DNA from: an uncultured Burkholderiales bacterium
GTDB taxonomy: Bacteria; Actinomycetota; Acidimicrobiia; IMCC26256; BP-133
Direction: 5' to 3'
Length of the DNA: 48,214 nucleotides
Assembly: GCA_964502185.1 (NCBI GenBank)
Contig: CAZCVW010000001.1
Location: 1-48,214, forward strand
Part shown: one piece after another, positions 1 to 48,214 of the stretch
How the letters are laid out: each line of letters begins with the position of its first letter
How positions within the stretch are numbered: the first letter of the stretch is position 1
Program-made: the position numbers and the translations under genes
Notes under the pieces: generated by a model
Seen by the model: only the letters and a program-made list of their open reading frames with translations
Database searches by the model: none
Told to the model about the DNA's origin: nothing

Positions 1-246
1 ACTCGGGCGGGTTCGTGATCGCCGACGCGGAGCTGGGCCGGTGAACGGGTTCGTAGGAAGCCGCTCGCTCCGGCTGCGAACACCTGTCGTGAGTCGGATC
101 GGCGGGCGGAGCGGGTCTGCGGGCGGGGCCGTCCTCTCCGTCGAGCAGCGGCGCCAGGATTACGTCGATTCCGAACCGCCGGTTACCCGTCTGGGGCTGC
201 TTGCCGAACAGCAACAGGGCTGCCAACCGGATCCTGCCGTCCGGCG

Positions 247-414
247 TCAGACAGCCGAGGTCTCTGCATTGGCGAAGGCCACGACCGGTTCCTGCAAACG
301 GTTCGGCTTGGGTAGGGACATGCCCGTTCTCGACCGGCGGGCGGCGACCAGCCCGGCCAACGCGATCATGACCGGAACGGCGAGCAGCGCCTTCCCCGGC
401 ACGACCGGGCTCAC
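247..414 (-). CDS. possible small membrane protein (55 aa)
   Basis: GTG at 414-412 overlaps the TGA of the SPFH gene (GTGA). Translation [29 protein letters not shown]... has one hydrophobic helix. It is shorter than the ORF-track cutoff. Confidence 0.3.
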
Positions 415-1391
415 CCGCCCGGCTGGCGGGGCGGCGTCGGGATCGTCAGGTTGCTCCCCTCCGGCAGCACCCAGAAGTCGACCTTGCCCGACTCGATGGC
501 CTTCAGGAGCACGTAATTCTGGCCGGCGGCGGCGAGGGCTTCGCTGAGCTTGCGGATGCCGTCGGCTTCGGCGGCCCGCTGCGCCACCTCGTTCTGCTTG
601 GTCTGGATGCTGATCTCCGACGTGCGGTTCGCCTCGAAGGCCGCCTTCACGCCGTCGGGGATGGCGATCTCCTTGACCACGAAGGTGAAGTCCGGGCAGC
701 CCGCACCGGGCCGGAAGGTGGGCCCGCAGAAGTACTCGTCGCCCAGTACCGAGCTCACGTTCTCCTTGAGCACGGCGCCGACCTTGCCCTGGACGTCGGT
801 GAGCACGGCCTGGTTGGCGTAGAGATCGCTCACGTCGTAGGCGCGCGCCTCACGCTGGAGGGCGAACTCGATCTGCTGGCGGAACGACTCGTTCAGCATC
901 CGGCGGAACCCCTCGTCGGTCCACGACCGATACTTGAGCCCGATCTGCTCGTGGAACTTCCGCAGCTTGTCGGTGTTGAGCTTGAAGTAGACGGCCACCT
1001 GGAACGTGATGGGGATCCGGTCCTTGGAGGGGGCGGTCACCTTGTCCTCCCCGACCACGTCCCCCTCGTCGGCCCGCCGGGAGATGATGTAGTTCCGCTG
1101 GGTGACCGGGTAGAGGTACAGCTTGTCGGCGAACCCGTTGATGAACAGGCTCGAGCCGGGCTGGCGGATCCCCTGGAAATGCTGGCCTTCGATGGGCCCG
1201 CCGCCGTAGGAGATGCCGACCTGGTCCCGGGGTGTCTTGCGGACGCTGGCCATCAGCGTGACCAGGAGCACGAGGGCGATGATGCCGACGATGCTGTAGC
1301 CCGCGCCCCGCAGGATGCGCCGACGGTTCCCCCAGACGTCCACGGGCAGGTTGCGGCGCCCTCTCCCTCTGCCACCGACGATCTCGGTCAT
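411..1391 (-). CDS. SPFH/band-7 (stomatin/prohibitin-like) membrane protein
   Basis: 326-aa ORF with an N-terminal TM helix ([17 protein letters not shown]) followed by an SPFH-like core and a coiled-coil tail. Confidence 0.85.
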
Positions 1392-1579
1392 GGCCCTCCT
1401 CGTGGCTTAGACACCTGTGTGTTGTAGCCCACGGCGGCCCCGGAGGAGCGGTTACCGGTCAGCCCGACGGTGACCGGGCAGGACCGAGATCGAACCGGTC
1501 CCGGTCCGCGAGGATGCGGCGGGCGGCGTCTGAGGCGTGGGTCAGGACGTAGAGCGCCTGAGTCGGACGCAGCGGGCGC

Positions 1580-1641
1580 AGAGTAACCTGTTGTTAGCCA
1601 AGAGACTACTTTTAGCTTCCAGGCTAATAGTATGTTACTCT
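1580..1641 (+). promoter_or_regulatory. 62-nt imperfect inverted repeat in the leader of the AAA+ gene
   Basis: AGAGTAAC..TTAGCC (1580-1599) pairs with GGCTAA..GTTACTCT (1622-1641). A third TTAGCT box sits in the loop. The repeat ends 6 nt before the ATG at 1648. Confidence 0.5.
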
Positions 1642-1647
1642 GGCGAA

Positions 1648-2904
1648 ATGACTCCCCAAGCAACGGCCCAGGCCAGCCAGTTCAGGAACCCCTTTAGACC
1701 TGGCGCCGGCCATATGCCCCCTCACCTTGCAGGACGTCAGACGGAATTGGCAGAGTTTGCGCGCCTGCTCGAGCAAGAGACCATCTTGGAGAACCTGGTG
1801 CTCACCGGTCTCCGAGGCGTCGGGAAGACGGTGCTGCTCGAGGTGTTCAAGCCGTTGGCCATGGCGTCTGGTTGGCTCTGGGTTGGGACCGACCTTTCGG
1901 AGTCGACGAGCGTCACGGAGGAGAAGCTGGCAGTCCGCATTCTGGCGGACCTGTCAGTGGTGACGTCGTCCGTCGTTACATCCACAGAGAGCTTGCCCAA
2001 ACCGGGCTTCAAGTCACTGCCCCTTGAGATCCCCTCGAGGCTCGACTTCAACGCACTTCTCACGGTCTACAACAACACGCCCGGATTGGTGTCAGACCGC
2101 CTCAAAGCCGTGCTCGAGCTCTCTTGGAAGTACCTCGCGGCCCAGGGCAAGCGGGGGCTGATCTTTGCCTATGACGAGGCACAGAACCTCGCCGATCACG
2201 CCGGCAAAGAGGAGTACCCACTCTCATTGATTCTGGACGTGTTCCAGTCGATCCAGCGCAAAGGCATCCCCTTCATGCTGGCGTTAACGGGCCTGCCGAC
2301 CTTATTCCCGAAGCTGGTGGAGGCGCGGACGTTCGCCGAACGGATGTTTCGGGTTGTCTTTCTCGACCGCCTGAGTCAGTCAGAAAGCAGGGAAGCCATT
2401 CTCAAACCGATCCAGCACGCTGGCTGTCCGGTCGTCTTCACCGATACCTCGGTGGATACGATCTGCGAGCACTCGGGCGGCTATCCGTATTTCATTCAAT
2501 TCATCTGCCGTGAAGTGTTCGACGTGTTCATTCAGCAGGCCACGTCGGGCACTCCCGACCGAGTCCCGCTCGACGCCATCACTCGCAAGCTGGACTCTGA
2601 CTTCTTCGCTGGTCGCTGGGCTCGCGTGACGGATCGTCAAAGAGACCTACTAATTGTGGTGGCCATGTTGACCAGGCCGGACGTTGAGTTCACCGTGCAG
2701 GAGGTCGTAGCGAAAGCCCCGGAGGTGTTGGCGAACTCCTTCAGCAATAGCCACGTTAACCAGATGCTCGCGTCCTTGTGTAGCGCCGGACTGATCTACA
2801 AAAACAGGTACGGCAAGTACTCGTTCGCGGTACCCCTACTTGGGGAGTTCATCAAGCGACAGATCGCCCAAGCCGGAATTCAGCCAACAATCCAATCCCT
2901 GTAG
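1648..2904 (+). CDS. orphan AAA+ ATPase (ORC/Cdc6- or Arch_ATPase-like) with C-terminal winged helix
   Basis: Walker A GLRGVGKT and Walker B LIFAYDEAQ, with a wHTH-like C-terminus. The start is moved to the ATG at 1648 (M38 of the tracked ORF). GC is visibly lower than in the neighbours. Confidence 0.8.
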   Translation: MTPQATAQASQFRNPFRPGAGHMPPHLAGRQTELAEFARLLEQETILENLVLTGLRGVGKTVLLEVFKPLAMASGWLWVGTDLSESTSVTEEKLAVRILADLSVVTSSVVTSTESLPKPGFKSLPLEIPSRLDFNALLTVYNNTPGLVSDRLKAVLELSWKYLAAQGKRGLIFAYDEAQNLADHAGKEEYPLSLILDVFQSIQRKGIPFMLALTGLPTLFPKLVEARTFAERMFRVVFLDRLSQSESREAILKPIQHAGCPVVFTDTSVDTICEHSGGYPYFIQFICREVFDVFIQQATSGTPDRVPLDAITRKLDSDFFAGRWARVTDRQRDLLIVVAMLTRPDVEFTVQEVVAKAPEVLANSFSNSHVNQMLASLCSAGLIYKNRYGKYSFAVPLLGEFIKRQIAQAGIQPTIQSL

Positions 2905-2913
2905 GCGTCGGTC

Positions 2914-2931
2914 GAGCCCTGCTCTTTTTTT
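2914..2931 (+). terminator. possible intrinsic terminator
   Basis: Short hairpin GAGC-cct-GCTC followed by T7, the only long T run in this GC-rich stretch. It lies between convergent genes. The stem is weak. Confidence 0.35.
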
Positions 2932-2952
2932 GTTGGTGGCCGTCGCCCGCCC

Positions 2953-5199
2953 TCAGGCGAACTGAAGGAGGAACTTCCAGGCGCCGGGGCAGTCGAAGGT
3001 GCGGGCGGCGCACCCGGCGGCCAGCAGCTCGTCGGGAAGGAGTTGGTCGTATTTCTCAAAGATCTTGTTGGCCACCGACGCCGCCAGCTCGACCGGGTCC
3101 GGCATCCGCCGGGCCAGATCATTGAACAGGCCGGTGATCTCGCCGGCGTCGGCCCCGACCACGGCGAGGGCGAGGCCGGCCACGCTGACATCGAGCCCTT
3201 CCGCCGTCATGGCGGCGGCAATGGTGTAGAGGACACGGTCGCCGGCCCACGGAAAGACGTAGCTTTCCGGGCCGTCGTCGATCACGGCCCGCTCGTCGAG
3301 CCCGTAGAAGGCGAAGTATTGGCGACCTTCGGTGAGCAGCTCGGCGGCCGTGGCGTCGAGGTACCCGGGGACCGGGCCGTCGCGGTAGACGGCCAGCATT
3401 TCCTGGCGGACCCGGTCGTGCACCACGGCGCCGGTGCCACCGAACCGGGGTGGCCTCCCTCCCGGGGCGGGCACCAGGTCGACGACCCGGGCTCCCGGGT
3501 CGATCCCGACGATCCGCCAGCAGCGGCCGGCGAAGATCATGAGGCTCCCCGGCCGGAGCGGTTGCCGGTCGCTGATGGGAAGCGTGCCCAGCTGGCGGCC
3601 GCCGCTGATCAGGCGCCATTCCTGCGGCGTGCTGAAGGCGGCGTAGAAGCTGTAGTGGTTCACGATCTGCTCGCCCCGCACGTCGAGCAGCAGCAGTCCG
3701 TCGGCCGCTTGGGCGATCACCTCGCCGGCGCCCAGAGCCCGCAGGAGGCCGGCGAACTGACCGGAGGAGACGTTGGCGAAGGGGCCGCTCCCGCACAGCG
3801 CCGAGTACGCCTCCGCGGGCCGGACCCCGCCGTGCTGGGCGATGAGAGACAGCAATTGCTGCACCAGCGTGGACAGGTGCAGCTCACCCGTCGCCGGCGG
3901 CTCGTACCACCGCTTGAGCAGCAGGTTCACCATGGCGATGGTCTGGACCAGTTCGGCCCGGAGGGCGTCGGGCGGGGATGTCCTGGCCGTGACCTCGGGC
4001 TCGGAGATGTAGCACCGGAGGATGGCCGGGTCTCCCCGGCGCCCGGAGCGGCCCAGGCGCTGGCGGGTCGTGGTCACCGACGGCGGGGCGCCGATCTGGG
4101 CGATCGAGCGGACGTCGCCGATGTCGATCCCCATCTCCAGCGTGGCGGTGCACACGGCGTTGACCGGCCGGGTCCGGTCCTTGAGCCGGGACTCGACCTC
4201 CTCCCGGAACTCCTTCGAGAGGCTCCCGTGGTGGGCGAAGAACTCGTTCGGCACCCTCGCCTGCTCCGACCGGCGGGTGAGCAGGTCGGCGTACACCTCG
4301 ACCTCGGTGCGGGTGTTGGCGAAGATCATGTTGTCCGAGCCCCGCAGGGTTTCGAACAGGTGCCCGGCGATGGCCAGCTCGTTGCCCTCGGCCGTGTCTT
4401 CGGAGGTGACCTCGTCTCCGGCCTCGAGTGCCGCCCGTAAGGTCGCCCCGTCGAGGTGGGGGGCCGTGATGCGGTAGCCGCGCACCTGCAGGCGCACCTG
4501 CGCAGCGTCGTCGTCGTCGGCGACGATCAGCCGTACGCCCTCCCCGGCCCCCGGTCGGAGGAACTCGGCCGCCAGCCCCATGTCTCCCAGGGTGGCGGAC
4601 AAGGCGATCCGGGGCACCCGCCGGCGCACCGCCAGTTCGACCCGGTGGACGAGCGACTGCAGCTGCGCCCCCCGTTCGGTCCCCATGAACGAGTGGAGCT
4701 CGTCGAGGACCACGTAGCGCAGGTCTCCCAGAAGGGTGCCGATCTGGGCGCCCCGCAGCACGAACAGGGCCTCGAGCGACTCGGGCGTGATGAGCAGCAT
4801 CCCGGATGGGGCATTGAGCAGCTTGGTCTTTTGCGCCCCCGGGACGTCACCGTGCCAACGGTGGACGGGGATCTCGAGGTGCTCACACAAACGGTCGAGC
4901 CGATCGAACTGGTCGTTGATCAGAGCCTTCAGCGGGCTCACGTAGAGCACCGAGATTCCCGGCTTCGGGCCCGTCGTGGCCAGCGCCGAACAGATCGGCA
5001 GGTAGGCCGCCTCCGTCTTCCCCGACGCGGTCGCGGCCGAGATGATGACGTCCGTGTCGCCGGTCAGGATCGGGGCGAACGCCTCGGTCTGGGCCGACCG
5101 CAGCTCCGTCCAACCCTGCTCCCACACCCAGCGGGCGACGTCGGGATGGAGCAGCGAGAAGGCGGCCTCAGAGCCGGAAGCTGCTGAGGTCGTCATCAC
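2953..5199 (-). CDS. sngC: DEAD/DEAH-box, Lhr/BrxHI-like helicase (Shango SngC-like)
   Basis: 748 aa with motif I AATASGKTEA and motif II VVLDELHSF. It overlaps the upstream ATPase gene by 32 nt. Confidence 0.8.
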   Translation of the reverse strand: MMTTSAASGSEAAFSLLHPDVARWVWEQGWTELRSAQTEAFAPILTGDTDVIISAATASGKTEAAYLPICSALATTGPKPGISVLYVSPLKALINDQFDRLDRLCEHLEIPVHRWHGDVPGAQKTKLLNAPSGMLLITPESLEALFVLRGAQIGTLLGDLRYVVLDELHSFMGTERGAQLQSLVHRVELAVRRRVPRIALSATLGDMGLAAEFLRPGAGEGVRLIVADDDDAAQVRLQVRGYRITAPHLDGATLRAALEAGDEVTSEDTAEGNELAIAGHLFETLRGSDNMIFANTRTEVEVYADLLTRRSEQARVPNEFFAHHGSLSKEFREEVESRLKDRTRPVNAVCTATLEMGIDIGDVRSIAQIGAPPSVTTTRQRLGRSGRRGDPAILRCYISEPEVTARTSPPDALRAELVQTIAMVNLLLKRWYEPPATGELHLSTLVQQLLSLIAQHGGVRPAEAYSALCGSGPFANVSSGQFAGLLRALGAGEVIAQAADGLLLLDVRGEQIVNHYSFYAAFSTPQEWRLISGGRQLGTLPISDRQPLRPGSLMIFAGRCWRIVGIDPGARVVDLVPAPGGRPPRFGGTGAVVHDRVRQEMLAVYRDGPVPGYLDATAAELLTEGRQYFAFYGLDERAVIDDGPESYVFPWAGDRVLYTIAAAMTAEGLDVSVAGLALAVVGADAGEITGLFNDLARRMPDPVELAASVANKIFEKYDQLLPDELLAAGCAARTFDCPGAWKFLLQFA

Positions 5200-6535
5200 C
5201 CGCCCCCGGCGGTTGCTCTCCGGCGCCGGGCAGCGGGAGCAGGTCCGGGTTGGCCTCCGGAGCGATCTCGACCCGCTCGATGAGTCCGTCCCAGGTGACG
5301 CCGGGGTTCTGCTCCAGCACGGCCAGGAGGTTGATGAACTCCTTGATGGTGGTGCGAGGCGTCCGGAAGTAGGCGTCGCCGACCCTTTTGGCGCAATGGT
5401 TCATGAACGCGCTCAGGGCCTCGTCGGGCAACAGGTAGGCGGCCGGGTCCCCCGAGGCGTACACGTGACGGAGCCTCGTGAGCAGGATGTAGAAGTCGTC
5501 GGGCGTGAGGTTGGCGAGACGGATGACGGGCCCGTCGTAGTCGACGAGGTCACCGGCGGCGAAGGTGTTCTCGGCCAGGCGCGACTGCAGGGCGGGGTAG
5601 CTGTAGAGGCCGCGGCGGGTGTCGAGCAGGAAGTCCGGCGTACCGCCCAACACGAAACCGAGCCCGGCGACGCTGCCCTGCAGGCTGTCGTTGACGATCC
5701 GCAGGATCTGCTCGTAGTTGGCGTTGCGGGACTGGGTGTGGGCCAGCTTGTAGAGGTTGACGAGTTCGTCGAGGCACACGAGCACGCCGGAGAAGCCCGC
5801 CATGCGCACGAAACGGGCGAGGAGCTTCAGGTGGTCGTACCAGTTGGCGTCATCGACGATGGTCCGCACCCCGAGCGCCTGGCGGGCATCGGTCTTGGTG
5901 CTGAACTCGCCCCGCAGCCACCGGACGGCATCGCTCTGCAGCGCGTCATCGCCGGTGTCGTGGCCGCGCCAGTAGGCGCCGATCACCGCGGCGAAGTCGT
6001 AGCCACCCACCAGTTCCGACAGGGACCCGAGGCGCTCGGCGATCACCGCCGCCGGCTCGACGCCCCGTTCGGTCGCCTCGGCCAGTGTGGTGGACACGAA
6101 CCGCTCCACGACACTGGCCAGCGCACCGCCATCGGGCTTGGCCCGCGTGGCGAAGTTGTGCGCCAGTTCCGTGTAGAGGCTGCGGGCCTGGCCGCCGCTC
6201 GCCTGGAGGCGCCGGTCAGGGCTCAGGTCGGCGTTGAGGGTGACGAGCTTGCGTTCGAGGGCGATGGACCGCACCAGCTGCAGGAAGAATGTCTTGCCCG
6301 AGCCGTACTCACCGATGATGAAGCGAACGGACGAACCGCCGTCGGCCACCCGGTCGACGTCCCGGAGCAGCGCCTTGACCTCGGGGGCGCGCCCGACCTG
6401 AATGTGCTGGTGGCCCAGGCGGGGCACCACGCCGGCCCGCAGGGACTGCACGATGGCGTCCCGGTCCCGGGGGCGGATCGTGCCCTGGGGGTACGGCGAT
6501 GGGGCCTCGGGGGACGTGCCCGAGTCGCCGCTCAC
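5168..6535 (-). CDS. sngB: DUF2791/BrxD-like P-loop ATPase (Shango SngB-like)
   Basis: 455 aa with P-loop GEYGSGKT. The GTG start overlaps the TGA of the upstream gene (GTGA at 6532-6535). Confidence 0.8.
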   Translation of the reverse strand: MSGDSGTSPEAPSPYPQGTIRPRDRDAIVQSLRAGVVPRLGHQHIQVGRAPEVKALLRDVDRVADGGSSVRFIIGEYGSGKTFFLQLVRSIALERKLVTLNADLSPDRRLQASGGQARSLYTELAHNFATRAKPDGGALASVVERFVSTTLAEATERGVEPAAVIAERLGSLSELVGGYDFAAVIGAYWRGHDTGDDALQSDAVRWLRGEFSTKTDARQALGVRTIVDDANWYDHLKLLARFVRMAGFSGVLVCLDELVNLYKLAHTQSRNANYEQILRIVNDSLQGSVAGLGFVLGGTPDFLLDTRRGLYSYPALQSRLAENTFAAGDLVDYDGPVIRLANLTPDDFYILLTRLRHVYASGDPAAYLLPDEALSAFMNHCAKRVGDAYFRTPRTTIKEFINLLAVLEQNPGVTWDGLIERVEIAPEANPDLLPLPGAGEQPPGAGDDDLSSFRL

Positions 6536-8745
6536 AGGCCGAGCTCGCCGAGGACGGTCGGGTTCATCTCGATCGGGTCCTCGCCCTCGCAGACCACGTC
6601 ACCGCAGGTCTCCAACGTCGATTCGTTCAGCACGTCGAGCGCTCCGTCGGGGAGGAGCCCGACCGAGGCCGCCGCCGCCCGGAACTCGGTCCGGGTCCAG
6701 CTCGCACGGGCCGAGAGCGTCCGGAGGAGCCGCGTGTGGGCGCCGTCGAGGCCGGCGACGAGGTCCTCTCCCGCCGCCGCCGCCGCGGCCGGCACTGCTC
6801 CCGGATGGTCTTCGGCGGCGAAGATCTCCCCGAGGAGGGCGGCAACGGTTTCGGTTTCTTGGAGCTTCGCCCGGACGAATTCGGGGTTCGGGATGAAGGG
6901 GGACGGAGGCGCGGGCACGGGGCGGGCGGGTAGGTAGCGGGGCGGCCCAGTAGGGGCGGGGACGAACCGCCCGGGGGCGGGCTGCTCCCGGCGGACTGCG
7001 CCCCGGGCGGCGTCCACGCGATCGATCGCCGCCTCCCTCGCCGCCTCTCGGGTCGTCGCCTCCACCAGGGGGCCCACGTCGGCCGGGTCCAGAGCGAGTA
7101 GCCCGAACGCCTTCGTGAGCTCCGCCACCTGGGCCGGTCCGAGGGCTGCCCCCCATCGGACGGCGATGCGCACGAGAAAGGAACCGATCGTCGCCCGATG
7201 CTGCGCGCTGAGCTCTCGCAGCCGGTCGCAGGCGGCGTCAGCCGCGGGGCCGGCCACCCCCCACCAGCGCAGGCGAGCGCCGACCCGGGGCCGTTCGGCG
7301 GCGGGGAAACCCAGTTCCTGCTGGATCCGCTCAGCTGCAGTCTCGAAGCTGGCGGAATCGCCGGTGGCGGCGACGACCCCGGCGGCGAGTCGGAGGACGG
7401 CGGACGCCGTAGCCGAGATCGGCGCAGCCGCCCGGGCCGAGCGACCGAGACGGAACAGGACCGCAGGACCGCCGCCCACGACGGGACCGCCGAAGCGCAC
7501 GTCCGGCTCGATCCCGTAGCCGAGCGCCTCAAGAAGCAGTGCGAGACCGGCCCCATCGGCCCGTGTGAGCTTCCCGCCGGCCGCCGGCGGCCATTGGCGG
7601 GCCAACCCGGCACCGTCGATGTCGGCCATCGCGCCGTCCCCCAGCTGCCCTTCGATCCACGCGCGCAACGCCTCGACAGCCTCGACGGTGTCGGTCGCCA
7701 CGAGCTCGGCCGGGAGGAGGGCAGTGGCGGCCGGCGTCCCTCGGCTGCCCGGGTGCCGGCCCAGCCAGCGGCTGTACGGCTCGAGGGACTGCGCCGCACC
7801 GCGGGTGAGGGCCGCCAGTTGGCCCACCGGCGCCTTCAGCTCGGAGACATCGAAGAGGCCAGGGGCCGGAAGGTCGATCGGCCCGCCGAACCCGCCGGAA
7901 GCCGGCCCATAGCGGAGCGGCAGCGGGGTGGTGGACTCGACCGCCAGGCCATTACCGAAGCGCTCCCGGTAGCGGAGAGCGAAGAGCGAAGAGAACTCCG
8001 CCTGGCAATTCGGTTCCGGGATCCGCAACGAGATCTCCGGGTGGGCTCGAGCCCAGGCCAGCGCCCACTCCGCCGGCACGGGCCGACCGGCGACGGCCAA
8101 CCGGGCGAGACCGAGCTTCAGGGCCAGCGCCACCGCCCAGCTGTTGCCGACGAGCGGGGGCGACGCCGGCGACTCGGCCCCACCGGCCGCGTCACGCCCG
8201 GCGACCACATCGAGCGCAGCCAGAAAATTCGAGGCGTACCCGCGCCACGTCAGGTTCGACCCGTAGAGCGAAACGAGCCGCTGGACCTCGGCCTGGATGA
8301 CCGGGAGTTCGTCGAAGGCCTCCCGGTCGAAGCGGCTGTCGATCAGGGCCCGCCGCTCGAGTCCGTAGAAGAACAGGAAGACGCAGCCGATCGGAACGGA
8401 CGGGTCGCAACGGCCGTCGGCCAGCCAGGAGACGTAGGCCGCCCGTCTCGCCGGGGACAGGCCGGCGTAGGTCGACCACTCGTTGGGACCGGTGGCGGCC
8501 CATTCCGGCCGCGTGAGATCGACGGGCAGGCTGGGGTCGACGATCGCCGGCTCGGTCCCGCGCCACGGGGAGACGGCGCCCAGGTTCCGCCCGAGGTAGA
8601 TGAGGCCGGCGGAGATGACGGACGGCCCGACCTGCACCGACTCGCCGGCCGGCACCCATCTCCACAGGGCAGCCGAAGGGCGACGCCCAGGGGACATGGG
8701 TGTCCAGGACGGCAGGTGCTCCCAGGCCCGCATTCCCACGCCCAC
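6532..8745 (-). CDS. sngA: TerB-N / TerB-C domain protein (Shango SngA-like)
   Basis: The N-terminus (WVPAGESVQVGPSVISAGLIYLG ... IGCVFLFFYGLERR) is typical of TerB-N and the C-terminal ~100 aa is TerB-C-like. The exact start is uncertain (8745, 8733 or 8697). Confidence 0.75.
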   Translation of the reverse strand: MGVGMRAWEHLPSWTPMSPGRRPSAALWRWVPAGESVQVGPSVISAGLIYLGRNLGAVSPWRGTEPAIVDPSLPVDLTRPEWAATGPNEWSTYAGLSPARRAAYVSWLADGRCDPSVPIGCVFLFFYGLERRALIDSRFDREAFDELPVIQAEVQRLVSLYGSNLTWRGYASNFLAALDVVAGRDAAGGAESPASPPLVGNSWAVALALKLGLARLAVAGRPVPAEWALAWARAHPEISLRIPEPNCQAEFSSLFALRYRERFGNGLAVESTTPLPLRYGPASGGFGGPIDLPAPGLFDVSELKAPVGQLAALTRGAAQSLEPYSRWLGRHPGSRGTPAATALLPAELVATDTVEAVEALRAWIEGQLGDGAMADIDGAGLARQWPPAAGGKLTRADGAGLALLLEALGYGIEPDVRFGGPVVGGGPAVLFRLGRSARAAAPISATASAVLRLAAGVVAATGDSASFETAAERIQQELGFPAAERPRVGARLRWWGVAGPAADAACDRLRELSAQHRATIGSFLVRIAVRWGAALGPAQVAELTKAFGLLALDPADVGPLVEATTREAAREAAIDRVDAARGAVRREQPAPGRFVPAPTGPPRYLPARPVPAPPSPFIPNPEFVRAKLQETETVAALLGEIFAAEDHPGAVPAAAAAAGEDLVAGLDGAHTRLLRTLSARASWTRTEFRAAAASVGLLPDGALDVLNESTLETCGDVVCEGEDPIEMNPTVLGELGL

Positions 8746-8882
8746 CCCCCGGTCCAGTTGTCACGGCCGCTGGCGACCAACGCTTCTGCCGGGACGCGTC
8801 GAGCCCGAGTCCCCGTCAGGGTAACGGGACGGCCCAGGCGCCGGGGATGGGCGCCCTTGACCGCGCTGTCTCGGCGACATGA

Positions 8883-9185
8883 GAACCGTTCGACGTTGCC
8901 GTACTGTCCCACGGGGAGTTCGCCATCGCCTACGACGAAGGCCGTCTCATCGGTATGCTCACCGGCACGGGCGGGATCGCCGACGCCGTCCCCGAGCTCC
9001 TCGACCGGATCGACAAGCAGACCGGAGCCGTCGTCCTCGTCGACGACGACCCCGAGCGGCTCGTCGATCGGCTCGTCACCTACTACCACGAGCAGCATTA
9101 CCGCCGCCCGAGCTGCTTCGCCGGCGGCGTTTCCAATGGCGGACCGATTGGCCACGGCGGCATACCGATGGGAGGTGGCAGATGA
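8883..9185 (+). pseudogene. 5'-truncated gene remnant (C-terminal ~100 codons)
   Basis: The open frame begins right after a stop at 8880-8882 and has no good start before the ATG at 8955. Its TGA overlaps the ATG of the next gene (ATGA at 9182-9185), which suggests a former operon partner. Confidence 0.35.
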
Positions 9186-9739
9186 ACGCAAGGACAACAA
9201 TCAACCGGGTGGCGATGGGAGGGCTGGCGATGGCCCTGTTCGCCGCCACGCTCGCCTGCGGCGACAGCGACGAGGACGCCACGACGACGACCACCACGGC
9301 CGCCCCTCCTTCGACCACCGCGTTCCGCACCGAGGTCAAGGTCTTCCTCACCACCCCGCAGACGGGCGATCCTGACTGCGGCCTCGTGGCCGCCGCCCCG
9401 CGGACGGTGGAGGGCCCCAACGTCCTTGCCGCCACCATGACCGCGCTCCTGGCGGGGCCGACCGCCGCCGAGCGCGACAGTGGGTACACGAGCTGGTTCT
9501 CCGACCAGACGGCGGGGATGCTCATCTCGGCCCGGACCGACGGCGTCGCCCGCGTCGACTTCGAGGACTTTTCGGCGCTGATCCCCAACGCCTCGTCGTC
9601 GTGCGGATCCCAGTCCCTCCTGGCGCAGCTCGACCGCACCGCCACGCAGTCCCCGGGCGTGGACCGCGCCGTCTACTCGTTCGAGGGGGACACCAGCCGC
9701 TTCTACGAGTGGCTGCAACTGGCGGCACCCGACGAGTAG
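9182..9739 (+). CDS. GerMN-domain lipoprotein
   Basis: Signal peptide plus lipobox (LACG), a Thr/Pro linker and a GerMN-like core. Confidence 0.75.
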   Translation: MNARTTINRVAMGGLAMALFAATLACGDSDEDATTTTTTAAPPSTTAFRTEVKVFLTTPQTGDPDCGLVAAAPRTVEGPNVLAATMTALLAGPTAAERDSGYTSWFSDQTAGMLISARTDGVARVDFEDFSALIPNASSSCGSQSLLAQLDRTATQSPGVDRAVYSFEGDTSRFYEWLQLAAPDE

Positions 9740-9843
9740 GTGCTCCGGGCCGCGGGGACCGGAGGATGAAGATCCAGCTGGACGCGGGCAGCGGCTTGCC
9801 TCCCAGGAGGCGCCCGCAGTTCGGCCGATCTCGGGGGAAGAGT

Positions 9844-10578
9844 TCAGGCTGCCGACGCCACGAGGTAGAGCATGGTCAGACCGAGGGCGAAGCCGACGGT
9901 GTGGGTCAGTTCGTCGCGCCAGTCGATGCTGCGGCTGAGTTCAGGGAGCAGGTCGGCGGTGGCGATGTAAATGAAGTTCCCCGCCGCGAACGGGACGAGG
10001 TAGGCGACGTCGACCCGGCCGGCGAGACCGTAGGCAACGAGGCTACCGGCCAGGAACGTGAGCGCCGAGACGACGTTGAACGTAAGGGCTCGGCGAGCGT
10101 TCCAGCCGCTGTGCACGAGGATCCCGAAATCGCCGAGCTCCTGGGGGATCTCGTGGGCGGCGGCCACCAGCCACGTCACGATGCCGAGGTGCGTCTCGAC
10201 CACGAAGGCGCTGCCGACGGCGAGGCCGCCGACGAAGTTGTGGACGCCGTCAGCGAGCAGGATCAGGTACCCCAGCGGGCGGTGGGCGCCGACGGGGCGG
10301 TGGCAGTGGTGCCAGTGCAGGAACTGCTCGAGCACGAAGAACGAGAACAACCCCGCGGTGAGCCAGCCATACACGACGAGCTCGTTGCCGAGCTCGTCCA
10401 CCGACTCGGGCAGCATGTGGAACAGGGCACCACCGAGCAGGGATCCGGCCGCCAGCGCCACCAGCGGCAGGACCAGCCGATCGAGCACCCGCTCGGGCAG
10501 CACCAGCGTGACGCTCCCCACCAGCGCCAGAGCGCTCATCAGCGAACCGGACACGACGATCCACGCCAGAGTCGACAC
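9844..10578 (-). CDS. ZIP family metal (zinc) transporter
   Basis: HNFVGGLAVG and HEIPQELGDF motifs with multiple TM helices. The start is trimmed to the GTG at 10578 (VSTLAWIVV...). Confidence 0.85.
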   Translation of the reverse strand: MSTLAWIVVSGSLMSALALVGSVTLVLPERVLDRLVLPLVALAAGSLLGGALFHMLPESVDELGNELVVYGWLTAGLFSFFVLEQFLHWHHCHRPVGAHRPLGYLILLADGVHNFVGGLAVGSAFVVETHLGIVTWLVAAAHEIPQELGDFGILVHSGWNARRALTFNVVSALTFLAGSLVAYGLAGRVDVAYLVPFAAGNFIYIATADLLPELSRSIDWRDELTHTVGFALGLTMLYLVASAA

Positions 10579-10822
10579 CGGTGCGGACCCTACAAGGCAA
10601 ACTGACCGGCTCCGTAAGTCGGGGGCTGTCACCGAGGTGCCGGAACTGAGGGTCAGGTGCCGGAGCCAGAGCGTCGCGCGGATACCGACGGTTCCGGCGT
10701 CCGAGGCGGCGTGCTTCCCGGGGCGTCCGAATCGAAAGCGTGTCCCGGGCCCGTCCGGCGAGCCTCTGACCTGGCCTGTAACCATGGCTGACCAGCGCAT
10801 ATACGTGGTGGGGTCGTGGTTA

Positions 10823-10878
10823 CAGCAGGTCAGGAACCGAATGTCTGCGACCGGTTTCGTGTCACGCTCGTGTCACGC
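10823..10878 (+). repeat. a-box-like site plus an 11-bp tandem double box
   Basis: CAGCAGGTCAGG (10823-10834) resembles the CCGCAGGTCAG box of the C-units. TCGTGTCACGC occurs twice in tandem (10857-10878). Confidence 0.5.
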
Positions 10879-11079
10879 CGTCCGCCGCCGGTACCTGTTC
10901 AGCGCCACCCGGCGGACCATGGCGTCCCGGAGGGCGTTGGCGATGTTGACGACGGCGCCGCCGCTGGTCTCGAACATGCGAGGCCCGGCGGCGAGGACGA
11001 CGGACTGAGCCATGAGCGGCTCCACGAGCAGGCCGACGACCTGCTCCCGGGTCAGCTCGCTTCCCGATCCTGCGGTCAC
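10873..11079 (-). pseudogene. possible HK97-type capsid gene fragment
   Basis: 68-aa ORF with good GC3. ELTREQVVGLLVEPLMAQSVVLAAGPRMFETSGGAVVNI resembles the N-terminal region of actinophage major capsid proteins, and the similarity then stops. Confidence 0.3.
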
Positions 11080-11187
11080 GCCTCGGGCACCCGGCCGTCC
11101 GGCGCAGGCGCCACCCGGGCGCCTGGCTCCAGTGTACGAAGCCTGGATGAAGTTTGGGGGCCCCGCAGGTGGGAGCCCCCCAACGAC

Positions 11188-11610
11188 TTACAGGCCGCGG
11201 TCGCGGTTCTCCATCATCGATTGCTGCTGAGTCACAAGCATCGCCTGCATGGTGGCGAGCTGCGTCTTCTGCAGGTGCTCCTGCTTGCGGTGGCCCCGGC
11301 GGATGAGCCGGAAGGGGATCGTGAAGAAGCCGAAGAGCACGACTGTGAAGAAGTACCAGACCGTAATGACGCCGTACATCGCCGCGGCGGCGGTCAGGCC
11401 GGCTGTCCAGGCGAGTGCCGCCTTGACGGGAGTGGTCCCAGTCTTGCGGACCCACGCCGTCATGCGGCGGGTGAACCCGACGTAGCTCATCGCCGACGAG
11501 TACGTCTGCTTCGACATGATCGGCACTTGGGGGATCACGACAGCCGGGCGACTGACCGCTTGGACGGTCTGCCGCTCCGCCACCGGAACCGGCGTATTGC
11601 TCTCGCTCAC
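11188..11610 (-). CDS. hypothetical membrane protein (2 TM)
   Basis: 140 aa with clear hydrophobic helices (GLTAAAAMYGVITVWYFFTVVLFGFFTIPF). Confidence 0.6.
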   Translation of the reverse strand: MSESNTPVPVAERQTVQAVSRPAVVIPQVPIMSKQTYSSAMSYVGFTRRMTAWVRKTGTTPVKAALAWTAGLTAAAAMYGVITVWYFFTVVLFGFFTIPFRLIRRGHRKQEHLQKTQLATMQAMLVTQQQSMMENRDRGL

Positions 11611-11694
11611 TTAACTTCTCCTTAGCAGGGGGATGGAGCACGTTTCCTCATGCCTCGGTGAAATCCTCCGCATGCTTGAGAGAGACGCCGGGAT

Positions 11695-12042
11695 TCATCC
11701 CGATTGGTCGGTCAACGCCTCCTCTCCGACCGGGGATGGCAGGTCCGCCCAGGGCCGGCCCTGTCGCCCCATGTCGACTCCGGCGGGCTCCTCTCCGGCG
11801 GTACCGAGACCCTTGGCTCCCTGCAGGTCATCCGCTACGGCCACGAGGTCACCCTCGTCGTCCGAGTCGACGATTGCGGCGAGATCTACTCCCGGCTCGC
11901 CGAGCCCGGCGACGTCCCGGCTCATCGGCATGGTCTCGATCCGCCGATAGGCGACGTTCCGACGGCGGGCGCCGACGACCAAGCGCCACGGCGGGATCCG
12001 ATCGCCGTCGGCGACGCCCTCGAGCAGCTCCTCGGCAGCCAT
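11695..12042 (-). CDS. hypothetical protein; strand ambiguous
   Basis: Two mutually antisense ORFs (minus 11695-12042 and plus 11704-12081) both show high GC at outer codon positions. Sequence alone cannot decide between them. Confidence 0.3.
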   Translation of the reverse strand: MAAEELLEGVADGDRIPPWRLVVGARRRNVAYRRIETMPMSRDVAGLGEPGVDLAAIVDSDDEGDLVAVADDLQGAKGLGTAGEEPAGVDMGRQGRPWADLPSPVGEEALTDQSG

Positions 12043-12110
12043 CTCGACGGCGTCGGCCCCGGCTGCGCCATCGAGCTGTGAACGCTTCGCCGCACCGGGG
12101 CAGCCAATCC

Positions 12111-12365
12111 GTGTCCAAGGCGGGAGATCTGCCGGCGGATGCACACCTGGACCGAGATCGTCTGTGGACGATCGGGCAGGTGGCGGCTTACCTGCAGGTC
12201 CCCGTCGGCACGATCTACCAGTGGCGACACCGAGGGCTTGGCCCCGTCGGCCTGCGGGTCGGTCGCCACGTCCGCTACCGCAGCCGGGATGTCGAAGCGT
12301 GGCTTGAACGCGCAGCTGCTCCCCAGGGTTCGCCGCCGCTGCGGCGAGCGGGCCGGGGGCGGTGA
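12111..12365 (+). CDS. xis: excisionase-type helix-turn-helix DNA-binding protein
   Basis: LWTIGQVAAYLQVPVGTIYQWRHRGLGPVGLRVGRHVRYRSRDVEAWL is a typical excisionase-family HTH. GTG start at 12111, directly upstream of int. Confidence 0.65.
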   Translation: MSKAGDLPADAHLDRDRLWTIGQVAAYLQVPVGTIYQWRHRGLGPVGLRVGRHVRYRSRDVEAWLERAAAPQGSPPLRRAGRGR

Positions 12366-12420
12366 CTGGTCCCGGCCGATAGGCTCGGGCGTCAGCGGAT
12401 CTGGGGCTCCGCCAGGGGGT

Positions 12421-13584
12421 ATGGCCGATGGCGCATATCGAGAAGCGGGAGGGAAGCGGACCGGCAAGAAGTCCGTGTACTGGCGGGCCCGCTACCGCGA
12501 CCCCACGGGGCGTGAGCGCGTCAAGAACTTCGAGCGTCGGGTGGACGCCGAACGCTTCCTCACCACCATCGAGGCCGACAAGCTCCGGGGTGGCTGGGTC
12601 GATCCCGCGTTGGCCCGCCGGCTCTTGAGCGAGGTCGCCGAGGAGTGGCAGCGATCCCAGGTCCATCGTCCTTCGACGGCCGTCCAGGTCGAGACGCATC
12701 TTCGCCGCCACATCGTCTCCCAGTTCGGTGACCGGGCGATCGGCTCGATCCGGCCGAGCGAGATCCAGGCCTGGGTCAAGGAGCGCAGCGGGATCCTCGC
12801 CCCGGCGACGGTCACGGTTATTTACCGGTACTTGTCGGCGATCTTCCGCATGGCGGTGCGAGATGGACTCATCGCCAAGTCCCCTTGCGTCGATGCCCGC
12901 CTGCCCAAGATTGAGAAACCACGGGTGTCCCCGATGACGGTGGACCAGGTCGAGGCCCTGCTGGAGGCGATCGACCCGCGCTACCGGGGACTGGTGGCGC
13001 TCGGCGCCGGCGCCGGTCTACGCCAAGGCGAGGCCTTCGGCATCACCGTGCCCCACATCGACTTTCTACGGCGGACGATCCACGTAGAGCAGCAGCTCAT
13101 GCTCCTGCCGAAGCAGCCGCCGTTTCTGGCCCCACCCAAGACGGCATCCAGCGACCGCCGTGTCCCCGTCGGCGACTTCGTCGTCCACGCTCTGGCCCGC
13201 CACATGCAGGAGTACCCGACTGCTCGTGCCCTGCGCGCCGTCACCCGCCGGGACGAACCACTGATTTTCACCAACAAGGCCGACAGCCCCCTGAGCCGAA
13301 CGTGGTTCTCAGCCAACGTCTGGCGGCCGGCCACCCGGCGCGCTGGCATCCCCGACGGCCTCACCTTCCACGACCTCCGCCATTTCTATGCCTCCCTGCT
13401 GATCAGCCGGGGATCTTCGGTGAAGGTCGTCCAGGCCCGCCTCGGTCACAAGAGCGCCGTCGAGACCCTCGACCCCTACGGGCACCTCTGGCCCGACGAC
13501 GAAGACCTCACCCGGCAGGCAGTGGACTCGGTGATGATCGGAAGCGGCGCAGGCACGCCGGAAATCGCTGACCTGGAGTCATAA
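12421..13584 (+). CDS. int: tyrosine recombinase / phage-type integrase
   Basis: The N-terminal arm (YWRARYRDPTGRERVKNF), catalytic GLRQGEA (R), HDLRHFYAS (HxxR) and ...DPYGHL (Y) are all present. In-frame ATG at 12421. Confidence 0.9.
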   Translation: MADGAYREAGGKRTGKKSVYWRARYRDPTGRERVKNFERRVDAERFLTTIEADKLRGGWVDPALARRLLSEVAEEWQRSQVHRPSTAVQVETHLRRHIVSQFGDRAIGSIRPSEIQAWVKERSGILAPATVTVIYRYLSAIFRMAVRDGLIAKSPCVDARLPKIEKPRVSPMTVDQVEALLEAIDPRYRGLVALGAGAGLRQGEAFGITVPHIDFLRRTIHVEQQLMLLPKQPPFLAPPKTASSDRRVPVGDFVVHALARHMQEYPTARALRAVTRRDEPLIFTNKADSPLSRTWFSANVWRPATRRAGIPDGLTFHDLRHFYASLLISRGSSVKVVQARLGHKSAVETLDPYGHLWPDDEDLTRQAVDSVMIGSGAGTPEIADLES

Positions 13585-13723
13585 CGCGAGAAGGCCGGCG
13601 GGACGAACCGCCGCGGGAAGTTCGGCAGGCTTCGGTTCGGAGTATCAGCGACCGCTCAGCTACCGGCAGGGCGCTCTTCAGCCTCGACCCGGACGCTCGA
13701 ACCAACCGGGTCGAACGGCGGGA

Positions 13724-14377
13724 GTGGAATTGAGCGATTACCTGCGGCTAGGCGGCGAGCCGATCGGACTCGTCCCTTTCGAGGTACCCGTCCTTTCTGT
13801 CGCCGTGCACCTCGACGCCACCTTCAGCGGACAGGGCGTGATCGCAGTCTCACCCTTCACCGTAGGTTGGGCCATCCGGCGCGTCGGGTGGCGAAGCCGA
13901 CCGGTCACACGATCGTTCCCGATAGCGAAAATCGTGGAGCACCAGCAGCGACCTGGTGGCGGGCGCGTGCGCTACGCGATCTGGTCAGCCGACTGGCGCG
14001 CCGGCCGGCCGCATCCAGTGCGACTTGGGGAAGGAATGATCGACTGGAACTCGGGAGCATCGGGTCTGGCGAGCCTGCTCAACGAATTCATCCAGGAGGC
14101 GATCGATGCCATCCCGTACGGCCTCGATGAGGACCTTTTCCCCGGTTGGTCCGCTGATCAAGACGCTGAAATCTCATTGGCCGAGGTCAGAACGATCGGC
14201 CGCATCATGCAGGGCAGCCAGATCACAGGCAGTGCAGGCCGAGGCGCGTGCGACAACATCATGTCGCGGGGCGCAGGAATTCTTTCGATCCCCGAATGCA
14301 GCGGTGGGTTGACGACACCTCGCTATCGAAGGAGAACCTTGGTGTATCCGTTGCATACGAACTCGCATCGCAGATGA
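13724..14377 (+). CDS. hypothetical protein
   Basis: 217-aa ORF with a GTG start and a globular-looking sequence up to ~14240. The 3' end is uncertain because competing ORFs on both strands cover 14250-14500. Confidence 0.5.
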   Translation: MELSDYLRLGGEPIGLVPFEVPVLSVAVHLDATFSGQGVIAVSPFTVGWAIRRVGWRSRPVTRSFPIAKIVEHQQRPGGGRVRYAIWSADWRAGRPHPVRLGEGMIDWNSGASGLASLLNEFIQEAIDAIPYGLDEDLFPGWSADQDAEISLAEVRTIGRIMQGSQITGSAGRGACDNIMSRGAGILSIPECSGGLTTPRYRRRTLVYPLHTNSHRR

Positions 14378-14526
14378 GGCAGCCTCGCGAGGCGAAGATC
14401 AGCCGCGTCGTGTCGCGCAGAGTCTCCCACTCACAATTCGAGAGCTGGAAGAGGTCATCGTCGGAAGCGACGACGACGTGATCGAAGTTCTGTTGGATCA
14501 ATCGATTCCGTGCGCATTTTCTCTCG

Positions 14527-14817
14527 ATGAGAACTGTGAACGTTCCTGGCCTGTCTACCTCCTTAACAGTGGCCCCCTTTGCTCACGGTGTCTCCGTCGA
14601 ACTGTTCGTGCGATTCGACGAGCGGCCGTCACACAAAGGGATCGACATCGAGACCACCCTCGACGTGGCGCAGTGGGACGATGAGCGGCTGGTAGACGTT
14701 TCGGACACCTTGGGTCCCCACGTCGGGCAGCGGGAACTCGACGCCAATGAGCTCGGACCCGATGAAGCCGCGTGGGATGAGCTTTTCGATTCGCGTCGAG
14801 CGCGCCGAAAGTCCTGA
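14527..14817 (+). CDS. hypothetical acidic protein
   Basis: 96 aa. Third-codon positions are strongly G/C in this frame, unlike the antisense ORF 14629-14841. Confidence 0.5.
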   Translation: MRTVNVPGLSTSLTVAPFAHGVSVELFVRFDERPSHKGIDIETTLDVAQWDDERLVDVSDTLGPHVGQRELDANELGPDEAAWDELFDSRRARRKS

Positions 14818-14869
14818 CACTGACACATGGGTGAACGCCAAAACTCGAGTGCTTCGGACGGTGACGAAT

Positions 14870-15694
14870 ATGGCTAGCAGCGACGCCTACCGCTCCTGGC
14901 TTGCGAGTTTCGAACGAGCCCTACGTGGCGAGGCCAGAGGCGCCGTCCCGCCGACCTATCGCTGGCGCTTTTATGAGGGCGTCGAGCGGGTGCTGCTCCA
15001 ATCGAGCAAGAACAGTCCCGACGCCGTGCATCGGCACTACCGATGGTGGATCGAAACGCCCGAGACGCCCCCAGTGCCATGGCGGCGGTGGTTGGAGGAA
15101 GCGGACCCCAGCGTTGCCGCTGGCGTGGCAGCGGCGGCCGCCGTCTTTGCCCGAGCCACCGATCCGAGCCGTCCGACGCTCGGAGCGGTGCCGGAGCCGC
15201 CGCCGTCTGTTGGGAACTACGCCGAGGAGGTCACCGCCGAAACTGCCGGGCTCTTCTCAGAAATCGCGGCGCAGATCTCGTGTCGCTGGCGCCCGCTCCC
15301 GCCAATACCCGACGCAGCCCAGGCACGAGACGAGCTTGCCCGGTACCTCGAGGAGGTCGCGGAGCGGCGCCGACATCCCTTTTGGCCCGATGATCCCCTC
15401 CCCGATGAACAGGCGGCGAGCAATGCAAAGGGGTTGGAAGCCACCGCCCAGGTCGTACGCGACCTACCGCCAGCTGACGACCGCCTCCAGGCACTCGCGG
15501 AGATCATGGCGAACCGGAACAACGTCCTTCTCGTCTTCGGGGAGTGCGAGAACCTATTGCTCGTCCCTGAGGACGGTCAACCTGGCGACTTGTTGGACAC
15601 CTGGCTGACCAAGTTAGTCAACGCACAACGGGCCGGCTGGGAGGCTGAGGTGGCCGCGGACGCCGAGGAGCAGGGAGCGGTCGGGCCGGAGTGA
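14870..15694 (+). CDS. hypothetical protein
   Basis: 274 aa from the ATG at 14870 (MASSDAYRSW...). No motif recognised. Confidence 0.55.
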   Translation: MASSDAYRSWLASFERALRGEARGAVPPTYRWRFYEGVERVLLQSSKNSPDAVHRHYRWWIETPETPPVPWRRWLEEADPSVAAGVAAAAAVFARATDPSRPTLGAVPEPPPSVGNYAEEVTAETAGLFSEIAAQISCRWRPLPPIPDAAQARDELARYLEEVAERRRHPFWPDDPLPDEQAASNAKGLEATAQVVRDLPPADDRLQALAEIMANRNNVLLVFGECENLLLVPEDGQPGDLLDTWLTKLVNAQRAGWEAEVAADAEEQGAVGPE

Positions 15695-15738
15695 TTGAGG
15701 GGATTCCGAGAGGAGCACACCGCGCGGCTCGTCCGGCT

Positions 15739-15957
15739 GCGACCAAAATGCGACCAAAAAGTGCCCCCGATCTGCGTTTCCGCAGGTCAGGGGCATGATG
15801 GTGGTGAGCCGGCCTGTACGCCGGAGACAGTCAGGCGCACTTCGCTGACCTGCGGAAACGGGCCGATTTGGCCGCTGAGCAGCGGAAATAGATTGTTGTC
15901 ATTTGTGGACGCTCAGCACTGCTCGTGGCTCTTGTGTGGTCCCGATGTGGTCCCGGG
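15739..15957 (+). repeat. structured intergenic unit C1
   Basis: Contents in order: double box GCGACCAAAA x2 (15739-15760), a perfect 16-bp inverted repeat CGTTTCCGCAGGTCAG / CTGACCTGCGGAAACG (15775-15790 / 15845-15860) enclosing hairpin CCGGC-ctgtac-GCCGG (15809-15824), a third box (15875-15890), ATTGTTGTCATTTGTGGAC (15892-15910) and double box GTGGTCCC x2 (15936-15957). Confidence 0.8.
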
Positions 15958-16208
15958 CGTTCATTCCGGCGGCTCGAAGAGCTTGAGGCGGTCCTGTCGG
16001 AAGTCGACGAAGCCCTTCTTATTGAGCGCGACCAACGGCAGCCGGTGTCGGATACAACAGGACCGAGAGCGCATGATCCGGCTCGGGGCGCCGGGCAGAA
16101 AATCAGCCGACCAACAAGCCCGCTTCAGGCCGTCGTCAGCCTGAACGCCGACGCTGTGATCTCTGGGAAGAGAGCTCTTTCCCCTGGCAGCATCGGATCG
16201 GAGAAGCG

Positions 16209-16670
16209 ATGTCGCTGATCACGAGCGTGCCCGCGTTCCGGCTGTGGACGGCCGCCGCCGTCGCTGCCGGGATGGTGGCTGGCCTGGCCGGTTGCGGAGA
16301 CGACGACGACATCACCGTGGCCGGCAAGACGGCGGAGACGGTCCAGGTGACCCTGAGCGACTTCAAGATCGAGCTGGCCACGACCTCCGTGGCCGCCCGG
16401 GAAGTCAGGTTCGCGGTCGAGAACAAGGGCCCGTCGATCCACGAGTTCGTGGTCTTCAGGACCGACTTGGCCGCCGATGCCTTGCCGACCGGCGCCGACG
16501 GCGACGTCGCCGAGGGCGACAGCTTCGCCCCCGTCTATGAGATCGAGGACATCGCCAGCGGCGCCCGTCCCAATCTGACCGTCGACCTCGCCGCCGGCAA
16601 CTACGTCGTAATCTGTAACGTCCCGGCCCACTACCGCCAGGGGATGTATGCCTCGCTGACGGTGGAGTGA
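16209..16670 (+). CDS. cupredoxin-like (type-1 copper) lipoprotein
   Basis: Lipobox LAGCG. Copper ligands are H in SIHEF and C-x4-H-x4-M in CNVPAHYRQGM. Confidence 0.8.
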   Translation: MSLITSVPAFRLWTAAAVAAGMVAGLAGCGDDDDITVAGKTAETVQVTLSDFKIELATTSVAAREVRFAVENKGPSIHEFVVFRTDLAADALPTGADGDVAEGDSFAPVYEIEDIASGARPNLTVDLAAGNYVVICNVPAHYRQGMYASLTVE

Positions 16671-16857
16671 CCCGGCGCTCGGCGGGCTCTCGTCAGAAGC
16701 AGCGGGGCTTGAACCCGCATGGGCTTGCGCCCAGCGTGGGTACGCGTCTACGTGGTCACCGGAGCGGTCCGCGGGTAACTCGTGGCGAGGGCCGGGTCGG
16801 GTATCAGGTGCAGTAGTCCGCTGCCCTCGGGCTCCTGACGCAGACTGACTCGACCCC

Positions 16858-17061
16858 TCAGCGCCACTGAAGCCGGGCTGGTCTTGGACCTGGCTGCGAC
16901 CCTTGCGCCGCGGGTACTGCGAGCAGCCCCAAAACTGGCCTCCGGCGTCCTGACTGACCTCGGCGAGCTGTCCGCAGAACCATCTCGCTGCCGCAGTCAG
17001 GGCACTCGACCGCGCTCACCGGTTTACCGCAGACAGCCCGGGTCGGGCCCGCCAATGGCAA
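16858..17061 (-). pseudogene. topoisomerase-type zinc-ribbon remnant
   Basis: CPDCGSEMVLRTARRG is followed, in another frame, by QFWGCSQYPRRKG. This is the usual CPxCG...FWGCSxYPxC ribbon, broken by a frameshift and with a Cys lost. Confidence 0.45.
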
Positions 17062-17100
17062 TGGTGACAGCGACGCGGTGTCCGAACTCTGTCACCTACC

Positions 17101-17265
17101 GACTGGCCCCGCCACGCGGAGGACGACCAGCAAGGCCAGGTGCTCCATGCCGCCGTCGCGGAGGAGGAGCGTCGCGCAAGGGAGTGGCTCGTAGTCGGGC
17201 ACCCGCTTCCGTCGTCGATCGCCGTCATGTCGAGCTCGACGAGCGGCGCGCAAAGGGCGATCGTT
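17101..17265. repeat. diverged duplicate of the AbiEii-3'-end / PIN-5'-end junction
   Basis: GACTGGCCCCGCCA...GAGTG (17101-17186) closely resembles 18612-18697. The following stretch encodes, on the minus strand, a PIN-like N-terminus paralogous to the one at 18762. Confidence 0.6.
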
Positions 17266-17284
17266 CAACCTAGGCAAACCTTGT

Positions 17285-17584
17285 GTGGTCCCATGTGGTC
17301 CCGAGGCCCCCGTGGTGGCGCCAATCCGGCGGGAGCTGCAGCGTGGGCAAGGACTCGCAGCCCTTGTCGGACAGTACATTATCGGTCCACGTCGGAAACG
17401 AAGCGTTTGTGCTGGTCAGAGCGGGTGGTGGCGAGTCGGCCGATCTGCCGGACAATGTCAGGCGCTCGTCGCTGACTTGCGGAAACGGGCTGATTCAGCT
17501 CTTGACCTGCGGAAAGACATTGTTGTCATTTGTGGACCGCTGGGTTCGGTTGTGGCGCTCTCGTGGTCCCCATGTGGTCCCGGC
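17285..17584 (+). repeat. structured intergenic unit C2
   Basis: Same layout as C1: GTGGTCCC double box (17285-17305), degenerate a-box (17404-17419), hairpin TCGGC-cgatct-GCCGG (17436-17451), boxes at 17472-17487 and 17502-17517, ATTGTTGTCATTTGTGGAC (17519-17537) and a GTGGTCCC double box (17563-17584). Confidence 0.8.
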
Positions 17585-17611
17585 AAGGGGCCGGGCGCCC
17601 CAGATGGGCCG

Positions 17612-17995
17612 ATGCTGCATGATGGTGTCGTGAGCGCAAGACCGGAGTTCGGGCCGCGTGGCGGCTGGTACGCCCCGTACCGAACGATTCACGTTGCGTC
17701 TGATCTCGACGCACTGCGTGCTCCCGTGAAGGGGAAGGTCCGACTGCCGCTCCATCTCGACGCCTCGGCGCAGGCGGAGTACGACCTGGCTGACGCTCGC
17801 CGCCGCTCGGTGTTGTACGAGGTCGTGATCATCGAGGCGTGGAAGGACGAAGACTTCGAGGCTTGGCTCAACCGGGATGCGCTGATCGAGGCGTGGCCAA
17901 CGTTGTACCTCCCCCGCCAAGTACGCGCGGCGTGGGAGACACGCCACCCCGTTCTTCGTGCCCAGGGAGCCGGCCCGGACGTGCCCCGGCCGTAG
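17612..17995 (+). CDS. small protein upstream of AbiEii, putative non-canonical antitoxin
   Basis: 127 aa from the ATG at 17612. Its TAG is immediately followed by the GTG of the AbiEii-like gene (TAGGTG at 17993-17998). No wHTH was recognised. Confidence 0.5.
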   Translation: MLHDGVVSARPEFGPRGGWYAPYRTIHVASDLDALRAPVKGKVRLPLHLDASAQAEYDLADARRRSVLYEVVIIEAWKDEDFEAWLNRDALIEAWPTLYLPRQVRAAWETRHPVLRAQGAGPDVPRP

Positions 17996-18699
17996 GTGGC
18001 CATCGATCCGTTCCAGGCGGAGGTAGCCCGTATCGCGCTGGATGTGGCCGGCCCGCAAGGGTTTGCGCTGGCTGGCGGGAACGCCTCGTCGCGCACGGCA
18101 TCGTGCAACGCCCGACGAGGGACGTCGACCTGTTCAGCAACGACGTGGGCGGGCCTGGAGCTGTGACCGCCGCTGTCCAGGCGGCTCTGGAAGCCGCCGG
18201 TTATCAGGTTCTGATCACCCGTCCCCCGGAACTGAACCAGGGGGAGTTCTCCCAGATGGTGGTCAGCCGCGGTGACGACTCCATGCAGCTCGACTTGGCC
18301 CGTGACTGGCGTCGGTGGCCACCGGTCGAACTCCAGGTCGGTCCCGTGCTCCACCTGGACGACGCAGTGAACTCCAAGGTCAACGCCATGGTTGGCCGCG
18401 GCGCTGCCCGAGACTTTATCGACGTCGCCGCCGCCATTGGCTATGGCTACAGCCGGGCCGAACTGCTGCGTCTCGCCTTTACTCGCGACCCTGGCCTACG
18501 GGTGCTCGACTTCGCGTACGCCATGCACCAGCTCGACCGGTTCGGCCCCGAGGCGTTCGTCGACTACGGCCTTGACGGCGATGCGGTATCCGGGCTGCGC
18601 TCCCGCTTCGCCGACTGGCCCCGCCATGAGGAGGATGACCAAGAAGGCCAGGCTCTCCATGCCGCCGTCGCCGATGAGGAGCGACGCAGAAGAGAGTGA
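17996..18699 (+). pseudogene. AbiEii/AbiGii-family nucleotidyltransferase toxin, one frameshift
   Basis: VAIDPFQAEVARIALDVAGPQGFALAGGNA in one frame continues as LVAHGIVQRPTRDVDLF... in the next. The break is at a CC/CCC run near 18085 (AACGCCTCGTC where AACGCCCTCGTC is expected). Confidence 0.7.
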
Positions 18700-18762
18700 G
18701 CCCGAGGGGGCCCGGCACTTGTGAATGGCTGACGCCACGTCGGTGTCGATGACAAGGCGCAC
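18700..18762 (-). pseudogene. PIN-domain (VapC-like) N-terminal stub
   Basis: GTG at 18762, 6 nt after the VapB-like stop. (V)RLVIDTDVASAIHK is a typical PIN start, and the frame then runs into the AbiEii 3' end. Confidence 0.35.
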
Positions 18763-18768
18763 GAGGCG

Positions 18769-19065
18769 TCAGGCGAGTCCAGATTCTCGGGAGGCCCGGA
18801 GGTCCGTCAGGAAGGCGTCAAGCTCCTCGTCCGACTCCCACACGTCGAGAGCGAGTTCGTTCAGCGACCGCAAGGGCCTCGCTGCGACGGTGCGCGCGAT
18901 GGCCTCGAGATCGGCATCTTGAGATGGCTCAACCTCGCTGGGTGGTTGCGTGCCACGGTTCTGCGTGTCGTCACCCAAGAAGCCAAGGATACGCCGGCGG
19001 AGGAAACCACCGAACGCTGCTGTCGAGGCGCTGACCGCGACGCAATTCCGGGCCCGAGGTGTCAC
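18769..19065 (-). CDS. VapB-like antitoxin
   Basis: The C-terminal LNELALDVWESDEELDAFLTDLRASR resembles actinobacterial PIN-partner antitoxins. The start is uncertain (19065, or a TTG at 18978). Confidence 0.45.
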   Translation of the reverse strand: MTPRARNCVAVSASTAAFGGFLRRRILGFLGDDTQNRGTQPPSEVEPSQDADLEAIARTVAARPLRSLNELALDVWESDEELDAFLTDLRASRESGLA

Positions 19066-19127
19066 ACCTCTTGGGTACCGTTCGTGGTGTGAGAGACACT
19101 CGTCGAGTCAGGCTCTGGTGCGGACCA

Positions 19128-19276
19128 TGAGCAGTCCCACGGCACAGCCCGGGAACCCTGCGGTCGCCTTCGATCTGCCGGAGGTCGACGGCGTCGACCT
19201 GCCCGCGGTTCTGCACGTTCCCAGCTCGGTGGCTTCGCTGGCGAAGCAGCCGCCGGTTCCCTCACCCGGCGCGTGA
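19128..19276 (+). CDS. possible small ORF (49 aa)
   Basis: ATG at 19128. Its TGA overlaps the GTG of the next ORF (GTGA at 19273-19276). Confidence 0.3.
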
Positions 19277-20686
19277 AAGCGGTGGCGTGCACCGCCCCTC
19301 TGCACGATCTCGAGGCGAACAAGGTCCGTCGCGGTGGGGAGCCCTGGGCAGGGCTGAACTGCTGGGAGCTCGCCTTCGTGGCGATCGACACGGTGGCCAC
19401 CCGCATGGATTTTGCTGCCGGCGTTCCCTACGAGGATGTCATTGCCGTCGTCGCCGCCCAGACGGAGCATCAGGTGCCGGGGTTGGGGGCGCCCCAGCGC
19501 CGGTGACGGCTTCGGCGCCGTATACGGCCGATGGACCGACGACGGCTATCAGGCTTTCGCCTGGCCGTTCAAGCTCCTGACCGAGCACCCCGCCGCCCGA
19601 TCCGATGTCTGCCTGCGGGCATCGGACGAGGCGATCAACGTTTTGGTGGGAGCACTCGACACCGACGTCGAATCGGCGCAGGTGGCGGCCGAGGCGAAGC
19701 TGCAGAACCTGATCGATCGCGGCCTTCTCGATGAAGCGGTGGCGACCGCCCAGGCCGCTCGCTACCTGACCATCCGCTATGCCGAAGCACTGCGGCGCGA
19801 GGTGGCCAATACCCGGCTGAACGTCGCCGACGTCGACTGGGCCGAGCGGGTGCCGGGCATCATCGAGGCGGCGCTCGATCACGTGCTCGCCCGGTACCGG
19901 TCCGAGCGTCACATCCTGGCCAATATCGCCGAGAACCGCGATGCCGCCACCGAGGCTCGACTCCGGGAGCGGGCCACCCACCTGATCGCGGTCGTAAAGG
20001 ACTGCGAGCGTCGCCATCAGGCGCTACACACGCGTCTGGTGACGATCCGGGGCGAGTTCCGCGACGCTCAGGATGACCTGCTGGCGCGGCCGCCGGCGGA
20101 CGTGGTGCGGGTCGACATCGAGCGGGGGTTGCTCCTCCCACTGCTCCGCCTTCCCGTCGCTGGGGCCGCCGGCCCGTTGCGACACTTCTTCACGCAGATG
20201 TCAGGCCCGGCGGACGTGGTCCTTGGCGATGTGGACCGGCTCCTCGATGAACTGGCAGAGCCTCAGGTTCGGGCCGACCACCTTGGCGCGGTCGTGGATG
20301 CGCCCGATCTGGCTGATCTCAGCCGGGAGGCGGTGTTCGACGATGCCACAAGGGATCTGGCCGAGGGGGCGCTCGCCGAGCTGGACGGGCCGACTCGGCT
20401 CTCGGCGGTGCTGGCTCGCGTCGCCGACGCAGTTCGCGACGCCGCGGGAGGCGACGACGATGACGGTGAGTGGACCGTAGAGCGGATAACTCGGACCTGT
20501 CACCTGGCGGCCCTCCTGGCCGTCCGGGCCTACGACCCGGACATCGCAGGGGCCCGCGCCGCCCGGCGGGACAGGGTCCTGGTGGCCCTGTCCGACGGGA
20601 CACCGCTGGAGACACCATGGGTGACGGGCGACCACCTCCTCGTGGTGCCCGCTCGGACGGCGAGCTCACCAGAGGCGGGGCGGTGA
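19273..20686 (+). CDS. large helical hypothetical protein (~470 aa if one frameshift near 19495 is bridged)
   Basis: ORF 19273-19506 reads as real protein to its end. ORF 19412-20686 reads as real protein only after ~19500. The junction lies in G/C homopolymer runs. Confidence 0.5.
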
Positions 20687-21241
20687 CGGGGGCGTTCGAC
20701 GCGGCAGCCCTCCTCCGTTACGCGTGGCTGCCGCGCCGGATGCCGGGCGGGGACGCGGAGTACGCCCGCCTCGTCCACCGCTACCTCGGAGAACCGGTCG
20801 TTCCAGGCCATCTGCGAGGAGATCGCCTCCGGGCTGGGGGCGTTCATCGTGGCTGTCGACCCTCGTGCCGGAATCGTTGCCTTCGCCGGAGACGACTCCC
20901 CGTTCGCGCTCACCGTCGGTGATTATGCCAAGCGGGCCGCCGGCTCGGACCCCCTCTGGGTCGTCCACGGCCCCGCCTTCGCCGCCGCCGCCCGCCTGTC
21001 GTTCCCACAGGCAGCGCATCTCGACTCCGTGGATCGTCAGCCCCGGGTGTCGGTGGCGGACGTCGATGAGTACCTGCGGCGGCTCTGCGCCCGTCTGGAC
21101 GAGGATTTCCGCGGCGAAGATGTCGACCCGCCCGCCGATCAGCCTGCGCTCGAACGGTCGTGGCGCGCCTCTCCCGTCGGACCGTCGATTCGGTGGAAAG
21201 GCCTAGCCGGAGAACGGTTCTTGTCCCTTGTCCCACAGTAG
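20683..21241 (+). CDS. hypothetical protein (~185 aa if a frameshift near 20790 is bridged)
   Basis: GTG at 20683 overlaps the upstream TGA. VTGAFDAAALLRYAWL...HRYLGE in one frame continues as NRSFQAICEEIASGLGAFIVAVDPRAGIVAF... in the next. Confidence 0.45.
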
Positions 21242-21266
21242 GTCCTGGGTACTGTCCAATTCGGTG

Positions 21267-21316
21267 CATTTCCGCAGGTCAGCGGTAGTGGTGGCGAGCC
21301 GGCCTGTACGCCGGAA
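21267..21316 (+). repeat. truncated unit C3 (a-box plus hairpin only)
   Basis: CATTTCCGCAGGTCAG (21267-21282) and GGTGGCGAGCCGGCCTGTACGCCGGAAA, with the hairpin at 21299-21314. The right half of the unit is absent. Confidence 0.75.
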
Positions 21317-21467
21317 AGTGTCCGGTGCCCAAAATGGCCACCTTCCGTAGGTTCTCGTTGCTTGGCCATGCTCATCGAAAGGGGCTTCTACGAGGGCTTA
21401 TAGATCAACGTTGATGTGACGAGGCTTATCACTACTTCTCACAGTGAGCGGTCGTTTTCCCGACTCT

Positions 21468-21489
21468 CGCTGACATTTCGCTGACATCG
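21468..21489 (+). repeat. Y double box CGCTGACAT x2
   Basis: CGCTGACATTTCGCTGACATCG is identical to 28088-28109. Confidence 0.8.
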
Positions 21490-21530
21490 AACCCCCGGGA
21501 GTTGGCCTCGGGGGCCCGTCGCGATGAAGC

Positions 21531-21597
21531 GGGGTTGTGGGCGGCCAGCAGGAAATGCCCGCTGGCGGCCAACAGTGACTGCCCAGTCACGGCCACC
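21531..21597 (-). repeat. left copy of a ~65-nt inverted repeat (H)
   Basis: The reverse complement GGTGGCC..CTGTTGGCCGCCAGCGGGCATTTCCTGCTGGCCGCCCACAACCCC matches 26556-26619. It contains a hairpin with a GGGCATYTCCT loop. Confidence 0.65.
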
Positions 21598-21743
21598 TCC
21601 TCACGCTCCGTGACGAATCGCGCGAAGGGAGAGCCTGTTGATCCCGCGGCCAAACGGCACTTATCTGGAGCCGGTAGGACGGTGTCGTCGATGTAGCTGA
21701 CGAGGGTTTTGGGCTTCGTCGTAGACGCGTTCTCTCGAATTGG

Positions 21744-21770
21744 GGGTTGACCTTGACGCGAGGTCAACCC
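21744..21770 (+). promoter_or_regulatory. perfect 10-bp dyad, candidate MerR-type operator
   Basis: GGGTTGACCT-n7-AGGTCAACCC ends 15 nt before the ABC ATPase start. A MerR gene lies downstream in the same block. Confidence 0.5.
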
Positions 21771-21784
21771 TTCAAGGTGGTCTC

Positions 21785-22597
21785 ATGACCACAACACCAG
21801 TCATCCGGATCGCCGGCTTGATGAAGTCGTTCGGCGATCTCGAGGTGCTGCGCGGCGTCGACCTCGACATTGCGCGGGGCAGCATCTTCGCTGTGCTCGG
21901 TTCCAACGGAGCCGGCAAGACCACCGTCGTGAAGATCCTCTCCACGCTGCTCAAGGCTGACGCCGGCAGCGCCGTGGTGAACGGGTTCGACGTCGCCACG
22001 CAGGCCACCGACGTGCGCGAGTCGATCAGCCTTACCGGCCAGTTCGCAGCGGTCGACGAGATCCTTACCGGCCGCGAGAACCTCGTTTTGATCGCCAAGC
22101 TGCGACACCTCGACCATCCGGGCTGGATCGCCGACAAGCAGCTCGACCGCTTCTCGCTCACCGACGTCGGGGGACGGAGGGTTGCGACCTACTCGGGCGG
22201 CATGCGCCGCCGTCTCGACATCGCGATGAGCCTGATCGGGAACCCGCCGGTGATCTTCCTCGACGAGCCGACCACCGGCCTCGACCCACACGCCCGCCTC
22301 GAGGTGTGGCAGTCCGTCCGCGAGCTCGCCCACGGCGGCACCACGGTCCTGCTCACCACGCAGTACCTCGACGAAGCCGAACACCTCGCCGACCGGATCG
22401 CGATCCTCCACGAGGGCCGGATCCTCGTCAACGGCACGCTCGCCGAGCTCAAGGCCCTGATGCCGCCGGCCCAGGTCGAGTACGTCGAGAAGCAGCCGAG
22501 CCTCGAAGACATCTTCCTTGCCCTCGTCGGCCGTCGCGCCGCTTCGGGAAGCGCCCTGAACGACATCGCGGCCGCCGCGGTCGCCACCGACAACTGA
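21785..22597 (+). CDS. ABC transporter ATP-binding protein (DrrA-like)
   Basis: Walker A GSNGAGKTT, signature YSGGMRRRL and Walker B VIFLDEPT. Confidence 0.9.
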   Translation: MTTTPVIRIAGLMKSFGDLEVLRGVDLDIARGSIFAVLGSNGAGKTTVVKILSTLLKADAGSAVVNGFDVATQATDVRESISLTGQFAAVDEILTGRENLVLIAKLRHLDHPGWIADKQLDRFSLTDVGGRRVATYSGGMRRRLDIAMSLIGNPPVIFLDEPTTGLDPHARLEVWQSVRELAHGGTTVLLTTQYLDEAEHLADRIAILHEGRILVNGTLAELKALMPPAQVEYVEKQPSLEDIFLALVGRRAASGSALNDIAAAAVATDN

Positions 22598-22606
22598 GGT
22601 TTGACG

Positions 22607-23365
22607 ATGACTCACTCTCTCCACGACACCACCACGCTCTTGGGCCGCTCCCTGCGTCACATCCTGCGCAGCCCGGACACGATCATCACCACCGCGATCA
22701 CACCGATCGTGATGCTGCTGATGTTCGTGTACGTCTTCGGCGGGGCGATCGACACGGGCGGCGTCACGTACGTCAACTACCTCCTGCCTGGGATCTTGCT
22801 GATCACGGTCGCGTCGGGGGTCGCCTACACGGCGTTGAGGCTCTTCACCGACATCTCCAGTGGGATCTTCGAGCGGTTCCAGTCGATGCCGATCGCCCGC
22901 TCGGCCGTCCTGTGGGGGCACGTGATCACCTCCGTGATCGCCAACCTGGTCTCGCTCGTCCTGGTCGTCGTCGTCGCCGTAGCGATCGGTTTCCGCTCAG
23001 GAGCCGGCGTCGTCGCCTGGCTCGAGGTGCTCGGCATCTTGGTGCTGTTCACACTGGCGCTCACCTGGCTGGCAGTGAGCGCCGGGCTCGTCGCGAAGTC
23101 GCCCGACGGCGCGGGAGCGTTCGCCTATCCGCTGTTGTTCCTGCCCTTCGTCAGCTCGGCGTTCGTGCCCACCGCCGGCATGCCCGGCCCAGTGAAGTGG
23201 TTCGCCGAGCACCAGCCGGTCACCTCGATCGTGAACACGCTCCGCAACCTGTATGCCGAACGGCCGCTCGGCAACGACTTGTGGACCGCCCTCGCCTGGT
23301 GCGTCGGCCTCCTGGTCGTCGCCTACGCGCTCGGCGTGCGCACGTATCACCGCAAGCTGGCCTGA
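22607..23365 (+). CDS. ABC-2 type transporter permease
   Basis: Six predicted TM helices. ATG at 22607 sits 6 nt after GAGG, directly downstream of the ATPase gene. Confidence 0.85.
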   Translation: MTHSLHDTTTLLGRSLRHILRSPDTIITTAITPIVMLLMFVYVFGGAIDTGGVTYVNYLLPGILLITVASGVAYTALRLFTDISSGIFERFQSMPIARSAVLWGHVITSVIANLVSLVLVVVVAVAIGFRSGAGVVAWLEVLGILVLFTLALTWLAVSAGLVAKSPDGAGAFAYPLLFLPFVSSAFVPTAGMPGPVKWFAEHQPVTSIVNTLRNLYAERPLGNDLWTALAWCVGLLVVAYALGVRTYHRKLA

Positions 23366-23403
23366 ACCGCCCGGCACACTGACTCGATGAACAGCGGTCT
23401 GAC

Positions 23404-24180
23404 ATGCTGACGATCAGCCAGCTCGCGGCCTATGCCGGCGTGACCGTGCGCGCGGTTCGCCACTATCACGCCAAGGGTTTGCTGCCTGAGCCCGAACGCG
23501 ACCAGTCGGGGTACCGGCGCTACGACGCGGCAGCCGTGGTCGAGCTGATCCGGATCAGGACGCTGGCCGACGCCGGCGTGCCGCTGTCGCGTGTGCACGA
23601 ATTGCTTGCGGCCGATGAGGAGGAGTTCGCCGCAGCCATCGAGGACATCGATCGCCGGCTGCGCGCCGAGATCCAGGAGCGCCAGTGCCATCAGGAACGT
23701 GTCGCCGAGCTGGCAGCCGGCGACAGCCTGGCCCTGCCACCCGAAGCGGTGGCCTACCTCGACCGGCTCCGCGAGCTCGACGTGCCGGAGCGGGCGATCC
23801 AGATGGAGCGCGACGCCTGGATCCTCGTGGCCGCGCAGATCCCCGCCCAGATGCCGGCGCTGATGGCGCTCAAGCGCGGTCAGATCGAGGACCCTGCCGT
23901 CATCGCGATCTACTTCGACCTCGTCGAGGCGGCCGACTGGGCCGCCGGTGATCCACGCCTGCCTGTAGTGGCCGACCGGCTCGTGGCGATGTTCGAGAAG
24001 GATGCCGAGTACTGGAGCGAGGACCAGGTCGCCGACTTCGCTCTCGACGACGATCTGGTAGCACTGCTCGACGAGGTGTTCGTCAACGCAGTACCGGTCG
24101 CCCGGCCGCTGCTCCGCCTCCTCGAGGAGCGCGGCTGGACCGGGTGGACCAAGCTGGAACGCATCCGCACCCCGTCGTAG
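23404..24180 (+). CDS. MerR family transcriptional regulator
   Basis: N-terminal MLTISQLAAYAGVTVRAVRHYHAKGLLPEP. Confidence 0.85.
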   Translation: MLTISQLAAYAGVTVRAVRHYHAKGLLPEPERDQSGYRRYDAAAVVELIRIRTLADAGVPLSRVHELLAADEEEFAAAIEDIDRRLRAEIQERQCHQERVAELAAGDSLALPPEAVAYLDRLRELDVPERAIQMERDAWILVAAQIPAQMPALMALKRGQIEDPAVIAIYFDLVEAADWAAGDPRLPVVADRLVAMFEKDAEYWSEDQVADFALDDDLVALLDEVFVNAVPVARPLLRLLEERGWTGWTKLERIRTPS

Positions 24181-24453
24181 CCGGGACCGGTCTGGAAGCG
24201 GACTGATGCGGCCCGAGTTCGAGGGGGCTGTTCACGCCAGCGGTGTCCTGCCGCGCAGAACGCAGCACGAACGACGACCGACCTCAACGGCCACCTGCGA
24301 ACAGATCCCCGCATCGGGTGCCCCCTACCGCCGGGAGTGCGCACCGCGTGAACCGTTCAGTCGTCGTCCGCGATGAGATTGGCTGCGCGCACCCGTCCAA
24401 CTGATCGTGAGTGTCCGCTAAGGGCGCCGGGGCTGCAGCAGGAGGAGTGCACC

Positions 24454-25275
24454 GTGAACTCGATGGCACGCCGGATGTTCGAGCTAGTCGAGCCGATCGG
24501 TGTCATCCCCTACTCAGCCGACGAACCCAACGAAGCGATGTTCGCCCTCGGGTTCACCAACTACTGGGACACCTACTTCGCCGGACGGGCGGCGCCCCTG
24601 GGCCTCGCCACAGCGGAGGTGGTGGACGCGCTCTTCTACAACTTCGCTCCCGGTGAGGTGGTCCGACACATTCCGAAGGTGTGGCGCACCACCACACCCG
24701 AAGCGGCGATCGCCGCTCGCCAGGCGGGCTGCGTGAAGGCGTTGAGGCGGATCCTCGGCGATCACGTCGACTCTCCCGGCTTCGCCCGCGCCGCTGAACT
24801 GTTGACCAAGGCCGCGACCAGCGCACCGTTCGAGGGCCGGCCCATGTACGCCGCGCTGCGCGCGATCCCGATCCCCAATGACGTGGTGGCCCGCCTCTCC
24901 CATGCCGCTTCCTTGCTGCGCGAGCACCGTGGCGACGGACACATTGCAGCTCTGATGATTGAGGGTGTCGGCGGCCTCGAGGCTCACGTCCTGGTCGCCC
25001 TCGACATGGGCATGCCCGCGGAGAAGTTCGGACGCATCCACCACCTCCCGGCGGCGCAGCTCGCCGCCGTAATCGACGGAATGCGCGATCGCGGCCTGAT
25101 CGGCGATGACGGTTGGCTCGGTGAACAGGGTGGCGCTGTCAAACAGCGGGTCGAGGCGCTCACCGACGACCTCGCGGCGAAGCCCTACGAAAGCCTCGAG
25201 CCGGGCGAGCTCGACGAGCTCATGGCCACGCTCGAGCCGCTCGCCGCGCTGCTACTCGCCGCCCAGGACTGGTAG
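24454..25275 (+). CDS. conserved actinobacterial hypothetical protein (SCO6745-like?)
   Basis: AGGAGG lies 8 nt upstream of the GTG at 24454. The family name is from memory only. Confidence 0.55.
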   Translation: MNSMARRMFELVEPIGVIPYSADEPNEAMFALGFTNYWDTYFAGRAAPLGLATAEVVDALFYNFAPGEVVRHIPKVWRTTTPEAAIAARQAGCVKALRRILGDHVDSPGFARAAELLTKAATSAPFEGRPMYAALRAIPIPNDVVARLSHAASLLREHRGDGHIAALMIEGVGGLEAHVLVALDMGMPAEKFGRIHHLPAAQLAAVIDGMRDRGLIGDDGWLGEQGGAVKQRVEALTDDLAAKPYESLEPGELDELMATLEPLAALLLAAQDW

Positions 25276-25397
25276 ACGCAGCAGCGACCGTTCTGTTCGC
25301 AACATTGTCTAGAGGGCTCTCGCCCACGGGATGATCGTCCATGGGGCGACCTTCCCGAAACGCCGGGACGGTGCGGGCGCTCGTCTCAGCGGGTCGT

Positions 25398-25739
25398 TTA
25401 GGCGCGCAGGACCTTTTCGATCGGTCTGCCCTTGGCGAGTTCGTCGACCAGCTTGTCGAGGTAGCGGATCTTCTGCATCAGCGGATCGTCGATGGTCTCG
25501 ACCCGAACGCCGCACACGACCCCGGTGATCGACGAAGCGTTCGGATTCAGCCGCGCCTCGGCGAAGAACGCCTCAAACGTCGTGCCCGCCTCGAGGCGCT
25601 CCTGCAACGCGGGCCGGTCGTATCCGGTGAGCCACTCGATCACCTGGTCCAGCTCGGCCTTGGAACGCCCCTTGCGCTCGACCTTCGCCACGTAGTGGGG
25701 ATAGACGTCGGAGACGCTGGTCGTGAAGATCCGGTGCAC
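25398..25739 (-). CDS. DUF2200 family protein
   Basis: 113 aa. [40 protein letters not shown] is a typical DUF2200 start. Confidence 0.7.
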
Positions 25740-25855
25740 CGATCCGAGGCTACAGCCACGTCGCGCAGGACAGCATCACGACCGCGTCCGTCGCTCAACG
25801 GACACTCGCCTCCTGCCCCAGAACGCCGGGTGCGCGCGATGGGGTTCTCCTCCGC

Positions 25856-26350
25856 TTAGCTCTGCGCCTGGTCGGCCAGATCCTTGAGGAACCGCGGCAT
25901 CCGGCCGGCGCCGAAGTCGTAGAAGCGCACCCAAGACGGCGTGATCGCGATCCGAGCCATCTGCGGGTACATCCTCCGGCAGTTCGCCTCGAAGGCTACG
26001 GCCGCCTCGGTGTCCATGTTCTTGCGTGCGGCCATCAGGTATTCCTCGACCACCCCCTCCACGATCTCGACCTCCGCCCGCCCGCGCACCGACAGTGCCC
26101 GCGCGGCGCCGGGCGAATCGCCGGCGTCGATGGCCAACGCAACGTCCGTACGGGCCGACAGCGCAGCGACTTTCGGCGAGGTGGTGGCCGTCGAGATCAC
26201 GAACTCCTCCCCGGTCCACCAGAACCCGACCGGGATCACCCGCGGCGTCGCGTCGGACCCCACGTACGCGAGGTGCGCGGCCGAGGTGGCCGCCAGCAGC
26301 TCCTGCGCACCAGGCGTGTTCAGTTCGGCGTCGATCTCGTGCCGTTCCAT
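25856..26350 (-). CDS. pyridoxamine 5'-phosphate oxidase family protein
   Basis: 164 aa with a PNPOx-like split-barrel signature (AHLAYVGSDATPRVIPVGFWW...). Confidence 0.75.
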   Translation of the reverse strand: MERHEIDAELNTPGAQELLAATSAAHLAYVGSDATPRVIPVGFWWTGEEFVISTATTSPKVAALSARTDVALAIDAGDSPGAARALSVRGRAEVEIVEGVVEEYLMAARKNMDTEAAVAFEANCRRMYPQMARIAITPSWVRFYDFGAGRMPRFLKDLADQAQS

Positions 26351-26555
26351 CGTCGTCTCCTTCGGTTATGGCGTGACCATCGTCGTCGCGTTCCCACCGG
26401 GGACGACACCGATCACGGATCCTCGACATCCTGCCGCCGCCCCGCCCGAATCGCGCCGTCGACGAATTTCGTAGGGCGCCCTGCGACTGCCCCCTACCGC
26501 CGGTACCACGACAGGTGAGCGTGGGTCGAGTCCGGCGTGGTCGGCTAGGCACCGT

Positions 26556-26619
26556 GGTGGCCACACTAAGGAACCTGGTGGCCGCCAGTGGGCATCTCCT
26601 CCTGGCCACCAACACGGGG
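26556..26619 (+). repeat. right copy of the ~65-nt inverted repeat (H)
   Basis: GGTGGCC..CTGGTGGCCGCCAGTGGGCATCTCCTCCTGGCCACCAACACGGGG, inverted relative to 21531-21597. Confidence 0.65.
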
Positions 26620-26637
26620 TCCCTGCCTCGGCAGTCC

Positions 26638-26684
26638 CGGCCCGGGCAGGATTCGAACCTGCGGCACACGGTTGAGGAAACCGG
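26638..26684 (-). other. tRNA 3'-half fragment (anticodon arm to acceptor end), att-like relic
   Basis: The minus strand reads cCGGT-TTCCTCA-ACCGt gtgcc GCAGG-TTCGAAT-CCTGC CCGGGCC g, with a perfect T-arm and a CCT in the anticodon position. No matching 5' acceptor or D-arm lies upstream. Confidence 0.5.
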
Positions 26685-26738
26685 TCCACCGACAGGTGGT
26701 TGACGTCCCCCGTTCCTTGGCCTGACTAGCTTTGCGCC

Positions 26739-27227
26739 ATGCGGTGGGATGTGGGCAGGACCGCCATGCAGTTCCTCATGGAGCGCAACCGGATCGAGCC
26801 GATCGCGGTCTCCGATCCGGAATCCGATTGCGGGGCCCTGCTGAACCGGGCCAAGAAGCGTCTGGCGACGGCCAACGCGGCGCTCGTTGGCGAAGACAAC
26901 GAAGGCGCCTTCGCCAATGCCTACGACGTCTACCGGATGGGCGCCGAGTGCCTGCTTTTACGGCAGGGCTTGCGGGCGACGGGCGGAGAGGGGTCGCACA
27001 TGGCAGTGGAAGACGCGGTGGCGGCCCAGTTCGGGGACGCGGTCAAGGAGTACGCAAAGCCGCTGTTCCAACGGTTCCGTCAGGGCCGGCACGCGTCGCA
27101 GTACTTCGATCCGTCTCTGCCGGAGAAGACGCAGGACGACGCCCGCTGGGCGGTCGAGACGGCCGAGCGCGCGCTGCGCGGAGTTGAGGACGTTCTGGCC
27201 TCGGGTGGGCTTGGCCTTTACGGCTGA
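26739..27227 (+). CDS. HEPN domain protein (SAV_6107-like)
   Basis: 162 aa, helical, with an R-x5-H motif in FQRFRQGRHASQYF. Confidence 0.65.
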   Translation: MRWDVGRTAMQFLMERNRIEPIAVSDPESDCGALLNRAKKRLATANAALVGEDNEGAFANAYDVYRMGAECLLLRQGLRATGGEGSHMAVEDAVAAQFGDAVKEYAKPLFQRFRQGRHASQYFDPSLPEKTQDDARWAVETAERALRGVEDVLASGGLGLYG

Positions 27228-27826
27228 GGGTCGTCGCGCCGGAGGGCGACGGGAACGAGGGGGCGGGAGGTGATCGTCCGGTGGAAGGTCCCCGAGCCCT
27301 CGTCGAGCCAGGACGGGGGCCGGATGGTGACCTCGACCTCGCGCCCGAGGCGGGCCGAGGCCGAAGCAAGGGCGTGGAACAAGGCGTCACGATCCGGCTC
27401 GCCTAGCACGAGCAGATCGATGTCACCGACCGGGCGCTCGCCTTCGTTGCCTTCGAAGCGGTCCGCCCACGACCCGTAGATGAACGCTTCGTCGATGCCG
27501 TCCAGCGCAGCGAGCGCCTGGCCGATCACTGTCGGCGGGCCGAACGCCTTGGTGAGGACGTCGCTCAGTCCAGCGAAATAGGGGCTGGCCGTGTTGGCCT
27601 TCACCAGTCGGACGTTGCCCAGCTTCCGGCTCTTGACCAGCCCCGCCCGCTCGGCCCGGTCGATCTCGCGATGAACTGAGGGGTAAGGGATCCCGAGCCG
27701 CTCGGCCAGAGCGGCTAGCGGTGACTCCGCCTCCGGCTCGCCGAGCACGGCAGTGAGGATGGCGGCCTGCTGGCGGGACCGGAGGAGGGGGAGGAGGGGG
27801 GGTGTGGCCCCCCGGCGTGTATCCAC
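27218..27826 (-). CDS. wHTH (ArsR-like) plus minimal nucleotidyltransferase (MNT) fusion
   Basis: An HTH (LAALAERLGIPYPSVHREIDRAERAGLV) is followed by the NTase motif GSWADRF...GDIDLLVLG. The GTG at 27826 is the chosen start. Confidence 0.75.
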   Translation of the reverse strand: MDTRRGATPPLLPLLRSRQQAAILTAVLGEPEAESPLAALAERLGIPYPSVHREIDRAERAGLVKSRKLGNVRLVKANTASPYFAGLSDVLTKAFGPPTVIGQALAALDGIDEAFIYGSWADRFEGNEGERPVGDIDLLVLGEPDRDALFHALASASARLGREVEVTIRPPSWLDEGSGTFHRTITSRPLVPVALRRDDPQP

Positions 27827-27854
27827 AGATTGGATTATAACTCTCAATTTGTGG
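27823..27854 (-). promoter_or_regulatory. operator dyad overlapping a TATAAT box and the start codon
   Basis: CCACAGATTG / CAATTTGTGG (9 of 10 complementary) flank a TATAAT (minus strand, 27839-27834) that lies 7 nt from the GTG. This suggests a leaderless or short-leader autoregulated promoter. Confidence 0.5.
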
Positions 27855-28056
27855 ACAGGTGGTTCCCTCTGTTTCACGGCCAGAGCGCTTTCGGCGATCC
27901 CGTCGTGCGACTCGTGGTGTCGCGCGCCAGGGTGATGGGGCAACCCTGAGGCCAGTGTCCGAACTGGCCGGCTGAGTTCCCGCAGTTGCGGCCGGCCGGC
28001 ATCCGGCGGGCGACCGATGCCGAACTGGTCCGCTCGTCACCGGCGAGCACCCGCCT

Positions 28057-28311
28057 GTCAGCGACGCACACGCTCCGTGGTTCCTTCCGCTGACATTTCG
28101 CTGACATCGAGGGTCGACATCACTGTATGTCCGCAGGTCACAGGCATAAATGGTGGCGAGCCGGCCTGTACGCCGGAAACTGTTGCCGGGGTCTCCCTGA
28201 CCTGCGAGTTTCCCGAGGAACCGGCTCTGACCTGCGAAAAGATCTGTCTGTAGTTACAGCGTTGTGACGGTGGTTTTCGGATCTCCCGCTCCCAACGGAC
28301 TCCCAACGGGA
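28057..28311 (+). repeat. structured intergenic unit C4
   Basis: Contents in order: inverted TCAGCG box (28057-28066), Y double box (28088-28109), a-box TGTCCGCAGGTCAC (28128-28141), hairpin CCGGC-ctgtac-GCCGG (28161-28176), CTGACCTGCGA boxes (28197-28208 and 28227-28241) and double box CTCCCAACGG x2 (28288-28311). Confidence 0.8.
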
Positions 28312-28608
28312 TCCTTATCGGCTTTCCCGTTTGGGCAACGGCCAGGCACGCCGAGATCTGCCGGGTTTTCCGCGTCTGACCGTGGCGGGATGCTTCGATT
28401 CCTCTCGCCTGGGGCTGCCCAGGCCCTTCGACGGGTCGGTTGGAAGCGGTTACCTCGGCCCTTCGTTCCCGAGCGTGCGAGGCGTGTACGTCGTTCCAAC
28501 GTCGTCTCCGGACCCCATCCCGCCCAGGACTCTCGGGTATTGCGCCGGCATGAAGAAATTCTGGTATACTGTCCTTCACCCCAAGGTTGAAGGTAAGGAA
28601 GCCAGACC

Positions 28609-28911
28609 GTGAGGGTCGAGTTCGAGGATGACGACCTACGGCGCCTCTACACGGATCCAGGGTTTCGGATCCGGCAGTTCGGCCCGGACGTGACAGCAGC
28701 ATTCAGGAAGCGGATGGCGGTGTTGGTTGCCGCCAAAGATGAACGTGATCTCTATGCCTTGAAGTCGTTGCACTTCGAGAAGCTATCGGGTGACCGGCTC
28801 GGTCAGCGGTCGATACGGCTCAACAAACAGTGGCGCCTGATCTTCCGGATGGAGGAGGACGAAGGTGGTCGGCTGGTGATCGTGGTCGAGATTACCGACT
28901 ACCACCACTAG
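28609..28911 (+). CDS. higB: HigB-type toxin (plasmid maintenance system killer, RelE/ParE superfamily)
   Basis: 100 aa. ...LKSLHFEKLSGDRLGQRSIRLNKQWRLIF... is a typical HigB core. GTG start with AAGGAAG upstream. Confidence 0.85.
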   Translation: MRVEFEDDDLRRLYTDPGFRIRQFGPDVTAAFRKRMAVLVAAKDERDLYALKSLHFEKLSGDRLGQRSIRLNKQWRLIFRMEEDEGGRLVIVVEITDYHH

Positions 28912-28926
28912 AGAGGAGGGAGTTCC

Positions 28927-30006
28927 TTGAGTGCCAACGACGTGATCACGCCAGCGGAGGTTTTCCCTCCTGGTGAGTTCATCCGTGAGGAGCTAGAGGA
29001 ACGCGGCTGGTCAGAGGCCGAGTTCGCGCAGATTCTTGGCCGCCCGGTGCAAGTGGTGTCGGAGATCCTCAACGGCAAGAAGGAGATCACGGCCGAGACC
29101 GCCCTCGTCTTCGGCATGGCGCTCGGCACAAGCGCGGAGTTGTGGTTGAACTTGCAGGCGGCGTACCGACTCCACCTCGTGCGCTCGCAGGAAGCAGGAA
29201 CGACCGCCGTCGCTCGCCGGGCCCGTCTTCGTACTTTGGTCCCGGTCCGGGAGCTGCAGAAGCTCCGGTGGCTACCGGAGACGGATGATCTGGACGTTCT
29301 CGAAGCTGCGGTCTGCGAGTTGGTGGGGATCGGAGCGCCGCATGAGGAGCCATCATTCACCGCTGCCGCGCGGCGGGTGAACGCGACCATCGACTTCACC
29401 CCGGAGCAGGTGGCGTGGATTGCCCGGGTGAGGAAACTGGGCGCTGGTCGAGGGACGGTGCCGTTCGACTCAGCACACCTGGCGGAGTTGGGCGTGTCGC
29501 TGGTCGGAAGGATCCGCGATCCCTATGACCTCTCGAACCTTCAGAGATGGCTGGCGGAGTACGGCGTTGCACTGGTGATCGAACAGTCCTTGAAGAGCAG
29601 CAAAATCGATGGGGTCGTACTGTTCGTCGATGGATCTCCGATCGTCGGCTTATCGACGCGTGGTGATCGGATGGATGGTTTCGTGTTCACGCTCCTTCAC
29701 GAACTTGCGCACCTTGTGCTCGGCCACATCGCTCCCGGTGACATTTATCTCGACGAAGATGTCGCGTCCGACGATGAGGCTGACGTCGAAGTTGCCGCCA
29801 ACGACTTGGCGGGGTCATGGATCTTGCCGAAGGAAGTCTCGGTCGGCCCGAGTCCGCCCAGGATGCCGGCGATCCTGGCTGCTGCTCGTCAGTACGGTGT
29901 GCATCCCTCATTCGTGATCGGTCGTCTCCAGAAGGATGGGCGGCTTGGTTGGGGGGATCTGCGTCGCCACATCCCCAAGGTTCGTCCGTTTGTTGAGTTT
30001 GGTTGA
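28927..30006 (+). CDS. HigA-type XRE HTH antitoxin fused to an ImmA/IrrE zinc metallopeptidase
   Basis: N-terminal HigA-like HTH (WSEAEFAQILGRPVQVVSEILNGKKEITAETALVFGMALG) and a C-terminal HExxH (LLHELAHLVLGH). Confidence 0.85.
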   Translation: MSANDVITPAEVFPPGEFIREELEERGWSEAEFAQILGRPVQVVSEILNGKKEITAETALVFGMALGTSAELWLNLQAAYRLHLVRSQEAGTTAVARRARLRTLVPVRELQKLRWLPETDDLDVLEAAVCELVGIGAPHEEPSFTAAARRVNATIDFTPEQVAWIARVRKLGAGRGTVPFDSAHLAELGVSLVGRIRDPYDLSNLQRWLAEYGVALVIEQSLKSSKIDGVVLFVDGSPIVGLSTRGDRMDGFVFTLLHELAHLVLGHIAPGDIYLDEDVASDDEADVEVAANDLAGSWILPKEVSVGPSPPRMPAILAAARQYGVHPSFVIGRLQKDGRLGWGDLRRHIPKVRPFVEFG

Positions 30007-30016
30007 GGTGCCGGCC

Positions 30017-31042
30017 ATGACTGTCGCCGCCCGAGCGCTTCCGAGGACGCTCAGCACGTCGTTCTCCTTCTATGTGCCGGCCTCGAAGCCGGGGCTCATT
30101 GCCGCCGCCGCCGAGTTGGCGGACGGGGTCACTGTGCGGGGAGCGAACGGTCCTTCCGTAGCCCGGCAGGCGCTCGGGGTGGACTGGGCGGGTTCACTGC
30201 TGTTCGACGGTGCCGGTTACGAGGAGGGCGCGCCTAGGATCGACGCCAAGGCGTGGTTTGATGCACAAGCCGACGCCGGTGCCGACCGGCTCATCACGCC
30301 CGGCCGCTGGGTCCCATGGGATGGCGGAGGCGACGCACTTGCCCAGGCAATCGACGCCGAGCGGAATGCGGGAGCCTCGTCGCCCGGGTCGACGGTGCTT
30401 CTCGCGGTGGATAGCCGGTGGCTCGGACGGGCTGCTAGAACGGTCATCGATCGTCTCCAAGATGTCGGGCAGCCAGTGGCGCTCGTGCTTGCTCACCAGG
30501 GCGATCCGCTGAGCGGCACGGGGGTGCTCGACGGACTCTTGGCCCTTCTCCGTACCCAAGAGCTCACGCTGCTGAGGTCCGACCACGGTGCGATCGGGGC
30601 CGTTGCTTTCGGCGCGGCACACGGATCCGTCGGCCTACGGGCCACATACCGGCATTTCGTTCCTCAAGGCGCAGCAGCCCGTCACAATCCTAAGGATCGA
30701 ACACCGCGGGTGTTTGTCTGGGACCTGTTGGACTGGTTCACGGCGGCGAAGATCGCCGGATGGGGCGCAAGCTCAATCAACTTCGATTGCCGCTTCGCAT
30801 GCTGCGATGGCGCCAGAATCGACCGTTTTCTTGACCCCCAGTTCGAGAACCAGGCTGAAGTCCACAATCGCACGACCCTCGCCTTCCTCGCTGAGCACAT
30901 CCTGGGGGACGCACCTGAGGGTCGGCGTCGATCCTTTGCGCGGCTCTGCTCCGCAGCCGTGGACCGCTATGGCCCGATGGGGAAGATGTCGGATCTGATC
31001 GAGCCGAAGGCTCAGCTCCTGCAATGGGCACTGTGGGCATAG
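30017..31042 (+). CDS. hypothetical protein with tRNA-guanine-transglycosylase-like motifs
   Basis: 341 aa, starting 10 nt after the ImmA gene. WAGSLLFDGAGYE (30185-30223), FDCRFACC (30782-30805) and a downstream EVHN. The CDS call is firm; the fold assignment is tentative. Confidence 0.6.
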   Translation: MTVAARALPRTLSTSFSFYVPASKPGLIAAAAELADGVTVRGANGPSVARQALGVDWAGSLLFDGAGYEEGAPRIDAKAWFDAQADAGADRLITPGRWVPWDGGGDALAQAIDAERNAGASSPGSTVLLAVDSRWLGRAARTVIDRLQDVGQPVALVLAHQGDPLSGTGVLDGLLALLRTQELTLLRSDHGAIGAVAFGAAHGSVGLRATYRHFVPQGAAARHNPKDRTPRVFVWDLLDWFTAAKIAGWGASSINFDCRFACCDGARIDRFLDPQFENQAEVHNRTTLAFLAEHILGDAPEGRRRSFARLCSAAVDRYGPMGKMSDLIEPKAQLLQWALWA

Positions 31043-31641
31043 AGCCACCGCTCGTAGGCCAACTCGGCCACCCACCACCGGTATACAGCCGGCGAGCCGA
31101 GGATCGGTTGAGACGGTTCGACCTTCACCTCATATCGGCCTGAATGCAGAGCCGCGAGCCCAACGCGTCGCCGATGAGCTAAGCCGATCGCTTCACCACC
31201 CGGTTCTTCTCCGGCGACCGCGAGTCGCGGAAATATCGGCGGAACATGGGACAGGCGTTGGATAGCGTCCTCGGCGCGGCGGTCCGCCACGATCGCGATC
31301 CCCACCGAGCCTGCTGGTCGGAACCTCCGCAGCAGTTGCCCGCCCACACGGTCGACAAGCAGTTTGCCATGTTGCCGGAGAGTGGTCGCATCGATCTCTG
31401 CCAGGCTTGATTGCTCGACGGGCTCACCCCCAGGCAAGGCCCAGAGCGCATGCAGCAACCGACGGTCCACGATCGCGCCGAGGCCTAACTCGACACGTCG
31501 GCAGTGCTCGTGCTCGTCGACCGAAAGACCCGCGATCCATGTGTCGCCATCCACATCAACGTGGACAAGCTCGCCATCAGCGCTGAGGCCGGGCAGAGCC
31601 TGCAGATCAACGATTCCAGGCGATTGGCCTACGCGGCTCAC
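31012..31641 (-). CDS. hypothetical protein (209 aa)
   Basis: GTG at 31641 overlaps the TGA of the upstream wHTH gene (GTGA at 31638-31641). Confidence 0.6.
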   Translation of the reverse strand: MSRVGQSPGIVDLQALPGLSADGELVHVDVDGDTWIAGLSVDEHEHCRRVELGLGAIVDRRLLHALWALPGGEPVEQSSLAEIDATTLRQHGKLLVDRVGGQLLRRFRPAGSVGIAIVADRRAEDAIQRLSHVPPIFPRLAVAGEEPGGEAIGLAHRRRVGLAALHSGRYEVKVEPSQPILGSPAVYRWWVAELAYERWLYAHSAHCRS

Positions 31642-31943
31642 GATCTTCCGGCCCCGATTTCGTCGGCGGTCGTCCACAGTGAGGACGGCGCAGGTGCGTA
31701 CCAACGCTCACGGTGGTCATCGCCGTCGCGGCCAGTCGGGATGAGGAGTCCCAGCGCCAGCAGCCGCTTGAGCGGGGCGCTGTAGAGCGAGGCCGAGCTG
31801 ACCTCGTTCTCGGCCACTAACTCGGACAGTGTGGCTCGGTCGGTGACCCGACTCAACGTGAGGCAGACCTCGAGCATGTAGCTGTTGCCAAAGAGACGCT
31901 TGGACCTTGCTCGGATGCCATCATCCACACCTACATCATACAT
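31638..31943 (-). CDS. winged-helix (MarR/ArsR-like) DNA-binding protein
   Basis: 101 aa with ...ATLSELVAENEVSSASLYSAPLKRLLALGLLIP... An AT-rich promoter with a palindrome lies at its start. Confidence 0.6.
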   Translation of the reverse strand: MYDVGVDDGIRARSKRLFGNSYMLEVCLTLSRVTDRATLSELVAENEVSSASLYSAPLKRLLALGLLIPTGRDGDDHRERWYAPAPSSLWTTADEIGAGRS

Positions 31944-31970
31944 GATTCATGAAACATAGAATATATTGCG
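31942..31970 (-). promoter_or_regulatory. AT-rich palindrome overlapping the start codon
   Basis: ATGATTCATGAAACAT (14 of 16 palindromic, core TTCATGAA) followed by AGAATATATT. This is the lowest-GC spot of the island. Confidence 0.45.
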
Positions 31971-32063
31971 AGCCCGACGTGGAAGGCTCGCCTGTTGTTC
32001 AACACGCCGGGCCCTCCACAAGTGGATGCCGCTCGGTTCCCGGCTCGAAGACCTGAGGGTTCG

Positions 32064-32465
32064 TCAGTCCTGCCGTCCACCGAAGCTACGTGTGCTCCTG
32101 GAGGTCGTGGCCCTGAACGGGTGGCCCGGCTCGGGGACGTTGCTGATGGGCCCTGTTCCGGGCGAGAGCAATACAGACACCCAGCGCGGGAATTCGATGG
32201 TGCGCGTCCGCCGCCGCCAGGCGATCTTGGCTTGGAGGCCCTCCCAGTTCAGGGGGGCGCCGGGCACGGTGAACGGGTCGCGCCAATCTGCGTCCCAGAG
32301 CGCTCGAACCTCAGCTCCGGCCCGCTTCCAACGGCAGAGCGTGTTCCTGGCGCGGTGGAGATTGATCTTGGAGCGCGTGACGGTGTCGCCGCAGTCGGGA
32401 CAGTCGACCAGCCAGTCATCTACGCCCAGCTCGCGCTCAAGCTCGTCATAGCCATCAGCGGTCAA
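32064..32465 (-). CDS. small zinc-ribbon protein
   Basis: 133 aa with CPDCGD...(17)...C. The C-terminal third is compositionally poor. Confidence 0.45.
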   Translation of the reverse strand: MTADGYDELERELGVDDWLVDCPDCGDTVTRSKINLHRARNTLCRWKRAGAEVRALWDADWRDPFTVPGAPLNWEGLQAKIAWRRRTRTIEFPRWVSVLLSPGTGPISNVPEPGHPFRATTSRSTRSFGGRQD

Positions 32466-32480
32466 GGCCTTGTCGAAGGC

Positions 32481-32876
32481 CTAGGGTCCGAGGTGTTTCA
32501 CGGCCGCCATGACGGTGTAAACCCATCGCCGGGAGGGAACGCCCTCGAGCGGCGAGCGGACAACGATGCCTTGCAGCACTTCGTACCGCATGCGCTCGCC
32601 CGACCTGAGGCGGAGCACCGTGTCGTGCGTTATGTCGAACGGCCTGATGTGGACAGCTGGTAGCCGCTCACCGAAGAGGACCGCGGCTGGTTGGGGAACG
32701 AGTGCCGAGTCCTCGACATCGTCGACCCAGGGCTTGCCTCGGCAGCGACCGAGGTTGACATGTGTTTCGACGGCCCGTGGATGCAGCCACGACTCGCATC
32801 CGCCGGGGCAGCGTGCCGTGAGGTAGCGGCACGGGGTGATGAACCGGCCTCTTCCGCTTCTCGGGATGCCTGACAT
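32481..32876 (-). CDS. small Cys/His-rich protein
   Basis: 131 aa with C-x6-C-x3-C...H...H...C near the N-terminus. Confidence 0.45.
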   Translation of the reverse strand: MSGIPRSGRGRFITPCRYLTARCPGGCESWLHPRAVETHVNLGRCRGKPWVDDVEDSALVPQPAAVLFGERLPAVHIRPFDITHDTVLRLRSGERMRYEVLQGIVVRSPLEGVPSRRWVYTVMAAVKHLGP

Positions 32877-32942
32877 GGTTGCCTCCTCGTAGGTTCAGAC
32901 CCATCGCCCGCCTGCAATACGTGTGACGTTGCGCCAGCACCC

Positions 32943-33004
32943 TCAACGAGAACCTCAACGGCGATATCAACGGACACCCACTCAACGGAAGCTGCCCTCA
33001 ACGG
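32943..33004 (+). repeat. iteron-like array, 5 x TCAACGG
   Basis: TCAACGA/TCAACGG boxes start at 32943, 32955, 32967, 32982 and 32998, in the divergent region between the Zn-finger operon and the ParB-like gene. Confidence 0.75.
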
Positions 33005-33227
33005 AAGCGTGCGTCGCCCCGCCTCGCATCTGAGGGCCCGGCGGGCGGACGGGCCGTCAAACACCAACCCCGACCGGCTTCTTGGAGCCGGCACGAGGAG
33101 AGCCCCGATCACACAGAATTGCCGCTCCCTGCGGGATCGACGACGTGACGGCGGCGTGTTCGGCCAGCAGAGTCTCTTCGGCAGCCCCGGTGCGAACTCC
33201 CGGCGAGGGACTGGGCTGCGCTTCCGA

Positions 33228-33452
33228 GTGTCGGCGGGCGGGGTCCGTCAATCCACAACCGTCAACCTGGCCCTCGCCGTCGCTCGCGCTCGGTCGGCTG
33301 CGGTCGAGGGACGGCGGGTCGTCGTCGTCGCCAGTGACGGGACCGCCGCTGTCGTGGAACTCCGTCTGAACGGCGCCGGGTTCGTCGTGATCGCCCACGG
33401 GCCCGGTTCGTGGCCCGACCAATGTCGCCGGCTCCTCGACGAGCACGGCTGA
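33228..33452 (+). CDS. possible small ORF upstream of the ParB-like gene
   Basis: A GTG at 33228 gives 74 aa ending 12 nt before the ParB-like ATG. No motif recognised. Confidence 0.2.
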   Translation: MSAGGVRQSTTVNLALAVARARSAAVEGRRVVVVASDGTAAVVELRLNGAGFVVIAHGPGSWPDQCRRLLDEHG

Positions 33453-33464
33453 AGGAGACCCCCC

Positions 33465-34787
33465 ATGCTCCAGACCATCCCCATCGAGAAGATCAGGCCG
33501 GCCAAAGACAATGTGCGGCGGCGCACAACGGAGATCCGGGATCTGGCGGCCAGCGTGGCCAGCGTCGGGGTGATTGAGCCGCTCCTTGTCACCCCCACGG
33601 ACGATGGCACCTTTGTCGTCGTCGCCGGACATCGCAGGCTCCTCGCCGCCCGACAGGCTGGACTGGTCGAGCTGCCCTGCACCGTGCGGGAGCTGACCGA
33701 CGCCGAGCGGATCGAAATCATGTTGGCGGAGAACGTCGCTCGCTGCGCGTTGACTCCGATCGAGGAAGCGTCGGGGTACTTCAAACTCATCGAGTTCGGG
33801 CTCCCCTTGGCCGAGATCGGGCGGCGGATCGGACGCTCAGCCCGCCACATCAGCGCACGCTTGGCCCTCCTCGAACTGCCGCGCACGGTGCAAACCAAGA
33901 TCGAGAACGGGAAGGTCACGGTGGCCGAGGCGACTGCGCTGCTGGCCATCAAGGAACACCCCGACCTGATCGACGGGCTGTTGGAAGACGAGTGGAGCCG
34001 AGGCGACCTGGAGCGAGCGGTCGTGCGAGAGACGGCCCGGATCGAAGCCGAGGCGAAGGTGACCGCCGCCAGGGAGGGGCTCGAGGCCGAAGGCATCGCA
34101 ATCGTCGAGCAGTGGACCCGTTACGGTGGCCGCTCCCGCCAGCCGGTGGCCATTGGGAGTGGCCATGGCGAGATCGACGTGGAACCGGCTCGGCACCGGC
34201 GCGAACCCTGCCACGTGGGCCATGTCACCCGCTCCGGGGAGGTGGTGTTGCTCTGCACCGATCCGGGTCGGCACCGTCCGGGGGGAGAAAGCGGAGTCGA
34301 GGTCCCGCCGGGCGCGGCACCGACTCGAACCGAGGAACGGGCCGCCGAGCGGGACGAGACGAAGCGCCGCCGGCAAGAGGAGCGGGACCGTCTGGCATTC
34401 GTGGCCGGTCTGGTGATGCGACGGCTGCCCAGGGGTGACACCGCAGCTTTGGTGGTGAAACAGTTTCTCGCCGCGGCCAAGAGTGCCCAGGCACGGACGG
34501 CGTGTGATCTCCTGGGCATCGAGCCCGTCCAGGACAGTTACGGGCCGGATCATCGGGCCGCCCTGGAGAACCACGCTGCCAGCTCGACGGTCAACCGGGA
34601 CCGGGCGGCTCTCGCTCTCGCCCTGGCCGCAGGGGAGGAATCCCTGCGCTACGCAGCGCCGGGTCGATTGACCGTAGCTGCGCGAGCCCACGTCGATTTC
34701 CTGGCTACCTACGGGTGGCGCGACCCTGACGCGTCGGAAGCTCCTGAGCCGTCCTCGGTGGAGGAGAACGATGACTCCGCCGCCTGA
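33465..34787 (+). CDS. ParB/Srx-domain (ParB-like nuclease/partition) protein
   Basis: IPIEKIRPAKDNVRR...VVAGHRRLLAA...LAENV, followed by an HTH. AAGGAGA RBS. Confidence 0.85.
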   Translation: MLQTIPIEKIRPAKDNVRRRTTEIRDLAASVASVGVIEPLLVTPTDDGTFVVVAGHRRLLAARQAGLVELPCTVRELTDAERIEIMLAENVARCALTPIEEASGYFKLIEFGLPLAEIGRRIGRSARHISARLALLELPRTVQTKIENGKVTVAEATALLAIKEHPDLIDGLLEDEWSRGDLERAVVRETARIEAEAKVTAAREGLEAEGIAIVEQWTRYGGRSRQPVAIGSGHGEIDVEPARHRREPCHVGHVTRSGEVVLLCTDPGRHRPGGESGVEVPPGAAPTRTEERAAERDETKRRRQEERDRLAFVAGLVMRRLPRGDTAALVVKQFLAAAKSAQARTACDLLGIEPVQDSYGPDHRAALENHAASSTVNRDRAALALALAAGEESLRYAAPGRLTVAARAHVDFLATYGWRDPDASEAPEPSSVEENDDSAA

Positions 34788-34802
34788 GATGTCGTTCTGG
34801 TC

Positions 34803-34820
34803 TTGACGCGTACGCGTCAA
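34803..34820. promoter_or_regulatory. perfect 18-bp palindrome TTGACGCGTACGCGTCAA
   Basis: Lies in the ParB-like/next-gene intergenic region. It is followed by the TGACAGC-n4-GCTGTCA dyad (34856-34873) overlapping a TTGACA. Confidence 0.7.
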
Positions 34821-34903
34821 TCACGTTCCTTCTCACAACCTGTGTCAGTAAGTTCTTGACAGCAACGGCTGTCAGGTAGTAACAGACAGAATGGAGGTTT
34901 CGC

Positions 34904-35539
34904 ATGACGCTTCTCGCTTGCTCATCTGACACCAACACCTGGCTCGCAGGGCATACCTGCGTGCGGGTGGTCGCGCTTCGGGATCCCGTGGTGGAGGCGG
35001 TCGGATTCGACGCCCGCAGCGGGTACGTGGAGGCGTATTGGTTGTGCATTCTCGGGCCGACGGCTCTCTTCACCCTGCGGAGGTTGTCCGAGGGCCTCAT
35101 CCGCCAGCCGGAGGGGTTCTCCGTTGAGCTCAGCCAGTTGGCCCGGGAGCTCGGGCTGGGGGATGGCACCGGGCGTCACGCTCCGGTCGTGAAGGCGGTT
35201 TCCCGATTGGTCGTCTTCAACCTGGCGGCCGTGGAGGGAGACACGCTCGCCGTGCGGCGCAGCGTCCCGCCACTGGCCCGTCGCCATCTCGCCCGGCTCC
35301 CCCGAGACCTGGCCGAGCGCCACCGGGCCGAGATGCAGGCACCGTCAGCGACGTGCTCGGCGGGACCGTCCCGCTCCGACGTTGACGGTTCCGAGACCTG
35401 GGCCGAGCCGGTTGGGAACAACCACCCGGCCCACCGGCGAGCGGGGGCGGTCGGTGTCGGGGAAGCCCGGCCGCCCTCACAGCCGGTCCGACCTGCCCTG
35501 TTGAGGTTTCCGTTGAGTCCACGAGAGGAGACAGCATGA
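34904..35539 (+). CDS. hypothetical protein of the mobilisation backbone
   Basis: 211 aa with a GGAGG RBS. Its stop overlaps the next start (ATGA at 35536-35539). Confidence 0.6.
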   Translation: MTLLACSSDTNTWLAGHTCVRVVALRDPVVEAVGFDARSGYVEAYWLCILGPTALFTLRRLSEGLIRQPEGFSVELSQLARELGLGDGTGRHAPVVKAVSRLVVFNLAAVEGDTLAVRRSVPPLARRHLARLPRDLAERHRAEMQAPSATCSAGPSRSDVDGSETWAEPVGNNHPAHRRAGAVGVGEARPPSQPVRPALLRFPLSPREETA

Positions 35540-36252
35540 CCATCCGCACGATCACCATCACCGGCGCTCGCGGTGGGCAGGGTACGTCGACCGTGGCGGC
35601 CGCCGTCGCCCTGTTCGCCGCCGGCCACGCCCGTACTGTCCTCGCGTCCGCCGACCCCCGCGCCATGGCCGCCCTGCTCGCTGTGCCAGCCCGGGCAGCG
35701 GACGACGAGATCGAGATCACCCCCACGCTCCGGCTCGCCGACCGGCCCTCCGCCGATGACGAGGTCCTGGTCGTCGACGCCGGCACGTCGTCCTCAGTCG
35801 CCGGGGAGGACGACGGGGGAGAGCGCTACGTGGTCCTGCGCGGGCCCTGCTACCTGGCCCTGGCCAGCCTGGTCGCAGCGCCCGGTCCGCTACCCGATGG
35901 CGTGATCCTCCTCGCCGAGGCGGGCCGCAGCCTGACGGCCACAGACGTGACCGAGGTGCTCGGCGTCCCCGTCGTGGCCACCGTCGAGGTCAACCCCGCC
36001 GTCGCCCGCACCATCGACGCCGGACTCCTCCCCGCGCGCCTCCACCGACTCCACCCGTTCAAGTCCCTCCGCACCCTCGCCTGCACGACGACAACCAGCC
36101 CCACGACCGCCACCCCGGCACGATCCCGACCCCACGCTCCCGTCTCCGCCTGTCAAACCCCGACTCCCCCCGAATCGCGCCACACAGACTTGCCGTTTCC
36201 GCCGAGGCGGAAACGGCGTTGTGCCGTGAGCGCGGTCAAGAACGTCACCTGA
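35536..36252 (+). CDS. ParA/MinD/CpaE-like protein with a degenerate P-loop
   Basis: ITITGARGGQGTSTVAAAVAL lacks the Walker Lys. The C-terminal tail is Pro/Thr-rich. Confidence 0.5.
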   Translation: MTIRTITITGARGGQGTSTVAAAVALFAAGHARTVLASADPRAMAALLAVPARAADDEIEITPTLRLADRPSADDEVLVVDAGTSSSVAGEDDGGERYVVLRGPCYLALASLVAAPGPLPDGVILLAEAGRSLTATDVTEVLGVPVVATVEVNPAVARTIDAGLLPARLHRLHPFKSLRTLACTTTTSPTTATPARSRPHAPVSACQTPTPPESRHTDLPFPPRRKRRCAVSAVKNVT

Positions 36253-36332
36253 TCGCGTGTCGGGTTCCGGCCTCGCCATGCGCATAGGGCCCCGTGGAGG
36301 CGAAGGGCGTCTCCGCAGGAGGACCCCGACCC

Positions 36333-39300
36333 GTGCTCAACATCGGCCGGCTCAGTCCCGGCGCCGCCGACTATTACCTCGATGAGGTGGCCACCTCGCC
36401 GGAGTCGTACTACCTCGGTCACGGCGAGGCCGCCGGGCGCTGGGTCGGTTCGCTGGCCGAGCAGCTGGGCTTGCGGGGCGAGGTCGGGGAAGGTGAGTTT
36501 CGGGCGCTCCTCGACGGGCGGCACCCGAAGACGGGCGAGCAGCTCCTCTCCGGCCGAGGCTCGTCCGGGCGGAGCTGGCGTCAACGATCCTCCTCCGATC
36601 CCCGCCAGGGTTCGCTCCTCCACGACGACCTTCTCGACGTACCTCGGGTGGCGGCTCGCCTCAAGCTCACGACCCGCCGGGTGCGCCAGCTCCTGTGCGC
36701 CGGCGAGCGCCAGCCACGGACGGGGAAGCGTTGTCGGCTCTTCCTGGTGGGTGAGCGTGCCCGGGAGGCTGGATCCACCCGCCCAGCCGCGTGGGTCGTC
36801 CGCCGGGCCGAGGTGGAGCGCTTCGAGGCTGTCCATCGGTCAACCAAGGCCCGGCCGGGTTACGACCTCACGTTGCGCCCGCCGAAGAGCGTGAGCATCC
36901 TCTGGGCGCTGGGCACCGAGGAGCAGCGCCGGGCTGTCCGCCAGGCTCACCGTGAGGCCGTCGACGCCGTGGTCGACTACTACGAGGCCCACGCCGTCTA
37001 CGCCCGCCGTGGTAGCCGCGACCGGGGTCGGATCGAGACCGAGGGTCTCGTGGCGGCCGCCTTCGATCACCGCACCAGCCGGGCCGGTGATCCACTTCTC
37101 CACAGTCACGTGGTCGCGGCCAACATGACCCTGACCGCTGAGGGGCGCTGGCAGGCCGTGGAGGGACGGGCGCTCTACGAACACGCCCACTCGGGCGGCT
37201 TCCTCTACCAAGCCCACCTCCGCCACGCCCTGACCGCCGCCCTCGGCGTGCGTTGGACCACGGTGAGCAAGGGCTGCGCCGAAGTCGAGGGTGTCCCCCA
37301 ACCGGTCATCCGGGCCTTCTCCAAGCGCCGGGACGAGATCGAGGATCTGGTGGCCGAGTCGGGTTGGACCTCGCCCCGGGCCCACCAGGCCGCCGCCCTC
37401 GCCACCCGGGCGCCGAAGGACCACCTCACCGACGCCGCCACCCTGGAGGACGGATGGCGGGCCGAAGCGGCAGAACTCGGGTTCGGACCCGAGGACGTGG
37501 CCGCCTGCTTCGGCACGCCCAGGATTGTCGAGGAGCCCGACGTGGAGGCCCTCTTCGAGGCCATGGGCGGCTCGCAGGGGCTCACCGCCCAGGCCAGCAC
37601 GTTCACCCGCCGGGACGTGGTCGAGGCGCTGGCCGCCGGCCTCTCGGCGTCGGCGGATGCCCGCCGGGTCGAAGCGCTGGCCGACCGGTTCCTGGCCTCG
37701 GCCCGAGCGCAGCCCCTCACCGGCACGCCGGGCCGGGACAGCGACCTGGTTTGGCGGACGGGCGGCGGTCGAGAACGCTCCCCGGACCTCGCCCGGTTCT
37801 CGACCCCCGAGCTCCTCGAGGTCGAGGCGCGCCTCCTCGACTGGGGCCGGGAAGGCTTCGGGCCGGCGGTCCCGGTGGCCTCTCCCGGCGCGGTCGATGA
37901 GGCGTTGCACCTCCGGCCCGAGCTGAGCGACGAGCAGCGGGCCATGGTCCAGGGCGCGTGCACCTCCGGGCGCTCGATGCAGGCGGTGGCCGGGCGGCCG
38001 GGGGCGGGGAAGACCCACGCCGCCGCCGCCTGTGTCGAGGCCTTCGTCGCCTCAGGCGTTCCCGTTGCCGGCTGCGCCCTCTCGGCCACCGCCGCCGCCC
38101 AGCTCGAGTCCGCCACCCGACTCGAGGTCCTCACCGGCCGCCCGGCCACCACCATCGCCCGTCTCCTGCTCGACGTGGAGGGCAACGGGCCGCTCCCGCC
38201 GGGAACGGTCCTGTTCGTGGATGAAGCCTCCATGGTCGGCACCCGTGACCTGGCCCGCCTCGCCGGCCACGTCGCTCGGGCGGGTGGAGCGCTCAAGCTG
38301 ATCGGTGACCCCGACCAGCACGGCCCGGTGGAGACGGGGGGAGTCTTCCGGGTGCTGGTGGCCGAGGCGGGCGACGATCTCGTGTCCCTCGTCGAGAACC
38401 ACCGGCAGATCGAACCGGAGGACCGCCGGGCGATCGAGGAGTACCGCCAAGAACTCGTGGAGTCGGCCCTTGCCCGCTACGACGCCGCCGGGAAGGTCTT
38501 CCGCTCCCCGGACGCCACCGCCAGCTACGACGCCATGGTTGCCGATTGGCTGGACGGGCGGCGGCGGGGCGTGGCCGACCCGATGATCGCCGGGCCCAAC
38601 CGGGTGCGGCGCGCCCTCAACGCCCGGGCCCGCCAGCGTCTCAAGGCCGAGGGTGACCTGACCGGCCCGGCCGTGGTCGTCGACGGGCGCGAGTTCTGCG
38701 TCGGCGACTGGGTGGTGACCCGCCACAACGCCCGGTCCCTTTGCAATCCGGACACGGGCGCCTTCGTCAAGAACGGCAGCGTCGGGACGGTCACCGCCGT
38801 CGACCCGGAGGCCCGGACCCTCACCGTTGAGTTCGCCTCCGAGGGCCGGATCACCCTGCCCGCTCCGTACATCGACGGCGGATGGGTCGAGCACGGCTAC
38901 GCCCGCACGACCTATGGGGTGCAGGGCACCACCCTCACGAGAGCGCTCTACCACCCAGGCGACGCCTCGTCGTTCGAGGAGGGCTACGTGGCCCTCACCC
39001 GGGGCGGGGCCGAAACCCGGATCTACATCGTGGACGGCGCGCTCGTCCCCGACGAGGAGGTCGGTCACCGGGCGCATGACCCCGAGGAGCGCGGCCTCGA
39101 CACCGTCTGCCAGGCCCTCGAAGCGCGCCGATCCAAGACGCTCGCCCACGAGGCCGACCCGACCGCCACCGTGGTACGAAACCTCTTCGACGGCTGGGAT
39201 CTCCAGGCCCTACGCAAGGAGCGCAAGCGCCTCGAAGCCGTCCTCTGGCGAGCACCAGCCAGCGTCGACCAGGCCCTCCAGGCGGCCATCCTGAGACGCG

Positions 39301-39803
39301 ACGCCCTCCTCGCCCAGCGCCAGGCGTGGACCCGCCGCCTCGAACAACCCAACCTGCGGACCGGGCACCCAAGAGCCAGAGCACGCACGAGGAACGCGAC
39401 GCCCCGCCGTGAACTCGAACGCATCGAACGCGCCATCGTCGCTGTCGATGCTCGCCTGGCCGCCATCCGAAACCGGCATGCCACCAGACAGGCTTACCTC
39501 GGTGCGCACGCCGAGGAGACGAAGCGACTCGGCCTCGTGCGGCGGGCGGAATCGGCCAGGGAACTGAAGGTCCGGGTCGAGGCCGCCGTCCGACTCGGGT
39601 GCCCCGAGATCTTCCACGCTGCCAGCGAGCGAAATCTCGCCCGTCACAACGCCGAGCGTGCCCTCCTCGAGGCTGAGCGCCGGGGAAGCACGGCCACAGG
39701 CGCCGCTCCGCTGGACTCGCTCTACGAGGAGACAGCCCGCCGCCGACCCGTTCGACCAGCCACCGCCGAAGTCGTCGGGCCCGACGAGCCCTCACTCTTC
39801 TGA
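36333..39803 (+). CDS. MobF (TrwC/TraA-type) relaxase fused to a RecD-like helicase
   Basis: GTG at 36333 lies 8 nt after GCAGGAGGA. Relaxase motifs include FDHRTSRAGDPLLHSHVV. Helicase P-loop GRPGAGKT. Confidence 0.9.
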   Translation: MLNIGRLSPGAADYYLDEVATSPESYYLGHGEAAGRWVGSLAEQLGLRGEVGEGEFRALLDGRHPKTGEQLLSGRGSSGRSWRQRSSSDPRQGSLLHDDLLDVPRVAARLKLTTRRVRQLLCAGERQPRTGKRCRLFLVGERAREAGSTRPAAWVVRRAEVERFEAVHRSTKARPGYDLTLRPPKSVSILWALGTEEQRRAVRQAHREAVDAVVDYYEAHAVYARRGSRDRGRIETEGLVAAAFDHRTSRAGDPLLHSHVVAANMTLTAEGRWQAVEGRALYEHAHSGGFLYQAHLRHALTAALGVRWTTVSKGCAEVEGVPQPVIRAFSKRRDEIEDLVAESGWTSPRAHQAAALATRAPKDHLTDAATLEDGWRAEAAELGFGPEDVAACFGTPRIVEEPDVEALFEAMGGSQGLTAQASTFTRRDVVEALAAGLSASADARRVEALADRFLASARAQPLTGTPGRDSDLVWRTGGGRERSPDLARFSTPELLEVEARLLDWGREGFGPAVPVASPGAVDEALHLRPELSDEQRAMVQGACTSGRSMQAVAGRPGAGKTHAAAACVEAFVASGVPVAGCALSATAAAQLESATRLEVLTGRPATTIARLLLDVEGNGPLPPGTVLFVDEASMVGTRDLARLAGHVARAGGALKLIGDPDQHGPVETGGVFRVLVAEAGDDLVSLVENHRQIEPEDRRAIEEYRQELVESALARYDAAGKVFRSPDATASYDAMVADWLDGRRRGVADPMIAGPNRVRRALNARARQRLKAEGDLTGPAVVVDGREFCVGDWVVTRHNARSLCNPDTGAFVKNGSVGTVTAVDPEARTLTVEFASEGRITLPAPYIDGGWVEHGYARTTYGVQGTTLTRALYHPGDASSFEEGYVALTRGGAETRIYIVDGALVPDEEVGHRAHDPEERGLDTVCQALEARRSKTLAHEADPTATVVRNLFDGWDLQALRKERKRLEAVLWRAPASVDQALQAAILRRDALLAQRQAWTRRLEQPNLRTGHPRARARTRNATPRRELERIERAIVAVDARLAAIRNRHATRQAYLGAHAEETKRLGLVRRAESARELKVRVEAAVRLGCPEIFHAASERNLARHNAERALLEAERRGSTATGAAPLDSLYEETARRRPVRPATAEVVGPDEPSLF

Positions 39804-40132
39804 GCCATCGCCTTCTTGAACAGCCGGGTGTGCAACCCGTCCGGACCGGTGCGGAAACGCTCATGGGCCGCCTGCCGGCTCATCCCGAGCGCCATCCCAA
39901 CCTGCTCCCAGGTGGCTCCGTCGACGTCCCGGGCAGCCATGACCTCGGATCGGGCGAGGCGGTCGGCAGCCTCGGCCAGCAGAAGAGCGGCTGCCGCAGC
40001 ATCCAGGTGGGGCTGGCCCTCGACCAGCCGCCTTGAAAGAGCCCGCGAACCCAAGAGCTGCCCGACGGCGACCCGCGCCGCATCCATCGGTACACGGTGC
40101 ACGGCAGGGGTCAGCGTCTTTCCCATGGCCAT
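39722..40132 (-). CDS. small HTH protein
   Basis: ...ARDVDGATWEQVGMALGMSRQAAHERF... is HTH-like. Start taken at M39. The 3' end overlaps the relaxase 3' end by 82 nt. Confidence 0.45.
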   Translation of the reverse strand: MAMGKTLTPAVHRVPMDAARVAVGQLLGSRALSRRLVEGQPHLDAAAAALLLAEAADRLARSEVMAARDVDGATWEQVGMALGMSRQAAHERFRTGPDGLHTRLFKKAMAQKSEGSSGPTTSAVAGRTGRRRAVSS

Positions 40133-40257
40133 CCAGCGTAGCCGCCCACGAGCAGCTGTCAGAGACACCCTGACACGGGGCCGAAACTCCAACATGAAAT
40201 TGCGCGAACTGCCTGCATTTTGAGGCGCCACCGATCCGGTTGTCACGACCGAACACC

Positions 40258-40287
40258 GTGCTAACCCAGTGCTAACCCAGGGTTAAC
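40258..40287 (+). repeat. double box GTGCTAACCCA x2 plus an inverted half-site
   Basis: GTGCTAACCCAGTGCTAACCCAGGGTTAAC, about 125 nt upstream of the HTH gene start. Confidence 0.7.
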
Positions 40288-40339
40288 GGCCCCGGTGCTC
40301 CTGAAGCTACGGCGAGCCGCAAGGTAGCTGTCGCAGCAA

Positions 40340-41500
40340 GGGGGCGGTGCTGCGCTGCCTGCCTGGTTCACCGGCCGCTGGGATCGGTTATGCGGCGAGA
40401 TCGAGGTGGGTCTCCATGTCCAAGGCGAAGCGGCCGTAGGGGTTGACGTGGGTCCAGAACAAGGGGGACAACCCCCGGCGGTCCTCGCCGGTCAAGCGGG
40501 ACGCCCAGGACTGCTCGGCGAGGACCCGTTGGATCAGGAGAGAGTGTCGTGGTACACGAGCGCGGATTGCAGGAGGTGCAGGTGTTGAGCATGGAGACCT
40601 CTTGGTGTTCCCGGTCAGCCCCGGTGAGCTCGCTCTCCCTGCCGAAGTAGAGGACGGTATTGGCGCTGTTCCAGTTCTCGATGACCTGGAGGCCCTCGTG
40701 GATCTCCCGGCGCAGGGCAGGGTCGGCGAGGTAGTTGCAGATGAAGATGGTTCGGGCGACCCGACCGAGCTCCTCGACGGCGGCGTGGGTGGGGTGCTTG
40801 GGACCGCCCCGGGTGAATCGGCGAAGCACCTGCTCGGCCTCGGCGGTGCCCAGACGCAGGGCGGTGGCGTACTTGACGAGCTGGTCGTACTGGCGAGCGA
40901 TCAGCTCCCAGTCGATGGGCCGGGTAAGCACCCGGCCCAGCCGGGGCCAGGCCTCGTCACCGGGCCCGGGGCGATACAAGCGGGCCGACGCGATGTTCTT
41001 GAGGCGGGGCAAGAGCTGGAAGCCAAGTAGGTGAGCGAAGGCGAAACCCACCACCGAGGCGCCGTGGGTGTCGACGTAGTTGCGCTCCACCTCGGCCGAC
41101 GTGCAATGCCGGAGCACCCCCTCGAGTATGGCGGCGACCTCGGACGCCGAGCACGCCTTGAGCTGGCTGTAGATGCAGACACTCTTGCGTTCGACGTGCC
41201 AGTAGATCATGACCCCGGGCCCCCAGTAGCGGTTGTGCCACTCGGTCATCAGGTTGGCGTCCCAGGCACCGAACTTCTTCGAATCCGACGCGCACGCCGT
41301 CCCGCTACCCCACAGACCCTGGTCACGAGCCGCGAAGGTGGCGTCCACGAGGCGCACGATCGCCCGGCGCAGGTTGTCCCGGTTGACGTAGAGACGCCGC
41401 ACGTGACGCAACACCGCCTCGCTGTCCCCGACGTCGGCGGCTTCGACAAGATTTGGCCCCGGGCTGGGGGCTCGGCCACCGGCGACGGCGGTCGTCGTCT
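40340..41500 (-). mobile_element. Tn3-family transposon remnant (C-terminal third of TnpA, frameshifted, N-terminus deleted)
   Basis: ...[15 protein letters not shown]...[11 protein letters not shown]...YVDTHG...[12 protein letters not shown]... is the Tn3 DDE region. The tail [50 protein letters not shown] (stop at 40388) is reached only through two frameshifts near 40585 and 40540. A candidate terminal IR starts with GGGGG at 40340. Confidence 0.75.
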
Positions 41501-41629
41501 ATGAGGTAGACCGGGGTCGGAAAACGGGCCTAGGCCATTCGGGATCAATGGTCAAGGAGTTGCCCGAATGTGCCGATAGTTTGGAGGACAATTCGTGTGA
41601 GGGTCACTCGACCCTGGCGATGCGTTCTT

Positions 41630-41717
41630 AGCGACAACGGTAAACCCGGGGAAACCCGGGGACACAAAGCCACGGGTCTAATCCGCGACCAGCGGTATGG
41701 CAGCCGGGCCGCCGAAC
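41630..41717 (+). ncRNA. c-di-GMP-I (GEMM-I) riboswitch
   Basis: ACGGTAAACC-[CCGGG-GAAA-CCCGG]-GGACACAAAGCCACGGG...CCGCGACCAGCGG...GCCGGGCCGCCGAAC follows the Vc2-type consensus GGCAAACC-hairpin-GGGACGCAAAGCC. It sits 12 nt upstream of a GGDEF-EAL gene. Confidence 0.8.
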
Positions 41718-41728
41718 TAGGAGCACCC

Positions 41729-44113
41729 ATGAACTCGACCAACCGCCCAGCGCGGGCCACTGCCCGCGATCTCCGGAGAGCCGCAACCAGGCGAGCGACT
41801 TCGAACTCGATCAGTCCGCCGCCCGGGGCCGCAGAGTCCATGGTCTGGGTCGTCTACCTGGCGCTCGGCGCGGCCGGCATCGGTATCTACTATCTCCTGC
41901 CGAGAGCCGGCGTCGCCCAGGCCGTGCTGCTGGCTTTTCTGAACGCGATGTCGGTGGGCGCCGCCTGCCGGGCTGCGATACGGACGGGCGGGCTCACGCG
42001 TCTGGTGTGGGCATCACTCGGCGTGGCGATGTCGCTGTCGACGCTGGCCAACGTGCCCTATTACGGGTTCCCGTTGATCACCGGACGTCCGCTCCCGTTC
42101 CCTTGTCCGGTTGACGTTCTTTCGCTCTCGACCTACCCATGCTTCATGGTCGCTCTCATGGCACTGGCACGGCAGCGCCGCCGAGGGGAGCGCGGCGGGG
42201 ATGCGCTCGATGCAACGATCCTGATCGTCGGTGGAGCCTCCCTGATGTGGGAGTTCGTCATCGCTCCAGTCGTTCATTCGAGCGGAGTCCCTCTTCTGGC
42301 CCATGTCGTGGCCGTCGCCTACCCTACGATGGATCTCGTCGTGTTCGCGATGCTGGTTCGCCTCGTCGTCGCGGTGTCGGGCAGGAGCGCATCCATGCGG
42401 TTGCTGCTGGCCAGCTTCGTGTCGCTTCTTGCTGCCGACGTCGTGTACGCGCTCCAAGTGTCGGCCGGTACGTACACGTTCGGTGGTCCCCCGGACGGCC
42501 TCTGGATGGCCTCCTACCTGCTCATCGGAGTCGCCGCACTCCATCCGTCTGCACGCGGGTTCCGCCGCCAGCCCCGTTCGACCGAGCATCGCATGTCGCG
42601 GGGTCGGATCGCCTTCCTCTGCGGGTCCGTTCTCACAGGTCCGGTCCTGGCGGCGAGCCGGCCTCGGGACCTGGTGGTCGTGGCCGGCACCTCCGCCCTG
42701 TCGTTCCTCCTCGTCATGGCCCGAACGACCCTGCTCAACCGCCAGCTCGTCTCCGTCAGCGTGCAGCTCGAGACGCGGGCGTCGACCGACTCGCTCACTG
42801 GTCTCGCCAACCGGGCGGCGTTCCGCGCTCGCCTGGAGGCGGTCCTGGCCCGGCCTGAGCGGCGGGGAGGTACCCAGGCGGTGCTGTTCGTGGACCTGGA
42901 CGACTTCAAGGACGTGAACGACACCCTCGGTCACGCGGCGGGTGACGAGCTCCTGTGTGTGGTGGCCGCCCGCCTTCACGACACCGTGCGACCGGGGGAC
43001 CTGGTCGCCCGCCTCGGCGGCGATGAGTTCGCTCTCCTTATTGACGGCGTCCCCGACCCGGACGTGGCGCTCAGCGTCGCGGAGCGGGCGGTGGTCGCCC
43101 TGGCCGCACCGGTGGAGATCGCCGGCACCTGGGTCCACGTGGGTGCCAGCCTGGGGCTGGCCATGCGCCACGACGACAGCGACCCGGAGAGCTTCATGCG
43201 CGAGGCCGACGTGGCCATGTACACAGCCAAGGGCCGGGGCAAGAACCGGGTCGAGCGCTATGACGCCACCCTCCACGACGCCGTCGTCGCCCACCAGTCG
43301 CTCAAGGCGGAGGTGGCCGACGCGGCCCGACGCGGCGAGCTCGTTGTCGACTACCAACCCATGGTCGACCTCGCCACCGGAACGCTCGTGGGCGTGGAGG
43401 CGCTGGTGCGCTGGCAGCACCCCACCCGGGGTCTGCTGCCTCCCTCCGCGTTCATCGACCTCGCCGAAGAGACCGGGGCCATCGTCGGTATCGGCTCGTG
43501 GGTGCTCGAGACGGCGGCCCGCCAGCTCCAGAGCTGGCAGCGCCGCTACGCCCTCCCCGAACTCTGGCTTTCGGTCAACGTGTCGGTGTCCGAGCTCGAC
43601 GATGCGGGTTTCGCCGACCACGTCGGCGACGTACTCCGCCGCATCGGACTGGACCCCAGCCACCTCATCGTGGAGGTCACCGAGTCCGTCCTCGCCGATC
43701 CCGCCGGCGGGGCCGCGGCATCCCTCGAGACGCTGCGCCAACTCGGAGTGCAGGTGGCCATCGACGACTTCGGCACCGGCTACTCCTCAATCCGCTACCT
43801 GCGTCAACTCCCCGTCGACATCCTCAAGATCGACCGCTCCTTCGTCTCCGGCGACGAGGCCAGCCACCGAGGTGATGTGCTGCTCGAGGCGATCGTCGAA
43901 TTCGCCAAGCGCCTCGGACTCGACGTCATTCCCGAGGGCATCGAAGAACCCGACCAGCTCGCCCGGCTCCAAGCGCTCGGCTGTCGGACGGGACAGGGCT
44001 TCCTCCTCTCCCGACCCGTCCCCGCCGCCACCATCGACGGATTGCTCGCCGCCCGTTCGCCTCTGCTGCCCCTGGGCCTCACCGCGGTCGACCGGAGCGT
44101 CCAGGTGGGGTAA
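41729..44113 (+). CDS. membrane-anchored GGDEF-EAL (diguanylate cyclase/phosphodiesterase) protein
   Basis: ATG at 41729 after AGGAG. About 8 TM helices, then RLGGDEFALL and an EAL domain (VGVEALVRW). Confidence 0.9.
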   Translation: MNSTNRPARATARDLRRAATRRATSNSISPPPGAAESMVWVVYLALGAAGIGIYYLLPRAGVAQAVLLAFLNAMSVGAACRAAIRTGGLTRLVWASLGVAMSLSTLANVPYYGFPLITGRPLPFPCPVDVLSLSTYPCFMVALMALARQRRRGERGGDALDATILIVGGASLMWEFVIAPVVHSSGVPLLAHVVAVAYPTMDLVVFAMLVRLVVAVSGRSASMRLLLASFVSLLAADVVYALQVSAGTYTFGGPPDGLWMASYLLIGVAALHPSARGFRRQPRSTEHRMSRGRIAFLCGSVLTGPVLAASRPRDLVVVAGTSALSFLLVMARTTLLNRQLVSVSVQLETRASTDSLTGLANRAAFRARLEAVLARPERRGGTQAVLFVDLDDFKDVNDTLGHAAGDELLCVVAARLHDTVRPGDLVARLGGDEFALLIDGVPDPDVALSVAERAVVALAAPVEIAGTWVHVGASLGLAMRHDDSDPESFMREADVAMYTAKGRGKNRVERYDATLHDAVVAHQSLKAEVADAARRGELVVDYQPMVDLATGTLVGVEALVRWQHPTRGLLPPSAFIDLAEETGAIVGIGSWVLETAARQLQSWQRRYALPELWLSVNVSVSELDDAGFADHVGDVLRRIGLDPSHLIVEVTESVLADPAGGAAASLETLRQLGVQVAIDDFGTGYSSIRYLRQLPVDILKIDRSFVSGDEASHRGDVLLEAIVEFAKRLGLDVIPEGIEEPDQLARLQALGCRTGQGFLLSRPVPAATIDGLLAARSPLLPLGLTAVDRSVQVG

Positions 44114-44312
44114 GCGCGGTGTGCTGCTCATGCCAAGGGCGGGAGCGGCCCGGGGCGGGCGAAGAAGTCGCCCTCACCGAGGCCCACGCCCAGGGCCCGG
44201 AGAGCCTCCACTGAACCCCTGCTCATGGAGAGCCCGCCGCACCGAGCCAACATCGTCGGCCAGAGTTCCGGCTCGTCGGGGTCGGTGCCTTCCACTCGGG
44301 CACCGTGCAGCT

Positions 44313-45770
<1,458 letters not shown>

Positions 45771-46387
45771 GTTGCTCGGCCAGGAGGTCCTCCACCTCGG
45801 CTTCCAGTTCGGCTTGCCGTTTCACGATCAGGTTGTAGCTCATGGCTTTATGGCGACTGGCCGCCGCCCGAACCTTCGTCCCGTCGATCGCTACCCGGCC
45901 CAGCTTGACCAGCCCCGCCCTGGCGCACAGCTCAAGGACCTGCACGAACAGCGCCTTGACCGCCTTGAGGTGCCGGCGGCGGAACCGGGAGATCGAGCGG
46001 TAGTCCGGCGCGACGTTCCCGGACAAGAACCGGAACGCCACGTCGGTGGCGCAGCGCCGCTCGATCTCCCGCGACGACGTCACCCCGCTGGCATAGGCAT
46101 ACATCAACAGCTTGAGCATCAACCGGGGGTGATACGGCGGCGCCCCCGACGCCTCGGTGTACGAGGCGTAGATCGGGGGTCAGATCCAACATCTCGTCCA
46201 CCAACTCCGACACGAACCAGGCCGGGTGATCCTCAGGCAGCCAATCATCCAACGACGGCGGCATCAAGAACACCTGACCCGGGTCATACGACCGGAACGT
46301 CTTCGCCGCCGCCGGCCTCGGAGCAGCCGCCCCATCCACGACCGGCGGTGCCTCGAACAGCCGCTCCCCACACGAACCAGAGGTCAT
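45771..46387 (-). mobile_element. IS1182/IS5-type transposase N-terminal remnant
   Basis: YDPGQVFLMPPSLDDWLPEDHPAWFV... and ...MMLKLLMYAYASGVTSSREIERRC...AIDGTKVRAAASRHKAMSY. There is a frameshift at a C5 run near 46170 and the DDE domain is absent. Confidence 0.75.
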
Positions 46388-46414
46388 GACATGAGTCTCA
46401 TCAACCCGACCCGG

Positions 46415-46609
46415 TCAGTGGCGGATACTGACCCACGCACCTAGGCAGGTCGTACAGTAGATCATGCGCCGGCCGGCGACGATGACAGCGTTGTGCCGCA
46501 CCGACACGATGGTCGAGCACTCCGGACAGCGCGCCCGCAGACCACGGCCCTGAACGGCGACAAGCTGAGCCGAGAGCACGAAGTTGAGCTGTTCTGCATT
46601 CAGAGGCAT
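46415..46609 (-). CDS. small zinc-ribbon protein (64 aa)
   Basis: MPLNAEQLNF...CPECS...(20)...CTTC. The start is placed at the ATG at 46609 rather than the poly-Phe extension. Confidence 0.45.
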   Translation of the reverse strand: MPLNAEQLNFVLSAQLVAVQGRGLRARCPECSTIVSVRHNAVIVAGRRMIYCTTCLGAWVSIRH

Positions 46610-46627
46610 CGACCTACCGCCTTGACA

Positions 46628-46651
46628 GAAGAAGAAGAAGAAGAAGAAGAA
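46628..46651. repeat. (GAA)8 microsatellite
   Basis: Eight perfect GAA units, 19-42 nt upstream of the ATG at 46609 (TTC on the coding strand). Confidence 0.95.
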
Positions 46652-46801
46652 GGACGGTTCTGAAGCGTGTCTTGACGGCATCGGGGGGTAGCGTCAGCAC
46701 ACCCCGGTTCTTCACCGCCGGCAGCCACCCAGGATTCGGCCGTGGTTTGCGACACGCACCGACGAAGCCCGAGGTTTCGCATACGCGTAGACGCCGGAGT
46801 C

Positions 46802-47503
46802 TCAGGAGTCAAACATTCTGAGGCGCTCCAGTACCGAGACGAGGAGGGCCGACGGCGCTCGGGTCGGCGACGGCGGAGCGGGCGGCTCGGCCGCGGGAAC
46901 GGGAACGGTCATTGGTCCCGAGGGGGGCACTGGTGTCGAAGTTGGTTTCGGTATCCTCGGCAGATCCGCGGCCGGTATGGGCTTCGGTGGCGACGTGGTC
47001 TGGGGCGTGGCGGGCGCCAGCGGCGCGGTCGGCGTGGTCGGAGCCGGTGTGACCACCGGCGCCCGCTTGGGGTCCATGACCTTCATGAACACCTCGGAGA
47101 CGTACATCGTGTCGCCGTTCATGGCGACGCCGATGCCGACGTAGCGAAAGTCGGCGTCGACGAGGTTGGCGTAGTGATGCGGCGAAGCCACGAAGGCCTG
47201 GTGGAGCCCGTCGACCGACCCGCCCATGCCGACGTTCTCGCCGAGCTTCTGCCAGTCGACGGTGATGCCGTCGGAGAGCGTCGAGTGCCAGATGCGACCG
47301 GCATCGCTCATCGTCTGGGCCCACGCCCTCGCCTTGGCCACGAGCGTCGGGTGGACCTCGACGCCGGGGAGTCCCTGGCTGGTGCGCAGGGCGTTGATCC
47401 GGGCGACGAAATCCGCCTCGGCGCTCACGGTGTCAGCGTGGGCGGACGCCGGAACGACGGTCACACCGAGGGCCAGAATCAGCCCGAAGATAAGCTTTCG
47501 CAT
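46802..47503 (-). CDS. secreted CAP/SCP/PR1-like domain protein with a Pro-rich tail
   Basis: Signal peptide MRKLIFGLILALGVTVVPASAHA, a CAP-like core (FVARINALRTSQGLP...HSTL...HYANL) and a Pro/Thr-rich C-terminus. Confidence 0.85.
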   Translation of the reverse strand: MRKLIFGLILALGVTVVPASAHADTVSAEADFVARINALRTSQGLPGVEVHPTLVAKARAWAQTMSDAGRIWHSTLSDGITVDWQKLGENVGMGGSVDGLHQAFVASPHHYANLVDADFRYVGIGVAMNGDTMYVSEVFMKVMDPKRAPVVTPAPTTPTAPLAPATPQTTSPPKPIPAADLPRIPKPTSTPVPPSGPMTVPVPAAEPPAPPSPTRAPSALLVSVLERLRMFDS

Positions 47504-47554
47504 GGCCGCAGCCCCTTCGTGCTCGTGCGCGTCCGCATCCACGAGAGGGCTGAG

Positions 47555-47648
47555 CCCCCATTCGGTAGCCCGGCGGCCATACCCGAAGCGGGGTTAGGTC
47601 CGTGGCTTTGCGTCCCCGGATTTCTCCGGGTTTGCCGTTTCGTGGGTG
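47555..47648 (-). ncRNA. c-di-GMP-I (GEMM-I) riboswitch
   Basis: The minus strand reads CCCACGAAACGGCAAACC-[CGGA-GAAA-TCCG]-GGGACGCAAAGCCACGG...GCCGGGCTACCGAATGGGGG, 52 nt upstream of the CAP-domain gene. Confidence 0.85.
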
Positions 47649-47944
47649 TCTTGGTTGTTTTGGTATCGACTGGGCCGTCGCGAGTCTTGAGCGCGCTGCG
47701 TCGTCAGTTCCGATAACGGCCAGAGCAGGCCTGAGGAGATCCGATGCCCGAAGCGCTCACACCGAGCGGCATCCACCGGGTCCGGACTGTTGCCGAAGCG
47801 GGGAGTAGTTCGTCAACCAGCGACTTGGCCTCGTCGCGCTCGTCAGCGCCGGCACCGAGTTCCACCCCCCTGAACGAGGACCCGTTTCCGAACTGGGGGC
47901 TCAAGGGGGGCGCATTCCGTCCCGATAGTTCTCATATAGACCAA

Positions 47945-48024
47945 CCCACGAAACGGCAAACCCGGGGTGACCCGGGGACGCAAAGCCACGGGCCCCCACG
48001 GGGGTAGCCGGGCTACCGAATGGG
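47945..48024 (+). ncRNA. c-di-GMP-I (GEMM-I) riboswitch
   Basis: CCCACGAAACGGCAAACC-[CGGG-GTGA-CCCG]-GGGACGCAAAGCCACGGGCCCCCACGGGGGTAGCCGGGCTACCGAATGGGGG. The hairpin covaries with the other two copies and always carries a GNRA loop. Confidence 0.85.
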
Positions 48025-48096
48025 GGCGTTCTCGCCCTCGCAGTGGGTCCACACGACTCGGTGAGCGGTCGTCGCTCACCACGGAGGCAGGGCGAG

Positions 48097-48214
48097 ATGG
48101 ACACGTTCACCGAAGGTCTTCACCCCGGCGCGGTCATCTCCGGCCGGGCCCGTGCGCGCCGGGCGCGTCGGCGGGCCGCTTCGGCGGTGGCTGTGGCGCT
48201 GGTGGTGTCCTTCG
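48097..48214 (+). CDS. partial CDS (N-terminus of a membrane or secreted protein)
   Basis: ATG at 48097 after GGAGG. MDTFTEGLHPGAVISGRARARRARRRAASAVAVALVVS... runs off the window. Confidence 0.5.
   Translation, partial: MDTFTEGLHPGAVISGRARARRARRRAASAVAVALVVSF

What the first reader, a model, noticed from the sequence alone, without database searches (positions are those of the whole stretch)
15739..17584. Two ~200-bp paralogous structured intergenic units (C1, C2) with nested inverted repeats and a conserved hairpin
C1 (15739-15957) and C2 (17285-17584) share an ordered architecture. A 14-16 nt box (TTTCCGCAGGTCAG) is followed by the motif GGTGGYGAG plus hairpin CCGGC-loop-GCCGG, then two copies of the box in reverse complement (CTGACCTGCGGAAA), then ATTGTTGTCATTTGTGGAC, then a GTGGTCCC-n3-GTGGTCCC double box. 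In C1 the outer inverted repeat is a perfect 16 bp. In C2 the hairpin loop is entirely different (ctgtac versus cgatct) but the stem is retained, with C-G becoming U-G. Substitutions between the copies are spread over all codon positions, so the short ORFs through them (peptide ...SLTCGNG...) are not coding. C2 sits directly upstream of the AbiEii-like operon. This could be a structured RNA or leader, a multi-site operator, or recombination (att-type) sites left by tandem accretion of elements. None of these matches an RNA family I recognise.
Basis: seen in the sequence. Interest (0 to 1): 0.65.

Follow-up and report, generated by a model that had tools for sequence, protein, structure and literature searches.

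The report
Island junctions at RNase P gene
[quoted passage not shown] This is an ordinary mechanism used at an unusual target.

Summary
All four lie on the + strand. Their invariant core, TGGTGGYGAGYCGGCC-N5-GCCGGA, is the reverse complement of the 3'-terminal 27 nt of RNase P RNA (rnpB). In 18 of 20 Acidimicrobiia/Actinomycetota genome loci that carry the motif, it overlaps the 3' end of a full-length rnpB. Homologues of the window's tyrosine integrase (12139-13584) end 60-110 nt from it and read toward it.

Its variable bases covary with the 5' end of rnpB, not with each other.

Each unit is a mosaic. It has the P' arm of the island on its left, the core, and the P arm of the island on its right. 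The 11-nt-phased boxes match across an island: GTGGTCCC for island 1 and CGCTGACAT for island 3. Each half recurs separately in other metagenomes, the left halves of C1, C3 and C4 beside intact rnpB.

A new RNA or an operator is not supported. I found no paper that describes rnpB as an integration target.

The parts
12139..13584 (+). Tyrosine integrase int0 of island 0, transcribed toward C1.
   Evidence: Pfam Phage_integrase 1e-22, Phage_int_M and SAM_3. The nearest solved relative is Tn1549 Int. Homologues of 30-55% identity end 61-108 nt before the motif in 11 of the 14 loci that have one, always on the same strand.
15738..15759 (+). P' arm of island 0: TGCGACCAAAA twice, with an 11-nt period. 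Inferred to be an integrase arm-type site.
   Evidence: The same boxes occur at -60/-49 beside an intact rnpB in L024, and at +137/+148 in the P arms of L121 and L138.
15762..15795 (+). Local 15-bp hairpin whose 3' half is the L box (15777-15790, TTTCCGCAGGTCAG).
   Evidence: The equivalent site is a perfect palindrome in L139. An L box lies 6-11 nt beyond the 3' end of rnpB in the genome loci.
15799..15825 (-). C1 core: a copy of the 3'-terminal 27 nt of RNase P RNA (rnpB sense is the minus strand).
15845..15888 (+). R1 (15845-15858) and R2 (15875-15888): inverted copies of the L box, 30 nt apart, in the P arm of island 1.
   Evidence: The same layout occurs in L001, L008, L121, L138 and C4.
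15892..15954 (+). Distal P arm of island 1: the AT-rich motif ATTGTTGTCATTTGTGGAC, then three 11-nt-phased boxes (GTGGCTCT, GTGGTCCC, GTGGTCCC).
   Evidence: A related TTGTTGTAATTTG motif lies in the P arm of L121.
15955..17284 (.). Interior of island 1: a cupredoxin-like lipoprotein gene (16209-16670) and a 3' fragment of an AbiEii-like gene. No integrase.
   Evidence: Repeats D4 and D8: 17099-17186 is 85% identical to 18611-18698.
17285..17302 (+). P' arm boxes of island 1: GTGGTCCC twice.
   Evidence: The same boxes lie at about -127/-116 beside intact rnpB in L009 and L036.
17406..17452 (+). C2 L box (17406-17419) and core (17426-17452). The core is the TCGGCC...GATCT allele of the rnpB 3' end.
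   Evidence: A related CCGATAC allele occurs in the intact rnpB genes of L003 and L013.
17472..17581 (+). P arm of island 2: R1 at 17472-17485, R2 at 17502-17515, AT-rich motif at 17519-17537, three boxes at 17552-17581.
   Evidence: The arms of L033 and L132 are homologous.
17582..21268 (.). Interior of island 2: an AbiEii-like toxin gene (17839-18699) with the ORF upstream of it, unassigned ORFs, and an eroded P' arm (about 21150-21268). No integrase.
21269..21315 (+). C3 L box (21269-21282) and core (21289-21315).
21316..21519 (+). P arm of island 3. It belongs to a different class without R boxes and has CGCTGACAT twice at 21468-21487.
   Evidence: It is 93% identical over 202 nt to L097.
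28088..28107 (+). P' arm boxes of island 3: CGCTGACAT twice.
   Evidence: The arm is 96% identical over 109 nt to the sequence beside intact rnpB in L050, and 82% to that in L002.
28128..28177 (+). C4 L box (28128-28141) and core (28151-28177).
28197..28309 (+). P arm of island 4: R1 at 28197-28210, R2 at 28227-28240, CTCCCAACGG twice at 28289-28309.
   Evidence: It is 81-82% identical over 130 nt to L098, L087 and L040.
28310..48214 (.). Island 4, a conjugative-element-like segment that runs off the window: HigB/HTH-M78, ParB, a TrwC relaxase (36294-39803) and a Tn3 transposase fragment.

Best explanation

Each element's attP carries a replacement copy of the last 27 nt of rnpB, plus roughly 20 nt of downstream sequence that includes part of the L box. 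Integration therefore leaves rnpB intact and duplicates that segment at both ends of the element.

Read on the + strand, a unit is made up of:
- the P' arm of the island on its left (a phased double box, then the L box)
- the rnpB core
- the P arm of the island on its right (R1 and R2, which are inverted L boxes, then an AT-rich motif, then two or three phased boxes)

Inferred: the island-specific 11-nt-phased boxes are arm-type sites for that island's integrase. The shared L/R boxes bind a conserved part of the integrase or an accessory or host factor, and so shape the recombination complex.

Shown: the identity of the core with the rnpB 3' end, the position and direction of the integrases, the mosaic composition of the units, and the matching of arm boxes across islands.

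Inferred: which protein binds which box, where the crossover point lies, and whether any of these sites is still active. Islands 1-3 carry no integrase.
For: 1. A genome scan with the motif found 21 stretches, mostly in Acidimicrobiia MAGs. In 18 of the 20 tested, the motif overlaps the 3' end of a full-length RF00010 hit (244-286 bits, model 1-367) on the opposite strand.

2. int0 homologues lie immediately beside the motif and are transcribed toward it in L003, L007, L011, L013, L049, L127 and others: 14 loci in all, every one on the + strand of the oriented locus.

3. There is a clean single-island example in MAG contig CAVUYD010000004. L001 carries core, R1, R2 and CGCGGCCT x3. L003 carries int, CGCGGCCT x2, L box, core and rnpB. 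The two share only a 45-nt direct repeat, 97.8% identical.

4. Arm boxes match across islands. Island 1 has GTGGTCCC on both arms. Island 3 has CGCTGACAT on both arms. The island-0 type has GCGACCAAA in the P' arm of C1 and L024 and in the P arm of L121 and L138.

5. The units are mosaics.
- The left side of C1 matches L024 beside rnpB (89%).
- The left side of C3 matches L036 and L009 beside rnpB.
- The left side of C4 matches L050 beside rnpB (96%).
- The right sides match fragments whose left sides are different: C3 with L097 at 93%, C4 with L098 at 82%.

6. The two variable bases of the core covary with the 5' end of rnpB, that is, with P1: U-A 40, C-G 7, U.G 8 and C.A 3 of 58 loci.

About 74 hits continue as rnpB on the right (crude sequence classification) and about 46 are junction or fragment copies, many of them with R boxes.
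Against: - No intact rnpB lies in the window, so the link to the host's own rnpB is inferred from other genomes. The gene should lie beyond the right end.
- Islands 1-3 have no integrase.
- Island 0 has no distal att copy inside the window.
- No excision product or empty site from this organism was seen.
- Island 2's P' boxes are eroded.
- Assigning the boxes to integrase arm binding rests on analogy. The N-terminal 174 aa of int0 has no Pfam match.
Confidence: 0.88

Rival explanations
1. The units encode a new structured RNA, either an sRNA or a leader for the downstream cassette operons. It would be built on the long L/R inverted repeat and the CCGGC/GCCGG hairpin.
For: C1 folds stably: z = -2.7 on the + strand and -4.45 on the - strand. 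L:R1 pairing across 13 junction units is slightly above the shuffled controls, 79.7% against 73.6%, with a covariation score of 0.212 against 0.126.
Against: - The hairpin bases belong to rnpB (the conserved P4-region segment and the 3' strand of P1) and covary with the 5' end of rnpB.
- The predicted folds differ. In C1 the L box pairs with R1. In C4 it pairs with R2, and C2 folds differently again.
- 20% of L:R1 cells are unpaired, including 5 of 13 at the central W position.
- C3 has no R boxes at all.
- L and R come from different elements.
- There is no Rfam match and no promoter- or terminator-like site.
- The weak covariation is what inverted binding sites of one protein would give.
Confidence: 0.03
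2. The units are transcriptional operators: multi-site binding regions for the island's HTH/wHTH regulators that control the adjacent cassette genes.
For: The units contain phased direct repeats and inverted repeats typical of protein-binding sites. C2 and C4 lie upstream of toxin-antitoxin-type operons, AbiEii and HigB.
Against: - The same box layout sits directly after integrase stop codons and next to the rnpB 3' end in many genomes, where there is nothing to regulate.
- The boxes recur on both ends of an island.
- No promoter-like hexamers were found.
- The cargo genes next to homologous arms differ between genomes.
Confidence: 0.05
3. The units are MITE-like or transposon ends, or integron attC sites, defined by the 14-16-bp inverted repeat.
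For: C1 has a perfect 16-bp inverted repeat. The units punctuate an array of gene cassettes, all in one orientation.
Against: - The inverted repeat is not at the boundary of any mobile unit and has no target-site duplication.
- The sequence between the arms is the rnpB 3' end.
- The transposases in the window (a Tn3 fragment at 40368-41414) are unrelated.
- There are no attC R/L boxes (GTTRRRY).
- int0 resembles Tn1549 Int most closely. Its match to IntI4 covers only a 55-residue C-terminal stretch.
- The cassettes hold several genes on both strands.
Confidence: 0.02

Closest known systems
Genomic islands, prophages and ICEs integrated in the 3' ends of tRNA and tmRNA genes, including tandem arrays (Williams 2002, Nucleic Acids Res 30:866; Islander/TIGER resource, PMC12424338)
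   Same: A tyrosine integrase lies beside the intact RNA gene and is transcribed toward it. The attP carries a replacement copy of the gene's 3' end. Direct repeats bound each island, and successive insertions give arrays of partial 3' ends.
   Different: The target is the RNase P RNA gene. The segment replaced is the last 27 nt, made up of part of the conserved P4-region segment and the 3' strand of P1. It is not a tRNA-like stem-loop.
Phage phiEf11 integration into ffs, the 4.5S RNA gene (PMC12540744, 2025)
   Same: Integration by a tyrosine integrase into a stable non-tRNA RNA gene, with a 27-nt identity segment and attP close to the end of the int gene.
   Different: It is a single prophage in a Firmicute and targets a different RNA gene. 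That paper lists the known ncRNA targets as tRNA/tmRNA and csRNA, and rnpB is not among them.
ICE/CIME accretion in Streptococcus thermophilus (ICESt1/ICESt3 with cis-mobilizable elements at the 3' end of fda).
   Same: Tandem elements are separated by att copies. Some lack integrase and conjugation genes but keep att sites, next to a conjugative element.
   Different: The host phylum differs and the target there is a protein-coding gene. In the window the arm boxes differ between neighbouring elements, so no single integrase obviously serves all of them.
Lambda and mycobacteriophage L5 attP architecture (arm-type and core-type sites). Cited from my own knowledge.
   Same: Phased direct repeats lie on both arms, the P' arm follows the 3' end of int directly, and accessory sites lie between the core and the distal arm sites.
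   Different: A second, shared set of sites (L, R1, R2) occurs in inverted orientation about 10-20 nt from the core. No binding data exist for any of the sites.
Integron attC cassette arrays
   Same: An array of cassettes in one orientation, separated by imperfect inverted-repeat sites, with toxin-antitoxin cargo.
   Different: There is no IntI-type integrase, attI, attC consensus or Pc promoter. The cassettes hold several genes on both strands, and the sites derive from a host RNA gene.

Membership tests
att sites of tyrosine-integrase integrative elements targeting the 3' end of a stable RNA gene | The repeat is identical to the 3' end of the target RNA gene. | tested here: met
   The core is the reverse complement of the last 27 nt of rnpB. 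The motif overlaps the 3' end of RF00010 hits in 18 of 20 loci.
att sites of tyrosine-integrase integrative elements targeting the 3' end of a stable RNA gene | An integrase gene lies next to the att copy that abuts the intact target gene. | tested here: met
   int0 homologues end 61-108 nt from the motif in 11 loci and within about 1.1 kb in the other 3. All 14 are on the same strand. In the window, int0 lies 2.1 kb before C1 in that orientation.
att sites of tyrosine-integrase integrative elements targeting the 3' end of a stable RNA gene | A direct repeat bounds a discrete island and the target gene stays intact. | tested here: met
   L001 and L003 share a 45-nt repeat at 97.8% identity, and L003 has a full-length rnpB. 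This is shown in relatives. The window itself holds no intact rnpB.
att sites of tyrosine-integrase integrative elements targeting the 3' end of a stable RNA gene | Both arms of one element carry the same arm-type repeats. | tested here: met
   Island 1 has GTGGTCCC, island 3 has CGCTGACAT, L001/L003 have CGCGGCCT, and the island-0 type has GCGACCAAA. Island 2's P' boxes are eroded. That a protein binds these boxes is inferred.
att sites of tyrosine-integrase integrative elements targeting the 3' end of a stable RNA gene | Excision and integration activity (circular attP junction, empty attB). | not testable with these tools
   The read sets SRR6868922 and SRR6868923 cannot be searched by DNA here. 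No viral contig carries the core.
Structured non-coding RNA family (Rfam-type) | A conserved secondary structure supported by covariation, or a match to a curated model. | tested here: not met
   No Rfam hit at the gathering threshold, and only noise at E <= 10. The copies fold differently. L:R1 pairing is only marginally above controls, with 20% of cells unpaired. The hairpin bases covary with the 5' end of rnpB instead.
Integron (attC / IntI) | An IntI integrase with its extra domain, next to attI and Pc, and attC sites with R''-L''/L'-R' boxes. | tested here: not met
   int0 matches Tn1549 Int best (5.9e-15). Its match to IntI4 covers only residues 396-450. The units show no GTTRRRY-type boxes. 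The cassettes hold several genes on both strands.
MITE / IS terminal inverted repeats | Inverted repeats at the element termini with target-site duplication, and copies dispersed at unrelated sites. | tested here: not met
   All copies lie at rnpB or at island junctions. The inverted repeat encloses the rnpB core. The profile search finds only four copies in 48 kb.

The most novel reading that the evidence does not exclude
rnpB in Acidimicrobiia is a dedicated, heavily used landing pad, and the small units between the cores are more than decayed islands. Islands 1-3 measure 1.6, 3.8 and 6.8 kb and carry defence, toxin-antitoxin and transporter cargo. They would be a class of integrase-less cassettes with complete, matched P and P' arms, moved in trans by integrases of neighbouring elements. 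The GTGGTCCC class also sits beside intact rnpB in L009 and L036 with no int0-like integrase adjacent. That would make a functional analogue of an integron cassette array, built from lambda-type att sites on a ribozyme gene.
Probability: 0.2. Interest if true: 0.6.

Novelty: new member of a known kind. Interest (0 to 1): 0.36.

Why it matters
- **False positive removed.** The finding looked like a novel-RNA candidate. It is now explained as recombination scars.
- **A new integration hotspot.** The work identifies the RNase P RNA gene as a recurrent integration hotspot in uncultured Acidimicrobiia and related Actinomycetota. Nine full-text literature searches found no description of rnpB as an att target.
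- **Effect on the ribozyme.** Integration swaps in an element-borne 3' end of an essential ribozyme. About one fifth of the rnpB genes examined show a wobble or a mismatch in P1, which such chimeras could explain.
- **Practical use.** Island finders that look only at tRNA and tmRNA genes would miss these elements. The mosaic arms give a ready-made set of integrase and arm-site pairs for specificity studies.

Tried and rejected
- **tRNA or tmRNA origin of the core.** It ends ...GCCACCA when read in reverse. ARAGORN finds nothing in the window or in 21 loci.
- **Rfam.** The gathering threshold on the window, and E <= 10 on 15700-16000, gave only c-di-GMP riboswitches elsewhere and noise. 27 nt is too short for the RNase P model.
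- **Other collections.**
  - Plasmid megablast of 12-34 kb gave only cargo-gene hits.
  - A viral-contig scan for the core gave 0 hits, so these are probably not phages.
- **A fifth, degenerate unit left of int0.** The nhmmer profile and a search for TGCGACCAAAA found none. P(0)-type arms from L121 and L138 have no match there either. The site at 10788-10880 does not fit the unit order.
- **Extending the window to reach rnpB.**
  - A lookup of the CAP protein near the right end (46802-47542) returned only 1-kb contigs.
  - A lookup of int0 returned a 13-kb Logan contig that ends at the C3 core.
- **Counting integrases beside every locus.** The last-ORF heuristic was too noisy in high-GC DNA to use.
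- **N-terminal 174 aa of int0.** No Pfam match at E <= 10.
- **Literature.** Nine searches found no report of rnpB as an att target. The TIGER paper (PMC7192596) is not held.
Full report
**Observation**

The region was read directly.

A repeat search over the whole window shows four units rather than two, all on the + strand. The invariant 26-27-nt core, TGGTGGYGAGYCGGCC-N5-GCCGGA, lies at 15799, 17426, 21289 and 28151. The core occurs 4 times against 0.08 expected by chance.

A profile built from 25 copies finds exactly these four in the window. C1 and C2 are 80% identical over 112 nt. C4 keeps the same order of boxes with different sequence. C3 shares only the left box and the core.

**What the core is**

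A scan of one genome per species, using the motif plus the end of the left box, returned 21 stretches, almost all from Acidimicrobiia/Actinomycetota MAGs. Rfam then placed a full-length bacterial RNase P RNA (RF00010, 244-286 bits, model 1-367) over the motif in 18 of 20 loci, on the opposite strand and with its 3' end inside the motif.

The alignment for L016 shows the RNA ending ...AACAGAAUCCGGCGUACAGGCCGACUCGCCAC. The core of the units is therefore the reverse complement of the last 27 nt of rnpB.

CCGGC belongs to the conserved ACAGAAnCCGGC segment, which established knowledge of RNase P assigns to the 3' strand of P4. GGCCGRCUCR is the 3' strand of P1, marked '}' in the Rfam consensus, and pairs with the 5' terminus CGAGYCGGCC.

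Across 58 full rnpB loci, the variable base of the supposed stem pairs with the 5' end of rnpB: U-A 40, C-G 7, U.G 8 and C.A 3. The 'C-G to U-G' change in C2 is thus an rnpB allele difference, not compensation inside a new hairpin.

**Integrases**

The window encodes one tyrosine integrase, int0 (12139-13584). Its closest solved relative is Tn1549 Int.

A tblastn search with int0 finds homologues of 30-55% identity in 14 loci. Each lies on the strand that reads toward the motif. In 11 of the 14 the match ends 61-108 nt before it. This is the classical arrangement of int next to the P' arm of attL, beside the intact target gene.

**A single-island example**

In MAG contig CAVUYD010000004, two loci define one island.
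- L003 reads int, CGCGGCCT x2, L box, core, rnpB.
- L001 reads flank, core, R1, R2, CGCGGCCT x3.

The two loci share only a 45-nt direct repeat at 97.8% identity. These are attL and attR of one island, and they define the layout of the arms.

**Anatomy of a unit**

On the + strand each unit reads, in order:
- the double box of the island on the left (its P' arm)
- the L box TTTCCGCAGGTCAG
- 6-11 nt of spacer
- the rnpB core
- about 17 nt of spacer
- R1, and 30 nt later R2 (inverted L boxes)
- an AT-rich motif
- two or three boxes with an 11-nt period, belonging to the island on the right (its P arm)

The boxes match across an island.
- Island 1 has GTGGTCCC at 15925-15954 and at 17285-17302.
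- Island 3 has CGCTGACAT at 21468-21487 and at 28088-28107.
- The double box at the start of C1 is TGCGACCAAAA x2. It recurs beside an intact rnpB in L024 and in the P arms of L121 and L138.
- Island 2 has GTGGTCCC boxes in its P arm. Its P' arm is homologous to the GTGGTCCC-class arms of L036 and L009, but the boxes themselves are eroded.

**Mosaic origin**

About 74 hits continue as rnpB on the right, by a crude sequence classification, and about 46 are junction or fragment copies.

BLAST of each half of each unit against these loci shows that the halves travel independently.
- The left side of C1 matches L024 (89%).
- The left side of C3 matches L036 and L009.
- The left side of C4 matches L050 (96%) and L002 (82%).
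- In every one of those loci the match lies directly beside an intact rnpB.
- The right side of C3 matches L097 (93% over 202 nt).
- The right side of C4 matches L098, L087 and L040 (81-82%).
- The right sides of C1 and C2 match L033 and L132.
- These right-side matches are in loci whose left sides differ from those in the window.

It shows that the units are att junctions.

**Test of the RNA reading**

- The three copies that were folded give different minimum-energy structures. In C1 the L box pairs with R1. In C4 it pairs with R2, and C2 folds differently again. Only C1 has a strong z-score.
- L:R1 complementarity across 13 junction units is 79.7% against 73.6% in shuffles, a weak covariation signal, and 20% of cells are unpaired. 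Inverted binding sites of one protein would behave this way.
- C3 lacks R boxes altogether.
- No promoter- or terminator-like sites are found.
- There is no Rfam hit, even at E <= 10.

**Reading of the window**

In rnpB sense (the minus strand), the array runs as follows:
- rnpB, expected beyond the right end of the window
- island 4, at least 20 kb, with HigB/HTH-M78, ParB and a TrwC relaxase, so it resembles a conjugative element
- C4
- island 3, 6.8 kb, with an ABC transporter, MerR, HTH_67, DUF2200, PNPOx, HEPN and MarR genes
- C3
- island 2, 3.8 kb, with an AbiEii-like gene
- C2
- island 1, 1.6 kb, with a cupredoxin-like gene and an AbiEii fragment
- C1
- island 0, with int0 proximal, which extends left, possibly beyond the window

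C2 joins two arms of the same GTGGTCCC class, so it is equivalent to a complete attP.

Islands 1-3 contain no integrase. They are either relics or integrase-less elements that depend on an integrase supplied in trans. GTGGTCCC-class P' arms in other genomes also lack an adjacent int0-like integrase. That keeps the second possibility open.

**What is shown and what is inferred**

Shown:
- the identity of the core with the rnpB 3' end
- the position and direction of the integrases
- the direct repeats bounding an island
- the matching of arm boxes
- the mosaic composition of the units

Inferred:
- the phased boxes are integrase arm-type sites
- the L/R boxes bind a conserved integrase domain or an accessory or host factor
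- the crossover lies within the 27-45-nt identity segment
- the host's rnpB lies to the right of the window

In some P' arms the L box is half of a palindrome: 15762-15795 in C1, and a perfect palindrome in L139. It could also be part of a terminator-like hairpin downstream of rnpB.

**Novelty**

The mechanism is the well-known one of islands at tRNA and tmRNA genes, including tandem arrays. The target is unusual.

Nine full-text searches found no paper that describes rnpB as an attachment site. A 2025 paper that reports ffs as a novel target lists only tRNA/tmRNA and csRNA as the known ncRNA targets. The TIGER paper could not be read, so an earlier mention in its tables cannot be excluded.

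I rate the finding as a new member of a known kind, of moderate interest.

Noticed in passing
window 41629-41716 (+), 47561-47646 (-), 47946-48021 (+): There are three c-di-GMP-I-type riboswitch aptamers (Rfam 81, 81 and 64 bits). The first lies just inside the 5' end of a GGDEF-EAL ORF (41570-44113). The second precedes a CAP-domain protein gene (46802-47542, minus strand). These copies are the window's longest inverted and direct repeats (I1, I2, D12).
   Followed up: partly
rnpB loci L004, L006, L009, L013, L026, L034, L041, L060, L065, L070, L091: In 11 of 58 full rnpB genes, the variable P1 base pair is a U.G wobble (8) or a C.A mismatch (3). These may be chimeric RNase P RNAs whose 3' end was supplied by an element from another lineage.
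   Followed up: partly
L009, L036, L084, L087, L097, L098 (P' arms with GTGGTCCC x2 at about -127/-116 from the core): This arm class has no int0-like integrase beside it, and the adjacent ORFs do not look like integrases. From their N-terminal sequences alone, the L009 neighbour resembles an amidase and the L084 neighbour a toxin-antitoxin-type protein. It may be a family of integrase-less, att-flanked elements.
   Followed up: partly
window 10788-10880: This is the intergenic region upstream of a ZIP transporter gene. It holds CTGACCAGCGCATA, TGGTGG, an L-like box TTACAGCAGGTCAG, a partial TGCGACC, and CGTGTCACGC twice with an 11-nt period. The pieces resemble unit parts but are in an order that fits neither arm. 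It is unexplained.
   Followed up: partly
window 21536-21575 and 26575-26614: Two copies of a roughly 40-nt, internally palindromic element, 85% complementary to each other. They bracket the 5-kb block of ABC transporter, MerR, HTH_67, DUF2200 and PNPOx genes inside island 3.
   Followed up: no
window 2953-8745 (-): A defence-like gene cluster: a DEAD/Lhr-like helicase, a BrxC/BrxD-family ATPase (E = 1.6e-154) and a TerB_N/TerB_C protein. It may belong to island 0.
   Followed up: no
window 17041-17186 versus 18423-18698: Island 1 ends with a fragment homologous to the 3' part of island 2's AbiEii-like gene. One 88-nt stretch (17099-17186 against 18611-18698) is 85% identical. Islands 1 and 2 are therefore sibling elements, and island 1 is a deletion derivative.
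   Followed up: partly
L144 (Logan contig SRR6868922_288719) = window 8180-21318: An independent assembly is identical to the window over 13,139 nt. It stops just after the C3 core (21289-21315), as expected for an assembly break at a repeat shared with C4.
   Followed up: yes
window 40368-41414 (-): A truncated Tn3-family transposase (DDE_Tnp_Tn3, profile positions 61-335 of 389) lies just after the TrwC relaxase region of island 4.
   Followed up: no

Follow-up and report, generated by a model that had tools for sequence, protein, structure and literature searches.

The locus described here lies in a window of 48,214 nucleotides (the whole stretch of DNA that was analysed) and may be understood as an ancient conflict pair, g3 and g4, that came under a PD-lambda-2-type switch within the cargo of an integrative conjugative element (ICE); we put the chances of this reading at about even. 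The switch genes g1 and g2 were found upstream of g3 in all close-family loci with enough upstream DNA (33/33), and this co-occurrence of HigB and HTH-M78 genes with g3 is what the first-pass annotation had proposed to look for. Together with g4, these genes form a unit in 33/33 loci, and the genes flanking the unit are not conserved.

Results

Organisation of the locus

The features of the locus are collected in Table 1. Genes g1, g2 and g3 are co-directional and separated by 15 nt (g1-g2) and 10 nt (g2-g3); the three-gene operon reported in the first-pass annotation was confirmed in its coordinates, and identical gene calls for g1-g3 occur in a public collection. Shine-Dalgarno-like sequences precede g2 (GAGGAGG) and g3 (GAGGTG), and the three genes have an operon structure with translational coupling signals. 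The conserved gene g4, which is convergent with g3 and overlaps its end, had been missed at first reading.

The window carries an integrase, ParB (33465-34787) and a TrwC relaxase, with AbiEii and MNT/HEPN modules nearby. Among the window ORFs scanned there was no queuosine/preQ0 family match, in agreement with the earlier statement that no such genes are close by.

Table 1. Coordinates of genes and motifs of the locus in the window
Feature	Position	Strand	Description
g1	28609..28911	+	HigB/RelE-like toxin, 100 aa
g2	28927..30006	+	HigA-type Xre HTH + ImmA/IrrE M78 metallopeptidase fusion, 359 aa
g3	30017..31042	+	341 aa, zinc motif, predicted TGT-like (beta/alpha)8 fold, unnamed superfamily
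beta3 motif WAGSLLFDGAGYE in g3	30185..30223	+	contains invariant D64 (30206-30208)
putative zinc-site motif in g3	30788..30868	+	C258, C262, C263 ... H283-N284
g4	31012..31641	-	209 aa, convergent partner of g3, family and fold not recognised
g3/g4 3'-end overlap	31012..31042	both strands, convergent	31 nt
g5	31638..31943	-	winged-HTH-like protein, 101 aa

The switch genes g1 and g2

The product of g1 matched the Pfam HigB-like_toxin model (3.1e-12) but not, at E<=0.1, PD-Lambda-2_A of PADLOC. The product of g2 matched HTH_3 (1.1e-7) and Peptidase_M78 (2.5e-5) in Pfam and, above the model cut-off, antidote_HigA in NCBIfam (6.1e-16), and it has an intact HELAH at residues 258-262 (29698-29712). 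The earlier assignment of g1 as HigB and of g2 as a HigA HTH joined to an ImmA/IrrE HExxH peptidase is borne out by these data. In their order and predicted functions, a HigB toxin before an HTH antitoxin of HigA type, the two genes correspond to a type II TA system; the g2 antitoxin differs from that of canonical HigBA by an extra protease region of 250 aa. Compared with PADLOC models, g2 matched PD-Lambda-2_B at 3e-33 across residues 11-337 of 359, and its best match to the RmrA models had an E of 6e-9.

Fold and family of g3

The AlphaFold2 model of g3 (pLDDT 94.4, pTM 0.92) consists of eight alternating strand/helix units followed by a hairpin, a Cys cluster and helices. When this (beta/alpha)8 barrel was compared with the PDB by Foldseek, a check suggested in the first-pass annotation, the seven best matches were all TGTs, bacterial and archaeal, over the full length: Tgt 5n6f/2pot and others at E 7.5e-7 to 3e-6 and ArcTGT at 1.2e-4, with 357-392 aligned columns and TM-scores of ~0.55. 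Generic TIM barrels appeared from 3e-4 only and over ~220 columns. Phage proteins annotated as queuine/queuosine tRNA-ribosyltransferases, which are probably DpdA-type, were weak structural matches (E 3e-3). Based on the model, g3 is predicted to have a TGT fold with a zinc subdomain.

Profile searches, which had likewise been suggested, gave no match at E<=0.1 between g3 and PF01702 or any other Pfam model, NCBIfam or PADLOC models (Dpd included). None of 76 members of the g3 superfamily matched PF01702 at E<=0.01, and a PDB profile search with g3 was also without a match. The g3 family profile matches at least 654 clusters at 50% identity, and no name for this superfamily was found in the sources or models searched. 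Judged by sequence, g3 is not recognisable as a member of TGT/DpdA, and since two catalytic aspartates are not recognisable in spite of the TGT fold, g3 appears not to be a canonical TGT.

Motifs and catalytic residues of g3

The first-pass annotation had compared WAGSLLFDGAGYE of g3 with WKGPILTDSGGFQ, which is what E. coli Tgt reads in this region. The alignment itself was recovered by extended hhalign, in which the g3 motif lies on Tgt W82-Q94 with a posterior of 6-9 and D64 on Tgt D89, but the block had been mistaken for the nucleophile region, since the beta3 block of DpdA/TGT holds the general acid/base Asp and not the nucleophile (PMC10164549). The g3 counterpart of this beta3-terminal Asp (Ec D89, Zm D102, DpdA D95) is D64. 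It is the last residue of strand 60-64, shows no variation among 51 homologues and is conserved at a level of at least 90% in the superfamily.

GADRLI of g3 had been set against GSDIVM of Tgt, and the two are indeed in register, with an invariant Gln four residues upstream (by eye and in a low-confidence hhalign alignment). The beta4-terminal Asp that recognises the base (Ec D143, Zm D156, DpdA D130) was not found in g3, which has the invariant G96 there when Q84...G88-A-D-R-L-I-T-P-G96 is placed against Q...G-S-D-I-V-M-x-F-D, by eye and from a low-confidence alignment; the superfamily has S, T or G at this position. For the nucleophile Asp of beta8 (Ec D264, Zm D280, DpdA D256), the predicted g3 beta8 (202-206, HGSVG), in a low-confidence region of the hhalign alignment, has no conserved acid. 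Its G206 is invariant, and one has to go back to D189, where beta7 ends, to meet an acid that is invariant. By alignment, only one of the three invariant TGT/DpdA catalytic aspartates could be placed in g3, and if the strands are paired by eye one-to-one with those of Tgt, the invariant glycines G96 and G206 would occupy the positions of the other two, which makes canonical transglycosylation doubtful. The g3 invariants D64, G96, W135, D163-P-L, R187/D189/H190, G206 and R212-H213 are all found at or just after strand ends of the model, on the C-terminal side of the barrel strands.

The zinc motif has the superfamily consensus CxCxxCxG...HN, with the spacing C258-x-C-x2-C263-x19-H283, and g3 of the window uses C258, C262 and C263. 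Both alignments show C258 and H283 without variation and C263 conserved at a level of at least 90%, and C262 reaches at least 90% in the close family. By hhalign, C258/C263/H283-N284 align with Tgt C302/C307/H333-N334 at E 6.1e-4 and a probability of 29% over the zinc subdomain only, compared to 0.075 for the reversed and 0.13-0.69 for the shuffled controls, and the profile-profile signal of g3 to Tgt is modest. These residues suggest a putative structural zinc site of TGT/DpdA type in g3. The Cys cluster with a downstream H-N noted at first reading is in part upheld: H283-N284 is invariant and falls on His333-Asn334, the zinc ligand of Tgt. Of the four motif matches cited at first reading one was wrong, namely that of NFDC to DMFDC of Tgt, which was rejected because D257 is not conserved and C258 is the first cysteine of the zinc motif, aligning with Tgt C302 and not with the Cys after the nucleophile Asp264.

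Conservation and spread of g3 and g4

Gene g4 was found beside g3 in 50 of the 51 sampled loci with room for it (20/20 genome loci and 30/31 metagenome loci). The g3 and g4 genes of intact related loci overlap by 8-53 nt, mostly 28 nt, and an overlap of this type measures 4-61 nt in L022, L023, L025, L039 and L040. A convergent gene of 173-215 aa occupies the g4 position in 9/11 distant g3 contexts, and the five of these that were tested are g4 homologues (hhalign probability 97%, E 6.7e-11). Most distant g3/g4 contexts are without HigB and protease, and g4 is the partner most faithfully linked to g3, being kept when these two are absent. In one distant clade the gene immediately upstream of the g3 relative is again of HTH-M78 type, and gene 1 there is DUF6932. 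Neither viral contigs nor the phage collection yielded a member of the g3 family.

No match was obtained for g4 in Pfam or among PDB sequences, and neither g3 nor g4 matched any of the PADLOC models, PD-Lambda-2_C included. The AlphaFold2 model of g4 has a pLDDT of 88.9, and its best Foldseek match an E of 0.025 and a TM of 0.2; any role given to g4 is a guess because no fold is recognisable. The small protein g5 has a weak match to MarR_2 (0.011, below cut-off). Its homologues were found upstream of g4 by jackhmmer in L002, L003, L005 and L017, and in L042, L044, L047 and L053 via the motif FGN-YMLEVC...RERWY in ORF translations. The g5 position is taken in other lineages by an Xre HTH, a different HTH-like ORF or an RHH-like ORF, and in some related loci, e.g. 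L065-L067 and L070, no DNA-binding ORF was seen upstream of g4.

Discussion

Gene structure, folds, motif conservation, synteny and mobility of the locus are shown by the analysis. In the model that we infer for catalysis, substrate, the roles of g4 and g5, trigger and defence phenotype, the locus would be a mobile module of four to five genes, serving defence or addiction and built of two units. The first unit, g1 and g2, would be a PD-lambda-2/Rosmerta-type switch composed of a HigB-like translation toxin and a HigA HTH-ImmA/IrrE metallopeptidase, and the second, g3 with the convergent g4, would be an older and more widespread pair. As a zinc-containing TGT-fold enzyme with the beta3 acid/base Asp kept and the pocket rebuilt, g3 may act on the N-glycosidic bond of a nucleic acid, removing or exchanging bases in tRNA or DNA; alternatively, it may bind a base-like ligand. 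Its obligatory partner could be g4, either as an antagonist or immunity protein or as a target/specificity subunit, and g4 expression would be set by a small, lineage-variable DNA-binding protein, here g5. In the close-family clade g3 would take the slot of the accessory third gene of PD-lambda-2, and upon a trigger the HTH-protease would cease to repress or neutralise, so that HigB activity and g3 expression would rise together.

One may speculate further, and we do so tentatively, that g3/g4 represent a new and widespread two-gene conflict system of the Actinomycetota. In such a system g3 would be a rebuilt TGT-fold zinc enzyme with novel removal or exchange of tRNA or DNA bases, possibly modification of protein, g4 with its novel fold would check or direct g3, and one clade would have become wired to a PD-lambda-2-type HigB/HTH-protease trigger.

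It is somewhat unlikely that g3 and g4 are instead a TA-type pair, with g4 as toxin, g5 or another small DNA-binding protein as antitoxin/regulator and g3 as a second neutraliser, or with g3 as a tRNA/DNA-damaging toxin and g4 as its antitoxin. On this view the locus would stack one TA module on another, and the two would chiefly serve to stabilise the mobile element, with no phage-specific role. A variable small DNA-binding gene that precedes and overlaps g4 is reminiscent of type II TA operons, ImmA-type HTH-proteases are hub antitoxins partnered by many different toxins (PMC10440598), and the module is carried on ICE/AICE-like elements beside other TA modules, here with AbiEii and MNT/HEPN. 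However, TA pairs are not usually encoded on opposite strands as g3 and g4 are, some loci have no DNA-binding ORF upstream of g4, and g5 is found only in the window and eight loci. The seemingly frameshifted copies of g3 in L005, L012 and L020 would fit counter-selection of a toxic gene, but may also be assembly errors of metagenome bins. TA and defence functions are not mutually exclusive, and a TA-type pair therefore overlaps with the preferred reading of a conflict pair captured by a switch.

A minimal R-M-like system based on base exchange, in which g3 would be a DpdA-like marker of host DNA and g4 the toxic or restricting part under a C-protein-like g5, is unlikely. As in Esp1396I-type R-M operons, the small regulator would be translationally coupled to g4 and convergent to the modification gene. 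Genes g3 and g4 are convergent with overlapping 3' ends, and a small HTH gene overlaps the start of g4 by 4 nt in three lineages, represented by L034, L039 and the window, where the TGA stop of g5 overlaps the GTG start of g4 (GTGA). Yet the regulators upstream of g4 are of several unrelated types and therefore more TA-like than C-protein-like. The TGT superfamily includes DpdA of the Dpd R-M system, but the 50 best PDB matches of g3 in Foldseek do not include the DpdA chain 7ui4, equivalents of DpdA Asp130 and Asp256 were not found in g3, and neither preQ0/queuosine genes nor a DpdB-like partner is conserved beside g3; ParB is not conserved in related loci either. The island of L039 has HsdR, a deaminase and an integrase adjoining the locus. 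The weak Foldseek matches of g4 include the restriction-endonuclease-like YaeQ and Can2, which are not significant, and g4 has no PD-(D/E)xK motif and no significant nuclease match.

It appears quite improbable that g3 has lost catalysis and serves as a TGT-fold scaffold or sensor, which would bind g4 or a product of the phage and signal to the HTH-protease. Precedents are QTRT2 and Cap10, the latter showing that a remodelled TGT fold can accommodate the N-terminus of a protein (bioRxiv 10.1101/2025.04.06.647259). Two of the three canonical aspartates are not recognisable in g3, and D64 is replaced by Gln in the subclade of P0131 and relatives, L040 included. Against this, the polar residues D64, D163, R187, D189, R212 and H213 at the catalytic face of the barrel are strongly conserved across a superfamily of 25% identity, which favours chemistry over mere binding, and g3 retains the zinc subdomain that Cap10 lost.

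The plainer alternative offered in the first-pass annotation, that g2 serves the mobile element as its ImmR/ImmA-like induction switch and g3 is unrelated cargo, can draw on the ICE-like window with integrase, ParB and relaxase and on ImmA as founding member of the M78 anti-repressor proteases (PMC10440598), but is very improbable, as it misfits the strict synteny of g1-g2-g3-g4 across flanks that are all different, the distance of the module from integrase (15 kb) and relaxase (5 kb), a fused HTH-protease preceded by HigB as in PD-lambda-2 in place of separate ImmR and ImmA, and a g3 that starts 10 nt past g2 or, in L040, overlaps the HTH-M78 gene by 4 nt.

A HigB toxin combined with an HTH-protease switch is among the least understood of TA-like defence architectures. 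The locus suggests that the switch is modular and able to carry a quite different third component, and it may serve as a tractable handle on how signals pass from ImmA-type switches to effectors. It also exposes a large unannotated superfamily of proteins predicted to have the TGT fold, together with a putative obligatory partner whose fold is not recognised, both confined to mobile elements of Actinomycetota. Enzymes of this fold have lately been found in DNA hypermodification (DpdA) and in protein-nucleobase conjugation (Cap10), and from a third rebuilt branch new chemistry of nucleic acids or proteins could come to light.

Comparison with known systems

PD-lambda-2 of E. coli has been validated by experiment as an abortive-infection system of three genes (Vassallo et al. 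2022, PMC9519451). Its 'antitoxin' has a toxicity of its own, and defence requires gene 3, which is 'related to a P4 phage antitoxin'. The locus shares with it a HigB-like gene 1, an HTH-ImmA/IrrE gene 2 and a close co-directional gene 3. The first-pass annotation knew of no described system that couples a TGT/DpdA-like enzyme to a TA plus protease switch; for a toxin and HTH-protease switch with a third gene, PD-lambda-2 (PMC9519451) is a precedent and RosmerTA (PMC10440598) a related one, and the predicted combination of HigB and HTH-protease in the locus is of a known anti-phage type. The differences are that gene 3 is here a 341-aa protein of predicted TGT fold, that g1 is without a PD-Lambda-2_A match, that the convergent g4 and the regulator g5 are additional, and that the hosts are Actinomycetota, not Enterobacteria.

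RosmerTA (RmrT/RmrA) resembles the locus in having an HTH-M78 antitoxin/regulator beside interchangeable toxin genes (PMC10440598). It is a two-gene system, the match of g2 to RmrA is much weaker than that to PD-Lambda-2_B, and the g3 and g4 families are not among the RmrT toxins of PADLOC. The ImmR/ImmA switch of ICEs and prophages has separate HTH repressor and M78 anti-repressor genes, which control int/xis or transfer genes; in g2 the two domains are fused.

Tgt and ArcTGT (PF01702) share with g3 the (beta/alpha)8 barrel, the beta-hairpin, the Cys3-His zinc subdomain and the C-terminal helices, and the beta3 motif L-x-D-x-x-G-[YF] and the CxCxxC...HN motif can be aligned. The g3 model lacks the three-stranded lid insertion after beta3, counterparts of Zm D156 (base-binding) and Zm D280 (nucleophile) are not identifiable, and D163-P-L, R187-x-D189 and R212-H213 are new invariants. 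Unlike Tgt, g3 is not encoded by a housekeeping gene beside queA/que genes, but on mobile elements with a dedicated partner gene.

TGT-family proteins in defence are already known from DpdA and from Cap10 of type IV CBASS. DpdA acts as DNA-guanine transglycosylase both in the Dpd restriction-modification system and in phages; like g3, it places the TGT-superfamily fold in a conflict setting, which for g3 is proposed, and keeps the zinc site, CxCx2Cx22H. It differs in having all three catalytic aspartates and large DpdA-specific insertions, and in its need for DpdB and preQ0 synthesis genes (PMC10164549). Cap10 is a TGT-family protein with a repurposed active site and an obligatory protein partner, encoded in an anti-phage operon (bioRxiv 10.1101/2025.04.06.647259). 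Its QueC-like Cap9 and CD-NTase partners are absent at the locus. Cap10 has lost the zinc site and has base-reading Asp/Ser/Asp/Lys together with a catalytic Asp, and g3 appears to be the reverse; the zinc subdomain stabilises QTRT1-nucleic acid interactions (bioRxiv 10.1101/2025.04.06.647259).

Results

The gene for a 341-aa protein (g3) is the last of three co-directional genes, following those for a HigB-like toxin (g1) and for a HigA-type HTH joined to an M78 (ImmA/IrrE) peptidase (g2), and is faced by a convergent partner gene (g4) with a small winged-HTH-like gene (g5) behind it. The three-gene array reported in the first-pass annotation was borne out in coordinates, strand and gaps (15 nt between g1 and g2, 10 nt between g2 and g3), and the same three calls stand unnamed in a public protein collection. 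Shine-Dalgarno-like sequences precede g2 (GAGGAGG) and g3 (GAGGTG), and HELAH is intact at residues 258-262 of g2. A longer g3 frame from the ATG at 29936 was rejected; homologues begin at the Met of 30017. The 665 nt 5' of g1 (27944-28608) hold no convincing gene, have a lower G+C of about 0.61 and show unremarkable repeats; an extended -10-like TGGTATACT was seen there by eye at 28562-28570. Rfam families, tRNA genes and consensus promoters were searched for in and around the module (g1-g5) and none was found.

Features of the module and its surroundings
Feature	Position	Strand	Details
TerB_N/TerB_C protein, BrxC/BrxD-type ATPase, DEAD/Helicase_C protein	2953-8745	-	consecutive; 737 aa, 455 aa (1.6e-154) and 748 aa
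Tyrosine integrase	12139-13584		
ORF overlapping AbiEii gene	17285-17995		no Pfam match
AbiEii nucleotidyltransferase toxin	17839-18699	+	Pfam 5.6e-6; in cargo region of the same element
HEPN protein	26739-27227	+	PADLOC candidate PDC-M05 (pair: B 7.6e-9, A 3.8e-45)
MarR-HTH/nucleotidyltransferase-like (MNT) protein	27218-27943	-	PADLOC candidate PDC-M05 pair
g1	28609-28911	+	100 aa; Pfam HigB-like_toxin 3.1e-12
g2	28927-30006	+	359 aa; HTH_3 1.1e-7, Peptidase_M78 2.5e-5, NCBIfam HigA 6.1e-16
g3	30017-31042	+	341 aa
g4	31012-31641	-	209 aa; convergent on g3, overlapping its last 31 nt (31012-31042)
g5	31638-31943	-	101 aa; weakly MarR-like; TGA stop overlaps g4 GTG start (GTGA)
ParB	33465-34787		
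TrwC relaxase with helicase region	36294-39803		
Truncated Tn3-family transposase fragment	40368-41414		
GGDEF-EAL protein	41570-44113	+	847 aa; beyond transposase fragment
Response-regulator gene	44486-45175	-	near GGDEF-EAL gene

The convergent gene g4, which the first-pass annotation had omitted, is the most constant neighbour of g3. It occupies the same position in 20/20 genome loci and, where a metagenome locus has room for it, in 30/31 (tblastn and HMM), and thus lies beside g3 in 50/51 such loci overall, with an overlap of 8-53 nt, most commonly 28 nt. Its signature is F/L-E-L-D-x-x-E-H-x-R-R ... L-L-H-A-L-W-x-L-P ... V-Y-R-W-W-x-A-E-x-A-Y. Neither Pfam, scanned with 15 members, nor a PDB profile search gave a significant match to g4. 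Its model is confident (pLDDT 88.9), and Foldseek against the PDB returned no significant structural neighbour for it (best E 0.025, TM 0.2); YaeQ and Can2 were dropped as structural relatives, their Foldseek matches being too weak. The isoelectric points of the g3 and g4 proteins are near neutral and uninformative. Among 11 distinct distant contexts of g3 relatives, nine have a convergent gene for 173-215 aa at the 3' end of the relative, and five distant convergent proteins, taken as a group, are homologous to g4 (hhalign probability 97%, E 6.7e-11).

The overlap of g5 with g4 points to translational coupling of the two. A g5-type gene is found 5' of g4 in eight further loci, Xre-type HTH genes with 4-nt overlaps take this place in L034 and L039, and other HTH-like or RHH-like ORFs do so elsewhere (ORF translations, with sub-threshold Pfam matches or none). 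A small DNA-binding-type gene is often found 5' of g4, its kind differing by lineage. The flanks of related loci are otherwise devoid of conserved genes. A terminator-like hairpin lies just upstream of g5 (31991-31968, minus strand).

The expectation that g3 homologues would adjoin HigB and HTH-protease genes held in the close family, where both precede g3 in 33/33 loci with enough upstream DNA. Farther from the close family, and where upstream DNA is available, both are missing from four metagenome loci (L066, L068, L070 and L073) and from all the distant contexts looked up that have gene calls, L040 excepted; the association is clade-specific. In L040 (300-3791) a DUF6932 gene comes first, followed by a 474-aa HTH-M78 gene that overlaps a g3-like gene by 4 nt, and this g3-like gene, of a Gln-His subclade, still faces a g4-like gene; an HTH-protease is thus paired a second time, here behind another kind of first gene. 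Being the older unit in evolution and able to stand alone, the g3/g4 pair probably has a self-contained activity.

An exhaustive profile search placed 654 clusters at 50% identity in the g3 family at E<=1e-3, 556 of them at E<=1e-10. Full-length members are mostly about 340-390 aa and are labelled 'hypothetical protein' in source databases. Matches in genomes are from Actinomycetota throughout, the close family chiefly from Acidimicrobiia bins and distant members from Nonomuraea and Microbispora. Relatives were not found in phage genomes (tblastn) or IMG/VR viral contigs, and a plasmid search yielded none, its matches being short HigA HTH similarities only. In 3/20 genome loci (L005, L012 and L020) the g3 frame is broken by premature stops or split matches, which points either to pseudogenes or to misassembly of metagenome bins.

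The TGT-like character proposed for g3 was not recovered by searches with the single sequence, which matched no model of Pfam (PF01702 included), NCBIfam or PADLOC (Dpd included) at E<=0.1. A profile of 51 homologues found nothing among PDB sequences, and 76 sampled superfamily members, scanned singly, gave no relevant Pfam or PADLOC match. The AlphaFold2 model built from the 51-homologue alignment (pLDDT 94.4, pTM 0.92) runs from eight strand/helix units through a beta-hairpin and a Cys cluster to long C-terminal helices. Its best six Foldseek matches in the PDB are Zymomonas Tgt (E 7.5e-7 to 2.9e-6, TM 0.50-0.56), over 357-389 aligned columns that span the entire protein; Pyrococcus archaeosine TGT is next (E 1.2e-4), and generic TIM barrels appear from 3e-4 onward over about 220 columns. 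With TGTs as top matches and a barrel of eight units, the model predicts a TGT fold for g3. Viral structures yielded no Foldseek match better than 1e-3; the value was 3e-3 for a phage protein that carries the annotation queuine tRNA-ribosyltransferase. In a profile-profile comparison the 76-member superfamily alignment matched eight bacterial Tgt with E 6.1e-4 over 79 columns, versus 0.075 for a reversed control and 0.13-0.69 for eight column-shuffled ones; hhalign against one lone Tgt sequence gave a probability of only 2.6%.

This profile alignment pairs C258/C263/H283-N284 of g3 with C302/C307/H333-N334 of Tgt, which include the Tgt zinc ligands, and when extended it sets VDWAGSLLFDGAGYEE of g3 exactly on MQWKGPILTDSGGFQV of Tgt (posterior 6-9). 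D64 is invariant across the close family. The first-pass annotation had singled out this motif and the downstream H-N, both correctly, because the alignment puts them on their Tgt counterparts; its pairing of GADRLI with GSDIVM is plausible, and that of NFDC with DMFDC is mistaken, since D257 varies and C258, as the first cysteine of the zinc site, does not correspond to the Cys beside the Tgt nucleophile. The earlier observation is partly confirmed.

The acid/base, base-recognition and nucleophile aspartates and a CxCx2Cx22H zinc site are invariant over TGT and DpdA (PMC10164549). Of this set g3 appears, from its sequence, to retain the zinc site and the first (acid/base) Asp. The invariant glycines G96 and G206 stand at the places of the other two aspartates, as judged from one-to-one strand pairing by eye; the hhalign alignment with Tgt is unreliable in mid-barrel. 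The family has an invariant set of its own, D163-P-L, R187-x-D189(-H190) and R212-H213, all at C-terminal strand ends, where the active sites of TIM barrels sit. In one subclade (P0131, P0149, P0176, P0183 and P0190) Gln-His replaces the beta3 Asp of the superfamily. The homology between g3 and TGT rests on fold and two motifs; g3 is probably still an enzyme, with a rebuilt pocket, and should not be classed as a member of the TGT or DpdA families.

The integrase, ParB, relaxase and transposase fragment indicate that the window is an integrative conjugative-type, or mobilisable, element; it contains no tRNA genes. ParB was considered as a DpdB-like partner of g3 and rejected because related loci do not conserve it. 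A possible AbiEi partner for the AbiEii gene is the ORF that overlaps it. In the cargo region, immediately 5' of the module, the HEPN and MNT genes converge with a 10-nt overlap, a pair not conserved beside the module in related loci. Across 28001-33000, the module and just beyond, G+C is 0.61-0.66, below that of most of the remaining window. Outside the integrase, the TerB, BrxC/BrxD-type and DEAD genes look like a separate defence-type operon, and the GGDEF-EAL and response-regulator genes are ordinary chromosomal or cargo genes. The g3/g4 pairs of L022, L025 and L026 (from Nonomuraea, Microbispora and an unassigned sequencing-run contig) have WhiB, GntR and NUDIX genes as neighbours, along with numerous small ORFs, settings that we take to resemble pSAM2-type actinomycete integrative conjugative elements (AICE-like). 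The island that carries the L039 pair also encodes HsdR, a deaminase, DUF3631 and an integrase.

Discussion

PADLOC component B of PD-lambda-2 matches g2 at 3e-33 over nearly its full length, the Rosmerta RmrA models more weakly. PD-lambda-2 is a validated three-gene abortive-infection system of E. coli with a HigB-like component A; its HTH-peptidase B is toxic by itself and rescued by A, and its third gene is required for defence and dispensable for neutralisation (PMC9519451). ImmA-type HTH-proteases are hub antitoxins that partner many toxins (PMC10440598). From the observed anatomy, fold, conservation, linkage and mobility of the module we infer a possible mode of action, from catalysis, substrate and the roles of g4 and g5 to trigger and phenotype. 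Here g1-g2 would be a PD-lambda-2-type switch, because g2 matches component B and hub antitoxins offer a precedent, and the swapped-in third arm would be g3 along with g4, a partner of its own. Our best guess is that g3 is a TGT-fold enzyme that acts on a glycosidic bond in nucleic acid, that g4 is its antagonist or specificity partner, and that a small transcription factor is in control.

Other readings of the same genes are possible. One, in keeping with the location on a mobile element and in our view unlikely, is a stack of two toxin-antitoxin modules whose role would be to stabilise that element. A minimal restriction-modification-like base-exchange system, with a convergent 'M' gene opposite a 'C-R' operon, would suit the convergent layout and is quite unlikely, as counterparts of two of the three aspartates of TGT and DpdA were not recognised in g3. 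That result would accord with g3 as an inactive scaffold or sensor, QTRT2- or Cap10-like, which is very unlikely in view of the invariant residues gathered at the strand ends. Synteny speaks against the plainer first-pass alternative of an ImmR/ImmA-like induction switch with g3 as unrelated cargo, which is highly improbable. The first-pass interpretation of a TGT-like enzyme riding on a toxin and protease switch is partly supported. A PD-lambda-2-type switch with g3/g4 as third arm remains the preferred reading.

Pfam, NCBIfam, PADLOC 2.0 and the searchable literature yielded neither the combination seen here nor the g3 superfamily nor the g4 family, and no account was found in that literature of a TGT-like protein joined to HigB/ImmA or to a toxin-antitoxin system. 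Toxin/HTH-protease switches with a third gene, TGT-superfamily proteins in defence and Cap10 are already known. PD-lambda-2 also combines toxin, HTH-protease switch and third gene; Rosmerta is related and has two genes. DpdA, a TGT-superfamily defence protein, differs from g3 in that it retains all catalytic residues and requires DpdB and preQ0 (PMC10164549). In Cap10 the zinc site is lost, and the ligand is a protein N-terminus tagged with a nucleobase (bioRxiv 10.1101/2025.04.06.647259). The locus is not ordinary, and its g3/g4 pair is a concrete lead open to testing: new here are two uncharacterised families, one of which would represent a third, differently rebuilt TGT-fold branch in conflict systems.
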